Shown here one piece after another: positions 1 through 64,000 of a stretch of DNA of 64,000 nucleotides; within the stretch, counting starts at the first letter, position 1, and every line of letters begins with the position of its first letter. The position numbers and the translations under genes were made by a program. Source of the stretch: Eledone cirrhosa (taxonomy: Eukaryota); the NCBI GenBank assembly GCA_964016885.1, contig OZ024740.1, positions 113,088,001-113,152,000 of the forward strand, given 5' to 3'. A model generated the notes under the pieces. It was not told the DNA's origin, searched no databases, and saw only the letters and a list, made by a program, of their open reading frames with translations.

Positions 1-487
1 AGGAGGGTGACTTTGGACATCCTGCAGGATGTCAAAGGACAAAGGAGCTCTTAAGAGTCAATGGCCATCCAAATCACCGGGAGAGATGACCCCTTAGCCT
101 TTGTCAAGGTAGAATTCTAGGAGAAGGAAAACTCTGATATAACACCTGCAACTCTGATGGTATCCAATGATGTTGACTTGTTCTTTTTGGTAAATATCAT
201 CTTGGTTAAGAAAGTGGGACTGGCTTTATGCAGCGTCTTTGCTCACTATAAAAGCGTCACGGCACAGGCATTGCTTTACATCTGGAGATCTCTCTGCACT
301 TGTCGTCACATGGTACCATGGGCCCAGCACTATGTGTCAATAATTGTCACAAGTGTAGTCTTTGTACCAGAGTTTTCAAGTCGCTGGCTGGACTAAAAAG
401 TCACACTCGTTCAGCGCATCGGTAGGAGTTCTTCTACATGGATATAAAGTAGTGACCGTACTCGAAAACGAGTTGGCAGCTACCATG
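1..487 (+). mobile_element. Non-autonomous bipartite RTE-derived retroelement (copy 1, cut by window edge)
   Basis: Nearly identical to the reverse complement of 24985-25490. Ends CTCGAAAACGAGTTGGCAGCTACCAT + (ATGT)n, like the RTE LINE 3' end at ~3364-3392. Retains a C2H2 remnant, HKCSLCTRVFKSLAGLKSHTRSAHR*. Confidence 0.8.
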
Positions 488-561
488 TATGTATGTATGT
501 ATGTATGTATGTATGTATGTATGTATGTATGTATGTATGTATGTATGTATGTATGTATGTA
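486..561. repeat. (ATGT)n microsatellite tail
   Basis: Pure tetranucleotide run directly after the element 3' end. Confidence 0.95.
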
Positions 562-812
562 TTTTTGCTCACTATAAAAGCTTCACGGCACAGGCATTGC
601 TTTATATCTGGAGATCTCTCTGCACTTGTCGTTACATAGTGCCATGCGCCCAACACTATGTGTCAATAATTGTCACAGGTGTAGTGTTTGTACCAGAGTT
701 TTCAAGTCGCTGGCTGGACTAAAAAGTCACACTTGTTTAGCGCATCGGTAGGGGTTCTCCTACATGGATATAAAGTAGTGGCCGTACTCGAAAACGAGTT
801 GGCAGCCACCAT
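562..812 (+). mobile_element. 5'-truncated second copy of the RTE-derived non-autonomous element
   Basis: Direct repeat of ~238-487 with few substitutions; followed by another (TATG)n tail. Confidence 0.85.
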
Positions 813-835
813 ATATGTATATATGTATGTATGTA

Positions 836-3392
836 AGGGCGTGAAGGAAGTGCTGCGTCGCAGGCTTGAAAGCATTGATTCTGCGAATAACTGGAATGAA
901 TTCAGGATCTCGGTCTATGAGTCTTAAGTTGAGGTCCTTGACTTTGTCACAAGAAAACACAAGGACTGGTTTGATGAGAATGACCGGAAGGTTGAGGCTC
1001 TGCTGGACAGAAAACAAAAGGTACTTGATGCAGTTCTTAAAGGTGGTAGCTCTGTTGGTGACAATTATGAGCGTTACAGACAGGTAAAGAAGGAGCTGCA
1101 GGTGGAACTCATGCAAAATACCTGGTGAAGCAACAACGCAGATGAGGTTCAAGCGGCATCTGATGGCAACAATGTGAAACTGCAGCACTCTCTACTCAGA
1201 GAGGTGTATGGTCCTTTCAGCTCACTACTGATACCTGTGAGATCAAAAGATGGCAAGCAGTTACTGCGCGATCCAAAAGACATACTCGACAGATGGCGAG
1301 ATCACTTTGATGAGCTCATAAACCAGCCATCCCAGGCTGATGATGATTTCAGTTGCTCCATTCCTATTGAACCAGTGAAGTATGAGATGGCTGATGCACC
1401 TTCTCTTGCAGAGGTAACTTCTGCTGTGCATAAGCTGAACTGTGGTACGTCTCCTGGTATGGACGGTCTGAGTGCAGAGGTTTTGAAGTGCGGTGGGGAA
1501 AACTTAACGCAGCGCCTGACTGACATCATGAAGAAGGTGTGGGAAGATGAGAATGTCCTATAAGATTGGAAGGATGCACTCATGGTGATTCTCCATAAAA
1601 GAAATGGTGGGAAGGACAAATTTCGCAATTATCGTGGCATATCACATCTTTCAGTAGTTGGTAAAGTCATGTGTCGAATTTTGATGGATAGATTTATCTC
1701 AAGGGCTGCTCTGAATGTGTTGCCTGAGTCGCAGTGTGGGTTCAGGAACGAAAGAAGAACAGTGGATATGATTTTTTCTGCTCTACAGCTGCAAGAAACA
1801 TGTATCGAACAATGTATGGACCTTTATCAGGTTTTTGTTTACTTGACAAAGGCCTTTGAGAACGTCAATCGAACTGCATTGTGGAAAGTTTTGGAAAAGC
1901 TTGACTGCCCTCCAAGGTTTGTGAAGATTCTGTATCTTTTTCATGATGACATGAAGGCTTGTGTCAGTATTGGTGGTAGCATCTCTGAACCAATATCAGT
2001 TGAAAATGGAGTGAAGCAGGGGGAAATTCCGGTTTCAACTCTGTTTTCCTTATATTTTACGACAGTGTTTCACATGGCATTCAGGAAGAATTGTTCGCAT
2101 GGGGTTTACACTAGGTATCGCACTTCGGGAAGGTTGTTCAGCATCAGGCGCTTTGGTGCAAGCACAAAGGTATTAACATCTGTAATCCGAGAGTTTTTGT
2201 ATGCAGATGACTGCGATCTTTTTGCACACTCACAAAGTGATATGCAGCATATTATGAACACTTTTTCTGAAGCTTGCAGTGCTTTGGGCCGCACAATAAG
2301 CTTGGAAAAGACTGTTGTGATGTATCAGCCAGCACCTGGAAAAGAGTACACTACACCAAGTGTGTACGTGTACTGAAAGAGGCTAAAAGTTGCTGACAAG
2401 TTTGTGTACCTTGGTAGTACGCTGAACATTTCATGCACACTGGATGATGAAATATCCTTAAGAATCAAGAAATCCAGTGATGCTTTTGGACGGCTGCATG
2501 AACGACGAGGTATCACTATCGAAAAGAAGGTGAAAGTGTATCTGACTTGTGTTGTCTCCTCTTTGTTTTATGCTTGTGAAACGTGGGTCACATACAGAAA
2601 GCACCTCAAGGAACTGGAGAGATTTCACCAACAATCTCTTCATAAGTTACTTGAGGTGTGGTGGAAAATGTTCGTTAGTCATTTGGAAGTTCTCGAACGG
2701 GGCAGTTGCGTGACTATAGAGAGCATGATCTTTCGACACCGGTAGAGGTGGTGAGGACACGTGGTCCGGCTGTCTGATGATCGCATTCCAAAGTAACTTA
2801 TCTACGGAGAGCTGTGTGAAGGAAGGCGACCACCACACAAACTAAAAATGCGGTACCGGGACTGTGTCAGGGACACCTTGGCTTGTGCTGGAATTTCATC
2901 TGACGAATGGGAGAAAATGGCTGAGGAGCGTGTGAAGTGGAGACGTTTGATCAAGTCAGGTGGTGAACACTTTGAAACCCGTCGGAGAGAACACCTTGCA
3001 CTGAAAAGGAAGGTAAAGAAAAGAGACTGTTCTGAACTGCCTGCTGTTGAACATCCTCTGCTTTGCTAGTACTGTGGTCGAGTCTGCCTGAGTAAAGCTG
3101 GTTTGACTAGACATGAACAAAGTCATATCAGTAGACCTCATGTAGATTATGATCTGAAAAGGTGTAAGGAATGTGGCAAGAAATGTGCTAGCATGGGAGG
3201 GCTTAAAAGACACATGAGAACATACAGTCACAACAAAACAATGGAAAGTCTCGGAGGAGACTGCAGTTGCCATATATGTGCCAGAGGGTGCAAGTATTTA
3301 GCTGGTTTAAAGAGCTACATTCGTGCCTCACATTTTTTAGCATTTTATCAGGCGATGGCAATGCTCGAACACGAGTTTGCAGCCATCATATA
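836..3392 (+). mobile_element. 5'-truncated RTE-clade LINE (decayed RT plus three C-terminal C2H2 zinc fingers)
   Basis: Frames contain SPGMDG, NYRGIS, LPESQCGFR, QLQE, GVKQG, LYADD, YLGS and YACETW, typical of RTE RT. Then C*YCGRVCLSKAGLTRHEQSH, CKECGKKCASMGGLKRHMRTYSH and CHICARGCKYLAGLKSYIRASH. Several stops and frameshifts; no endonuclease domain present. Confidence 0.92.
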
Positions 3393-3626
3393 TGTATTAA
3401 AAAACAAACAAAAAACTATATATTTTTCAATGGCCAAGAATCATCTCCGAATCTAGATGGTAGGCTCAATCTGACTAGCTTCCCAGCATTTCCAGTCTAT
3501 CTACTTTCCCTCATAAAGTATGAATCGATCTTAGACTATGGTAAATATCACTTGCTCTAATGGCTACCCGGACCTGATGATTTCGAAGCAAACTTCTTAA
3601 ACATGATTATGCATATGTACATGAAT

Positions 3627-3660
<34 letters not shown>

Positions 3661-3661
<1 letters not shown>

Positions 3662-3998
3662 GGGTAAAGACTCCCTTCGGTCACAAATGATCATGAGATT
3701 TGCACCTAGAAAGTTACCCTCCGAGGTACATGTCCGGGCAAGGTTGTTTGCGGAAGATCACCAGTCATCCATGCATACCAGCCCCCCCCCCACACACACA
3801 CACACTCCACGTCACCGATGTTGTCCAAGGGAAAGGCAATGGCTGATGCAGCTTGACACCAGTGACGTCGCAACTCATTTCTACAGCTGAGTGAACTGAG
3901 AAATAAAGTCTCTAGCTCAAGACACAACGCACCACCCGGTCTGAGAATCAAATTTATAACCTGATTGCAATCCCAATGCTCTAACCACTAAGCCATAC
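3661..3998 (-). mobile_element. tRNA-derived SINE (CORE-like middle)
   Basis: Minus strand starts TGGCTTAGTGGTTAGAGC (A box) ... TTTGATTCTC (B-box like), then TGTCTTGAGCTAGAGACTTTATTTC..CACTCAGCTG. The same head occurs at 8960-9078. Confidence 0.7.
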
Positions 3999-4032
3999 AT
4001 GTGTCTATATATATATATATGTACACACACAT

Positions 4033-4144
<112 letters not shown>

Positions 4145-4165
4145 GTGTGTGTGTGTGTGTATGTA

Positions 4166-4214
<49 letters not shown>

Positions 4215-4604
4215 TTCCTCCTGGCTATACACGCTGCTGATGTGGCATAATAACGTTGAACCGACCCTCTACAACGATAGATCTCTATTAAAAGCTTTCA
4301 ATTTACACTAGCGTATTAATGTTTGTATTCACTGAGCCGAAATATCTCCTCCCATTTATTTGTACTTCAATACAACTATTTTGTGTGTTTTATATTCTTT
4401 GCCATTACATTCTTTCTAGTTATCTATCTATATCTATGTCTTTCTATCATTTTATCTCTTCTCCCATCTCCGCGCCTAGCTAATCTTCTCAGCTTTCTAT
4501 CTATCTATATATCTATCTATTTTTCATCTATCTACCTATTTACCTCCCCATGATATGTGGTCTCCCCTCTCCCTTTCTCTCCCTCCCCACTCTCTCTCTC
4601 CCTC

Positions 4605-4693
<89 letters not shown>

Positions 4694-5844
4694 GTATGTA
4701 TATATATATATAATTTTAACACTATTTCTCTCTCATTTTCTTACTACTTTTAATTTCTGTTTGTCATCTCTCCGACCCTTACATATTCCATCAGTCATGC
4801 TTCGATGACTTAATAACACTGATTGACAGATAATGATGCTAAGCATTAGTCAGACAACTTCAAAGCAGATATTACGATTCCACCACTGCTGGGATTCCTA
4901 CCTTAACGAACCAACTTAACTAGACAGCTTCAATTCTGTCGCACAACTGCTAGGAATAACGACCAAATTTCCGTACAATCATTCTATGCTGATTGTAATA
5001 TTGAAATGATATGTTAGTTACTTAGATCTCTGTAAAATGGCAGTCTGGTCTCCCCTAGAATACCATTTGAACATGAGTCCCACCACCAGAGTTAGCGAGG
5101 GAGCGTCTTTGTAGTAGCTGGAATTGTTAGAAACAGTAGCGAAATTTCCTAAAAAAGGATCTTGCTATCTTAGATAAGGAACAGCACCCTGTACAATGCA
5201 GTCGTTTATACACCTTACAAGACGAGATGGTCTCAGTAGAACACCTTTTTATCACATGTCTGCTCTATATGATCAATCAACGACTGACACAGCATGTAGT
5301 CGTCGAATTGTTAGAAAAATCAGCCAAATTCCCCTTGAACCACATCCTATCTCGTGTTCAATAAAGAAGAGACATGTAAACATACATACACCTAAAACAT
5401 ACAAGAATCACGATTGGAATACTCTTTGAAATTATGTTTTCTCATTCAAGGTTGGATTAGCGACAAACAATAACAATCTTTTTGTATGTCAAACATAAAT
5501 AATCTATAACTGCATTTTCTAAAATGTCTACATTGTTTTTAATGACGGTATGCTTTTAGTTGAGGGGGATATGACTGCTATTTAAAACGACCAAGTGATC
5601 ATATACAATCTAACATGCTGGGCATTTTTTCACTTATTTACTGTGTATAATAAATTGTAATGAACTAGTGGTGTTGTTTAGCTCTTGGTTATCCCTAATT
5701 TCTGGTGAAATATATTCCAGTTATTATGATCCCGTATTCTTCGTAGATATTCGGTATTTAGATCGACATTAATCAATGGTCAAAAAGGTGATGGATTGGC
5801 TGAAGGCATAGAGCATCAGATGAATGTGTTTTGAATTGGTTGAG

Positions 5845-7210
5845 TCGTTAGAACGGTGTATAGAATGGTCGTTAGGACGGTGTATAGAATGGTCGTTAGG
5901 ACGGTGTATAGAATGGTCGATAGAACGGTGTATAGAATGGTCGTTAGAACGGTGTATAGAATGGTCGTTAGAACGGTGTATAGAATGGTCGTTAGGACGG
6001 TGTATAGAATGGTCGTTAGGACGGTGTATAGAATGGTCGTTAGAACGGTGTATAGAATGGTCGTTAGAACGGTGTATAGAATGGTCGTTAAAACGGTGTA
6101 TAGAATGGTCGTTAGAACGGTATATAGAATGGTCGTTAGAACGGTGTATAGAATGGTCGTTAGAACGGTGTATAGAATGGTCGTTAGAACGGTGTATAGA
6201 ATGGTCGTTAGGACGGTGTATAGAATGGTCGTTAGGACGGTGTATAGAATGGTCGTTAGGACGGTGTATAGAATGGTCGTTAGGACGGTGTATAGAATGG
6301 TCGATAGAACGGTGTATAGAATGGTCGTTAGAACGGTGTATAGAATGGTTGTTAGGACGGTGTATAGAATGGTCGTTAGAACGGTATATAGAATGGTCGT
6401 TAGAACGGTGTATAGAATGGTCGTTAGAACGGTGTATAGAATGGTCGTTAGAACGGTGTATAGAATGGTCGTTAGGACGGTGTATAGAATGGTCGTTAGA
6501 ACGGTGTATAGAATGGTCGTTAGGACGGTGTATAGAATGGTCGTTAGAACGGTGTATAGAATGGTCGTTAGAACGGTGTATAGAATGGTCGTTAGGGCGG
6601 TGTATAGAATGGTCGTTAGAACGGTGTATAGAATGGTCGTTAAAACGGTGTATAGAATGGTCGTTAGGACGGTGTATAGAATGGTCGTTAGAACGGTGTA
6701 TAGAATGGTCGTTAGGACGGTGTATAGAATGGTCGTTAGAACGGTGTATAGAATGGTGTGTTAGAACGGTGTATAGAATGGTCGTTAGGACGGTGTATAG
6801 AATGGTCGTTAGGACGGTGTATAGAATGGTCGTTAGAACGGTGTATAGAATGGTCGTTAAAACGGTGTATAGAATGGTCGTTAGGACGGTGTATAGAATG
6901 GTCGTTAGAAAGGTGTATAGAATGGTCGTTAGAACGGTGTATAGAATGGTCGTTAAAACGGTGTATAGAATGGTCGTTAGGACGGTGTATAGAATGGTCG
7001 TTAGGACGGTGTATAGAATGGTCGTTAGGACGGTTTATAGAATGGTCGTTAAAACGGTGTATAGAATGTTTGTTAGGACGGTGTATAGAATGGTCGTTAG
7101 AACGGTATATAGAATGGTCGTTAGAACGGTATATAGAATGGTCGTTAGGACGGTGTATAGAATGGTCGTTAGGACGGTGTATAGAATGGTCGTTAAAACG
7201 GTGTATAGAA
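5845..7210 (+). repeat. 24-bp minisatellite, ~57 copies of TCGTTAGRACGGTGTATAGAATGG
   Basis: Directly visible tandem array; explains the SLERCIEW and VVRTVYRM pseudo-ORFs. One 1-bp slip near 6758. Confidence 0.97.
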
Positions 7211-7224
7211 ACTGTGTCTAATCT

Positions 7225-7320
7225 AGTCGTTCAGGCGGTGTCTTCAGTCTGAATTTAGATCCCACCGAGTTCATGATTGCGAGGTCGACGAATAAAGTAT
7301 CAATTCAGTAGTGGTATAGG
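7225..7320 (+). mobile_element. Degenerate SINE remainder (B box + central domain) following the minisatellite
   Basis: CTGAATTTAGATCCCACCGAG...GGTCGACGAATAAAGTATC resembles CTGAGTTCAAATCCCGCCGAG...GGTCGATAAAATAAAGTACC of the common SINE. Confidence 0.6.
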
Positions 7321-8484
7321 TTCTTTTTTAAACCCCCTCTCTCTCTCTCTAACTCCCTCTCTCTCACTCACTCTCTCCTTCTCTGGGATTAATTGACAGT
7401 GTTTTGAAGAACTAGAGATGGGTGTACACTGGCAGCTTTAATTTTGCAAGACATGTAATGACAGCGTACTGATAGAGCGTCCTGATAGAGCGTGCTTTGA
7501 AGGAGATTGACCGCTATGCCTGGCAAGTTAAATTATCACAGATGCTGACTGTTGTGTTTAGTGGTATACTGAAATTATGTGTAGACGTGTAGTTTTTGGA
7601 TTTGTTCCATATACTAGACGTTTATATATAGAAAGTGTGATCTTCATTGATGATACCTGACCGCAAAATTATTAAAACTTTCCTGTATTTCCATCATATA
7701 ATTTGTGTAGTTTGTTCTTTTCGTAGAAGTATAAATTGAAAGTTGCTGTTGGATGTGAAAAGCTTTAACCTTAACTGGTTAATAACGACAGGGAAATACA
7801 TGAAGTACAATATATGACTGCCAATATAATTTCGTCTTCCTCAGCTTCCTCCTCCACATATTGCTCTCACTATAATATTTCATGTCTACGTAGTGAAATA
7901 GTAAAAAAAAAACAAAAAAAAAAACCTGATCAACATAACGGCCATCATCACAGAAATCAATTTCAGAGAGTAATGGTTGTTAATTCACGCTCCAGAGTCA
8001 CGACATTCTCAAATATCCCAGTATATTTCCGTAATAACTATTTGGTTTTATTTATTCCTTTCGTAGAATTTAAGTCGTTCTTCTTTCTTTCTGGCACCGT
8101 GTCAAGATAAGAACATTTCCAGACTGACGCTAACAGATCAATGGTGAATTCTTTATCACCATGGACAGCTGCGGTTCTCTTCATCGTTCTGACAAGATAT
8201 TCAATATTCACATTTTCGAAAAAGTGACAAACAAACAAAAACAAAAACTCTCAACTTCCTATACAGATTTATTAGTTTATTACCAAGAAGTCAAACATTG
8301 TCTAGGAGAGTGTATTAGATTATTGAACCGAATACACCAGTACAGCACTGGTATAATATTCATCATCCGGGGAGTCTCACTAGTCACTAGATTGTTGCTG
8401 TTCAAATATAAAGAGCAGCCAAATATTCCTCAAATTATACACCATACTTATTGTCTTAAAAACACTTTAAACAATATAATCACA

Positions 8485-8520
<36 letters not shown>

Positions 8521-8599
8521 CACCCCACACCCCACACCCACACCCCACACACCCACACACATATATATATATATACTTTGGGAGGGTCATGCTGCCAAG

Positions 8600-8800
8600 A
8601 AGAGAACACGCAACTGCTAATTTTCATTTCTGTTTGGTTATTAGTTGAGTAGCAAATCCATTCCTCGGTGACTTTAGTAACCATCCAGTAACATAACTAA
8701 CCGAGGAATGATTTAGTTACTAGACTATTACTAAAATAAAAATGAAACTCAATTAGTGCTCCCACATACGATTTCACATCAGGAATCTTGCAACACTGGA
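8600..8800. mobile_element. Degenerate fold-back element in (TA)n, probably a Penelope pLTR remnant
   Basis: Imperfect inverted arms (CATTCCTCGG / CCGAGGAATG; TTTCATTT / AAATGAAA) and an eroded hammerhead-like CCGAGGA...GAAA. Confidence 0.45.
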
Positions 8801-8803
8801 ATA

Positions 8804-8853
<50 letters not shown>

Positions 8854-8959
8854 GATAGATCGACAGTCGATTGACTTTCGTGAAATCGGACCGAGGAAAC
8901 AATGTTTCCGTTGGTCTTTCCAATTTCTATTACTGTCTATCGGTCGCAACTGCAGGTAG

Positions 8960-9078
8960 AAGGAGCAACGTGAAATAAAGTGTCTTGCTCAAGGACATAA
9001 CACATCGCCTGGTCCAGGAATCGAACTCACAACCTGACAATTGCGAATCCAATTCTCTAACCACTCGGCCATGCGCCT
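8960..9078 (-). mobile_element. tRNA-derived SINE head
   Basis: Minus strand AGGCGCATGGCCGAGTGGTTAGAG...GAGTTCGATTCCTGGACC (A and B boxes); homologous to 3890-3998. Confidence 0.75.
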
Positions 9079-9184
9079 TATATATATAATTTTAGATATA
9101 CAAAATATCAGGATGGCAAAGGTTTTAATTCATTTTATCGTAGTCCTACTTGACAAATATAATTTAAAGATACAGCCTTATTAC

Positions 9185-9325
9185 ACACTGCGTCAAGCTG
9201 AATCTCATCGAGAATTACGCTAAGGGACACGCTTCTGTAGATTACTCAGTCACATACATATTAATTTCACGAGCAGGCTGTTCCGTTGTTCTAACAACTC
9301 GAATTTCCATTGTCAAAACGAATTA
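9185..9325 (+). mobile_element. SINE 3' fragment
   Basis: TTAATTTCACGAGCAGGCTGTTCCGTTG region is homologous to 57810-57890 and, inverted, to ~31290-31360. Confidence 0.5.
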
Positions 9326-10220
9326 CTTCTCTCAGATTTTACAGCTTTGTCAAGTTAAATGTAGTTCTATAAGAAACACTTAAGACACCTCCTATGTGAT
9401 GTAAACTCAAATGAGTCCTGCCAAACCTTCATAGGTGAGAGATGTAAATGTCATTTATTTTAAAAAGTAATCATGAGTTTATCATTTAGAAATATGTTTC
9501 TTTTGTAGTAATTTATTCAAGCTCTTTTGCAATCTAAGATCAAACTAAGCCATCAGTGACTATGTCTTTCACTCAATACAGGGCCAATGAAATATGTAGG
9601 AACTAATGCAATCATCGATCTACATTTTCTTCAACGAAATAAACTTATACATACTAATTATTTTTATTGTTGATAATAATGCTAATCGTAAAGAAAGGAA
9701 CACGGAGGTGTCGTAGATGGAAAACAAGTAGAGCGGTAATACTAAAAGTGGTCTGGTTGCCTTGTTTGAATGATACAATCGACAGACGTATGAATCAGAT
9801 GATGTTTTATGTAAGATATCTGTTCATTTTAAAGTGAAAAAACGTGTTTCACGATTGGATACAGGGCTTTTCATACACTTCACGGCATAGAAAAAAGAAA
9901 TGGCAAACTTTCAGGCACGAACACATATATAGACTGAGAATCGCTTCTCTTATTTTAGACACGCACATACACAAATATATATTTGTAAGTTAGTCATTTT
10001 CTTTTTGTAGAGATCTGCTTCTTTGGCTGAAATATATAACATTTCTTTCTGTGTTGATGTCAGTAATACTCACAACTAACACTTTTTGTCCTTCCACTCT
10101 TTCACTTATTTTATCCCCCATTCTCTCTCACTCCCATCTCTCTCTCCCTCACTCTCTCTCTATCCCCCCTCTCTCTCTCTCTTGATATAAATATATATAT
10201 ACATACACACACACACGCAG

Positions 10221-10913
<693 letters not shown>

Positions 10914-11367
10914 TATATATATATATGCACTCTTTTTCTCTCTCACATATACACACAAACACGCATGAACACGAAATATATATACATAAAGATAAAGCAC
11001 GAATATTTTTGTGGTAGAGGTAATCTGTAGCTGAGTTTAACTGAAAACTTTTGTGTGCCTTTAGCGGAACCAAAGCATTTGTGAGCATCCGGACATAGTT
11101 TCCTGTGTGAGGTTAATGTGATACTTTGGGCAGTTCTTCATTACCATTGAAATCCATCAATTATGGATTCTTCCTCCATTTCGTCACTCATTCACGGAGC
11201 ATTAACAAAGGGTTCAGTGTTGGCTGTTGAACTGTTGGGAGCTACTGCGTTTATGGGGCTTTCGCTACCAAATACGCCACCAAAGATATAAAAACAACAG
11301 TGCGTATAGTATAATAATACATTTAATACGGGTATATATATATATATATCATCCTCATAATCATCAT

Positions 11368-11620
11368 AATCATCATCGTTTAACGTCCATCTTACACGGT
11401 AGCATGGGTTTGACGGTTTTGTTCCATTTGATGCGGGTTTGGTCGGGAGACCATATCTCGCTCGTACGGAGTGTCTCTGGCAGGTTTTCTACGACTAGAT
11501 GCCCTTTCTAACACCAAACACTTTTACAGTGTCGACTGGGAGCATTTTTACCGTGTCTCCTACACGACCACTTTACAGTGTGCAATGAGTGCTTTTAGTT
11601 GTGTCACCTACATAGTGGAC
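11368..11620 (-). mobile_element. SINE/RTE-tail-type repeat fragment with (CAT)n tail
   Basis: CATCATCGTTTAACGTCC terminus recurs at 26512-26545; RTE-like GGTTTTCTACG..GATGCCCT motif. Confidence 0.5.
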
Positions 11621-11779
11621 GAAATTGGGAGGATGGGGTAGAGTGTGTGGGGTGAGGTGTATACTGGGTTAAGACGTGCCTACTGACTGTAGGTGTGTAT
11701 GCAAGGGAAGGCGGTCTTCTGTACAACTGCATGGCGCAAAAGATATCGATCCATTGACATTGACTTTTATGTGTGTCTT

Positions 11780-11968
11780 TGGATTGGCAGTATCAGTAGA
11801 GGGTCTGACGTCATGCTTTGCAGCAAAGTGTTACTGCCCTTTATGATCTGAGTTCAAATCCCGCCGAGGTTAACTTTGCCTTTCATCCTTTCGGAGTCGA
11901 TAAAATAAAGTACCAGTAATACACTGGGATAATTGTTGGCCTTGTGCCAAAAGTTGAATAATTATTAG
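11780..11968 (+). mobile_element. tRNA-derived SINE (main family)
   Basis: GGATTGGCAGTATC A box, GAGTTCAAATCCC B box, conserved CTTTGCCTTTCATCCTTTCGGAGTCGATAAAATAAAGTACCAG, (ATT)n tail. Confidence 0.85.
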
Positions 11969-12009
11969 GTGGGTAATAAAGTTTACAGAAAGGTGCAATT
12001 GTTATTGTC

Positions 12010-12158
<149 letters not shown>

Positions 12159-12167
12159 ATTATTATT

Positions 12168-12371
12168 ATTTGGCAGTATCGGTAGAGGGCCAGTCACCAT
12201 GCTTTCCAGCATAGAGTTACGTCTCTTTACGGTTTGAGTTCAAATCCCGCCGAGGTTAACTTTGCGTTTCACCCTTACGGGGTCTATAAAATAAAGTACC
12301 AATAATGCACTGGGATAATTGCTGGCCTTGTGCCAAAAGTAGAAACAATTATTATTATTATTATTATTATT
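12168..12371 (+). mobile_element. tRNA-derived SINE (main family) with (ATT)n tail
   Basis: Homologous to 11780-11968 and 17323-17515. Confidence 0.85.
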
Positions 12372-12562
12372 GGTCTAATCGGACGTATTTTGCTCACTCC
12401 AGGTAAGTCGCTTTATTTGCCTGTTAAAATTATTTGTTGTTAAATATTTCTTGTTGTGTAAGGGATATAAGCCCTTAGACTTTGCCCTGTGACTTTGGCC
12501 TTTTGGACCAAATATTTGAACTTTTTTTACATTTTAAAAAATTTACGGAGAAAAAAAAAAAC

Positions 12563-13869
12563 ATGGCTGAGCCACGCCCCCCAGCGATATGTCTGCTGTC
12601 GTGCGACAACGACGTAGAAGTTGAGAGGAGCGCTGCAGCGAAATTAACACAAATTGATAACACAAACACCACCAAAAACAATGTAAACAAAGACACCAAT
12701 GATACCAAGGAGAACTCTAATTTTGAAAAAAATGACAGTAACAGCGACAACGAAAATACAGATAACAAAAAAAAATGACAACTGCAACAACAATATCAAC
12801 ACCACTAACATGAAAACAAATAGCGACAACACCAACAGCAACAATACCAACTGCACCGAGAACAACGGTGGCAACAAAGACAAATATGATAACAGCGACA
12901 GTGATGACAACAACAACAACAACAACGACAACGACAACAACACCCCCAACGAAAACAAGAAGAACACTTTCGCTGCGGCAGCAGCAAACAAGAGGCCATG
13001 CTTCAACATGGACCTCTCAAACAAAGATGAAAACTTGGTCCAGGCATGGAAGCTCATCAAGCAAGAGCAAACCTGGGCCAACTTAACTGTCCCGGTAGAA
13101 GCTATTGAGGCAGTGGTGTGCAGAACGGTGCATTATAGATGCATCTCAGCATAAACCAAAAGGGCAGCTTTAATCTCACAAGCAGATGTCGAAGTCGCGC
13201 TGAGGTGCATCAGAGAAGACACCCAGTACATAGAGAGGGGCAGACAGTACGGCACCATTTCGGTATTGTTCAAGTCAGAAGCCCTCGCTATGAAACACGC
13301 TATGACTCCTTGCAAAACCAGCAAGATCATAATATACCCCTCCCACATGGGAAAAAGAACGGCCCGTCTCCGCATTCCCAGAATCCCACCAGGACTTGAC
13401 ATGTGGTGGCTTCTGGGATGTGTGATTGTGGAGGGGACGGATACCGTCCCTATAGAAGTGACCAGAACGGCCAGAGAGTACTGGGCCGGGGTTGACCTGT
13501 AGATCCTTCTCCAGATCAGGCCCGAGAATGTGAAGACAATCCCGGACCACATCCGCCTTCAGAATGGGACGGTCATCCACATTATGATCGAAGGTGAAAG
13601 GCCGCATTGTTTTGTTTGTGGCACGAAGTGAAGATATACAAAAAGAGGGGGAAATTTTTAAATCGAGCACATTTCGCGTGCCGGAAGATTTGTTTCTGGT
13701 GCGAATGTCGCTCGATTTATACAACAAAATACGAGACAGCTTTCCTCGGGACGTGGGAACCTCGAACGTAAAACCCACTTCAAGACTTTTAAAGGGGTTC
13801 CCAAAAGAAACCCCACCAACTATGAAGGTCGAACAACCCGACCTTCACAAGAGCCCGGAAGGTAAGTAA
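12563..13869 (+). pseudogene. LINE ORF1 (gag-like), disrupted
   Basis: MAEPRPP start, Asn/Asp-rich N-terminus, then ARLRIPRIPP...IPDHIRLQNGTVIHIMIEGERPHCFVCGTK* (start of a CCHC knuckle). Frameshift at the A-run ~12770 and stops. Confidence 0.65.
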
Positions 13870-13901
13870 ACCTTTCCTCTCTCTATTTTTAACTTGCCAA
13901 C

Positions 13902-16900
13902 ATGGCCGTATTAAGAGTAGGATGTTTAAATGTTCGAGGCCTGGGATCGTCCTGGAAGCAGGGTCACCTGCTCAACGACCTCAGGTCTCTAGAAATGGAT
14001 GTAATTGCCGTCAGTGAGACCAGGATTTCCGACACGCGTGCACCAGCCCCCATTTTCGACGACTATCAGATCTTTGCATCTGTTAGCCGGCCGGGAATGG
14101 GAGGAAGGCTGGCAGTGCTGTTTAGGAAAGGCCTGGATCTCGAGGAAAGGTCGATCTTCCGGGACCCCGACGGGAAGTTGGTGGTCTTGGACGTGAACCA
14201 TAACGAAGGTGGTGTCTTTAGACTGGTGGCCATCTATGCTCCAACTGGGGCAGGACGACCGGACTTCTTTAGACGCCTGGAAGCCTTTCTGGGTACGTCT
14301 CGCCCTTTACTGTTAGCGGGGGACTGGAACGGCATCATAGACGCGCGCTGGGACTGTGTGGGAGTATCCGATAGGAGCGGAGGCTGCACAAGCCTCAAGA
14401 ACCTGATCAGCCAGTTCCAACTGTCTGACAGGTACCGACTAGATTTCCCTAACGCGCCAGTGTGGACCTGGACTAACCGCATAGGGTCATCTAGATCGTA
14501 TATAGACAGGATATTCATTAGGAAAATAGACAGAAATAGTGTAAGCTGTCCACGTTTTGAAACGGTCGCCTATTCAGATCACAAGTTTAGGACTGTATGG
14601 GCGACCTAGATAAGACGCGTAGGTTAGGACCTGGTTACTGGAAGCTAAACATGTCATTTCCGGCACGTAAGGCTTACAGGGACCAGGTCAACAATTTAGT
14701 TAAGAAAAAGTTGACAGGGGGAGTCGTCAACAATAGATGGTGGGGGGCTCTCAAAAGAGAGATTAGAGTAATATGGATAGAGTTTAGCAAAGAAGTAGCG
14801 TTAGAGAAAAATAGAAAGGAGGGGGAGTTGTTAGATAAGTTAGACGAGGCTATTGGTAGTGGCATTGCAACTGACCTGCTAGCGGCGAGAATGGCATTAG
14901 ACCATTTCTTCAATGCGAAACACGAAGGTTGCATTGTCAGAGCTAAGGCGCGTGCTCTGAGAAACGAGGGAACCAAAGCTGTTCGATGGGCCCGCATGGC
15001 GGAGGCGCAAGTCACCCGGTTTGGATGGTCTGCCCTACGAGCTTTACGTAAATATGCCAGACTTGTTCTCCAATCTCCTCGAAGCCCTCTACTGCAACTG
15101 GCAGCAAAACCGGAGTATTCCCAGTTCTGTGAGGCGGGCGTAGTGACGCTGATAAGGAAAGACGAGAACAAGAGGGACACATTAGACAATTTTAGGCCCA
15201 TAACACAGAGTTTAAGATTTTGGCCAGGGTGTTAGCGAAGAGGTTGGCGCTTGTCGTCGGGGATTTGGTTGGGGAGGCGCAAACTTGTGCAATCCCAACC
15301 AGGTCCATACACGACAACCTCCACCTAATGCGATACATCATAGAGAGGGTAGTGTGTAAACCTGGCTTCGGTGGGGCTCTGATCAATTTAGATCAATCGA
15401 AAGCATTCGATAGCGTCGACCATCGGAACCTGGATGCTGTCCTCAAGGCGGCTTGCTTCGGCCCCGTCTTCAGAAGCTGGATCACTGAAATGCACAGCGG
15501 CACCTGCTCGATGGTCAAAATTAATGGCCACCTCTCGGAACCGTTTCAGGTCTCCCGATTGGTCCGTCAAGGGTGCCCTCTCTCCTCCATTCTGTACGTA
15601 TTGACTCTCGAGCCTTTACTGCGGAAGCTGGAGCTCTTGCAGGGCATCCCGCTCGAACCGGGGCGCGTAAAGGCTGTGTCGGCTTATGCGGACGACATCA
15701 CCGTGATGGTGTCGGACACCTCAGAAATAGAGGTGGTCGGCAACTTATTGGAGGAATATGAAAGGTTCACTGGAGCAAAATGTAACCCGGAAAAGTCGAT
15801 GGGCTTGCAACTAGGCACCTGGAGAAGCTAGTCCATGCCGTCCAACAGCGTCGTTAGGCGCTGGACGGACGGACCGGTAAAGTTTCTAGGGGTTTGGTTC
15901 GGGCCAGACCTCAAGGTGGATAAGAATTGGGACGAGGTGACGGGCAGAGTAGTCAGTCTCACCCAGAAATGGGCTGGGAGGAAGCTATCACTGAAAGGTC
16001 GGGCGGAGGTGGCGAACGCGTACATCGCGTCCGTCATCTACTACCGTCTGACTGTCGTCCCTTGCCACCGTTCGCGCCTCGCCATCTTGGAGCGGCTCCT
16101 CTTCAAATTCTTGTGGAGGGGTCAGGTTCCGCTGGTGAGGCGGTCCATCTGCTGCCAGCACCCTCTACGTGGAGGGCTGGGCATGCCGTGGCTAATGATG
16201 CGTAGTCACGCGCTGAGGCTGCAGCATCTCCAGATATTCTGCCTAAACGGTGAACAGATGTGGTCGCCGTTTGTCAGACGGGCCTTTCCGCAGCTGGTTT
16301 CTTTGACTTAGCTGCAGTCCTGAGTCAAGAAGAGACCGAGACTGGGTGACTGGCATCTGGAATGTTGCCATGCACTCACTTCCCTCTACCAGGCGGGCAA
16401 TGCGGTCTGTGGAACTTCAACTCTCGAGTTCTATAGAGGATTAGTGGTGGGGTAGTGCGACGACGCACTCGGGGAGGCTCTGGGAGTCAACGAAGTCGAA
16501 CTAACTAGTCTGTACTGGAGGACTTTCGAGCCGGACGATGGATAATTTCCAAAAATCCCTCGCGTGGCAGTGCTACCGGGGGGCACTGCCGGTTCGAGAT
16601 AAACTCTACAGGCACGGAAGTGCTGTCAGACGGACCTGCCCGAGATGCGCGCAGAGCGACGAAACCGTTCTGCACGCACTCGTCCAGTGTCCGTGCATTA
16701 CTGACTTGTGGAGCTATGTTGAACAGCTGTTGTCGCGTGTAGAACGGATCCGGCTATCGGCCGAGTCCATATTGAAGATCGACCTGCCGCCTTCTTTTGG
16801 CCAGGAAGGGCAGGCAATTTTCCTCTGTCTGGTGGCAGTAGCGAAAGAGGTTGTATGGTGGACGAGGTTGAAAGGACTGAAGACAGACACTTTTCTCTTC

Positions 16901-17053
16901 GGCCAATCCCTCATTAACTTTTTCAAGTTTCACTTGGAAAAGAAGGTGGGGGTGGAGAGAGAAGTGTTGCCCTCCAGTACATTTGCTGAAAGGTGCGTGA
17001 ATGTGGGGAGAATGGCCTGTGTGAGTGGGCCTACTCTGGTCATGCGGCTGTAG
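13902..17053 (+). pseudogene. LINE ORF2: APE endonuclease + reverse transcriptase + C-terminal Cys/His motif (Tx1/L1 type), disrupted
   Basis: LNVRGL, VSETR, IYAP, AGDWN, SYIDR, SDH, GYWKLN, LDQSKAFD, VRQGCPLS, AYADD, FLGV, GGLG, CPRC..ETVLHALVQC; frameshifts, stops and an internal deletion near 15010. Confidence 0.92.
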
Positions 17054-17322
17054 GTAAGTAAATTTGAGGAGGAGAGGGGTGCCCTTCCAGGGTGCTCTCG
17101 AAGCGTCGGGTCGTTCAGGATTGGTGGGGTACCTAAGCGAACCCTGGGTGGTCACCCCCCCCATTGGGGAATTTTTTCTTGTTGTAATTTTCTTATTTTG
17201 TTATTGTTATTCATATTGTTTACTCGATATTTCTGTAAAACCCCACTGTCCCAGTCTTTCGTATTGTCCCCTATATGCTGGCCCTTGTGGCCAATAAATG
17301 AAATCATTATTATTATTATTAC

Positions 17323-17515
17323 TAGGTGGTGGATTGGCAGTATTGGTAGAGTGTCGGATGCCATGCTTTGACGCATAGAGTTACGGCCCTTGCCATTCTG
17401 AGTTCAAATCCCGCCGAGGTTAATTTTGCCTTTCATCCTTACGGGGTCGATAAAATAAAGTACCAGTAATACACTGGGTATTTGCTGGCCTTGTGCCTAA
17501 CGTAGAAACAATTAT
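17323..17515 (+). mobile_element. tRNA-derived SINE (main family)
   Basis: Full head GGTGGTGGATTGGCAG..GAGTTCAAATCCCGCCGAGG, central domain and (ATT)n tail. Confidence 0.88.
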
Positions 17516-18097
17516 TATTATTATTACTATTATTATTAAGGTCTAACTGTTCAACCTGTGCATGGGGAAAGGGTTCCTTTTCACCGGCATAGGTTGACAA
17601 GCTTGTCGTCCTCATCAACGAAACTTACGTTCCTGGTATGGCTTCGCTGGTGTACTAGTCTTAATAATAATATACTACAACTCAGTTTACGAACTTGAGT
17701 TGCTGTATGTCTTGGATATTTCTATCAAGTTATTACCATGATATATATGTAATGCGCGTGCGCGTATATACACTCCTTCACATATATAAACTGAAAACAG
17801 CGAAACACCTTAGTAAAACAACAACCGAGACCGAGATTAGACTTCCCGTGTTTCATAGAACAAAATTTACTACACAACTGGCATAACATGAACAACAATA
17901 ACAAAAATCACGTATGAAAATATATATAAGTAAAGAAAACAAACAAGACAAACTTGTTAGTGGATGAAAGTTCTGTGTATTGATTTGACATTCCCGCCAT
18001 GTTGTCACACTAATTAACTATTATTTTTTCTCCTTCGTTACACACAAATAACATTCGTCAGAAACAGTGTCGAATAATATTTGAAATAATATAAATA

Positions 18098-18318
18098 ACG
18101 GTTTCTGATTTAGGAAGAAGACCAACAATTTTGGGGGAGGGAACAGTCGATTAAATCGACCCCAGTGCGTGACTGGTACGTTATTTTATCGACCCCATAA
18201 GGATGAAAGGCAAAGTTAACCTCGGCGGGATTTGAAGTCAGACCATAAAGGGCCGTAACTCTTTGCTGCAAAGCATGGCGTCCGACCCTCCACCGATACT
18301 GCCAATCCACCGCCCTTA
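18098..18318 (-). mobile_element. tRNA-derived SINE (main family)
   Basis: Reverse complement of the same family. Confidence 0.85.
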
Positions 18319-19339
18319 ATAATAATATTAATAATAATATTAATAATAATAGTTTTACTTACTAGCCATCACTGCAATTACATGCATATGAAATTACATG
18401 AAATCTTTAAAACTAGTGTGAAGGTGCTAGAAACAACGTGTGGGAATATAGCATCAGTGTAGTGGCTGAACTCTTGAAGTATCTGATGAGACGTCTTGTG
18501 GTATCTGTTCCAGTTCCTTACCTCTAATCCAATCCAATCCAATCCAGAAACTTCTCACTCCTGTTGGAGGAAACCTTCCCCGGTTGATCGATTTATGATG
18601 TTTCATTTTGGTTATGTCAAAGGTTTAGCCGTACTCACTTACGGGTTGTTGAGATTATTTAAACCATAGCTGGGGTTGATGGCCGTTGACTCCCTTTTAA
18701 CCGCTCTAGTTATTTGTGCTTCTGGTGTTATACTTAACCTCCTCACAAGACAAGGGTCTAGGTAGAAGCCTGACCTGACATAATCGCTTTACCTACTAAG
18801 TTCATATTCTGCAAAGGGATCCAAATCCTAATGATGTTTATAGCTTACCCTATCATCGGTGTCACAACTGATTATGACATCTGTTATGTGCGGAAGATGA
18901 GAGGTATTCCGCTACTGATGGTAGTTAGGGTTATATTAAGCAATTTAGAGTCTTACTCGAACTACCAGTACTTGGCGGTATATTAGGAAAATTGTTAGAG
19001 CGTTAGATATTGTACATTGCACCAAGCTAGACTCCGATTGTATATGACAAGTCTTCTTCTTCTTCTTCTTTTTCTTCTTCTTCTTCTTGTAAAATCTGTC
19101 CAGCGATTCTTGCCGGAGACATTATAACCAGATGTCCGTAATATAGAATCTCTGATCTCTGATCTACGCATTCTATCGAGTAACTTCACTCCAAAGACTC
19201 ACCGGGAGAACCCCATTTCGGCGGCCGTTTCTACTTGTCTCATAATCCTCTCCACCAACATCACACCCACCAATAGCACCATGATGAAAAAACATCATGA
19301 GCAGTTGTAGCCTCACGACGACGATGATCTACACACCAC

Positions 19340-19377
<38 letters not shown>

Positions 19378-19680
19378 CCACCACCACCACCACCACCACC
19401 ACCACCACCACCACCACTACCACCATCATTAATATCTTTATCATCATCATCAATAGCAACAAATTTATTAGAAGCAACAGCGGTAGTACTATAATAGGCA
19501 CTTAAGACATTAAGAATTGATATATCGATCTGTTTTTGCTGAAGAAGTTTAAATTAAAGCAGTGAAGAGATTCGATCGATCGTAATCGGGATTCTACGCA
19601 CTGCTTATTTTCCTTAATTTACGATGTCAGTGTGCGAGAGGATGTCTTCATTGAACAATGTCATAATTGGAAATACTAGC

Positions 19681-19711
<31 letters not shown>

Positions 19712-19791
19712 CATACATACATACATACATTTATACATACACTCATATATACATATATACAAATATATCTATAAATAATATATATATATGC

Positions 19792-19850
<59 letters not shown>

Positions 19851-19900
19851 TATTTATAAACAAACATGCCTGTGCACATAGTAATGTCCATATATCATTT

Positions 19901-19982
<82 letters not shown>

Positions 19983-20677
19983 ACAAAATTTAGTACAGCA
20001 TAATCGAAGCTCTGGCAGCAGCTAAGCTGACGAATGCAATCGGGATGTGCAGCTAAGCACTCAATAAGGTATATTACCTCAGAATTATAACATTACGTTT
20101 AGACAGCTTTGCAAATTGAAGAGAGCGACCGATAGGCGAGCCGCAGTGACCAAAGCGACGAAAAAAAACTGAACTCAGGAAAATATGACAAACCTGGACC
20201 GGCGCGTTGATACTATATATAACGTATCATATATAATACATAATATATATAACATACAACATACAATATCTCCGCTAGGTTTCTGTAAATCCGAAATCGA
20301 CAAATTCCACTTGCAGGGACCTGCAAGTTATTGGTTTTGGAAGATAGAACAGTGGAATTTACTTCGTCAACAAGTTTTTGTTCTAGTCCGCCCCGGTTGT
20401 GATTATTAGCAGTAAACACGGCCAGTAGTCACATGGTTTTGCCGAAGGGAGGTAACCCCGGTTATATATATATATGAATATATAAGTATGTGTGTATGGT
20501 TATGTAGATCTTCGCAACACCGTTGTTTTGGGTTCAGCTACACTACGTGGCACCCTGGACAAGTGGCTTCGATTTGAGTAATGCATGTAATGTATATGAA
20601 ATATGGACGACAGAAAGTGTACAAAAGCCCATCGCATATGTGTATACAAACATATATAAATTTATATATATATAGTA

Positions 20678-20873
20678 ATAATTGTTTCTACTTTAGGCAC
20701 AAGGCCAGCAATTATCCCAGTTCATAAATGGTACTTTATTTTAATCGACCACGTAAGGATGAAAGGCAAAGTTAACCTCTCCGGATCTTGAACTCAGATC
20801 ATAAAGGGCCGTAACTCTATGTAGCAAAGCATGGCGACCCACCTTCTATCGATACTGCCAATCCACCGCCTTA
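20678..20873 (-). mobile_element. tRNA-derived SINE (main family)
   Basis: Reverse complement of the same family. Confidence 0.85.
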
Positions 20874-20945
20874 ATAATCTGTTCTTATAATAAATATATA
20901 TACATATAAATGCATATCCATGCACACACATTTCTATACATGCAT

Positions 20946-20978
<33 letters not shown>

Positions 20979-21331
20979 TATATATATATATATATACACA
21001 TATATTCATGTATACATTCATTCTGACATGCATGGATTGGCACAGTCTTACTTGAGCCACTCCTCATGTCTTCATATTAAGCCAACCTACTCATCACAGG
21101 TGGGAAATAAACATTTACATCCTATCTGATCAATTCTCTACAATTAGAATCTACCATGATATGTGTGGCTATAATATGTTGCTTTATGCTGTCCTGTGCT
21201 TGTCTGTCTGTGATTATATTTGTGCATGTGATTGTTTGCATGTATGTGACAGTATTTGTGTGTGTGTGTATGAGTGTGTATGTGTGTGACGGCGTGTGTA
21301 TGTGACTGTACGCTTCTATGTTTGTGTATAT

Positions 21332-21366
<35 letters not shown>

Positions 21367-22108
21367 TATGTGTCTGCACGTATGTGCATATTTGTTTATG
21401 TTTGTGTGAGAACGTGTTTGCACGAGTGTGCCTGTGTGTGTGTGTGTGTGTGTGACTCCCTGTGTGTGTCTGTGATTTCGTGTGTGTGTATGTGACTCCA
21501 TGTGTGTGTATTTGTGTGTGCATGTGTGTGGCTGCTTTAAAAGTGCTCATTTGAAAAGTGTTGTGAAATTCGCTTACATTTATGTAGGACAATTACAGTC
21601 CTCTTCTTTTGGCAGTTTGGCGGGAAACGAGAGAAGATTCTGATTAAGTTTTGACCTAAACATAGGCTTGAAGCGAAACTTAGATCAAGGCATAGTTGAG
21701 CTAAAGATGAAATAAGAAGTAGAGAGAGAGAAAAAAAAGAAACCTAATCGATATTACTAATGATCGATGTTGCAGTGTAATTGCTACTAAGGTGGTGTTC
21801 GATTTAGTTAGTTGGGCAGTTATCTGGCAAAGGTTAATGCTACGGACATTATGCCAATCAGCAATATATCATTCATGGCTGCAATTAATGTCGAAACGTC
21901 TGTGGAGGAGTGTAAGCCAGAATAATTTACACGTTGTTACTTATCTAGAAGCTTTAACATCAAAAAGGAAAGGAGCAATAATAAAAGTAAGAAGGGTAAT
22001 GAATGAATGGGTGAAAGATATAGAGAAAGAAAGGCACAAAAATATAAATGACTAAGCGAATAATTACGTACTTATGCACACACACTTGCATAAGCATGCG
22101 CACACACA

Positions 22109-22148
<40 letters not shown>

Positions 22149-22154
22149 ATATTC

Positions 22155-22236
<82 letters not shown>

Positions 22237-22368
22237 TATATTTCCATATAATATGCATACATGTCTCCATTTGCATATATTTCTGTATATTAAATATGGG
22301 AGGGTTAGGATGAATATATATTTATGCTCAAAATTATACACACATATATATGTGTATGTATATGTATG

Positions 22369-22442
<74 letters not shown>

Positions 22443-22483
22443 TGTATGTATGTATGTATGTATGTATGTGTGTGTGTGTGTGC

Positions 22484-22525
<42 letters not shown>

Positions 22526-23430
22526 TCGATAGAATAATGTACGAATAACGCACTGGAGTAGTTTTATCGACTTTTCCTCCCCCAGAATTATTGGTCTCGT
22601 GCCTAAATCAGAAACCATTAAAATTGTAGTGAAGTAGTATTAGCGGTAGAGTATAGGACAACATGCTTCGGGTTAATACGTCTTTCTATTTCAAATCTCT
22701 TCGAGGTAAACATTGCTTTTCCTTCTTTTGTACCATAAAATAGAATAAATACCAGTTAAATATTGGGGTTGATATAATCGACGTCCCCTTCCCCCAAATT
22801 GCTCGCCTTCTGTCAATTTTAGAAATATTTATTATAACATAAATGCATGTGTATCTGTGAATATATAGATGCACAAACATAAACGTGTATGTGTATATGC
22901 ATTACACAAATACGCCCTGTGTATTGGTATGTCCATGAATGAGTGTATAAAATAGTACAGAATGAAAGACAAATAAATACATTACCGATTTCTTTATGCA
23001 TGTGTGAGAGCTACAGAGATATACAGAGAGAAAGAAAGAAAGGGAGAGAGAAGAGGGTAGAAGAATTGATCTTAAGTATAGGACTGGTACTTTAATTATT
23101 GACCTCGAAGGAGAAAAGGAAAAATTGTCCTCGACGGGATTTGAACTCAGAGAGCAAAGAGCCAGAATGAATATCGAAAAGTACGATACTCTAATGATTA
23201 TCGATTCAACGTTTTGAGTAAAAGATACAGATATATGTATGGTCCCGTCAATTCTGAGTCAGTCGCAGAGGTGCCGTTTTGACATACAGCGTTTCTAGGT
23301 CATTTTTGAAACTGGCGGAGCACTTCTCTCCAGACCTGACTACAGCAGATGTCTTCCAGAGAAGGATAGAGAGCGGGGGGAATGGAAGTGATAAATAGAT
23401 ATAGAGGAGAAATCGACCCCAGTACTATAC

Positions 23431-23696
23431 AGGTGTGAGCCCCACGAGTTGGAGTGGCTTTTCCAACGCGTCTCTCTTGCCGTCCTCCTGGGAAACGCCT
23501 ACTCCATTCTGTCCGCCAGGGCTGCGAGGAGACAAGCCGATTATATTACGAATTCTGTTGAATAGTCCTATATATTGTGTAGTCACCTACTTTTATATAG
23601 TTGTCATAGTTGTTGTCAGAGTGAACCACTATAGTATATACCATTCTATCACCACTATAGCATCCTCCTTTCTTTCTATGACATATTTTGACAAAT
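23431..23696 (+). mobile_element. 3' fragment of a CRE/SLACS-like (RLE) non-LTR retrotransposon
   Basis: Frame 23431-23565 reads RCEPHELEWLFQRVSLAVLLGNAYSILSA..*, matching the C-terminal LFQRxSxAxxxGNA signature of CRE-type elements; not in the ORF track. Confidence 0.65.
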
Positions 23697-24115
23697 GGGC
23701 TGTAACTCTATGCTGCAAAGAATGGTGTCCAACCCTCTACCGATACTGCCAATCCACTGCTCTGAAAGAAAAATAATTGTTTCTACTTTAGGCACAAGGC
23801 CAGCAATTACCCAGTGCATTACTGGTACTTTATTTTATCGACCCCGTAAGGATGAAAGGCAAAGTCAACCTTTGAAAGAAAAATAATAATGGTCTCTTAC
23901 ATAGGCACAAGGCCAGCATATTTTCGGGGAGGGGGAAGCCGATTAAATCGACTCCAGTGCGTGACTGGTACTTTATTTTATCGAACCCGTAAAGATGAAA
24001 GGCAAAGTTAACCTCGGCGGGATTTGAACTCAGAATGGAAAGGGCCGTAACTCGACGCTGTCCATTCTGAGTCAAATATGGCGTCCGACCCTCAACCGAT
24101 ACTGCCAATCCACCA
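23697..24115 (-). mobile_element. Cluster of partial and complete SINE copies (main family)
   Basis: Three adjacent inverted pieces: 23697-23760, 23775-23870 and 23888-24115. Confidence 0.8.
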
Positions 24116-24984
24116 TAAAAATAATAATAAAATACAGAACGATCTCTTGAGATATTTTCTTTCAGTGATATTTTTATGTAATTAATGATACATTTCCCTT
24201 CTTATTTGTCCTTCATTGCTGATGTCTCTGGTATCTTCATCTTTTCGTTTTATGTTTCTTTGTATTTTCGTCGTCTAAAATTCATCTTCAACGCAACAAA
24301 TACTTCAAAAATATCTTTAGCCAACGTATTTTGTTTTACTCTATCCTTCAATATTTTCTCCATTTCAGCATCCTTATATATATCTCTTGATTTAATGTTG
24401 ATTTTCTGGTGATTTTCCTCCCATTCCTTCTCTTTCTCCTCTCACACAGACACTATGGAAACAACCAAAAGATTCCATAAAATCATAATAGTGAGGCCTA
24501 GTATAAAAAAAGATATTTAGGTATTTTACACCGTTAACACACACAGATACACACGCACACATATATTTGTATATACCCATATATATATGCACATACTTAT
24601 ATCCACATATATATACATATATATATTTATGTTGTGTATGTATCTGCACGCGGGCTTCTTCTTAATACCTAAAAGCTGTCCGACGGTCCCTATTACAATA
24701 TCATTTTCCAACCTAACCATGATTTTGTACTATTCATATGTTTTACTATATCTATGTTTTCTGTTGGAGACTATTCCAACCTTTTTTCTACTGTCTCAGA
24801 TAAATTTTCTTTATTCATCTATTATTTATCTTTTCTTTTCTTTCTTCTAAATAATCTCTCTATATATATTAGCACTTCATCTCTATCTCACTCTTTCACT
24901 CACTCCTATTCACACACTCACTTTATTCATGCATATATATATAATTATATATTTCTCTAATTTATTTTATATATATCGATATAT

Positions 24985-25595
24985 GGTGGCTGCCAACTCG
25001 TTTTTGAATACGGCCGCTACTTTATATTCATGTAGGAGAACCCCTACCGATGCGCTGAACGAGTGTGACTTTTTAGTTCACTCAGCGACTTGAAAACTCT
25101 GGTACAAACACTACACTTGTGACAATTATTGACACATAGTGCTGGGCCCATGGTACCATGTGACGACAAGTGCAGAGAGATCTCCAGATATAAAGCAATG
25201 CCTGTGTCGTGAAGCTTTTATAATGAGAAAAGGCACTGCACAGAACCAGTCCCACTCTCTTAACCAAGATGATATTTAACAAAAAGAAGAACAGGTCAAC
25301 ATCATTGGGAACCATCAGGGTTGCAGGTCTTATATCAGAGTTTTCCTTCTCCTAGAATTCTACCTTGACAAAGGCTAAGGGGTCAACTCTCCCGGTGATT
25401 TTGGATGGCCATTGACTCTTAAGAGCTCCTTTGCCCTTTGACAGGTTTTGTTTTTAGTCCTGCAGGATGTCCAAAGTCACCTTCCTCACCAAGAAACCTT
25501 GGTGGGGTTGCCAGTTTAGTCGCCAACGACCCGACCATGGGACAGGTTGTACTGGGATACATGTTACCAGTAGCACCAACTGGTGACCTGACATA
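24985..25595 (-). mobile_element. Full-length (~611 bp) bipartite non-autonomous RTE-derived element with 12-bp TSD
   Basis: ATATCGATATAT at 24973-24984 and 25596-25607. RTE 5'-UTR-like half (GGAGAAGGAAAACTCTGA) fused to a zinc-finger/3'-end half; matches 1-487. Confidence 0.85.
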
Positions 25596-25617
25596 ATATC
25601 GATATATACATATATAC

Positions 25618-25698
25618 ATGGTGGCTGCCAACTCGTTTTCGAGTACGGCCACTACTTTATATCCATGTAGGAGAACCCCTACCGATGCGCTGAACGAG
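25618..25698 (-). mobile_element. 3'-terminal 80-bp copy of the same RTE-derived element
   Basis: Near-identical to 24985-25063. Confidence 0.85.
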
Positions 25699-25719
25699 AC
25701 TATATACATACATACATAT

Positions 25720-25751
<32 letters not shown>

Positions 25752-25759
25752 TCATAAAT

Positions 25760-25790
<31 letters not shown>

Positions 25791-26341
25791 AGAATTTACT
25801 TATTTATATATACACACAGACACACACATAGGGTACAGCGTTTCTTTCAAATTTGCTATATTGAAGACGCCATACATTGTATTCAGGTTTAAGCTTTTTT
25901 AGTAAAGAATTTTACATTTGTATTTCTCATTATTTCTTTATGCTTAGTTTAGAACAACAATAGTCCCATATCCATGAATGTTTCAACGCATTCACAACAG
26001 TATCTTTTGAAAGTAGTGAAGATAGTTGAGAGCTAAGAGTCGCGTTTCATACTAAACAGCAGGCTATCCTGGATATTGTCTTCTAAGTGGTAATTTCAAC
26101 GTAACTAGATTTAATATAAACCGGGCTATTACGTAATCTTTAGTGGGCAGTTGATGAGGCAAGTATAGCTTTCTCTTTGTCGATTTTTGTTTCCATGCCT
26201 AATGTTTTCTCTTTGTTGAGCTACTTTTGGTACTATCAAAATATCTAAGTTTATATGTACAGACGTACACAGGCAAAGACACACATGCAAACACATACAT
26301 ACTCATATGTAAACCTACACATGCGAACCCCCCCCCCCCCC

Positions 26342-26407
<66 letters not shown>

Positions 26408-26478
26408 AAGAATGAAGAGTAACATTGTTGGCTGTACAACAGGGGGCTTTATTTCAGGTATTGTCAATTGTTTCATTA

Positions 26479-26510
<32 letters not shown>

Positions 26511-26599
26511 ATCATCATCATCATCATCACCGTTTTACGTCCGTTATATATATATATATATATACGTCCGTTATATATATATATATATGTATATATATG

Positions 26600-26632
<33 letters not shown>

Positions 26633-26693
26633 GTATATATATATATATATGTATATATATGTATATATATGTATATATATGTATATATATGTG

Positions 26694-26782
<89 letters not shown>

Positions 26783-26805
26783 GTATATATATATATGTAT
26801 ATACA

Positions 26806-26850
<45 letters not shown>

Positions 26851-27135
26851 ATATATATATATATCCCACTTCTGACAAGTAGCTTTTCCAGGGCGATGCC
26901 CCAGCATGGCCTCAGCCATGGCTGGAAGAGGTAAAAGAGGAAAAGATATATATATGTGTAGTAAGGTTGCTTGAATGCGTCCATAGGCAGTATGCAGGTT
27001 GAGCACTCTGAGGAACTTACGAATCCAGAGTCAGGTTCGATCCACAAATAGATCGCACCTCGAGCTGTTCGCCGGAAAACAATTGTAATACGTTAATAAA
27101 TTGTGTTCCGATGCATCACTGATTCTTCGTTTTCC

Positions 27136-27167
<32 letters not shown>

Positions 27168-27409
27168 ATATATATATACGAAATAAGACAGTTATGTCTA
27201 TATGATAGTATTTATTACATTATACACATTTCAATGACATAGTGGGTAATTATTATATAACGGTTAAGTCAGTAACTGGCACCTGTGTGATATCATCAGA
27301 TTATAACAAAATTGTGTGAAGTGGTCATTGTCAACCGCTTTGGCTTGAACCCGTTTATCCTCGTGACCACGGAACGCAACTTTCACAGAAATACCATATT
27401 AATTAGCAA

Positions 27410-28626
27410 TTGTCCCCGTCAATACCTCACCAAGATGGAACACATGCTCTTCCAGTTCCTTTGGAAGGAGCTGGCTCCACTGGTTAGGAGATCTGTCTGC
27501 TGTCAGCACCCTTCCAACAGAGGGCTGGGATTGCCGTGGCTGATGATGCGCGAACACGCACTGAGGCTACGGCATCTCCAGGTATTCCGCAGCAAACAAC
27601 TGGTGTGGGCCCGGTTTGTGAGACAGTCCTTCCGCAACTTCTCTCGCTGACGGATCTGCAGTCCTGGTCAAGCGGAGACCGAAGAAAATGGGCGCCTGGC
27701 ACATTGAATGCGCTCAGGCGTTCACAGTCCTCTTTCAGACGGGCACAGCAATCAGTGGAGACTCCACTTCGACATTCTATAGAGGGTTAGTACGTTACAA
27801 GTGCGGCGACGTGCTCAGGGAGACTCTAGGCGTCGAAGACGACGAGCTCACAAGTCTGTTCGGTAGGACTTTCCGCCCGGGACCCATGGATAACTTCCAG
27901 AGGTCCCTGGCAATGCTACCGAGGAGCTCTACCAGTTCGAGACAAGATCTACAGGTACAGACGCCCCGGCAGGGATCCTTCAAAGAGGACGTGTCCAAGA
28001 TGCGAGCAGGACATTAAAACCGTCTTGCACGCAATTGTACACTGCCCGGGCGTAACCGACCTGTGGAGCTACGCAGAACAACTGCTGTCACGTATGGGAC
28101 AAATCCAGTTGACTGCCGAGTCCATAGTAAGGATCAAACCGCCAACTTCTTTCAAAAACGAAAGAGAGGCGGTTTTCCTCTATATAGTGGTTATGGTAAA
28201 AGAGATTATATGGTGGACGAGATTGACAGGACTGAGGACAGATGCCTTTCTCTCCGGACAACAACTCATTCCCTTCTTTAGGTACCACTTTAGAAGGAGA
28301 ATCAGAGTGGAGAGAGAGGCACTGCACCCCAGTAAATTTACTGAAAGGTGGGTGAATGTAGCAAAAATGGCCCGAGTGATTGGGCCTTCTCTGTATATAA
28401 ACCTGTAGGTTGAAGATGAGAGTAAAAGGAAGAAAGGAGCACTTGCACAACACGCTCCTGGAGTTGAGGGATGTTCTATCTACGGGGTATTAAACAACCC
28501 ATTTGTAACGCCTCGATTGTTGAATTTGTTTGTTTAAACATTTTTTTTACACGATTCCATGTAAAATCCCGGCATATGTCCTTGTATTGTCCCCATTTCT
28601 TGTGCGCCCTTGTGGCAGATAAAGAA

Positions 28627-28629
<3 letters not shown>
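27410..28629 (+). mobile_element. 5'-truncated Tx1/L1-type LINE of a sister family, ending in (ATCT)n
   Basis: LFQFLWK..PLVRRSVCCQHP..GLGLPWLMMR, MDNFQRSL and IIWWTRL parallel ORF2 at 16060-17053; 3' end CCCTTGTGGCAGATAAAGAAAT. Confidence 0.88.
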
Positions 28630-28664
<35 letters not shown>

Positions 28665-28708
28665 ATATCTATCTATCTATCCATCTATCCATCTATCTAT
28701 CTATCTCC

Positions 28709-28744
<36 letters not shown>

Positions 28745-29006
28745 GCGTGTGTGTGTGTGTTGTTGTGTAACTGTTCTACTCCTGTAGGTGTCATTTATAA
28801 TATATATATATATACATAGGTTTACATGAATATTTATGTTTATGTGTATATGAGTGTATGTTTTGTGAGTATGTGTATTCATTCAGTGACATTCTAGCAT
28901 ATAATATAGAATCGTGAATAAAATCTAGATAGTATAAATACATACACACTGACACCTACAGAGAGATACATACGCATGCAGACACACACACTCACACACA
29001 CGCACG

Positions 29007-29110
<104 letters not shown>

Positions 29111-29154
29111 TACATACATACATACATACATACATACATACATACATACATACA

Positions 29155-29190
<36 letters not shown>

Positions 29191-30088
29191 TATATATATT
29201 GTACTTATTTTCTTTCCTTTCAGACTCATCATATGCTATATCTGTCCCAAATTCCCCATTTCTTTCCATACATTTTATATTCTTTTCCAGACATCCAAAC
29301 TTATTTTACTATTTTTTGTAGTAAGATTTTTGTCTCTCTTGACTTTTATTTATTTTTCAACTATTTTTCTCCAGAGTTTTCTTTTTACTTTCGTTCCTCT
29401 TTTTACCTTTCTTTCTCTCTCGTCACCCCTCTTTCTATTTTTAACATATTCTTGATACAATGAAGAAAATCAGTTAATTTTCCTGACGACAACCAATTTA
29501 TCTCGACAATACCGTTCAGTGAAAAACCAGTATTAATTTTTCTTTTACTTTTCCACATAAATTTAATCAATACTTTTATTAAATAATTCCTTTCCCGAAG
29601 TAATTAGTTCCGAACAAAAAGATTGTTTGTAATGCAAACACTGACCTTGAAGGGGCAAACACACATCGAATATTTGTCTGACTTTGCCACAATACACTGT
29701 ATTTATAGAAATGATATGGGATGTTGTAATGCGTTTATACTTTTTCATTTCTTGTATTACAAGGGTTTTTAAGTTTTATAAGGTGTTTTAAATAAGAGTC
29801 GAACGAGGAAGCCGTCTACGGTTCAATAGAAGATTAACGCTTGCACAGCTTCACTTAAAACAAACACCTGGGACTGGCGCTAACACGGCAGCCGCCTAGA
29901 GCAGATACTTCAGAGGGCCACATTAATGAACCTTAAATGTTAATTTTTTTTATTCAAATGAGTATAATTGAATATAATATATAATAAATCGTTGCGATCA
30001 ATAAGTTCATCGCTAGACATATTTGCCACGTAGAAACGTTGTGCAAATATCAATAGTGATGGAGAAAGTATCTTGCACAAGGTCACAA

Positions 30089-30161
<73 letters not shown>

Positions 30162-30390
30162 GTAATCTGAGTTTTTCGAATATTAATAATAACATTCGAT
30201 TTGCTTGCAATTATGCAGACAGGCCTCAATTTTATAGCCATGTCAGTAGAGTGAACCCTTCATTCTTGCTCTTGTGTTGGCATGCGAACAGAACTGCAGG
30301 CACTAAACCTTCATCAGTACAGCTTACTATTCACCTGCCAAACTGTCAGAACTAGTCAAAATATATGCTATTTTCAAAAATACACAGTAA

Positions 30391-30434
<44 letters not shown>

Positions 30435-30619
30435 CACACACATATATATATATATACACACACACACATATATATATATATATACACGCAAGGGAATACT
30501 ATCTGCAGTGTATTTTTGTTAGTCTTAAGACGGCAAAATATTATTTGAAAGACATTTAGCTGCTGTGTCTAGCAAGAGGATCAACAGGGTAGAAGCTTCT
30601 TCGTAGGACTTCTGATGTT

Positions 30620-30830
30620 ATTGGCTTCTAATTTAGGCACGATGCCAACAATTTTGGAGGAGATGTATGTCAATTAAATCCACCCCAGTACGTTCCTGGT
30701 AATGTATTTTATCGACCCCGTAAGGTTGAAAGGCAAAGCTAATATCGGCGAGAATTCAGAAGGTAAAGGGCCGTAACTTTATGAAGTGAATTTTTTTTCC
30801 TAACGTTCTACTGACACTGCCAATCCACTC
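30620..30830 (-). mobile_element. tRNA-derived SINE (main family, diverged)
   Basis: TTTTATCGACCCCGTAAGGTTGAAAGGCAAAG...CTGCCAATCCAC. Confidence 0.75.
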
Positions 30831-31968
30831 TATGGTTCTCGGATGATAATACTTATGGCAACTGTGATAATGGGTCGTTAATGTCTCCAGAATATATACA
30901 GGAGAAGCACTGAACATGCTTATCTTGAATACTAATAACAACAGGACACATAATATAGAAAGAAAGACTCTAATATTGTAACAGAACCTCGGTTGATTAC
31001 GACAGTGTGCATACAATCGTTCGATTAAATGAACGTTGGACTCATAAAGTTATGCGTATTCGGTTGAGTATTCCACAAACACCTGTATACTTAACGCAAT
31101 TCTCAGGCAGAATCATTACCACAAGTACAATCTATTCAACGGGTTTCCCATGTAGTTCCCGCATACCCAATTTCTCCCACAAACTTGGGTCGACCCGAGA
31201 TTTTGGTAAAAATAGTTGCCCAAGATGCATGCAATGAGATCGAACCCAGAAACATGAATACGTCTGCATTGGAAGAATAAGAACTAATTTAATAATATAA
31301 AACTGTGAATTAAGTGGTTGAGTATTCCACAGACACATGTATCCTTAGCGTAATTCGGAGGTAGAAACAATATGACAGAATATGTGATAAGGCTTGACTT
31401 TTAAATAATAGATATAATTAATGTATTTTCCGTCTACACAATTCACTGATGTATCGGTCAATTTGATGGTACGGTAAAGGAACTTGCCTAAGATGCCGCG
31501 CAAAGGTATTGAACACCAAACATCATGATTGCATCCATACTGAAAGTATAAGAACTTAGCTAATAGCATAAATACATATCCCTTTGGAATCTAATCTTTC
31601 AAGCATGTAAGAGAGAAAAAGCATAAGTTTTTTTTTCAGTATTAACTTTTTCAAAGAATCACAATTCTTATAAATTGATTATTTCACTTAACACTGACTG
31701 CAAGTTTTCTATAGATTTATTTATACATTAAGTGCAACAACCACACTCCTTCACTTATTTAGCTTTTTGATACTTTACACACTTAGCTCAGACTTCTATA
31801 CACGCGTACTCACGTTAACCCCAAAGAGACAAACAACCCCATACAAACAAACACACAGTCACTCACACATAGACACAACAAAACACACACATTCACACTC
31901 ACACACACACCTATATAAATAAATATACATAGATTTGTTTGTGCGCACATGTGTCTAAACATATATAT

Positions 31969-32052
<84 letters not shown>

Positions 32053-32455
32053 GGGGTTATATGTAATATGTATATATATATATATATATATATCCTGTTC
32101 TAAAATCCATCTGTCTAAACTATTAACTGCATTCGTTCTCAAACAAAAGGATGGTTTTATATTTAATATATAATATAAGGAAGTGTGTGTTTTTCTATCT
32201 ATTTGTAGACACATATACAAACATACGAAGACACGCACGTGTGGCTGTGTGTGTGAGTGAGTGTGCATGTGTTCGGGTATTTTGTTCTTTTTTTTCTTAT
32301 AGATTATAGATATATATTTTGAGCGTACAAGATTCTCTTCATGCATACATACAATTATTTACACGATATACTTGTACATATTCATGAATGTATATATAAA
32401 TACCATCATACAATCATCCTTATACACTAATATAACACTCATATATATATATATA

Positions 32456-32502
<47 letters not shown>

Positions 32503-32926
32503 GTGTGTGTGTGACTGTGTGTATATATATATAATATACATATATAGATATATACATATATAAATATATTAATATATATATATATATGTATATATATATG
32601 TGTATACACAAATACTTCGTCCATATTTTTTATCCCTCTCATCAATTTTTTGGTTCTTTTTTTTTGTTTTGTTTTTATCTACATGGTATTTTTACGCGAA
32701 GAATCACATTCCACCAAACTACGCATTAAATGGTGCATTTGAAGAAATATAGGAAGAACATCTGCTACAGTGCCTGGAGAAATTCCAGCCTCCAGGGCAC
32801 AAATAAGCGACTTTCGCCACACTTTTCATAGACCAAGGCTGCTGAATCACCCTTCATTTCCCATTATGTCATATTTCACAAAGCCAGGAATATTGGCCCA
32901 ACTTCCTTCCTTAAAGCGATCTTAGG

Positions 32927-32957
<31 letters not shown>

Positions 32958-32966
32958 GTATATGTA

Positions 32967-33005
<39 letters not shown>

Positions 33006-33056
33006 GTATATGTATGCATATATATATATATATATATATATACACATGTATATGTA

Positions 33057-33121
<65 letters not shown>

Positions 33122-33148
33122 ATGTATGCATATATGTATATATATGAT

Positions 33149-33182
<34 letters not shown>

Positions 33183-33693
33183 CATGTATATATATATATG
33201 TATATATATATGTATGTGTGTGTGTGTGTATATGTGTGTGTATGTTTGTGTGTGTGTTGCTTTTTGGTTATTTTCTTTGTATTTTTTATTGGCACACTCT
33301 TGTTGGAATCCTTTTATTATTCCTTTCATGTTTTTGTGTTCTGTAATGTGTGTGTGTGTGTGTGTGAGAGTGTGTGTGCGTGTGTGCGTGTGTACGTGCG
33401 TTTGTGTGTTATCTAACCATTTCCGTATCCTCTTCAGCTGAAAATATAATTTCAGCATCATTTCCCCACCAAAAAATACAATAACAACAACAACAACAAC
33501 ATATATTTTTTAAAAAACGAACAAAAAAATGAGAATGGCCAGTCGGCATGTATCCCAAAAGTATTCACAAATAAATACAAACAAACCTACATACACACGA
33601 AAATATACATACATACACATATATGTGTATGTATGTATATAAGTATGCATGCATGAATGTATATATAATATATATATGCATATATATAAATGC

Positions 33694-33759
<66 letters not shown>

Positions 33760-33861
33760 ATGTGTGAGTACATATTCGTGTGTCAATAGATTTTTTTATT
33801 CATTTTGCCGCTTGTATCTCAGTCGATAAATACATATAATAACCATGCAATGATATTCATT

Positions 33862-33899
<38 letters not shown>

Positions 33900-33946
33900 C
33901 ACACATATGTTCGTGTATGCATGTATGTAGATTGATATGCACAGAA

Positions 33947-34065
<119 letters not shown>

Positions 34066-34650
34066 TGAGAAAGAGACAGGGATAGACAGACAGATATATA
34101 GACAGATAAGGAAGGACTCAAAGATAATGAGAGACTGAAGAGACAAAGGGAGATAGAGGCAGACAGAGGCATGGAAGAGAAGAGGAGAAGTAGGAGTAAG
34201 ATATGCAGGAAGAGTAGGAGTAGGTGGAGGAGTGGTTGGGGGCGTATGCTTCTTGTATATTATGACGGCTGTTGGTACCATAAAGAATATTGATGGGTTT
34301 TGATTATCCAAGAGCTGAAAGAAAGCAAATGGAGGAAAGAAAGCAAAGGGACAATGTGTCTAGAAATAGGAATCAGAAAGTATTATAGATCGAAGAATCT
34401 GTCGAATGTAATATATAGGAAGAGCTGCAACGAGTGAATACATGCGTAAAGGCAGACGACCAATTATTATCTGAGAATGCATCTAACGACACATGTAACT
34501 ATGACGAAAGTGCCAGCGTATGAATGATCAAACCATACTATTATAGTACACTACACACTCAAACATATATATCTCCTTCACCCCCCTCTCTCTCTTCGTC
34601 TCTCTCGCCAGATATACCTACATCCCCCCCCCCACACACACACTCTCTCT

Positions 34651-34685
<35 letters not shown>

Positions 34686-34689
<4 letters not shown>

Positions 34690-35549
34690 GAAAAAGTTTG
34701 TCCTTCATCAGTGGCCTTCCAACCGTCGTAGGCATTTCATCGCTTTAAAGGCCATATACCTCAGGTTGGTGCGAGCAACGGCTAAAAAAAGTCGTTGGGA
34801 CACGTAAATAAAGGGGACGCCAGGGTAAACAAACAAAATGGTTTAAGCAACAGAAAGTGATGAAGAAGAAAGAAACAAGTCCCAGATTTCTATGAATATA
34901 AATTCGGTGGAATTGTGAACGAGAGAATAAAGACCATCAAACCTGGTTGAAATGTGAGCAAGGAAGGAATTTCGCACAGATCTAACGGGAGGAAGAAGGA
35001 AGAAGGGGTCTGGTCTGCGAATTCGGTAAACATAAGTTCTGTGAAGTCGCAGACGAGAAAGAGAGAGAGAAAAAAATTCATACCGGCTTGGGCAAGAGGG
35101 CGCGAGAAAAGGATTACGGACAGGTCAAACGGGAAGAAAGAGGAGGAGGAGAGGTAGTGACAGAGAATGAGTGAGTGAAAGGTGAGGAAGAGGCTAACAG
35201 AGAGAGAGAGACTGCTAGAAAGGGTAAAGATACCAAGAACGAAACAGACGGGTAGCAGCAGAGGAAAAAATATGTGTAAATATGATAATAATGTAGCTGC
35301 GGCGTTGCAAATGGGTTACATATGAAAAAGTTTGTCCTTCATCAGTGGCCTTCCAACCGTCGTAGGCATTTCATCGCATTAAAGGCCATATACCTCAGGT
35401 TGGTGCGAGCAACGGCTAAAAAAAGTCGTTGGGACACGTAAATAAAGGGGACGCTAGGGTAAACAAACAAAATGGTTTAAGCAACAGAAAGTGATGAAGA
35501 AGAAAGAAACAAGTCCCAGATTTCTATGAATATAAATTCGGTGGAATCG

Positions 35550-35553
<4 letters not shown>
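34686..35553. mobile_element. Non-coding element with 234-bp terminal direct repeats, inserted in (TA)n
   Basis: 34686-34919 and 35320-35553 are near-identical (period 634 bp); a diverged inverted copy lies at ~61237-61430. Confidence 0.7.
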
Positions 35554-35612
<59 letters not shown>

Positions 35613-35689
35613 ACACGCCCCCACACATATATATATGTACATATTTATATATATATATGTGTGTGTGTATGTGTGTGTGTGTGTGTGTG

Positions 35690-35905
<216 letters not shown>

Positions 35906-35941
35906 TGTGTGCATGTAGCAATTTTTATACTAAACTTTATA

Positions 35942-35970
<29 letters not shown>

Positions 35971-35978
<8 letters not shown>

Positions 35979-37037
35979 CGTAAGATAAGAAAATTATAAA
36001 ATTATAAAAAAATTATAAAATTGACTTACTTACTAAAATATCACTTCTAACTAATTAGTTTCTGGAATGGAGTAAATATATTTTCCGAAGAACATATTGA
36101 AAAGCATTCCGTCGTCAGGAAAGTCTATTTTCGTGTAAGTTACCAGGCATAGCGAGGACTCTGGAAACTTATTAATAAGTTTCCAGAGTCCTCGCTATGC
36201 CTGGTAACTTACACGAAAATAGACTTTCCCGACGACGGAATGCTTTTCAATATGTTCTTCGGAAAATATATTTACTCCATTCCAGAAACTAATTAGTTGG
36301 AAGTGATATTTTAGTAAGTAAGTCAATTTTATAATTTTTTTATAATTTTATAATTTTCTTAGCTTACGTCTCTCATATTATTGTTCTGCAACCCCATGCA
36401 TTGAACCACAATGTTACTAAGACAAAACCTATATATTTGCTAGCATTGATATGCATCTGTATGTATATAAATGTTACTAGATATAAATTCTTTATAATTA
36501 TCTCCAATTCATTTGTCGAGCAATATTGGCCATGACTGCTGCTATAGTAGTGGGCAGGCCACTGTCTTATTAACAACACGCTTTCCACTGATTGACCTCG
36601 ATGTCACGTGATTGATTCTTTTTGAATTTGCCACAGACGTAGAGGCAGTGATTTTCTCAATGGCTATGATTTCAGTCCACGCTTCGCTATTTCCTTTCCA
36701 CTGAATTATTTTTTTTAATAAGTTTCAAGAGTCCTCGCTATGCCTGGTAACTTACACGAAAATAGACTTTCCTGACGACGGAATGCTTTTCAATATGTTC
36801 TTCGGAAAATATATTTACTCCATTCCAGAAACTAATTAGTTGGAAGTGATATTTTAGTAAGTAAGTCAATTTTATAATTTTTTTATAATTTTATAATTTT
36901 CTTATCTTACGTCTCTCATATTATTGTTCTGCAACCCCATGCATTGAACCACAATGTTACTAAGACAAAACCTATATATTTGCTAGCAATGATATGCATC
37001 TGTATGTATATAAATGTTACTAGATATAAATTCTTTA
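35971..37037 (+). mobile_element. Non-autonomous Penelope-type/retrozyme-like element A: inverted pLTR + two direct pLTRs
   Basis: ~200-bp-arm palindrome centred at 36173/36174; 36174-36494 is repeated at ~36716-37037; three hammerhead copies; (TA)n flanks. Confidence 0.8.
36766..36847 (+). ncRNA. Type I minimal hammerhead ribozyme (element A, intact copy)
   Basis: Stem I ACTTTC/GGAAGT; CTGACGA 36772-36778; stem II GGAATG/CATTCC; GAAA 36828-36831; perfect palindrome ACTAATTAGT as stem III; GUU site after 36841. Confidence 0.75.
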
Positions 37038-37055
37038 TATATATATATATATATA

Positions 37056-37347
37056 TGTATTGAAATTTCCGTTGAAAACAGAAAAGGTCATAGAAGTGAA
37101 GAGTGCTCTATGTAAGTATCAGAGCAAAATTTAATGTATAAAAATCAATACAATATAATTACCTCATTACCAGAGGTTTCCCGAATGAGGCGAATTTTTT
37201 TTTTTTTTTTTTTGATGAGACTTTCCAAGTATTTACCCATGTTTTATATTGCCTCGTCTGACGAACGAATGAAGACGTTTCTTTCGTATTCGCCTCATTC
37301 GGGAAACCTCTGGTAATGAGGTAATTATATTGTATTGATTTTTATAC

Positions 37348-37352
<5 letters not shown>
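37056..37352. mobile_element. Fold-back element C (Penelope pLTR-derived)
   Basis: Inverted arms ~37132-37197 / 37288-37352, unpaired tail on the left, (TA)n flanks. Confidence 0.75.
37248..37325 (+). ncRNA. Type I hammerhead ribozyme (element C)
   Basis: 10-bp stem I ATTGCCTCGT/ATGAGGTAAT; CTGACGA 37258-37264; stem II CGAATGA/TCATTCG; GAAA 37303-37306; stem III ACC-TCT-GGT; GUA site after 37315. Confidence 0.8.
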
Positions 37353-37415
<63 letters not shown>

Positions 37416-37418
<3 letters not shown>

Positions 37419-37910
37419 GATATTAATAAATGGAAACTATATTTATAAAACCATATTTATTTCATTATACATATTTCAGGGATACCACATTAAATTATGG
37501 TATGCCTTCATCAGACAAAATACAATATATAACAGTTTTACAAATAGGTTTGACGTACCCTTTAAAATACAGCCAATATTTTTGGAGGCTGTCTGGATAG
37601 TGATTTGTTCATATAATCATTATATGAACAAATCACTATCCAGACAGTCTCCAAAAATAATGGCTGTATTTTAAAGGGTACGTCAAACCTATTTGTAAAA
37701 CTGTTATATATTGTATTTTGTCTGATGAAGGCATACCATAATTTAATGTGGTATCCCTGAAATATGTATAATGAAATAAATATGGTTTTATAAATATAGT
37801 TTCCATTTATTAATATCGTATATCTACTCCAAAAATTTGTCGAGTGCTTTATATCAGTTATAAAAATATTTACTTGTTGTATCCCAACAATTTTAAATAG
37901 AACTTTTGCA
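37416..37910 (+). mobile_element. Fold-back element B (200-bp arms, 1-nt loop) plus 3' tail
   Basis: Palindrome centred at 37618 (37418 pairs with 37818); unpaired tail 37824-37910; (TA)n flanks. Confidence 0.85.
37714..37778 (+). ncRNA. Type I minimal hammerhead ribozyme (element B; mirror copy on minus strand at 37458-37522)
   Basis: Stem I TATTTTGT/ATGAAATA; CTGATGA 37722-37728; stem II AGG-C-ATACCATA/TGTGGTAT-C-CCT; GAAA 37759-37762; self-complementary ATATGTAT; AUA site after 37770. Confidence 0.75.
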
Positions 37911-37921
37911 TATATATATAT

Positions 37922-38080
37922 ATAAACTTTAATATAGAAATGGCTTCTACATGATTTCTTTTGAATGAAACAATTCTCATCCTGTAGAAGCCATTTCTAT
38001 ATTAAACTTTATGTTTACACTCTACTAATGTATTGAGTACCTTACTAACTATGGTTATTCCCGATTAAACTTCTGACTCA
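37922..38080 (+). mobile_element. Short fold-back element with tail
   Basis: 30-bp arms 37922-37951 / 37983-38012, then a tail with an ACTC..GAGTAC stem. Confidence 0.65.
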
Positions 38081-38107
38081 CACAAACACACACACATATA
38101 TATATAT

Positions 38108-38317
38108 ATCCCTCTGTGGTTGAAGGTTGAGATGAAAGAGTACACAACACGAAGCAGAGTTTTAATATTCATGTTATTAAGGTTAAATAATGAGTCTTGT
38201 TTTTCTGGTGTTTCGAATGTTTATGACAGAGTCAGCACATAATCTGATGACCCTGTAATAAACAGGCGAAACGCCAGAGTAACAAGACCCACTATTTAGC
38301 CTTAATAAAATGAATAC
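38108..38317. mobile_element. Fold-back element D with hammerhead core lacking the 5' strand of stem I
   Basis: Diverged inverted arms ~38165-38234 / 38248-38316; CTGATGA 38244-38250, stem II CCTGT/ACAGG, GAAA 38268-38271. Confidence 0.65.
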
Positions 38318-38361
38318 ACACACACACACAGACACTTATATGTATAAATGTATGTATGTAC

Positions 38362-39301
38362 TAAAATATATATATATATATAGTTTTGCGAGGTTTTTTA
38401 ATATGAAATCGTGTGTCGAAACAAATATTGTTATACTTGTGTTGGGTCATATTTGTGTAATAATATTGCCAGAATTAATAACAGAATATACTCACTGTTT
38501 GATTGGTTTTCGCTTCTGTGTCGGTTAATTTAATTTATTCGGTCCTCAATGTTACCATTGACTGACCAACGGTCAAAAATACAGATACAATATATAGTCT
38601 AACAAAGTTCTTTCGTTGCACATCTGCAACATCGTCAGTGGTGCTATTATGTTTCCTCCCGTTGCATTGTATGCATACGACATCTTTATTTAGTCTGTTT
38701 ATTTATAGGCAAATCAGAGAGGCCAGCGAAATAGAACTTAGAAGGCCAAGGCGAAACAGAAAAAATGAATGGAATAACAACACCCAAACAAACAACACTG
38801 ACCTAAGAGAAGTATAAATAAATAAATAAATAAATACATACACAAGCACAATAACAACAAACACATATAAACACACACTAGTAAACTAAGATAGAATACA
38901 ATAACCAATACACAGTCACCCAAACACGAACACACATCAAACAAAACACTATACACACACGCAAACGCATGCGCAGAGAAGACACAAAAATAAACAAAAT
39001 AAATAAATAAACAGACTAAATAAAGATGGCGTACGCATACAATGCAACGGGAGGAAACATAATAGCACCACTGACGATGTTGCAGATGTGCAATGAAAGA
39101 ACTTTGTTAGACTATATATATATGTGTTTGTGTCTATATTGTATCTGTATTTTTGACCGGTGGTCAGTCAATGGTAACATTGAGGACCGAATAAATTAAA
39201 TTAACCGATATAAAGGACACAGAAGCGAAAACCAACCAAACAGTGAGTGTGTTCTGTTATTCTGGCAATATTATTACACAAATATGACCCTCCCCAAGTA
39301 T

Positions 39302-39310
<9 letters not shown>
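38362..39310. mobile_element. Fold-back element E (~290-bp arms around a ~290-bp spacer) with hammerhead-like cores
   Basis: Arms ~38424-38706 / 38998-39310; CTGACGA 39071-39077, stem II GTTGCA/TGCAAY, GAAA 39095-39098; stem I imperfect. Confidence 0.75.
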
Positions 39311-39344
<34 letters not shown>

Positions 39345-39595
39345 AGTACAGAATAAGCAAAACTATGTTCAAAACATTTTATTGCTGACAATCGTTTCTT
39401 CCAAACTTTCGGCTGATATAATCGGAGCACTAGCAAAGTTTAGACATATAATTAACCTTCTATTCCACAGAACAATCGTATAAATACATAGATGTTAGTG
39501 TTGTCATTAACAGTGTCATATTTAAAGTATAAATTATATTATTATTGTTATTAACTGCTCCATACTGTTGAGCTAACATACATAACATTACCAGT

Positions 39596-42150
39596 ATGCT
39601 GATCAAAGATTATCTTCCTATGTCTACTAAGAACATCCCAATACCATCTAGGGATACGTACGAAAAATTATTGATTATTAGTGTCAACTCATTTATCAAT
39701 AGAGTGAGATGGAGGACATTCCATTACGATAGAAACCGAACAGACAAAACAGGGATGGAATCAATTTCGACTCATACGGGGTTAAAACTTTTAAAACCCC
39801 ACTTTATTAAACTCTTTCGAAAATGATTTAATAAAACTAGTTAAGAACATAAGGTACAGAAAACATCCTAATAGAAATAACACCTTCTTAAACAACCTTA
39901 ACTCCACTATTAAAAGATTTAATAAAAATAAGAAAATTCTAATACATGCTGATAAAACTAATAATATATATATAGCCTAGATTACGAAACATCTAGAAAA
40001 TTTATATATAAAGAACTGCATAGGAGCTATAAGAAAACCACTATTAGAAACCTATAAGATATAAATATAGAAGGCCATAGTATAGTATGTAAATTAGAAC
40101 TTCAGAGATATACACAGCGATGCACCCCTAACCCCCCAAGATTCTCTCTGAAAGACCATAATGAAGACTTTAATAGTAACCCATTTATAAAACTAATTTG
40201 CCCTTCCAAATCTGACATTGGAATTATCAGCAAAAAATATTAGACAGAATCGTCTCCCAATTTAAGCATAAAATATATCCTAACCTGTGGGGAAATACTG
40301 GTGAAGTTATTGAATGGTTCAATGATATTAATGAGAATAAAAATAAAAAAATTATATAATTTGATATTAATTCGTACTACACCTCTATTTCTCCTATCCT
40401 ATTAAACAAGGCATTAATTATGGCTATGAACAATAGTCACCTTACTAGATCCCAAATTGATGTCATCCTTGCGACCCGTAAAACCATAATTGTATTTGAA
40501 GATCAATTATGGACCCGCAAAGATACACCTAACAACTTTGACATAACTATGGGATCTAGTGACACGGCGCAAGTCACTGATTTGTTGGTTCTATATCTCT
40601 TAAATGAAATTTATAAGAATCTGCCCTATCTCAATGGTGGTTTATACCGCGATGATGCACTACTACTTATTGACTATAAAAAATAATATAGAAAGAACTA
40701 GGAAACAATTGCATAACATATTTAAAAACTTCAACTTAAGTATTACCTTAGATAAAAACACTAAAAACGTTAACTTCCTTGGTGCTACCCTTTGCGTGGA
40801 CTCTAAAATATATACACCTTTTCATAAACCAAACGAAAAACTACTTTATGTAGATACCAAATCTACCCCCCCCCCCCTAAATCTATATTAAACTCAATTA
40901 CTAAAGGAATATCAAATGGAATTTCTACTCTATCATATAATTGTTTCTACTTTTGACACAAAGCCAGTACATTACTCGTACTTTATTTTATCGACCCCGT
41001 GAGGATGAAAGGCAAATTTAACTTCGGCGGGATGACACTATATTTAAAAGTAAATCCCAATACTATAATGAGTCCTTAGCTCGATCAAGCCATAAAAATA
41101 AAATTAGATTTTTACCTATAATATTCACTTAGTTACAACATTATTTCTCACAATATGGACCTGAATAAAAGTAATAAAAGTACTAGCCACTCTAACTCTA
41201 GTACGAAGGGTAATATCAAACTTAACTCGCACCAAAATAAACACTCCAATAATAATATAAACAGCAATATAAACAATACCTCAAATAACATTACAAAAAA
41301 CAAAAATAGAAGAACTAATACATTTTTCAATCCGCCTTTTAATCTAAACGTCTCTACCAACTTGCCTAAGGCTTTCTTCTCAATCTTAGAAAAACACTTC
41401 TCAGTCGGCCACAAATACCATAATCTTATCAATAAAAATACCATTAAAATCTCTTACTCTATCACACCTAACATCGCGTACCATATAGCTATTAATAATA
41501 AAAGGAAGATTAATAATTATTTCCAACTAATTAAATCGCAACAGAGGGTGAACTTACATAACAACATAGTACCAGAGAATTCTAGTAGCAATAATAATAA
41601 TAGTAATAGCACTAATCAAATTAATAACAATGGGAATGGTAATCATCATTACCCTAATGCTATCCCTAACAACCATGCATCTACACACCCTACTAACCAG
41701 CAAATAAACAACCAAAATAACTGTAACTGTAGAACAAATAGAACTTTCCCCTTAGGACAAAATTGCGTAATCAAAGACATTATTTACTCATGCACATTCA
41801 ATACAAACAACAGTTCAAAAACATATATCGGTTCAACTACGAACTGCTTCAAGACCAGATATAACTCGCATCTCCAAACTTTCAAAAATCGCAATCTAGT
41901 CAACTCCACTTCTTTATCTAACTACATACACTCTCTGAAAACTAAGAATAGACCATATACACTTCAATGGGAAGTAATACAAAGGGCCGCATCGTATAAA
42001 CCACCGAATAAATTATGTAACCTCTGTCTTGTAGAGACTCGCACTATAATCTATTCTAAGCTAAACCTTTTAAATAGAAAATCAGAAATGTTTTCCATGT
42101 TCCAACACTATCACCGACACTCTTTCCACAACTTCAAACCTAGCTGTTAG
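39596..42150 (+). pseudogene. Penelope-like reverse transcriptase + GIY-YIG endonuclease, disrupted
   Basis: STKNIPIP, RVRWR, HADKTNN, FDINSYY, ITMGS, GGLYRDD, VNFLG, FFNPPF, CNCR..PL..NC linker, IIYSC..TYIGST..FKTRYNSH, CNLCLVE..LLNRKSE. The CxC linker and C-terminal CxxC resemble Hydra-type PLEs (tentative). Frameshifts and a SINE insertion. Confidence 0.88.
40937..41032 (-). mobile_element. SINE fragment nested in the Penelope ORF
   Basis: ATAATTGTTTCTACTTTTG...TCGACCCCGTGAGGATGAAAGGCAAATTTAACTTCGGCGGGAT. Confidence 0.85.
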
Positions 42151-43222
42151 TATATAATATTGTCAGATCTGGATTCATCACCACCATTAACACTTTACCT
42201 CTGGGTTTTATCAGCATATAATTACCCCCACAGCATCACATTCTATGATCAGCTCATTCCTCTACTTACCTCCTATTTATCTACAATAACTATTGGGAAT
42301 AAACATAAAGTTACCACCATTTAATATAACTACAATAACTTCCTTACTAATATTTTATTCATTTAATTAATATATGGGTAGGTAGTGATAAAATGAGACC
42401 TTTAAGATTGTATTTAAAATTAAATATATATATTTAAAAACAAATAGCATTATATAAAAGAATTCGTTATAACAATATATTGTATATTAAATAAAATTTA
42501 AATAATTGGAGTTGTAAACAACTATACATTTTGCTCTTATATACAAATTAATCGCCAATTACCTCCCCTTTCACATTAGCTTCCCTTAGTATAGATCTCT
42601 AATCACTTCCTGAAATTAAACCGTTAGACAGATCACTCCAGATCAACTTGAACCCTTGATAAGATTGTAATAGGACCACTATACAATCCATAGTTGTAGC
42701 AACTAATAAACATTTACTAAAATATAACCAATGTAATGGAAAGGAAAACCTTAATATTAATACTCACAACACATGCACATTTGAACATTACCGGAACAAT
42801 TATCACATTGCATCCACCATAAACTTCATAGAAACTGCTTTTCATACCCACGCACCTCTGTCTACTTAATATGCTTTTATACCTGCATTGTATTATGTGA
42901 TACATTTGCCATATTGTGATATATATGTTTAGTACCATTGCTTGTTTCTTACCTGGTTATTCTGTACATGCCTAATACCTCTGCACTCTTTCTATACGTT
43001 TGTATATGTACCGCTAATGTCCTCATTTTGCGAGTAACTTTCTTCTTTAATTCCTCTATAATTGTTGTATTATTCTTTTATAATCTTTGTCGCATCCACT
43101 GATACTGACCACATCATCTTCACTCTTTAAATATGACACTGTTAATGACAACACTAACATCTATGTATCTTTATGATTGTTCTGTGGAATAGGAGGTTAA
43201 TTATATGTCTAAACTTTGCTAG

Positions 43223-43269
43223 TGCTCCGATGGATCCAAACGAAAGCTTGGAAGAAACGATTGTCAGCA
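43223..43269 (+). ncRNA. Degenerate hammerhead ribozyme in the Penelope 3' pLTR
   Basis: TGCT/AGCA stem I, mutated core CCGATGG, stem II TCCAA/TTGGA, GAAA 43254-43257, ACGATTGT stem III, GUC site. Confidence 0.55.
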
Positions 43270-43496
43270 ATAACATGTTTTGAACATAGTTTTGATTATT
43301 CTGTAATTTATTTCCGGCTCTGTAAAACATCTGATGTATTTATATTGAGGTATTTTTCTTACTGGTAATAAGGTGGTAATGAATTACTGACCTTGCTTGT
43401 TTATAATTATATATAGTGTATATATAAGTATAAATAATATTATTATTATTATATATATATATATAGAAATGATAACACACACGAGAGAGAGAGAAA

Positions 43497-43564
<68 letters not shown>

Positions 43565-43950
43565 ATCAATATACAGGGAAATCCACCAGTGTATGGAATC
43601 TATAAAATACGAAAGGTGAGGTAGACGGATCATAATTAAAAATATAAATCAAAATGGATTTACCCACCTTTAGAACTATATATCACACACGTACAAACCA
43701 AAAGAGATTTGTTTCGCCAAAAGATTAGTGAATGGAATGAAAACACCCAGGTTCATCAGCGCGTGTTAAGTAAATACATTCCAGACAACTCTAAGAAAAA
43801 TTTGACACGTGGTAGAGAGAAGTGAATATGTGCGAAAGACAGTAGACTAGTGGCCTGGGTGGAATGAGCGGCTAGAAATCGCAGCCCCAAACCACTGAAA
43901 GAGGAGTGCTCTACCGAACAGAGAGAGAGAGAGAGAGGGAGAGAGAGAGA

Positions 43951-44012
<62 letters not shown>

Positions 44013-44014
44013 GG

Positions 44015-44063
<49 letters not shown>

Positions 44064-44199
44064 AGAGTGTGTGTGTGTGTGGGTTTATCAACGTACAGGG
44101 AAAACCACCAGTATATGGAATCTATATATATGTATATAATCATCATCAGAATCCTCTTCGTTTTTACGCACACACACGCGCATATATATATACACACAT

Positions 44200-44263
<64 letters not shown>

Positions 44264-44516
44264 TAGACCACCCGTGAGCCGTTGGGTCACTTTCACTTCA
44301 AATTATAAAAAAAAAATTATGTTCACTTTAGAGTGATTTTTAAATAATTATAATATACACATACATGTATATAATGTGAAATGAAACTGGAAGGCCCATA
44401 TATGTATACGTGTGTGTGTGTATATAAATGTGTGCGTGTCTATACATATATATATATGTATGTGTGTCTGTGTATATATATATATCGGTGTCTGTGATCT
44501 ATATACACTGGTCATA

Positions 44517-44653
<137 letters not shown>

Positions 44654-45360
44654 ATGATATTGGAAAGCCAATATATATATACGTGTATGTGTGTGTGTCT
44701 ATGTACGTGTATATATATATATGTGTTTGTGTGTGTGGGTGTCTGTGGCCTATATACACTGGTTACAGACACACACACACACATACATCCTGTCCTAACA
44801 CAAGTTATAAGATACATATAACTTAATATTCAGTCACCAAATTCAAGCTAGATACAATAATGCTGTATTCGATTCTTTGAAGTCACCTGTCATAATTTCA
44901 TTCAACAAAACCACCAGCTTTCTCTCTCTCACAATCACTATCGGCGTTTGAATTCACATTCCAATGGTACCTTACTTTCAAAGAATTTTCCCATTATGTG
45001 CTGCTTTGGCTATTTATAAAGGTATCCGAAAAAAAACCGCGTATCTCGGGAACCCGCGGTCCGATTTACGCGAAACTTGTCTTTTCACTGTTTTATTCAC
45101 AAGTATTTTCACAAAGAAAATATCAAATCATTTTTCACTAATAGCTATGCAATTACTCCACTTCAAAATTCTTTTTTCTATATCTCTATTGATGCTTGAC
45201 TGTTTATTCTGAAAGATATTTCTGCTTAAAAAGTTGCAATGTTAATGAAAAGCTGGTTTTATTTACAAAATTTTGAAAGAAATTATTCTTACTTGTCTTA
45301 GCTTTTCCTTTTCCTTTCATTTTCTGACGTCGGAATCAACATTTTCTCATATTTACGCTG

Positions 45361-48300
45361 TTACAGTTTGTTCAAAAGAATGCTTTTGATGACAACATTC
45401 TTAGGTGACTGGGTATCCTTCAGAAACACTCTGACATTTTCTTTTCGTTTTCCGCAGCTAAGGGCTACATACAGTTGACCGTGTTGGAATACAGGTCGTT
45501 CCAGATAAACCAAGACGTTTTCCATAGTTTGTTCTTGTGCTTTATGAATAGTCATACGATTGAACTGGGAATTGGCTTCGCTGCAAAGGGATATCCCACC
45601 TTCGGATAGATTAATTCTTATTCTAGGTATCATAACGATCTCATTTCTGAAAGCAATAGTGTTGATTCTTGCTACTATGAGATTGTCGTGCAGTTCTTCC
45701 ACGATCACGCGCGTTCCATTACAGAGCCTTGGAGGATTCAAGTTTCTCATAAGAATTATTGGCGATCTTTTTTCAATTCCAGGTTATGTGGTGGAAGTCC
45801 TGATAGTTCAACCGAATCAAGGAATTCAGTCGGGAAATGAGTGGCATTGTCACCATCACTCACAGAATTATAGGATCGGTACTCTTTTATGGTTCCAGGG
45901 AAGCGTCTGATACAGGAGCAATTGATGCTTCTCATCATTTCATTGAGAGGTACTAAGATGCAATTGTTCGAAAACACTTCAGTTGGATTGTCGAATGAGG
46001 GGTAGATGAAATCAATACATTCTTCCATAGTTGTTGCTTGGAGAACGATTTATTTTTGCAAAATAATTTCCTCATTTTCAGTTTTTTTTATCTTATCTTC
46101 TCCAATATCCAATAGGAACTGTGCATAGTTTCCTGCTCCGCCACCCAATCGCATGTTTGTCTTCAATTGAAATCTTTTGAAGCTTCGCCATAAGTAGGAT
46201 TTTTTAATGCAGGCGTTTTCCACGTCCGCTTCATTTCCCCTTTTCATTAAGAAGCTGACGGAAATCGCCACAGCAAATTGTCAAAATTCCACCGAATCCC
46301 TCATTGGTGTCGCATATGTCATGCAGAGTGAGGTCAACAGCTTCGAAACTTTCCCTCCGAATCATAGGACACTCATCCCAAACAATCAGCCTTGTATGCT
46401 AGAAGAGGTTTGCCGTCGTTGAGTTTTTATCAATGTTGCACAGATCATTTTCTTTCACTACTATCGGTATTTTGAACGTAGAATGCGCTGTTCTTCCACC
46501 AGGCATCTGTGTTGTGGTAATGCCAGATGACGCAACAGCAATAGCCACGTCACCGTTTCCCCTGACTTTTGAAAGAATTAAGTTAATCAGGAATGTCTTT
46601 CCTGTTCCACCTGGAGCGTCAATGAAAATCAATGCAGATGTGTTCGTCTCTAAACTGTTACAAACGAAGTCGTACACGTGTTTTTGTTCACTATTCAATA
46701 GAGGTTCCGTCTCTTCTATAAATCGTCGCTGCTCTTCTCTGGTGTATTGCAATTATGCAATAACTCAAAATTGCCAATATCCTGATTAGTAACAATATTA
46801 TTTGGCCTTGGCAAGTTAAAGTCACTAAGACTTTTGCCCAGGTCGTTAAGTTTGTCTTCAAAATACAGAAGACATTGATCATAATGTCTCTCGTTAATCA
46901 AAAGTTTAGAGTTTCTGGTAGCCCTTTTTTCTATTTGAAGGTAATCCTCAGACAGCGAATGCTTAAATAGAGCCCATAAAGCACTGGAATTTTCAATTTC
47001 TGTATTTGTGAGGAGCACGATGAATAGGTCTCTCATGGCTTTGGGAAGCCTTGTTCGCTCAGCATCTTCCAGAGTCTGCTGCCAATGACCATCCGATTGA
47101 AGCAAACCTTTCTCTCTGCAGAGGTCTTTGAATAATTTCAGGAGTTCTCCATCACACATTTTCAAAGAGTTGAAGGATACTGGCCCTTTGAGGTGATGCA
47201 GAAGGAGTCTTAAATAACACAGGTCACCACTTCGTGGAGAAACAGTGTATACTCGTCCCAAAACGTTCGCCTCAAAAATCCCTGGATACTGCTCAACCTT
47301 TCTCCTTTCCCATCTCTTATTACTCCAAGTGTAAAACTTTGGGACATCGGCATAATACAATGTTTTTGCAAACGGATCGCGATCGCAAAGATCCATGAAC
47401 TCAGTCAGAGTCGTCTTAGCCATGTTATTGTTTACTTTAACAGCAGAATTGACCCGAAAGAAGATTTGATTTTCCTCAGGTAGATGAATTTGAAGGTGAC
47501 CTACGACCGGTTATCTCTCATGAATTGGAAATCCAAGTACCAAGGCAACAGCTTCTGAAGGACCGATATATCTTCCTGTTAAATACTGTATTATCTCATC
47601 TTCCCTGTTCACTCCAAACATTGCCTGATCACTGCCCTTCATGGTATATTTGATAACGTATTTGATCGATTTCACGGAAGAGCACATCTCTACGTTTAGG
47701 TGGCAGTTGAATAGTTTTAATAGTTTCATATTGTAGAGAACCACCCATTCCGAAGTTATATTTCGGCTTCCCCTTCCTTCTTGGTGACCCTCAAATCCTC
47801 CCATTCCTGGAGACCGTCTTCTGTACACAGGATAAGAGTCCTCTCCACACAATGTATATTCATTGAAAGGCTTAGGGTACCGCTTATTGCACATTCCATC
47901 TTTCCAACATGGCGAATTGTTAGAGCAATTCGGACCGTGAATCATGTGCTTCAGCACCAATTCATGACCCTCTGGATCTTTATTTGGATCTGGTATTTCG
48001 GCTTGAACAAATTTATCATATTCCTGCAGTCTGGGCTTGGAGGCTTCATTGAGCCATAGCAAACAGTGCACATGCGGAAGACCTCGCTTTTGATATTCGA
48101 CTGTCAGCACGTAAGCAATGCACTTGCCAAATAGGCCATCTACTCCAGTAAGATACTTTCTTAACAGTTTCCGCTTCAGGTCAAATACTCTGGCAATTAA
48201 ATCTAGCTTGTCATGTGGCTTCTGATTCAGGAATAGGTTTTGCCGGATTTCATTGTGATGAAGAACGAAGGATTGCCGTACTTCCGTATGTACATAATGG

Positions 48301-49820
48301 CATCCTGGCTTCGCTCCATCATATATCTCGGTCGACCGACAAATGTGGAAGAGAGTATGATTCGCCTGCCTATATTGCGATAATCGTCATCATCATTCAA
48401 TGCGTCAGTAAGGCCATTGTATGTTGTAGATCGCAATGATGTTTGATTCATTCGGATGTATTGCAGTCTATCTCCTTCAATCTTCGCATTCTCATGGTTC
48501 ATTATTCGATAGGATTAGTAGCGAATTGGCGTCAACTTCTTGTTGTTGCTCATTAACAGCTCATGATGCCATCCGTCATCGCCAAAAGGAAAACATAGAA
48601 CATACTGCAAACTGTCATAGGACCGATGGGACTCTGAGATTATTTGCAATTGTCCGCCTTTTTCTTTCAACACAATGTGCCGTGCTTTTGGTTGAAGTTC
48701 GGTGCTGTTTTGTATAATGACGGCAACTTCATTTGCAGTTTGTGCATTGAATCTTCTCTCATGTTCCTTTGCTGGTCTCCTACCAGGATCAATAATAGTC
48801 GAAACTTCGGGAATATTTTTAATTTGTTCTTTTGCCATTCGAAATGAAGCAACGTAAGGGTTATATTGTCTGAGTATTATTTCCAATAATTCAACTATGT
48901 CGCGCTGAATGCCATCGTTATGGAGTATCCTGATCCTCAAATCATCAGTATCCTGAGGATCCAAGAAGTAAATTTGAAGAAATGGGGGTTGTTCGTTGGG
49001 ATTAGGGTTTAAGGAACCGATGTAATGGTGAATTTGACATGAATAACGATAGAAGGATTCCATCCACTCATTGAGGACCGAACTTCTTCGGCACCAAAAG
49101 ATGCCATTTGGAACAGGCAGTTGTATTGTCTGAGGTTCTTTCTGAACTCGTTTGCCCTAGGTTGATCAGTACTAAATAAACTGTGAAGTTCCTGGGGGTA
49201 AAGGCTGCAGATTCCCCAACCTGACTTTTCCATTCATACAGCAAAAGTTAGCAGTTTCACCATGAATAAGCATTGCATGACAACAGACACATCTTATTCA
49301 TCTTTCCAACATCAGCAGAAAGGACACGTCGTTGAACTGTCCTTGCTCTATCCCTAATGGTTTGTTGGCAAAGACGTTCAGTTCTCCGAGCGTCCGATTC
49401 ATAATTTCTCCTGCTTCTGTCTCTTTCCCTCTGTTCCGCCAGACGCGCAGCTCTCCGACTATCCGATTCATGATCTCTCCTGCTTCTGTCTCTTTCCCTC
49501 TGTTCCGCCAGACGCTCAGCTCTCTGACCATCAGATTCATGATTTCTCCTTCTTCTGTCTCTTTCCCTCTGTTCCGCCAGACGCTCAGCTCTCCGACCAT
49601 CCGATTCATGATCTCTCCTGCTTCTGTCTCTTTCCCTCTGTTCCGCCAGACGCGCAGCCCTTGCTTTATCAGTCTCATCGATCCGTCTATTCGTATGCCT
49701 GTCCCGATCTTGTTGGCGTTGACCACTATCTTGCTCACTTTCTTCGGCTCTCCTTAGCCGTTCTTTCTATCCACTATCGATAGACCAACCAGATGTTTTC
49801 TTTCTTCCTCGTCGGGGCAT
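45361..49820 (-). pseudogene. Helitron RepHel: STPR-like repeats, Zn finger, HUH/Y2 Rep and Pif1-type helicase, frameshifted
   Basis: MPRRGRK start; GKMNKMCLCCHA..ETANFCCMNGKV; VEYQKRGLPHVH; KYVIKYTMKG; FIDAPGGTGKTF; GGRTAHSTFKIP; RNLNPPRLCNGTR; MTIHKAQ; HGQLYVALS. Confidence 0.93.
49372..49660 (-). repeat. 69-bp coding tandem repeat (~4 units; 23-aa STPR-like)
   Basis: Period 69 (49411 vs 49480); the frame continuous with the Zn finger reads ETDKARAARLAEQRERDRSRRDH / ESDGRRAERLAEQRERDR.. Confidence 0.8.
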
Positions 49821-50577
49821 TATTTAAGAATCTAAAATCGTATTCACCTCAGAAAAAATTCCTATTACCTCAACAAATATTTTTTTTAGATCATCATTTA
49901 GAAATATTTCTAAATAATGAAAATATTGTCTGTTTAAACAACTCGTATTTTTCAAATCATATTCAATTAAAAAATACTTATTAATAATTAAAATATTCTG
50001 TTTAAAGAAAGCTGAAATATATATACTCAGTGTACAAATAATTTGTATTTTTTAAATCATATTCACTTAAGAATATTTTTTAAATATGCCAAGAAATATT
50101 TGTCCATCGTATTCGCTTGAAAATAATTTTTTAAAAATGAAGATATTGTCTATGTAAATAAAGCTATTTGTGAAATCAAATTCACTTAAAATATTTCTAA
50201 ATAATTGAAATATTCTTTTTAACAAAAGCAAAAATACAAACACCAACTGGTATTTTCCAGTCATTTTCACTTAATGCTTTTCTGATAATTAAAATATCGT
50301 CTGTTTAAAGAAAGCTCAAATATAGATACTTGAAGTACAAACGACTTGTAGTTTTAAAATCATATTCACTGAGAAATCACTGAAAAATCTTTTTTTAATA
50401 ATTATTGAAATATTTCTCGAATGATGAACATAGTTTATGTCTATTTACGTCAAACTTGTTTTATCCCCATTTCAGGGTTATGTCACTTATTTTTCCATTA
50501 TGCACCGTTTTGGATATTTACGAAGGCATCCTACACACACACACAAATATATATATGTCTCTAACTTAAGTACTGTG

Positions 50578-50669
<92 letters not shown>

Positions 50670-51349
50670 CTCTAAATACGTAAACACATGCACTGGCACA
50701 CATACACATAGAGATACACACGGTGGCAGTAGAACTGTGAAAGAGAGAGAAAGAAATAACGTTATGGATATGGTGTAGAGTTAAAATAAATAAAAGTTAA
50801 GGACGCTGTCTCTTTCCCTATCTGTCATGCCCCTCTCTCTCTCATCTCTTTATTCTCTCTCTCTCATCCCCTCGCTCTCTATTTCTCTCTTTCACCCCCT
50901 CTCTGTCTCTCTTACCTACAGAATGGACAACCAAAAAACAAATGGATTATTTCTTTTGATATTCATTATAAAATAAGATAAATTGAATTTAGATGAATTC
51001 CTTGGTATATTTTGAAAATTGAAAATATTGTCCATGTGCGATTTACGCCAAACTTGTTTTATTCAGAGTATTTTCTCATTATGCAATGTTTTGGCTATTT
51101 ACGAAGTTTTGCAGGGTTATGTTAATTTTGAATTATTTTCCCAGTATGCACCGTTGTGACTATTTACGTAGGTACCCCCAAAACCCGCGAATCTTGGGAA
51201 CGCGGGGTCAGATTTTCGCGAAACTTGTTTTATCCAATTTGTATTTCAACTTGCTTTCAAAGTATTTACCCATTATGCGCCCTTTTGGCTGTATTACATA
51301 ACAGACAAGCAAGCAAGCAAGCACGCAAGATCAGAGTTTTAGTAGTATA

Positions 51350-51640
51350 CTAGACCACTCGTGAACGTTGGGTCATGTTCACTTTAAAATATATTTTTAA
51401 TCGTGTTCACTTAAAAAGAATTTTTAAATAATAAAAATATACGCAGACATGTATATAATGTGAAATGAAACTGGAAGGCCTATATATATACGTGAGTGTA
51501 TGTATATATATATATATATGTGTGTGTGTGTAAACATATACATATATATGTATGTGTGTGTGTATATATATATATATGTGGATGTCTGTGATCTACATGC
51601 ACTGGTCACAAACACACACATATATATATATTCACACACA

Positions 51641-51694
<54 letters not shown>

Positions 51695-52015
51695 ACAGCA
51701 CCACCAGTTCTCTTCCATTTTCATTCTCTGTCTCCTCTCCCTCTTTCTGTCTCTCTTTCAATCTACTCTCTCACAACCAGTATCTCTTTCTCTCTATCTT
51801 TTTCTCTCTTTGTTTACTTTGTTTATGAAGTCACCAGGAAAAACCTCATATGTTGGGAACCCGTGGTCCGATTTACGCGAAATTTGTTTTGTTCCATTTG
51901 TGTTCCCATTTCAGGGTCAACTTCCTTTCAAAGTATTTTCCCATTATGCGCCCTTTTGGCTGTATTACATTACAGATAAGCAAGCAAGCAATCAATCACA
52001 GACTTTTAGTATTAT
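51350..52015 (-). mobile_element. Non-autonomous Helitron of the same family, directly abutting the autonomous copy
   Basis: CTAGACCACTCGTGAACGTTGGGTCA duplicates 44263-44290; its far end (51850-52015) duplicates 51195-51348. Confidence 0.85.
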
Positions 52016-52198
52016 AAAAAGTGTATACACCATTCTAATATATATATTGCCTGTACAGGTAATCAAAGTGTATATACATTTTTCGGGGAAACCATATATA
52101 TATATATATATACCTGGGTCCTGAAAAATGTATACACCATTCTAATATATATATTGCCTGTACAGGTGATCAAAGTGTGTATACATTTTTCCGGGACA

Positions 52199-52241
<43 letters not shown>

Positions 52242-52966
52242 GGTGTCCCTAAAACTGTATACACCATTCTAATATATATATTGCCTGTACAGGTAATCAA
52301 AGTGTGTATACATTTTATGGGGACACCATATATATATATATCTGGGTCCTGAAAAATGTATACGCCATTCTAATATATATATATTGGTTGTATAGGTAAT
52401 CAAAGTGTGTATACATTTTTCCGGGTCACCATATATATATAAATATATATATATACCGGTGTCCCTAAAACGGTATACACCATTCTAATATATATATTGC
52501 CTGTACAGGTAATCAAAGTGTGTATACATTTTTCGGGGACACCATATATATATATATACCGGTTTCCCTAAAATATATATACACCATTCTAATATATATA
52601 TTGCCCGTACAGGTAATCAAAGTGTGTATACATTTTTAGGGGACACCATATATATATATATATATATATATATATCGGGGTCCCTAAAAATGTATACACC
52701 ATTCTAATATATATATATTGCCTGTACAGGTAATCAAAGTGTGTATACATTTTTCGGGGAAACCATATATATATATACCTGGGTCCCTAAAAATGTATAC
52801 ACCATTCTAATATATATATTGCCTGTACAGGTAATCAAAGTGTGTATATGCTTTTCCGGGACACCAAATATATATATATACCGGTGTTCCTAAAAATGTA
52901 TACACCATTCTAATATATATATTGCTTGTACAGGTAATCAAAGTGTGCATACATTTTTCGGGGACA

Positions 52967-53041
<75 letters not shown>

Positions 53042-53125
53042 GGGGTCCCTAAATATGTATACACCATTCTAATATATATAGTGCCTGTACAGGTAATCAA
53101 AGTGTGTATACATTTTTCGGGGACA

Positions 53126-53174
<49 letters not shown>

Positions 53175-53778
53175 GGGGTCCCTAAAAGTGTATACAGCAT
53201 TTTAATATATATATTGTCTGTACAGGTAATCAAAGTGTGTATACATTTTTCGGGGACACCATATATTTATATATATATATACCGGGGTCCCTAAAAATGT
53301 ATACATCATTCTAATATATATATTGCCTGTACAGGTAATCAAAGTGTGTATACATTTTTCGGGGACACCATATATTTATATATATATACCGGGGTCCCTA
53401 AAAATGTATACATCATTCTAATATATATATTGCCTGTACAGGTAATCAAAGTGAGTATACATTTTTCGGAGAAACCATATATATATATACCGGGGTCCCT
53501 AAAAATGTATACACCATTCTAATATATATATTGCCTGTACAGGTAATCAAAGTGAGTATACATTTTTCGGAGAAACGATATATATATATACCTGGGTCCT
53601 GAAAAATGTATACACCATTCTAATATATATATTCGTTGTACAGGTAATCAGAGTGTGTATACATTTTTCCGGGACACCATATATATATATACCGGTGTCC
53701 CTAAAAATGTATACACCATTCTAATATATATATATGGCATGTACAGGTAATCAAATTGTGTATCATTTTTCGGGGAGA

Positions 53779-53821
<43 letters not shown>

Positions 53822-54748
53822 CAGGGTCCCTAAACATGTATACACCATTCTAATATATATATTGCCTGTACAGATAATCAAAGTGTGTATACATTTTTCG
53901 GGGACACCATATATATATATATATATACCGGGGTCCCTAAAAATGCATACACCATTCTAATATATATATTGCCTGTACAGGTAATCAAAGTGTGTATACG
54001 TTTTTCCGGGACACCATATATATATATATATACCGGTGTCCCTAAAAATGTATACACCACTCTAATATATATATTGCCTGTACAGTTAATCAAAGTGTGT
54101 ATACATTTTTCGGGGACACCATATATATATATATATACCGGGGTCCCTAAAAATGTATACACCATTTTAAGATATATATTGCCTGTACAGGTAATCAAAG
54201 TGTGTATACATTTTTCGGGGACACCATATATTTATATATATATACCGGGGTCCCTAAAAATGTATACATCATTCTAATATATATATTGCCTGTACAGGTA
54301 ATCAAAGTGTGTATACATTTTTCGGGGACACCATATATATATACCGGGGTCCCTAAAAATGTATACACCATTCTAATATATATAGTGCCTGTACAGGTAA
54401 TCAAAGTGTGTATACTTTTTTCGGGGAAACCATATATATATATATATATATATGGGTCCTGAAAAATGTATACGCCATTCTAATATATATATTGTCTGTA
54501 CAGGTAATCAAAGTGTGTATACATTTTTCGGGGACACCATATATTTATATATATATACCGGGGTCCCTAAAAATGTATACATCATTCTAATATATATATT
54601 GCCTGTACAAATAATCAAAGTGTGTATACATTTTTCGGGGACACCATATTTATATATATACCGGGGTCCTTAAAAATGTATACACCATTCTAATATATAT
54701 ATATTGTCTGTACAGGTAATCAAAGTGTGTATACATTTTTCGGGGACA

Positions 54749-54791
<43 letters not shown>

Positions 54792-55079
54792 GGGGTCCCT
54801 AAAAATGTATAGATCATTCTAATATATATATTGCCTGTACAGGTAATCAAAGTGTGTATACATTTTTCGGGGAAACCATATATATATATACCTGGGTCCT
54901 GATAAATGTATACACCATTCTAATATATATATTGCCTGTACAGGTAATCAAAGTGTGTATACGTTTTTCCGGGACACCATATATATATATATACCGGGGG
55001 TCCCTAAAATGTATACACCATTCTAATATATATATTGCCTGCACAGATAATCAAAGTGTGTATACATTTTTCGGGGACA

Positions 55080-55124
<45 letters not shown>

Positions 55125-55313
55125 GGGGTCCCTAAAAATGTATACACCATTCTAATATATATATTGCCTGTACAGGTAATCAAAGTGTGTATACGTTTCT
55201 CCGGGACACCATATATATATATATACCGGTGTCCCTAAAAATGTATACAGCATTCTAATATATATATTGCCTTTACAGGTAATCAAAGTGTGTATACATT
55301 TTTCGGGGACACC

Positions 55314-55344
<31 letters not shown>

Positions 55345-55655
55345 CCGGGGTCTCTAAAAATGTATACACCATTCTAATATATTTATTGCCTGTACATATA
55401 ATGAAAGTGTGTATACATTTTTCGGGGACAACATATATATATATATATATATACCGGGGTCCCTCAAAATGTATACACCATTCTAATATATATATTGCCT
55501 GTACAGGTAATCAAAGTGTGTATACATTTTTCCGGGACACCATATATATATATATATATACCGGGGTCCCTAAAAATGTATACACCATTTTAATATATAT
55601 ATTGCCTGTAGAGGTAATCAAAGTGTGTATACATTTTTGGGGAGACAACCTGTAT
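52016..55655. repeat. Tandem array of ~33 Tc1/mariner-type MITE units separated by variable (TA)n
   Basis: Unit ~88 bp: CCGGGGTCCCTAAAAATGTATACAC...GTGTATACATTTTTCGGGGACACCA, imperfect TIRs, TA-flanked. Confidence 0.88.
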
Positions 55656-55669
55656 ATACACAAATATGA

Positions 55670-55699
<30 letters not shown>

Positions 55700-55700
<1 letters not shown>

Positions 55701-56350
55701 CATAGGAGGTCAAATCCTATGTGGGTATGGCGGAGGGCCGATTTAAGGAACGCTTCCTGAACCACCAGTCGACCTTTAGGTACCCGGAAAGACGTTCCAC
55801 CACGAAACTTGCGAGCCACGTATGGTCCCTCAAGGACTCAAGTATAGACTACTCCATTCAATGGAAAGCCATCACTAAGTCCAAGCCATACGCAAGGGAA
55901 AATCCGTCGTCTGGACTATGTATTGATGAACGAATAAATATTCTAAAGAGATTATGCAATAGTGATTGCCTAAACACGAGAAATTAATTCTTCACACGTT
56001 GTCCACATGTCTCGAAACACCTCTTACATAACTACAAATCCCCGGATTGAATCACAATAACATCCTAATTTTCTTATCAACTAGAAACTTTTCGGACTTT
56101 CGCAGTTATCTCCCTTACATCTCTCGCACGATTTTTATTATTGCCTCTGAAGTGACGGTTTCTGCGCATGCGCATTCGTACGGTTGTCGTTCCTGTTCCG
56201 TATAACCATGTACATTACGAGCTGAGGATCCGCTATGGTGAAATAATTGTTCTCGGTATGGTGAACTAACTGTTGTGTAACCATTTCTACCTAACTCGTC
56301 CCATGGACTGAGTGCTCTACCACCACAGATATTACCTTCCAGTGTTCTAC

Positions 56351-56355
<5 letters not shown>
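55700..56355 (+). mobile_element. 5'-truncated Penelope-like element (GIY-YIG C-terminus + pLTR)
   Basis: YVGMAEGRFKERFLNH..STTKLASHVWSLK..YSIQWK..LCIDE..LNTRN..CPH parallels 41800-42130; ends in (TA)n. Confidence 0.82.
56213..56260 (+). ncRNA. Type I minimal hammerhead ribozyme
   Basis: Stem I CGAG/CTCG (extendable CAT/ATG); CTGAGGA 56222-56228; stem II CCG/TGG; GAAA 56240-56243; ATAATTGT stem III; GUU site after 56251. Confidence 0.72.
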
Positions 56356-56415
<60 letters not shown>

Positions 56416-56727
56416 TATACATGTACATGTCTGTTTGTGAAAAGGCATGACATTCCAAGCTATAGTAGGTCAGTGAACAGATTAAATGTTTATATACCGC
56501 TCTATAGGTACAACAAATGTATAAGGGTTCTACTACCAATTTTAACAGTGCCTGTTCACGTTGGAATGAAATTAATATGTACAATAGTATCATGCTAATA
56601 GTTACTGCAACTACACCACCGCCACTTTCACTTCCACTACTTTTACCACCAGTAACAACAACAACATTCCCACCATCACCACCTCCACTTCTCACACTAC
56701 TTAACTACCTTCAATCACGAGACCTCT

Positions 56728-56761
56728 AACCACCACCACCACCACCACCACCACCACCACC

Positions 56762-56793
<32 letters not shown>

Positions 56794-57050
56794 GAGCAAC
56801 ATTACAAACAACAATACTAACACTAACTACAGTACCACTAACACCGTCTCCGTCATCCCAACCACCAACAATAACACAAATAACAGCAAGAAAAACAATA
56901 GAAATACCACCAACAGCAGCAACAGCACCACCACCACAATCAATACTCTACTTTTAACCCCAACAGTTACACCAACAGCACCAGCAACAGCATCATCACC
57001 ACTACAGTATACACACTATCATTAACACAAGGAGCACCATCATCATCATC
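56728..57050. repeat. (CAC)n/(CAA)n low-complexity tract
   Basis: Trinucleotide runs. Confidence 0.85.
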
Positions 57051-57399
57051 ATCCCGAACAACAATATTCCAACCAGTCTCAGTGTCTTTTTTAAACTTAG
57101 TAGAACTAACAGTCAAATATAGCTCAAATAAAACCACACCTAAAGAGACGATATATAACGTGTTTTTAGACATTAGCTATCCAATCCATGGACATTTAAC
57201 TTCCGATGGAGGGGTGTCGTCGGGACATACGGTATGTTTTAAACCTATACCTGCCGGAGACTATCCCTCTCTATAGGCCAGAACAGAGCCGATTTTTTCA
57301 GGGGAAAGATATAGAGAAAGGGGAAAGGATGATAAAGAGAGGGCGAGAGGGATGGGAGAGAGGTAAGAAAGAGATATAAAGGAACAATCGAAATCAGTT

Positions 57400-57520
57400 T
57401 TGAACTGGTACTTTATTTATTGACTTCGGCGGGATTTGAATTCAGAGTACAGCAAGCCGGAACAATTACCAGAAGCATTTTATCCGATGTTCCAACAACT
57501 CAGCCAATTCATCGCTTAAA
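57400..57520 (-). mobile_element. Diverged SINE
   Basis: ACTGGTACTTTATTT..CGGCGGGATTTGAATTCAGA..CAGCCAATTCATCGC. Confidence 0.65.
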
Positions 57521-57559
57521 AACATTAAAAGATTCTCTCCTCACACCCGGAATATCATT

Positions 57560-57895
57560 TGATCGGAGGTCTACTTGATCAGGTTCGGGTAGTTTGTTCC
57601 TTACGCAACCGTACTGTCGCGCTTTCGATTCCCGGTTACGCCTTGTGTACGTGAGGAAGACATTTTATTGCGGGTTGCTCCTATGCAATCAGCTGAAAAA
57701 CAATTAAATATACCTGTAATTCAACAGGTCAACGGTATCTCATATTGTGTTACGCCGAGTTTCCCTGGAAACAGAGTTACAAGAGTTACAAGTAACAGTT
57801 GAATGCTCGGCCAGTTGCACGTTAATTTGAGCCGGCTGTTCTGTTTGAACCTCTGGAACTTTCGTCGTCGTAACCGACGTAAGTCCAACACACAT
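57560..57895 (+). mobile_element. Diverged tRNA-derived SINE
   Basis: TTCGATTCCCGG B box, CORE-like GAAGACATTTTATT..GCTCC..CAGCTG and a tail shared with 9185-9325. Confidence 0.55.
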
Positions 57896-58016
57896 ACAAC
57901 CAGGGTAGACCTGCAACTAAACAACAACATTACCACTGATGACACAACACCAGTAGTAGTAGTAGTATAATAGTAGTAGTAGTAGTACTACTACTACTAC
58001 TACTAGTAGTCGTATC

Positions 58017-58063
<47 letters not shown>

Positions 58064-58571
58064 CAACAGCAGCAGCAGCGGCAGTCATAGTAGAAATAGA
58101 AACAACTGCAGAAGAAGAAGAAGAATGATGAGAGGCAACATGAGAAGTAAAGAGATTAGGAAGGAAGTTGATATGAAGAAAGAGGAAGTGAAATAAAAGG
58201 AAACAACAAAATGTAGAAGATATAAAGGCAAGGTAAAATATAAGTAAAACAACTATTTAAAATATGTACTAAAAAGATATATGTAGAGTAGGTTGAAACA
58301 GAACTAGAAGGGAACAAGAAGGAGGTGTGTTGAAGAGTTACAGGAGGAGGTAGTGGATCTGTGTGTGTGTGGCGGGGGAATTAACACTGCAATAACATCG
58401 TCATTATGGTCATCATCATCATCACCACCATCACCTGCAATAACATCATCTGCAACAACAACATCACCAACATTGTTTGATTACAGCAGCTGGGATATGA
58501 GGTAAGACACGAGGGAGAATGAGAATGCGGGTATGTCTGTGAGATATGGTACGGTGATAATTACTCGTATG

Positions 58572-58625
<54 letters not shown>

Positions 58626-58740
58626 TATGTGTGTGTGTGTGAATATATATATGTGTATATATATGTATATGTAATATATATATATATACGCTTATATATA
58701 TACGCATACATACACACGCACATATATATTTATGTATGTG

Positions 58741-58771
<31 letters not shown>

Positions 58772-58832
58772 GTGTGTGTGTCTGTGTGTGTGAGTGTGCA
58801 TGTATATATATTTATGTATGTATCTCTCTCTC

Positions 58833-58891
<59 letters not shown>

Positions 58892-60074
58892 AATTAAAAC
58901 TTACACACATGTATGTAAAGTATAATAATATATCAAGTATAATAAACCATCTTCATAACCGATATTAAGACAGGCAAGGGAACAAAAGTTTGCAACATGC
59001 ACGCAACTAAGCGTGTTAGAAATGATTTCGTCTCACACAGCTTGACTGCCTGTGGTAGGACCTCACCCTCTGTGGGTGGCCCTATCCGTTTCCAGTACAC
59101 TTAACACGGGAATTACACCGCTCATGTATTTCTTCTTGCCAATATAAACAGCTGTGCGCTAGATAATAGCTGTTTTGTCTATTTTCATATAAACGTACAT
59201 TGATAAATATATTTCTTGACGGTATTTAACGATAGTTTGCTTCTGTGTTGAATTATGTTTGGGTCCTTGTAGAAATAATCATTAATATGTATGATATTGT
59301 TCGTCGATGAATAGAAGATGTAATAAGTAATCCACTTTCGTTGTTTGAAGCCAGAAACAAATATTGACAAGTAAAATGGTGACAGACAAAATACTCTCAG
59401 TTAACACGATCATATTCAAAATTGCGACAAGGCAAAATGCTGACAGTGAAATTTACAGCATTTATCTAATAAAAACAATAAATAAAATAATCGCTAACAT
59501 TTTTAGAAGCAAATCCTCGTTGTGCAATGTGACTTGGGGTTTATTCTTCTGCCATAGACACTGCTCCGCAAATTTACGGCGGAGGATATGGTCGGGTAAA
59601 TAGATTCAGTGCTTCACTGGTATTTTATTTTATCGACAACGACTGAGCTGAAACTCAGGACTTAAATGGTCGTAATTAAAACCCACTAGTTATTTTTCAC
59701 GCTACCCTGCATATTATACCTAGCCTTAACCCAATACATTAAATAAAGACCTACGTATTTTGAAAATAAGACAGAGATGAAAAAAAATTAAATTCGACCG
59801 CGGCGCATTCAATCCTCAATGATAAAATATCTTAGATAATTTTACAATATTACGTTGTTCGCCCTCTTTTGCTACCCCGCCGTGAGCTTAACAGAAATAT
59901 AATAAAGGACATTTAAAACAAACGACATTGTTTGAATAGAAATTACGAACACATATAAGCAACTTTAAAACTGAAAAACGACATCACAGAATCAATTAGT
60001 GAACAATATGTTAATAATATTAATTTCCTAATAAATGCACATAAAACGTTTTTTGTAAAAGCTTATGTACCATT

Positions 60075-60228
60075 GCGTTCTGAGTTCAAATCCCACCGAG
60101 GTTAGCTAAGTTTTCTATCATTACTGAGTCGATAAAATAAATACCAGTAATGCACTTGGGTCGATTTAATTGCCCCCCCCCCCAAAAAAAAATAGTTGCA
60201 CGTTAATTAGACTTGTGCCTAAATCATT
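60075..60228 (+). mobile_element. SINE 3' half (main family)
   Basis: CTGAGTTCAAATCCCACCGAGG..GTCGATAAAATAAATACCAG. Confidence 0.7.
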
Positions 60229-60229
60229 A

Positions 60230-60590
60230 TCATTATTTGCTTGCCGCATAGCATTTGTTGCTGGTGATGTAATACAGGAGCTAGTCACCTATGGACCGAG
60301 ATGGTGACTTCAATTGTGAAGCACTGTTCTGAGTATCCCAGCAGTTCCAAGGATTGTTGTTTTCTGTAAGGGCCCTACCATGATGTGGACCCCAACTTTT
60401 ATTAAATAGCTTTCAATTCAGGTGCTCACAGTATGACTGGAACCACATCAACATTTTTCGTTGCCCAAAAACGTTTTAACTCTTATGTTAGTGGTTTATA
60501 TCGCTTAACCTTCTTCAGTTTTTTCCTCACAAACTTTGATGTTAGTGGGGCAAGCCGCATCCAGAATTAGGTTTATTAACATTGTTGATT
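60230..60590 (-). mobile_element. 3' fragment of an R4/Dong-like (RLE) non-LTR retrotransposon
   Basis: Minus-strand frames give ILDAACP..K..KRY..ELKRFW..VDVVPVI and LQKTTILGTAGILRTVL, the restriction-like endonuclease C-terminus of R4-group elements; not in the ORF track. Confidence 0.7.
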
Positions 60591-60984
60591 ATTATTATTA
60601 TTATTTATTAGGGTCCATTTTGTCTCAGACTGTTGAAGGCACCAATCCAAACGTAACGGGGCTGTGTTAAACTGAGAAGCGAGTATTTAACAATTACATC
60701 AAATTAGAGTGAATTAATTGTATCGCACATGAGTTAACTCTTAATTATATGCAATAAAACCTATGAGCTTTATTTATGAAACAGTGAGTGGTGTTCTATC
60801 GAAGGACATTAAAACAATCCAGATTTACGATGCCGGGGTTATGACGATACTGTATCTCATGGAAATCAATATCATAACCAACGCACTTGCATTCACATAC
60901 TAAACACACACAGGTGTCTGTACAGACATACTTAGACATACTTAGACATACGCACAAATATATATGTATATGTATATATGTCCA

Positions 60985-61056
<72 letters not shown>

Positions 61057-61065
<9 letters not shown>

Positions 61066-61197
61066 AGATCAAAAGATGGTTAAAGGAGTTAACCATCTTT
61101 TGATCTTATATTATGCATACTCCAGTCCCACAAACTGTAGAGTGCTTCTTATCCGATATCTGCATTGCTTTATTGTACTACAATAAAACTCACCTCC

Positions 61198-61202
<5 letters not shown>
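61057..61202 (+). mobile_element. Short fold-back element with tail in (TA)n
   Basis: Perfect arms ATAATATAAGATCAAAAGATGGTTAA / TTAACCATCTTTTGATCTTATATTAT, then an ACTC..GAGTGCT stem. Confidence 0.7.
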
Positions 61203-61236
<34 letters not shown>

Positions 61237-61239
<3 letters not shown>

Positions 61240-61424
61240 TTGTCCCCCTCGCTTTACGCGATTTACTGGTCCCAATAATTCTTTTTAGTTATTGCTCGCA
61301 CCAACCCGAAGTATCTGATTTGTAATGCGATGAAATACCAATGATGGTTGGAAAATCACTGACGAAGGACTATTTTTATCATATGTAACCTATGTGCAAC
61401 CACACAGTATTCTTCTTTCTTCTC

Positions 61425-61430
<6 letters not shown>
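61237..61430 (+). mobile_element. Diverged inverted copy of the 34686/35320 repeat family
   Basis: TTGCTCGCACCAACC..GCGATGAAAT..GGTTGGAA..CACTGACGAAGGAC..CATATGTAACC matches the reverse complement of 35300-35450. Confidence 0.7.
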
Positions 61431-61488
<58 letters not shown>

Positions 61489-61727
61489 CGTATATATATA
61501 TGTGTGTATTTATTTGTAATTACATAATACTCTGGAAAATTGAGTTCTTTCTGACTTGTGGGCTACAACAATTACCACACACACACACACACATACATAT
61601 AGAGATAGATAGATACATAGATAGTTATATAAACATGCATAATCATACAAGACAAGAACTAGAGTGAGAGATTGTTAAATATATAGATGAAAAAAGATAA
61701 GGAGAAAAAACGGCAAAATAGTGAGAT

Positions 61728-61784
<57 letters not shown>

Positions 61785-63005
61785 AGTGTTGAGGCGGAGA
61801 AAGAGGGGAGTGAATAGACAGCTAGATGGTTCTTGATTATTAACTTTCAAGCTTTAAAGGTCATATATCAAACTGCATAGCGATTATTGGATAGCCTCGT
61901 CATACAGCCAGGCAGGCACCATATCCCCTCCTCCTCCTCCTCCTCCTCCTTCTTCTCAGTGAGAATGTAAGGGATCATGTGAACACTATGCAGCAAAAAT
62001 TTGTCGTGATAATCTCAGGAAAATACGAGTATAATAACTGTATAGCTAATGTTGTAAGAGACCAGTTGAAACCAACATGTTATTTACGACCTCACTATCG
62101 TTTCGTTTTTCTCATCGTTTTCACTATTTTTTTCTTCGCCATTTTTTTTCTTTTCGTTTACCAATATCTTTTCATATTTTTTCCCTTTTTTTATTCTTTT
62201 CTATTCTCTTTGTTGTTATTATACTTTATTTTTATTTTTATTTCTAATTTATAATTTATCTACCCAGTTATTTTTTCCTCCTATATTATCTCCCACTATT
62301 TACACGTCATATTTCTTCTCGGGTGTATTTATTTCTATATTTATATATTTCACTTCCATTCTCTTTTATCTCATTTATTTTTTCTATATGTTATTTATTT
62401 TATATCTTCATCTATATCTTTATTCTGAACTATCGTCAGGTTTTTCGTCTTCTCAATACAATTCTGTTTCCTTCTCATTTTGACAATTTTAAAGTTTCAT
62501 GCAATTTTCTTTTATGTTTCACTTTTATCTCAAACTTATCATATACTCTATACTCTTCATTCTCTCTTCTTTCCTTTTCTAAACTCTTTCTATTACTCAT
62601 TCTCTATCTCTCTGTCTCTTTCTTCAACCTAATACTACACTTCTCTCTTCTCATTTAGTAGTCACCGTATCCGACTTTCACAATTTCCATTCTCACTTCT
62701 TATGTGATCATCTACGTCACCCCCACACTGCACATCACATATTTCTCCTTATTTTTCTCCGCTACCTCTCTATTATCTATGTAAGGGACTTCCTCAGACA
62801 TCCCCGCTCGTCTATTCTTATCTCCTCTACAGTTCTCTCGTCCCTTTCAATTGTGTCTATTCTCCTCTTTCCAATCCTTGTCTGTCGACGTTCGTTTTTT
62901 TACTTCTCTGTTTTATAACGCTGTCTTCTTTCCTGCATCCTTGCACTTTCTCTCGCTGTATCTATTCCCCCCCCCATCTCTCTCTCCCCCCCCTCTCTCT
63001 CTCTC

Positions 63006-63120
<115 letters not shown>

Positions 63121-63123
63121 GTT

Positions 63124-63163
<40 letters not shown>

Positions 63164-63930
63164 GTATGTATTCTCTATTTTTCGTAGTTTTATTATTTAT
63201 TCTATTTGTGTTTGCCTCTCTTAAATTTCTTTCTCTCCCTCTACGCACAGATGTTTACATTGTAGAAGAAGGAAGAAGAAAGTCTTGTAAGGTATCTATG
63301 CAGAACAACCAAGTGTCAAGAATTGACTCTCTTAAAAACAGAGCATGCAGTAAAGGTTTTCAAAGTGATCCGTTACATTATAAAAGTGTGACTCAATTGT
63401 GTTTTGTTTCATATAAAACATAAATATAAAATAGAGCCAATAATAGTGAATGCGTGATAAGGCAGGGAATTAACAGAATTGTTAAAGCGTCGGTATTTTT
63501 CCGGATCTTTATGTTCTGACTTCAAATCTTTCTATGTTAGCCTTCCGTAGTCAATAAAATAAGATACCAGCCAAATACTGGTGAAAATGTAATCGACCCC
63601 CGATATTTGCCATCATAGAATAAGCTAGCATGACACAATAAGGTACATAACTCCTCAAAAGAAAGGAAATGAGCAGTTTGTTATCTAATACCAACGAATT
63701 TTGATACTATCTGCCTGTTGCAACTCCTGGCAGAAGGAGACGAGATTTGAACTCAGAGGACCCAAGGCCGGAGTAGATAGCGCAAAGCACCACGTTTGAT
63801 TCTTAAACAATTCCGCCAAATTATCGCCACTCTTAGGCTGGTACATCTTTTAATGACTCTGGAAGGATATTAAGCAAAGTTGATCTCAATTGTACACAGT
63901 AGTATTCGGTTCACGCTTGGTAAAAGTGGA

Positions 63931-63975
63931 GGTTGTTTGAACGTTTCGGACTTAAGTCCTTCATCAGAAAAATTG
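63931..63975 (-). ncRNA. Minimal hammerhead-like motif at the window edge
   Basis: Minus strand TTTTT-CTGATGA-A-GGAC-TTAA-GTCC-GAAA-CGTTC-AAA; stem I is weak. Confidence 0.55.
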
Positions 63976-64000
63976 AGGAGAACTCCGAGAGGGAGTAAGG

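Follow-up and report, generated by a model that had tools for sequence, protein, structure and literature searches.

We consider it probable that seven high-copy families of Penelope-like elements (PLEs) inserted successively into one (TA)n tract of the Eledone cirrhosa genome and that a bulged RNA hairpin sets the start of reverse transcription in the six families among them that are of Hydra type. What was observed comprises the families and their ORFs, the anatomy of fold-backs and tails, the hairpin with its covariation, and how far it lies from the insertion junctions; on this basis we infer the start-signal mechanism itself. The model addresses how the reverse transcriptases (RTs) of PLEs, the closest relatives of telomerase, pick an internal start and why a tail occurs at one end only. 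The shared hairpin is the new observation; (TA)n targeting, hammerhead ribozymes, inverted 5' arms and tails have all been described for PLEs before.

The cluster of fold-back elements

The window, the 64-kb stretch of DNA that was analysed, contains seven fold-back elements (A, C, B, H, D, E and P) arranged back to back, with spacers of ~14-70 nt of pure or degenerate TA/AC microsatellite. The earlier note had recognized the elements and their packing in TA-rich microsatellite; the spacers bear out the latter, and all seven elements were confirmed at the positions given. The two arms agree in 199/202 nt in A, 62/62 in C, 205/208 in B, 26/27 in H, 61/74 in D, 264/274 in E and 174/186 in P. Element A (35972-37035, plus strand) consists of an inverted arm (35972-36173) followed by 1.6 head-to-tail copies of a 543-nt non-coding, retrozyme-like unit. 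C (37056-37349, plus) and B (37418-37909, plus) are 3' ends of Hydra-clade PLEs; the inverted arm of C with its tail extends from 37133 to 37056 on the minus strand, and B is a perfect fold-back with a tail. H (37924-38085, plus) belongs to a short non-coding family and D (38110-38315, plus) to an old short non-coding family, its tail running from 38166 to 38110 on the minus strand with a decayed hairpin at 38160. E (38382-39305, plus) is the 3' end of a Neptune/Nematis-type PLE that begins in the last ORF codons, carries a 43-nt tail on the minus strand and has no Hydra-type hairpin. The 4-kb element P (39341-43405, plus; inverted arm 39341-39527) had been described as a full PLE at the end of the cluster. 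It is full-length but decayed: the ORF remnants (~39620-42150, plus) contain frameshifts, stops and an inserted 100-nt dispersed repeat (40937-41033, minus), and they are followed by the 3' UTR, a mutated hammerhead core, a decayed hairpin 1 and the tail.

Hammerhead ribozymes

A motif descriptor search bore out the CYGANGR core with stem and GAAA that had been seen in six of the seven elements (A, B, C, D, E and P). The hammerhead in the second unit of A (36766-36847, plus) has its core at 36772 and is predicted to be cut after 36841 (GUU); the core of the first unit (36229, plus) contains a U4C change, and that of the inverted copy lies at 36118 (minus). In C the core is at 37258 (plus) and the predicted cut after 37315. 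The cores of B (37722, plus; 37514, minus) have a palindromic minimal helix III, the window copy of D (38244, plus) is without the 5' strand of helix I, which was lost at the fold-back, and the cores of E (39071, plus; 38638, minus) have a helix I of only 2 bp. The core of P (43227, plus) is mutated and its inverted-arm counterpart (39425, minus) further mutated. The window copy of the seventh element, H, is cut within the core, but the H family also carries a hammerhead.

A strict type I descriptor matched three times in the region, compared with a mean of 0.04 (maximum 1) in 100 dinucleotide shuffles, and had no match in the rest of the window; the B hammerhead was detected only with a shorter helix II setting. 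At the family level, the type I core (CUGANGA/GAAA/NUH, helices I-III) is found in A, B, C, D, H and P (U4C variant). Among the top copies the core is present in 17/20 of A, 25/25 of B, 25/25 of C and 20/25 of P; the hammerhead is complete in 19/30 D copies, and core plus helix II occur in 23/25 copies of E. An Rfam search returned no hammerhead family in 41 matches, nor among the 150 listed of 362 matches; what it listed were hairpins and microsatellites that resemble microRNAs. For eight hammerheads, folding by minimum energy yielded no significant z-score and hence counts neither for nor against them. A GCC-AA-GGC-GAAAC sequence at ~38740, considered as half of a ribozyme, was rejected; it is the end of the E ORF with one changed base.

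Identity of the families

Each of the seven families yielded more than 1,000 first-look candidates genome-wide; the families occur at about one copy per 15 kb of genome and tend to abut. Fold-backs recur in each family at 5-17 of 20-25 loci, a count that takes in the window copies and loci that overlap, and are therefore not assembly artefacts, nor are the arms single-copy, either of which would have invalidated the earlier interpretation. The genome-wide copies support its view of a diverse set of ribozyme-carrying PLE families that target (TA)n. The expected linkage to PLE ORFs was also found, as long copies of B, C and E carry RT/GIY-YIG frames. An RT followed by a C-terminal GIY-YIG domain in one ORF, with YRDD/YVDD and Y[IV]G motifs, is present in L167 (B), L174 (C), L177 (E) and window P. 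Pfam scans produced no confident match for these four proteins, nor did Pfam and PDB for the window proteins or long-copy proteins; P0003, a relative of the C protein, matches GIY-YIG PF01541 of Pfam. The pLTR arrangement is that of PLEs: L174 has a tandem pLTR-ORF-pLTR structure, each family has two 3' ends, and the arms are inverted.

The Hydra clade, with published members from octopus, coral and sea-cucumber, combines a C-terminal GIY-YIG, DKT and a CxCx5C linker with insertion into (TA)n, a hammerhead close to the 3' end, inverted 5' copies and a one-sided tail (Craig et al. 2021, PMC8557442). B, C and P match these traits and, as judged by sequence, are Hydra-clade PLEs. The linker is exact in B and C, and its last C is changed in the window copy of P; DKT replaces DKG in C and P, with NKT in the single B copy read; the endonuclease of all three lacks a CCHH motif, and all three insert into (TA)n with a hammerhead near the 3' end. 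Their tails differ, being 55-120 nt or more compared with the published 30-40 nt. E does not fit the Hydra clade; its CX4CxxC linker, DKSG, YVDD, GIY-YIG cysteines/histidines, 43-nt tail and (TA)n ends resemble those of Neptune/Nematis PLEs, to which it is assigned by motifs, its 2-bp helix I being the difference.

The proposal that the elements are non-autonomous parasites holds in part, in that B, C and E are 5'-truncated autonomous PLEs and only A, D and H look non-coding. A resembles the non-LTR retrozymes, ORF-less tandem type I hammerhead units inferred to depend on PLEs (PMC7229834; bioRxiv 10.64898/2026.07.22.740005), since each of its ORF-less tandem units bears a predicted type I hammerhead. 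It differs from them in the 543-nt length of its unit, in having inverted arms of the PLE type and in its two defined ends. The head-to-tail joint of A was also found in two public runs, and 19 other matches contain nothing but tandem or inverted units. One locus (L012) joins a piece of A to the GIY-YIG ORF end of another family; this ORF was rejected as the parent of A because it leads to the 3' end of that different family. D and H, in contrast to the retrozymes, are short ends of families that start at helix I, and neither tandem units nor shared upstream sequence were seen in 20 H, 25 D and 30 further D loci. A second D hairpin was found after the tail end, as predicted, at three loci (five pattern matches; none with the reversed pattern). 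The sequence that follows it is rare (two matches) and non-coding, so that a D master was not found, and the pattern search for a second H hairpin gave just three microsatellite matches.

A bulged hairpin common to six families

The elements had been regarded as mutually unrelated, alike only in general plan and hammerhead. BLAST indeed detects no similarity among the seven 3' units, but six of them, all except E, share a structural motif that had been overlooked, so that for these six "unrelated" is wrong. The motif is a bulged hairpin of ~20 nt, RYUC-stem-loop-UN-GARY, located 3' of the hammerhead and often present twice, with a 2-nt bulge invariably on the sense-strand 3' side. In A, hairpin 1 (36383-36406, plus) is a GUUC/GAAC variant repeated at 36926, and hairpin 2 (36501-36521, plus), with a mismatched outer pair, lies 5 nt after the second (TA)n-joined end of the family. 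Hairpin 1 of C (37105-37125, minus) is in the tail, and the second closes only across a long insert. B (37826-37845, plus) and H (38019-38038, plus) each have a hairpin 1; in P, hairpin 2 (39557-39573, plus) is just upstream of the ORF and hairpin 1 (43317, plus) is decayed. Five further hammerhead families in the flanking DNA carry the hairpin and a sixth has a variant. Six of the eight pairs vary on both sides and covariation amounts to 0.46, compared with 0.17 after shuffling, a partly circular result because six of the eight pairs were required by the selecting descriptor; the two free pairs are paired in 28/36 and 20/36 rows.

The hairpin is not confined to this genome. It follows the predicted cut site in 28 of 44 distinct Hydra-type hammerheads from metagenomes, 26 of them at 36-59 nt, with control values of 0/34 upstream, 0/44 on the reverse strand and 0.3% in shuffled sequences; of the 16 in which the strict motif is missing, four end in TA first. 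A second hairpin occurs 55-74 nt further on in 17/32 loci. TAT is present 4-10 nt upstream of the hairpin in 26/32, compared with 4-6/32 farther upstream and a shuffle mean of 8.3, and in three contigs the 3' copy gives way to (TA)n at a point 2-5 nt ahead of a hairpin. In the accessible part of the published Hydra consensus sequences, three ends contain the exact motif, which is not commented on there, Hydra-1_Crog has a variant and Hydra-1_Obim no clear match. The words "hairpin" and "stem-loop" are absent from the main text of PMC8557442 and "hairpin" from its supplement, and its accessible portion reports no non-autonomous Hydra partner.

Position of the (TA)n junctions

The (TA)n junctions lie mostly 2-6 nt 5' of a hairpin. 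The 3' ends of A are at unit positions 205 (12/12 into microsatellite) and 323 (12/12), and its hairpins are at 210 and 328. The second end of B passes into microsatellite in 17/17 copies, with the hairpin 6 nt on, and the two ends of C do so in 13/13 and 16/16. Offsets were counted from the start of the hairpin to the first departure from the element, in copies that do not run on into the hairpin; hairpin 1 of A and hairpin 2 of C, with one copy each, were left out. The offset is -4 for A hairpin 2 (7/8), -2 and -5 for hairpins 1 and 2 of B (10/14 and 14/17), -6 for C hairpin 1 (8/11) and -4 for P hairpin 1 (5/8). The old families scatter: D hairpin 1 has -4 in 6/30, and H hairpin 1 ranges from -6 to -14, with 27/40 unclassified. 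The junctions show 2-6 nt of TA microhomology, and (TA)4 adjoins 18 of 26 sampled copies compared with 11% of random intervals. E also inserts into (TA)n and bears a tail, yet lacks the hairpin; it likely uses a different signal.

A model of initiation by the hairpin

These features suggest that the hairpin likely positions the initiation of reverse transcription. The GIY-YIG domain would nick (TA)n, and the DNA end thus freed would anneal to a short UAU(A) ~4-10 nt 5' of the hairpin, which the RT protein would hold during priming. Copying would proceed 5'-ward through the hammerhead, and the inverted arm would arise by a second priming on the other strand. Two hairpins would provide two start sites, the tail being the sequence between them. 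As the hairpin that serves as start would itself be left uncopied, each round would cost a solo copy one of its hairpins, and both would be retained in tandem units only. A, which has kept the hammerhead and both hairpins without an ORF, would therefore be mobilized in trans, the hairpin being the proposed cis signal that lets it borrow an RT, and D and H, starting at helix I, may be copies of short templates. Since each insertion would leave (TA)n on both sides, later elements could land alongside.

An unlikely alternative is that the hairpin loads protein or folds the hammerhead, that UAUA microhomology with nicked (TA)n alone sets the starts and that the fixed distance is a by-product. The enrichment of TAT upstream of the hairpins and the TA microhomology at the junctions agree with this view, as does the protein requirement of the Poseidon hammerhead for cleavage (PMC11167929). 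However, the AT-rich 3' ends hold many other TA motifs, and yet the ends cluster at two positions, each beside a hairpin, while the distance from hammerhead to hairpin is variable, 36 to 85 nt. Still less credible is that the motif works at the DNA level, where it would mark the element's own end for recognition by the endonuclease or for resolution, and that the tail results from resolution of an intermediate. PMC8557442 ascribes the tail to EN-mediated resolution, and the EN of Drosophila Penelope needs the tail region for plasmid cutting (cited in PMC11167929), but a DNA site would hardly explain an upper stem that varies on both sides and stays paired with G-U tolerated, the constant side of the bulge or the lack of reverse-strand matches. 

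Initiation at the hairpin may well apply to Hydra-clade PLEs across animal phyla, in which the duplicated bulged hairpin and the adjacent UAUA primer-alignment motif would form the RT start signal. This single signal would explain why the tail is one-sided, why (TA)n is targeted, why tandem copies are needed and how ORF-less hammerhead RNAs borrow the enzyme. If so, the 543-nt tandem unit and minimal elements of 80-140 nt would borrow the RT via the same signal.

Comparison with other initiation systems

LINEs and SINEs have a conserved 3' RNA stem-loop, common to the autonomous element and its short dependants, beside a microsatellite-like priming site; it sits 5' of that site and is copied. 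The hairpin described here differs in being 3' of the priming site, duplicated and, according to our proposal, uncopied when used. In vitro reconstitution of PLEs has so far been achieved for one element, and our literature search retrieved no clade-wide RNA start signal for PLEs. In Poseidon PAc of Anolis, the tail corresponds in vitro to the interval between two internal RT start sites (Frangieh et al. 2024, PMC11167929). PAc shares with the present elements an AT-rich target and a stem-loop at the start region, but it belongs to another clade and initiates inside an AC-rich stem-loop not homologous to the cut DNA, whereas the elements studied here would start at TA microhomology immediately 5' of a bulged hairpin of conserved sequence. 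A ~20-nt motif at a fixed distance from natural junctions lends itself to direct mutational tests, provides a tag by which ORF-less hammerhead repeats can be assigned to their partner clade and could guide the design of RNA templates for (TA)n-targeted insertion.

Origin of the pile-up

No stretch sampled was as dense as this cluster, which packs seven families into 7.4 kb; at most three families were present in 40 systematic 10-kb stretches and at most four in six loci picked as crowded. Neighbours of another family within 200 nt were counted 16 times in 159 loci, compared with ~3.5 expected (hand arithmetic). The special landing pad of the earlier note was not upheld: the pile-up is the extreme of a genome-wide clustering tendency, ordinary Penelope biology at high density. 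As a simple neighbour-chain estimate predicts a run of seven only ~0.003 times per genome, the explanation also needs local hot spots. That the cluster was moved or built as one unit, be it as a composite element, through duplication or by mis-assembly, and did not arise from seven independent insertions, is very unlikely. Its density exceeds that of every sampled stretch and no read or contig spans it, which would suit such an origin, but the neighbour run of the window is absent from the 159 other loci and every element has its own family-typical ends. Identity to the most similar other copy lies between 82% (D) and 100% (C), which means that the insertions differ in age.

A hairpin at the 3' ends

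Seven fold-back elements occupy positions 35972-43405 of the window in the order A, C, B, H (a small hairpin element), D, E and P (a 4-kb Penelope-like element, PLE), with only TA/AC microsatellite between them and an arm-to-arm identity of 82-100%. All seven were located back to back in TA-rich microsatellite as the earlier note had described, and the hammerhead core that it had assigned to six of them was confirmed in the window. Two 3' ends are preferred in every family; both are joined to microsatellite, and the tail lies between them. A bulged RNA hairpin of the form RYUC-Y...R-UN-GARY, usually followed by RC, starts 2-6 nt past the first 3' end in six families (A, B, C, D, H and P), with a wider scatter in H. 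A second hairpin follows the second 3' end in A, B, D and P; that of D was predicted beforehand and then located at three loci, and that of C closes only over a long insert. At two of the D loci (L334, L335) a common CT-rich non-coding minisatellite follows the second hairpin from position 1500. Among the hammerhead families found in flanking DNA, five more have the hairpin and a sixth has a variant; it is absent from E and from several of the other families, and the latter may carry the tail signal of another clade. Weak matches to the hairpin model (E ~0.05) also occur outside the cluster, at 61113-61148 (+) and 1774-1815 (+).

The hairpin recurs among metagenome relatives of the C protein, for which 78 coding loci were examined. 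It lies downstream of 28 of the 44 distinct hammerheads, compared with 0/34 on the upstream side, 0/44 on the reverse strand and 0.3% in shuffled sequence, and it precedes the ORF in 27 of the 51 loci with enough upstream DNA (65 examined; reverse strand 0/51). The metagenome hairpins are often doubled at a spacing of 55-74 nt; a TAT motif lies ahead of the hairpin in 26 of 32 elements, and three contigs switch to (TA)n 2-5 nt ahead of it. The hairpin stems covary, a result to be read with the fact that six of the eight pairs had been selected for. By-eye reading of published consensus ends revealed a plain hairpin in Hydra-1_Ajap (twice), Hydra-2_Ajap and Hydra-2_Amil, a variant in Hydra-1_Crog and no clear match in Hydra-1_Obim. 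It was found neither in the open literature searched nor in Rfam; since subscription papers and Repbase notes lay outside that search, priority for the hairpin is uncertain. Earlier work has already described the traits of the Hydra clade, the targeting of (TA)n and the inverted arms and tails (PMC8557442; bioRxiv 10.1101/2021.04.23.441226), hammerheads in PLEs, with opposite-strand pairs and solo copies among them (PMC4209133), and retrozymes (PMC7229834; bioRxiv 10.64898/2026.07.22.740005); PMC13282606 also belongs to this literature.

A candidate start signal

The anatomy of the elements and the conservation and spacing of the hairpin are established here. In the mechanism that we propose, the nicked (TA)n end would pair with UAU(A) next to a protein-bound hairpin, and each hairpin would set one start site. 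A hairpin in use would not be copied, which would account for the one-sided tails and the reliance on tandem units. Hydra-clade proteins would also mobilise A, D and H. Taken as a whole, from pairing through hairpin-set starts to use in trans, this mechanism is probable. In the Poseidon PLE the tail is bounded by two internal RT starts (PMC11167929); that paper's supplement text mentions no stem, hairpin, tail or Hydra.

Three other readings are less likely: microhomology alone might determine where elements join (TA)n, the signal might act at the DNA level, or the locus might be composite or mis-assembled. Separate insertions are favoured because the elements differ in age, with 82-100% identity to their best relatives.

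Families and coding capacity

Every element belongs to a dispersed family: a genome-wide first look yielded 1,153-3,052 candidates per element, figures to be taken as minimum values and not as counts of copies. In forty evenly spaced 10-kb stretches the seven families together accounted for 26 copies, a density of about one in 15 kb, which extrapolates to ~2 x 10^5 genome-wide.

The upstream sequence of B, C, E and P is long, common to copies and variably truncated. Among 20 longer stretches, B (L167) and C (L174) are organised as pLTR-ORF-pLTR (pLTR, PLE terminal repeat), and the ORF of E was found in L177. The window copy of P is full-length but broken. Of the features that define the Hydra clade, the CxCx5C linker is present in B, C and P and the DKT motif in C and P, whereas E resembles Neptune/Nematis (CX4CxxC and DKSG). 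A consists of 543-nt units, head to tail, with inverted arms and without an ORF; public short-read assemblies also contain its tandem joint and both of its TA junctions. No shared sequence was found upstream of the hammerhead in the D and H families; in D (30 loci, forward-arm query only) column agreement of ~40% gives way to 73-100% at a point eight bases ahead of the core. L012:700-1330 (-) and L352 show an inverted fragment of A that runs straight into the endonuclease end and the 3' UTR belonging to another Hydra-type family, possibly the product of a template switch between families.

Hammerheads

A strict type I descriptor detected three complete motifs in the cluster, compared with 0.04 expected from shuffles. 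Type I motifs are formed by families A, B, C, D, H and P, that of P with a U4C variant core. In four families helix II starts with a 1x1 mismatch at its base, a feature shared by many published Hydra hammerheads; in the Hydra-type metagenome loci (L256-L333) a U-U occupies this position in 21 of 57 matches. The window hammerheads of A, B and C are predicted to be intact and those of D, H and P to be damaged; intactness is uncertain for E. About 15 further type I families occur in flanks or random stretches (L005, L014, L025, L026, L031, L040, L044, L073, L079, L082, L086, L117, L221, L242, L254), some without the Hydra-type hairpin.

Density of the cluster

In the 3.0-Gb assembly, 18 of the 26 sampled copies contact (TA)n, compared with 11% of random intervals, and TA-run density correlates with copy number (rho 0.55). 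A neighbour of another family lies within 200 nt in 16 cases among 159 loci (two being the same place), against ~3.5 expected by our own arithmetic. The seven elements of the window exceed all sampled sites (at most three in the 40 systematic stretches and four in six picked loci), and because a neighbour-chain estimate predicts only ~0.003 runs of seven per genome, the window is a true hot spot. According to a review, PLEs have a tendency to insert into or beside copies already present (PMC6765202). The cluster is a real yet ordinary outcome of densely spaced PLEs that target (TA)n, and its value is that it brings to light a candidate start signal spanning the clade.

Other repeats

At 52017-55658 units of ~103 nt, each with inverted ends, form an array in which (TA)n runs of variable length lie between the units; it is presumably a tandemly amplified MITE. 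Broken frames at 45361-49757 (-) resemble a Helitron Rep/helicase in their motifs, and decayed endonuclease/RT frames at 12687-17053, 27291-28408 and 1129-2745 (+) are assumed to be non-LTR retrotransposons. A 24-nt minisatellite of 57 copies occupies 5844-7210 (+). A 100-nt dispersed repeat (35692-35803, 40937-41033 and nine or more further sites) is very frequent in the fetched loci, often with an end at (TA)n, and one copy of it breaks the ORF of P.

Follow-up and report, generated by a model that had tools for sequence, protein, structure and literature searches.

Organization of the insert

The window analysed here (the whole 64-kb stretch of DNA) contains a 1071-bp insert, bordered by (TA)n at both ends, in which an inverted 205-bp arm precedes two 323-bp repeats with a 220-bp spacer between them (Table 1). 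The initial annotation had described two direct repeats of ~320 bp around ~220 bp of non-coding sequence, and this is the arrangement we found. Its span of 36174..37037 placed the repeats and the spacer correctly; the true insert is larger, however, and extends from 35969 to 37039. The direct repeats are offset by 543 bp and carry 4 differences, and among the arms only 5 of the 323 offsets vary. The inverted arm meets copy 1 without a loop, with the centre at 36173/36174, and its 3' end corresponds to position 36378. The locus holds ~1.6 tandem copies of a 543-bp unit and a mirrored arm, all within a TA microsatellite. The GC content is 30% in the repeat, 40% in the spacer and about 34% in the 543-bp unit. 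No tRNA was found between 34.5 and 44 kb.

Table 1. Features of the insert and its immediate flanks (positions are those of the window)
Feature	Position	Strand	Remark
(TA)n tract, left flank and insertion target	35938..35972	.	last 4 nt common with element end
Inverted arm, the repeat's first 205 nt	35969..36173	-	head-to-head with copy 1
Direct copy 1, pseudo-LTR, 323 bp	36174..36496	+	
Type I hammerhead motif 1	36223..36304	+	U4C at 36230; predicted cleavage after 36298
Predicted 543-nt cleavage-to-cleavage monomer	36299..36841	+	prediction only
Predicted hairpin before first recurrent 3' end (36378)	36314..36367	+	copy-2 equivalent z -2.79
Predicted hairpin before second recurrent 3' end (36496/37039)	36432..36485	+	copy-2 equivalent 36975-37028 z -2.48
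Spacer, 220 bp, non-coding, part of the repeated family unit rather than unique host DNA	36497..36716	+	
Segment predicted to pair across the circle's cleavage/ligation site, -15.6 kcal/mol	36579..36594	+	58/1000 shuffles equal
Direct copy 2, pseudo-LTR, 323 bp; reverse transcription probably starts at its 3' end	36717..37039	+	
Type I hammerhead motif 2	36766..36847	+	intact core, C-A stem II base, predicted cleavage after 36841
(TA)n tract, right flank	37036..37056	.	first 4 nt common with element end

The longest of the stop-to-stop frames (at least 35 aa) that overlap the spacer has 76 aa. Five of the 15 listed spacer-overlapping frames were scanned against Pfam, with no match at E<=1, and a minus-strand frame of 60 codons over the spacer showed neither Pfam nor PLE similarity. 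Comparison of the 543-bp unit with three PLE-type proteins gave no alignment above shuffles. By these frames, Pfam and PLE-protein comparisons, an ORF with RT and GIY-YIG parts between the pseudo-LTRs (pLTRs) is absent at the locus. The unit falls within the size and composition range of retrozymes (about 50-1000 bp, non-coding, GC below 50%).

Hammerhead motifs

A hammerhead had been proposed for each repeat, and type I motifs were found with cores at 36229 and 36772 on the plus strand and at 36118 on the minus strand. They have a stem I of 6 bp, a stem II of 6+8 bp, a stem III of 3 bp with an AAUU loop, and a GUU cleavage site; in copy 2, stem I is formed by 36766-71 and 36842-47, the core starts at 36772 and the GUU ends at 36841. 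Cleavage had been predicted after 36298 and 36841, 543 nt apart, and GUU trinucleotides end at both positions. Two sequence defects noted earlier were also recovered: the CCGACGA core of the 36229 copy represents a U4C change, and the first stem I pair of the inverted copy has an A for G at position 36048. The 36772 copy, previously called intact, does have an unaltered core (CTGACGA), but there is a C-A mismatch at the base of its stem II. According to excerpts of PMC3088659, U4C lowers the activity in vitro, yet can suffice in vivo.

A descriptor scan of 34.5-44 kb yielded five strict hammerhead motifs, whereas none was found in each of 200 dinucleotide shuffles, indicating that the motifs are beyond chance. 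Rfam gave no match at the gathering threshold in the 64-kb window; with E<=10, 78 matches were obtained between 34.5 and 44 kb, most of them from miRNA models that hit palindromes and microsatellites, and no hammerhead family was among them. Exact hammerhead motif scans of metagenome contigs, prokaryote genomes and viral contigs returned nothing.

The best predicted fold of the motif is 3 kcal/mol more stable than the active monomer fold, and the fold of the whole motif is no better than those of shuffles (z 0.01). Stem III had been described as a perfect palindrome, which holds for ACUAAUUAGU. The energies predicted for this palindrome, -9.0 kcal/mol for the self-duplex and +1.5 kcal/mol for the hairpin, would favour dimeric cleavage, and it is predicted to permit an intermolecular stem III of 10 bp. 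The hammerhead is thus predicted to be weak as a monomer and better as a dimer, in which form it would cut multimeric transcripts to unit length. Dimeric cleavage is described for newt and axolotl motifs in excerpts of PMC6155905 and PMC7229834. In the geometry of such a dimer, cleavage at site 1 would depend on the intact core 2, and the mutant core would not be part of the released monomer; both stem I strands lie within the predicted monomer, together with the copy-2 core, which is intact.

Recurrence of the unit in public contigs

Contigs of four public runs (X1, X4, X5 and X6, with organism labels A, B, A and C, respectively, i.e. three labels from two studies) were matched to the permuted unit 36330-36880 at 80% likeness. 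These are 4 of the 24 listed runs, the small-share runs X7-X20 and the RAD-seq runs X22-X24 being left out, and organism label A is not necessarily the species of the window. No RNA run appeared among those listed, which has no bearing on expression. The details given below come from the rows listed (32 out of 1751 for pieces, 24 out of 123 for loose ends and 40 out of 102 for variants), and contig depth is not equivalent to copy number. Matching contigs numbered 1610 in X1, 54 in X4, 40 in X5 and 28 in X6, and covered 29 of the 29 bins of the unit in each of the first three runs and 25 of 29 in X6, the spacer included.

One X5 contig of 587 nt (record 17) is collinear with the unit over 505 nt (36340-36845), with 31 differences and 1 gap (about 94%), and crosses both repeat-spacer junctions. 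The lowest-depth part of the spacer is bridged by X4 record 10 and by X1 records 3 and 4. A diverged form (X5 record 22) departs from the reference at 36523-36586 and, by length arithmetic, returns after about 70 letters, so that no ORF would fit within the gap. The recurrence of the 543-bp unit in ORF-less form, left as a check by the initial annotation, was therefore observed: in X1, X4 and X5, diverged contigs run collinearly through the spacer. The opposite case, in which other copies always continue into a PLE ORF, does not apply to the contigs listed. Since contigs span the spacer together with the repeat and share (TA)n ends, we conclude that the short unit is a family and not a one-off truncation. 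Arrays of at least two full units were seen neither at the locus nor in the matched contigs. Joints of the type '36870 to 36346 goes back' were considered as tandem arrays and rejected, as the cut in the reference falls within the direct repeat; all that such joints reveal is a variant shorter by 18 nt.

Within the hammerhead, none of the 40 of 102 variant rows listed falls on a core position, and two of them, 36766 A>T and the loss of one letter at 36844, weaken stem I. The variant at 36770 converts a U-G pair of stem I to C-G (13 contigs in X1, 3 in X4 and 2 in X6). Loose ends at 36798 represent a variant with a different stem II, and the X4 one carries a CTGATGA core.

The non-coding spacer could have other origins. 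If it were unique host DNA, either captured between pLTRs or parting two independent pLTR insertions, its higher GC content relative to the repeat would be accounted for, and excerpts of PMC3846280 describe PLE pLTRs flanking captured host DNA. However, many diverged contigs, from all four runs, fall on the spacer and a single contig is collinear through both of its junctions, and we give this origin hardly any credence; an ancient host capture in the ancestor of the family may have occurred. It is also improbable, though less strikingly so, that the locus represents a rare gutted copy, i.e. an autonomous PLE that lost its ORF by deletion near 36520-36576, the short form being a non-propagating by-product. 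Contig depth dips at 36520-36576, possibly where a longer parent has its ORF; the dip lies about 195 nt upstream of the core, a distance comparable to the 170-nt 3' UTR of a Hydra-like fragment at 55.7-56.3 kb; PLE derivatives with internal deletions are described in PMC3846280; and a 562-nt X5 contig (record 18) shares just 96 nt with the unit, its other 466 nt being unlike the unit and possibly part of an autonomous partner, of a distant subfamily or of host DNA. On the other hand, about 19 X1 contigs have variants inside the dip, compared with 11-13 just upstream of the hammerhead, and the bridging contigs, which come from two organism labels, show a divergence of 6-15%. Moreover, two short-form contigs make up 86 of about 92 depth units in the 3' half of the spacer in X5, the loose ends at 36582 and 36586 look by eye like diverged spacer and not like the end of an ORF, and neither Pfam nor the three PLE-type proteins revealed a protein remnant.

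Taken together, we favour, with a probability of roughly three in four, the interpretation that the locus is a young insertion of a multi-copy, ORF-less 543-bp type I hammerhead unit, a non-autonomous PLE derivative of the 'non-LTR retrozyme' kind. The retrozyme reading of the initial annotation is upheld as regards the ORF-less collinear family and the PLE-type insertion anatomy, and it is these features that make PLE-driven mobility likely; the idea itself was not new, since animal retrozymes as non-autonomous PLE sequences are an already published kind.

Target, 3' ends and template

In X1, 12 contigs enter (TA)n at 36378; at 36496, 4 contigs of X1 and 1 of X6 do so. These two 3' ends of the family, which lie 80 and 198 nt past the ribozyme site and 118 nt apart, are both used by the insert described here. 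Each element end has 4 nt in common with (TA)n, a match that is weak alone, as 16 of the 198 positions in 36299-36496 begin such a 4-mer. The family-rare letters at 36412 and 36748 are common to the arms, which, given the small number of differing offsets, points to one template lineage copied recently. According to excerpts of two papers, a typical Penelope insert comprises two direct pLTRs and an adjacent inverted one (Arkhipova et al. 2013, PMC3846280; PMC8557442).

We propose that a PLE protein supplied in trans would copy the unit into a (TA)n tract. An RT/GIY-YIG protein of the Hydra clade would cut the (TA)n target, and reverse transcription would be primed at two internal RNA sites at the distances given above; both sites lie immediately 3' of a predicted hairpin and match (TA)n over 4 nt. 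The longer cDNA, of 1.6 units (866 nt), would pass two ribozyme sites, the shorter would yield the 205-nt arm, and the two would be joined head to head. Since the long cDNA crossed two ribozyme sites, its template would have been uncut or re-ligated at both, as in a tandem transcript or a circular monomer. A linear tandem transcript and a circular monomer fit the template data equally. Comparison of the unit with 11 other regions of the window revealed no autonomous partner, no alignment being above shuffles.

The 543-bp duplication would require no reverse transcription over more than one unit if it had arisen by local DNA duplication after insertion or by an assembly error. Fold-back and tandem structures are hard to assemble, and no read of the whole locus was seen; yet the three arms bear separate point differences, both outer ends are the family-wide 3' ends, and the layout is that of a standard PLE product, which leaves such an origin very improbable.

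This copy is probably not a source element, given the U4C change in its upstream core and the predicted masking of one hammerhead: in read-through RNA from upstream, the inverted arm is predicted to pair with one hammerhead copy over about 200 bp.

A circular monomer as a possible template

A full retrozyme cycle, in which dimeric hammerheads would cut multimers and a 543-nt circle would serve as template for 1.6 laps, is a special case of the preferred reading; we regard it as possible, with the odds against it. The predicted monomer has an intact core, the palindrome would permit the intermolecular stem III, and the private letters common to the arms would fit one circular template. The folding energy predicted for the circular monomer is -112.6 kcal/mol, compared with -99.0 for the minus strand, and 59 of 60 shuffles fold less well than the circle (z -2.9; 1 of 60 as good), but the share of paired bases, 60%, is close to the 57% of shuffles. 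In X5 record 17, position 36340 is joined to 36841 on the opposite strand, so that its inverted arm seems to begin at the predicted cleavage site, and its 82 leftover letters would end near 36379 (copy-1 numbering), the first 3' end of the family; we infer from the table rows of this one contig a second insertion of like layout with an inverted arm starting at the cleavage site. Retrozymes of mussel, coral and axolotl form circles according to excerpts of PMC7229834, but the present unit is longer than the 170-400 nt of tested invertebrate circles. The same DNA is also accounted for by a linear tandem template. In excerpts of PMC11167929, the PLE named PAc uses unprocessed RNA and no reads end at its cleavage site, and in those of 10.64898/2026.07.22.740005, 8 of 9 Xenopus retrozyme dimers were uncleaved in vitro.

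In the predicted circle, the active ribozyme fold lies 11 kcal/mol above the best fold, and the ribozyme would be blocked there. The antisense 'lock' at 36579-36594 is a borderline candidate and a lead only, given the share of shuffles that pair as well (Table 1). The spacer has two copies of a 10-nt motif, at 36581-36592 and 36694-36705, which opens like the 5' strand of hammerhead stem I; a common variant, 36580 G>A, would convert a G-U pair of the predicted blocking helix to A-U. A more elaborate version is unlikely in our estimation: an abundant circle of 525-543 nt would self-lock its ribozyme by an internal antisense segment and be inserted by a Hydra-clade PLE that primes twice, at two fixed, hairpin-marked sites, the cut would set some of the 5' ends of inverted arms, and the genome would be cephalopod-like. 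Viroids and plant retrozymes lock their ribozymes in this manner. Should the circular self-locking reading be true, it would provide genomic evidence of PLE hammerheads cleaving the retrotransposition template in vivo.

Relation to known elements

Like animal non-LTR retrozymes (Cervera & de la Pena 2020, PMC7229834; Li, Clavereau & Pollet 2026, 10.64898/2026.07.22.740005), the unit is free of ORFs, has a GC content below 50%, falls within the size range of 51-972 bp, bears one type I hammerhead per unit with a short stem III and a palindromic loop, is multi-copy and occurs together with PLEs in the same genome; the likeness is one of sequence. It differs from them in that the locus holds 1.6 units, one with a mutated core, where two complete units are called for, that the unit carries an inverted PLE arm, and that its long stem II has C-A at the base and its site is GUU. 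Animal non-LTR retrozymes have been linked to the pLTRs of PLEs, and one of nine dimers was cleaved (10.64898/2026.07.22.740005).

With the EN+ PLEs of the Hydra clade (Craig et al. 2021, PMC8557442) and the typical Penelope insert (PMC3846280) the insert shares partial tandem pLTRs, an adjoining inverted 5'-truncated copy, a hammerhead in the pLTR, a (TA)n target and two alternative 3' ends. Unlike those elements, the unit is without an RT-EN ORF, and its ends are 118 nt apart instead of forming a tail of 30-40 nt. Non-autonomous Chlamys PLEs such as MRC1 (PMC8557442) are likewise short, ORF-less derivatives with pLTRs and head-to-tail insertions, but they are green-algal, and most Chlamys elements are without hammerheads. 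PAc, a Poseidon element of Anolis (Frangieh et al. 2024, PMC11167929), resembles the unit in having two internal initiation sites downstream of the hammerhead and near a stem-loop, an AT-rich target and extension of both strands. It differs in being autonomous and in that its start sites have no homology to the cut DNA, whereas the ends of the unit match (TA)n by 4 nt. PAc is the one reconstituted PLE, and for it hammerhead cleavage was unneeded and unprocessed RNA was the main template (PMC11167929). Plant LTR retrozymes also have two hammerhead-bearing direct repeats around a non-coding middle and a similar size, but they are Gypsy-associated and characterized by type III hammerheads, true LTRs, PBS/PPT and 4-bp TSDs, whereas the unit is type I.

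Among the literature matches listed, no title or abstract opening named a cephalopod retrozyme; preprint supplements may hold similar families. Penelope expansions in cephalopods are named in PMC8967140, in passages that do not contain the word 'ribozyme'. The unit bears on the role of PLE hammerheads and on the mobilization of animal retrozymes by PLE proteins. The unit joins the size of a retrozyme to a complete PLE insertion signature, i.e. inverted arm, fixed 3' ends and (TA)n target, and with many copies, the positions of arm starts relative to the cleavage site genome-wide could tell whether cut RNA or circles are the templates. Beyond this template question, the 543-bp unit is a matter of ordinary transposon annotation.

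PLE-type sequences and other repeats in the window

Two decayed Hydra-like ORFs resembling proteins of 705-815 aa are present in the window, at 39623-42144 and 55706-56038. A DKT motif and a decayed CxC linker are present in the former and a C-terminal endonuclease part in both, features that match the description of the Hydra clade in excerpts of PMC8557442, where Hydra elements are also said to bear hammerheads and insert into (TA)n. The ORF at 55706-56038 is followed by about 170 nt, a hammerhead that has the AAUU loop and GUU site of the 543-bp unit, about 94 nt and (TA)n. Pfam names none of the PLE-like proteins, so that the clade assignment rests on motifs, and neither remnant aligns with the 543-bp unit above shuffles. 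Judged by target, layout and motif type only, a Hydra-clade PLE was probably the mobilizer.

The first ORF belongs to a decayed Hydra-like PLE at 39572-43311, with RT and GIY-YIG-type parts, frameshifts, stops and an Asn-rich linker, and is enclosed by inverted 187-bp repeats (39341-39527 and 43125-43311). The second is part of a 5'-truncated endonuclease fragment at 55706-56345 that lies between (TA)n tracts and includes a 3' UTR and, at 56222, a small hammerhead of type I. About eight PLE-type tandem or fold-back inserts are chained with (TA)n between them in 34600-43400, forming a local hot spot. This chain includes 37922-38012, 38425-39309 and, at about 38160-38310, decayed hammerhead-like arms read by eye. 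A head-to-head palindrome of a different family, with 208-bp arms, lies beside (TA)n at 37410-37826 and carries intact-looking hammerheads at 37514 (-) and 37722 (+), and an imperfect palindrome at 37129-37354, ending near (TA)n, has a hammerhead at 37258 with a stem II of 7 bp and a stem I of 6 bp. The partial tandem at 34683-35553, between (TA)n tracts, consists of 237-bp direct repeats 634 bp apart and contains a minus-strand CTGATGA half core with no downstream GAAA match; it is possibly a second non-autonomous PLE family, and a 76-79% relative was found at 61261-61430.

The repeats of the window suggest an octopus-like host. Elsewhere in the window, minus-strand ORF fragments at 44900-49800 resemble a Helitron Rep/helicase, and the decayed ORFs at 1129-2745, 13893-17053 and 27447-28408, with endonuclease and RT-like sequence, are presumably of the LINE type. 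A long short-period minisatellite occupies 5769-7252, and at 52017-55700 (TA)n alternates with an array whose period is about 100-115 bp.

Follow-up and report, generated by a model that had tools for sequence, protein, structure and literature searches.

What sets the ends of Penelope-like element (PLE) copies, both tailed and tail-less, is the question raised by this locus. The window (the whole 64-kb stretch of DNA analysed here) contains a cluster of (TA)n-flanked fold-backs together with one decayed full-length PLE (element G) at 35.9-43.5 kb, and more PLE pieces at 27.0, 55.7-56.4 and 61.1 kb. Internal initiation is already known for PLEs, as are their tails, inverted pLTRs and hammerheads (PMC11167929, PMC8557442, PMC3846280 and PMC4209133). 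The origin of the optional tail and of the inverted copies has stood as a question for some two decades, with only one element studied in vitro. The comparisons below suggest that a small bulged hairpin is most likely the setter of both ends of Hydra-clade PLE copies. A conserved PLE hairpin that fixes where a copy starts had been proposed in a preliminary description of this DNA; the proposal is supported by the enrichment of the hairpin at copy ends, by its narrow register and by published Hydra consensi. Full-text literature searches, with most subscription papers and Repbase reports outside their scope, returned no description of the hairpin, its co-variation or a two-signal rule.

The bulged hairpin and its copies in the window

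The hairpin is composed of RCTC, a co-varying upper stem of 2-4 bp, a bulge of 1-2 nt on the 3' side, and GAGY-RCT; the upper stem and the bulge are additions to the preliminary description. A regular-expression scan for the strict motif (RCTC...GAGYRCT) revealed 6 copies in the window, four on the + strand (37826-37848, 38019-38041, 56294-56316 and 61119-61146) and two on the - strand (37125..37102 and 27031..27002). All five full copies of the preliminary description were found again, and its two eroded versions are also present: GAG reads GTG at 38160 on the - strand, and two of the four lower pairs are lost at 43317 on the + strand. Its coordinates stood; the copy at 56294, which it had listed under fold-back elements, is a solo 3' end. 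Moreover, it had missed one strict copy and three variant stems on the + strand (36383, 36501 and 39557).

The frequency of the strict motif was compared with 500 dinucleotide shuffles of the 49,648 unmasked nt. Six copies were observed versus a mean of 1.63, and six were reached in 4/500 shuffles; when the spacer was widened to 8-22, the observed count was reached in 15/500. Neither the stem alone (54 stem-only matches; 99/500 shuffles) nor the heptamer alone (286/500) was enriched in the unmasked nt of the window. Since the strict motif was picked post hoc and the excess over shuffled sequence is modest, its frequency is only modest evidence; the position beside copy ends is strong evidence. 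A descriptor was also derived from published elements, using their short consensus with up to 3 mismatches, an upper stem of at least 2 bp and a bulge of 1-2 nt; it is not specific by itself (133 hits in 108,852 background positions). The descriptor hit at -60443 was treated as false; it lies in what we take to be a non-LTR coding end.

An upper stem of 2-4 bp stacked on RCTC and followed by a 3' bulge of 1-2 nt was present in 9 of 11 copies, the exceptions being stem 1 of element G and the stem of element K. The upper-stem sequences differ in every copy. Upper stems of at least 3 bp were found in 6 of 9 copies versus 6 of 40 control RCTC..GAGY matches (p=0.004); the nine copies were chosen by position or motif, and the two found via their structure (stem 1 of element T, and 39557) were left out. 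Loop shuffles of the spacer gave a combined p=0.003. The lower stem co-varies: at its first pair, 6 copies have A-U and 3 have G-C, and its second pair is a compensatory U-A in stem 1 of T (GTTC/GAAC). Mismatches occur in the lower stems of T stem 2 and G stem 1. The near-palindrome GAG-YR-CTY has a variable centre (TG, CA or TA). An origin of these centres by CpG decay of a perfect palindrome was set aside, because the Y tracks its pairing with R.

Minimum-energy folding gave the bulged shape for D, F, I, J and both stems of T, and a plain stem for C, K and 39557; H did not fold on its own. The hairpins are weak in isolation (z from -2.6 to +0.3), which is what a protein-bound element would show. 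Wherever the strand is decidable, the stem sits on the sense strand of the hammerhead or ORF, with the bulge on the 3' side. The hammerhead core lies upstream of the stem by 49 nt (C and H), 50 nt (I), 59 nt (G), 63 nt (D) and 117 nt (T), whereas F and J are too short to have room for one. Outside the motif, the families are unalignable save for weak matches, and the 5' strands were misaligned by MAFFT on 9 tails. A covariance model trained on 4 copies of equal length gave no strong hits beyond these 4; C, H, J, K and T were missed at E up to 10.

Other classes of hairpin were also considered. None of the stems matched among the best 150 of 498 Rfam results, all 150 being miRNA models below the gathering score, and ARAGORN reported 0 tRNA genes on the stems, which were run as a test for tRNA-derived SINEs. 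The opposite strand of the copies at 27031 and 56294 looks tRNA-like by eye; an origin from a tRNA-SINE was rejected for both, given the ARAGORN result, the (TA)n flanks and the hammerhead or EN context. The 3' hairpin of Helitrons stands about 10-12 nt before the CTRR end. Here about 29-60 nt separate the stems from a microsatellite downstream, and the stems lie behind hammerheads and PLE ORFs; a Helitron hairpin was thus rejected.

Copy ends and their distance from the stem

Fold-back D (37418..37823) has (TA)n on both sides, arms that agree to 99% and meet with a 1-nt spacer (0 nt in T), and hammerhead cores at 37722-37762 (+) and 37514-37474 (-). Its inverted arm ends 2-7 nt upstream of the hairpin at 37826..37848 (+), which has a 4-bp lower stem, a 3-bp upper stem, a 2-nt 3' bulge and the heptamer GAGTGCT. 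Hairpin C (37102..37125, -; GCTC/GAGC, 2-bp upper stem, 2-nt bulge) is preceded at 6-8 nt by the end of an opposite copy (37289-37349), and a hammerhead core (37258-37306, +) lies within this copy. In F, the arms (37925-38009) end 6-9 nt upstream of a hairpin with a 3-bp upper stem and a 2-nt bulge (38019..38041, +). The eroded hairpin H (38139..38160, -) has lost one lower pair and has a G-U-rich upper stem; the arms (38167-38315), with a hammerhead core at 38244-38271 (+), end 5-6 nt upstream of it. The small fold-back J (61058-61114) ends 4-7 nt upstream of its hairpin (61119..61146, +; 4-bp upper stem, 2-nt bulge).

The stems at 56294 (I) and 27031 (K) belong to solo 3' ends and not to fold-backs. 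Hairpin I (56294..56316, +; 4-bp upper stem, 1-nt bulge) stands at such an end, 50 nt past a hammerhead core (56222-56243), and is followed by (TA)n. Hairpin K (27002..27031, -) matches the strict motif but has no bulged upper stem; it lies in a fragment with (TA)n flanks and a hammerhead that appears eroded by eye.

Two stems are present in each of the elements T and G. Element T (35969..37039) consists of an inverted arm, a pLTR, a spacer and a tandem pLTR, with hammerhead cores at 36229-36265 (+), 36772-36808 (+) and 36118-36082 (-). Its stem 1 (36383..36409, +; GTTC/GAAC, 4-bp upper stem, 2-nt bulge) recurs near 36926 in the tandem copy, and its stem 2 lies at 36501..36524 (+; 3-bp upper stem, 2-nt bulge). 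The inverted arm (35969-36173) ends 4-8 nt upstream of stem 1, and the tandem copy (36712-37039), which includes stem 1, ends 4-8 nt upstream of stem 2. At the junction, a 4-nt palindromic microhomology (TTAA) is shared with the unit, without a loop.

Element G carries stem 1 at 43317..43339 (+), which is strongly eroded and lies 59 nt past an eroded hammerhead core (about 43227-43257, by eye), and stem 2 in the 5' UTR at 39557..39576 (+; 2-bp upper stem, 2-nt bulge, eroded 3' flank). T stem 1 and the stem at 39557 were located by looking for the structure. The inverted arm of G (about 39341-39527) ends 5 nt upstream of stem 1 and is a copy of a region 3.6 kb from its junction. The two-stem model predicted that the 3' end of G should run past stem 1 to just before 39557, and it was found there: 43426-43452 repeats 39525-39551 with 2 mismatches in 27 (6 in the next-best match elsewhere), and the copy stops 5-8 nt upstream of stem 2, although the stretch is AT-rich, which tempers the match. 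Both end types thus occur in T and in G, each stem having its own end 4-8 nt upstream.

Altogether, 12 duplicated copy ends were each aligned to the longer partner. A descriptor hit was found within -3..+15 nt at 7 of them, with 0.023 expected per end (binomial p≈2e-9). By inspection, 9/12 ends stop just before a stem; those at 36383 and 43317 have a stem by inspection where the descriptor fails. At maximal identity, the ends lie 2-6 nt from the stem, or 2-9 nt if TA microhomology to the target is allowed. A gap of 6 nt fits 8 of the 9 ends, while gaps of 5 or 7 nt fit 7/9 each, and the register is best put as 6 plus or minus 1 nt. It is blurred by the TA microhomology (P=0.14 for uniform gaps of 0-5 nt, 0.0005 for 0-15). 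The preliminary description had given a gap of about 3-9 nt for inverted arms; this range is replaced by the values above, and arm endpoints are indeed correlated with the motif. The rule also applies to direct (tandem) ends and not to inverted arms alone, and nine ends in 7 unalignable families keep a gap of 5-7 nt.

No stem was found at three of the 12 duplicated ends (8622-8790, 38385-39305 and 34690-35552), in keeping with the earlier remark that two elements lack the motif. The stemless tails at 8757-8800 (+) and 38380-38428 (-) are alike (local score 23, 1/2000 shuffles; the pair was chosen post hoc), and this likeness is possibly a second tail signal. The third stemless element (34690-35552, -) and 61237-61430 (+) belong to a (TA)n-flanked family with 229-nt direct repeats (98.7%). 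By eye, this family has GAAA upstream of a CTGATGA core, as in a permuted or half-core hammerhead, and no bulged stem at its end. Further pieces were noted on the - strand. A hammerhead-bearing piece at 43563-43920 (core 43759-43712) has the motif's 3' half at its start (43911), preceded by (TC)n, and a separate short copy of its last 42 nt lies at 44085-44126. Moreover, a clean hammerhead core is located at the window edge (63944-63967), with no bulged stem seen downstream.

Clade membership and published relatives

Craig et al. 2021 (PMC8557442) defined the Hydra clade by a C-terminal GIY-YIG, DKT in place of DKG, RWK, a CxC-x5-C linker, the lack of a CCHH cysteine pair inside GIY-YIG, and CxxC/CxH round the conserved E and N. 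In the same account, its members have a hammerhead in the pLTR, (TA)n targets, a unit of generally <3 kb and inverted 5'-truncated copies. The decayed frames of G (ORF 39596..42147, +) encode an RT, a linker and then a C-terminal GIY-YIG domain. They contain RWR, DKT, a CNC-x5 linker and CNLC (CxxC) before the conserved E; the third Cys of the linker is absent (CNC-x5-F) and CxH is eroded. In element I, the decayed GIY-YIG endonuclease end is kept (55709..56050, +; a match to P0001 with a pairwise E of 7e-9), with CPH (CxH) retained and CxxC eroded. No CxxC was found inside the GIY-YIG core, and the core in the G frames is without a cysteine pair. P0001 is an intact relative of 803 aa, which is 55% identical over the RT piece and has the full Hydra-clade set including DKT and RWR (not RWK). 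It was the only one of 107 candidates retained in the homolog search with the RT piece, while the search with the EN region retained 0 of 58. Pfam gave no significant family for the three PLE fragments of the window or for P0001; PF26215 is listed for P0001 in the homolog table.

Both G (hammerhead eroded, by eye) and I (hammerhead at 56222-56243) have (TA)n flanks, and G appears similar to Hydra-1_Obim by eye. At about 3.9 kb (39525-43452), G exceeds the general <3 kb of the clade, a trait that is not strict; its length includes a SINE inserted in the ORF (about 40937-41033), an Asn-rich linker and a long 3' UTR. The Asn-rich insert between RT and EN in G (41500-41720) is like in kind to one in P0001, and recalls the N-rich inserts of Adineta Penelope elements in PMC3846280. 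Judging from their protein motifs and context, the elements are most likely diverged families of one clade (Hydra), rather than the unrelated fold-backs of the preliminary description. The non-coding D, C, F, H, J, K and T were assigned to this clade by context alone, namely the (TA)n flanks, the hammerheads (in D, C, H and T) and the stem.

The comparison set comprised the six new Hydra consensi (14,198 nt) in the supplement of Craig et al. (PMC8557442), examined by eye; Hydra-1_Ajap, Hydra-2_Ajap and Hydra-1_Crog were inspected whole, and the other three at their ends and heptamer hits. The same hairpin was found in 4 of the 6, from coral, sea cucumber and copepod. There are four strict matches across three consensi, all with upper stems of 4-6 bp and 2-nt bulges, versus about 0.23 expected in 14,198 nt at the window shuffle rate; two near matches occur in a fourth. 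For example, the strict motif stands at the end of Hydra-2_Amil (coral), 52 nt past the hammerhead with a 6-bp upper stem and a 2-nt bulge, and at the end of Hydra-2_Ajap (sea cucumber), 47 nt past the hammerhead with a 4-bp upper stem and a 2-nt bulge. Hydra-1_Ajap starts with two copies 61 nt apart, which have 5- and 4-bp upper stems, the second lying 51 nt before the ATG. In Hydra-1_Crog (copepod), a stem with one substitution, as in H, is located 56 nt past the hammerhead; the 5' end of the consensus lies exactly 6 nt before another stem, which has a compensatory C-G at pair 3 and is 70 nt from the ATG. Hydra-1_Obim and Hydra-1_Amil gave partial matches only, at the ends and heptamer hits inspected.

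By these consensus sequences, the hairpin is conserved in at least three other phyla. The stem spacing is 118 nt in T, 141 nt in G, 61 nt in Hydra-1_Ajap and about 75 nt in Hydra-1_Crog if both ends abut. The published consensi suggest that a unit has two stems, each of which would set one end. The Naiad/Chlamys elements were rejected as carriers of the hairpin, as matches are at chance level: by eye, RCTC stands 10-20 nt upstream of 7 among 49 heptamer hits (about chance for ~430 kb), and none of these 7 has a 3-bp upper stem with a 1-2 nt bulge, in a scan that left out hits spanning line breaks and -CC endings. The supplement of PMC3846280 gave no searchable hit for the motif. The hammerhead stem III of several Hydra elements in file S2 of PMC8557442 reads ACTY-N-RAGT, the letters of the lower stem. 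An alternative pairing of the ribozyme with the tail hairpin is conceivable; ACTY-N-RAGT is not kept in the window copies.

Proposed origin of the two ends and competing explanations

The reading that we consider likely is that the bulged hairpin is an RNA signal: the Hydra-clade PLE RT would bind either of two tandem stems and start about 6 nt upstream, stem 1 giving tail-less and stem 2 tailed ends. In a tandem transcript, the 5' UTR of a unit would come after the pLTR and hammerhead, and would hold a tandem pair of bulged hairpins spaced by about 60-140 nt, with the second one lying about 40-70 nt ahead of the start codon. The RT/GIY-YIG protein would bind a hairpin and nick (TA)n DNA, and the cDNA would start about 6 (5-7) nt 5' of that hairpin. 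Starting at stem 1 would give a tail-less end, whereas a start at stem 2 would copy stem 1 and the spacer, which would be the 'tail'. If both DNA ends of the break were primed, two cDNAs could meet head to head via a short microhomology, and a fold-back with a tail on one side only would result. Two stems per unit would thus account for the tail, and one rule (a start about 6 nt before a stem) would cover all nine ends. Since the T junction has microhomology without a loop and the G arm comes from 3.6 kb off, two cDNAs are a simpler explanation than a snap-back, and are favoured, no more. We infer that the RT binds the RNA, that the ends reflect initiation and not cleavage, and that priming is twin; the reader of the hairpin might be the RT on RNA or the endonuclease on DNA.

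The same ends might also be set by a signal in DNA. A single cDNA would then fold back and be extended, and the GIY-YIG EN would read the hairpin or GAG-YR-CTY in DNA and cut about 6 nt upstream, setting the tail-less end. Several observations agree with this: tails were ascribed to EN-mediated resolution (Craig et al. 2021, PMC8557442), recognition by the Penelope EN depends on the tail (Pyatkov 2004, cited in PMC11167929), junction palindromes were taken as self-priming (Arkhipova et al. 2013, PMC3846280), and the D and T arms meet with spacers of 1 and 0 nt. However, two rules of equal offset would be needed, one for the RT start before stem 2 and one for the cut before stem 1. The tailed direct ends of T and G keep the same gap. 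The palindrome centre varies and its Y tracks its pairing with R, and the sense strand carries the stem throughout, its bulge always on the 3' side, so we regard a DNA signal as unlikely. It seems quite improbable that the hairpin causes the transcript to be cut or terminated about 6 nt upstream, with ordinary target-primed reverse transcription then starting from the RNA 3' end. Such processing would predict identical genomic ends, and Poseidon RNA-seq read ends coincide with the RT start sites (PMC11167929); however, in vitro the Poseidon RT initiates internally regardless of the 3' extension and depends on downstream RNA (PMC11167929), and the hammerhead site lies 40-60 nt further upstream, where the copies do not end.

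A role of the hairpin as a 5' UTR promoter or in translation control, with an incidental nearness to copy ends, would suit the position of stem 2 at 40-70 nt before the start codon in G, Hydra-1_Ajap and Hydra-1_Crog, and Penelope has an internal promoter at the pLTR boundary (PMC8557442). This explanation is very improbable, as it leaves unexplained both the 5-7 nt gap of nine ends in 7 unalignable families and why each of two stems has its own end. Chance matches picked by eye in AT-rich repeats are scarcely credible. The frequency excess is modest (4/500) and loose versions are common (54 stem-only matches), but chance is effectively refuted by the positional p≈2e-9 and by the published consensi from three other phyla; the independent upper-stem test (6/9 versus 6/40) also argues against it.

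The RNA signal proposed here has a partial parallel in the Poseidon protein of Anolis (Frangieh et al. 2024, PMC11167929), whose cDNA starts internally at two tail-bounding sites. According to the same paper, the Poseidon RT needs RNA 3' of the start, cuts AT-rich DNA, extends both strands and was modelled as a dimer. Two alternative 3' ends bounding an optional tail are likewise seen, from sequence alone, in T and G, and AT-rich targets and an upstream hammerhead are shared (PMC11167929). Poseidon belongs to another clade with another sequence: its start falls in a stem-loop that is AC-rich and sits inside the ORF, whereas the start here would be about 6 nt before a 5' UTR hairpin, and no RCTC..GAGYRCT was seen by eye in the 361-nt template (PMC11167929). 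In the passages of PMC11167929 on this stem-loop, cross-family conservation or co-variation is not mentioned. As the Poseidon template is without the motif, its biochemistry serves as an analogy only. By eye, the 361-nt template has two related GAAAG..ACAAC motifs 34 nt apart, cf. a tail of 30-40 nt (PMC11167929).

For the Hydra clade, Craig et al. 2021 (PMC8557442) do not use the word 'hairpin' in their main text (0 occurrences) and ascribe tails of 30-40 bp to EN resolution; the stem spacings reported here are 61-141 nt. According to Arkhipova et al. 2013 (PMC3846280), Penelope likewise has head-to-head inverted copies and junction palindromes, and one of its pLTRs may carry a tail. The explanation offered there was self-priming on an antisense template, and an end-setting motif is not mentioned in the sections concerned (PMC3846280).

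PLE RTs are sister to telomerase RT. Structured RNA, located 3' of the template or next to it, fixes the RT start in several other systems, including the 3' UTR structure of R2, the telomerase RNA anchors and the bulged stem-loop epsilon of hepadnaviruses. To our knowledge, a doubled signal that gives two alternative ends has no counterpart among the template-positioning RNAs of other RTs. A broader model is possible, though somewhat doubtful: a dimeric RT might bind two tandem hairpins and prime on either side of a (TA)n break; the tail would then be as long as the signal spacing, and fold-backs would be twin-primed. The rule might be PLE-wide with clade-specific signals (cf. the paired GAAAG..ACAAC motifs of the Poseidon template), a telomerase-like anchor across cnidarians, echinoderms, arthropods and this genome.

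A defined co-varying motif at a fixed distance from both end types is directly testable by moving, breaking and rescuing it. The hairpin could also help to define where elements begin and end when (TA)n targets obscure this, and could serve as a marker for non-coding Hydra-clade derivatives and as a minimal cargo signal for the RTs most closely related to telomerase.

The window as a whole is microsatellite-rich animal DNA with SINEs and remains of LINE and Helitron elements. A decayed Helitron with Rep-like and PIF1 helicase domains was found at 45360-49770 (-), and decayed non-LTR retrotransposons at 1129-2750, 13150-17050 and 27290-28410 (+). RT and endonuclease domains were confirmed in the first two of these, and the third is 71% similar to 13150-17050. 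Large tandem arrays are located at 5844-7210 (24-nt units) and 52015-55661 (units of about 105 nt).
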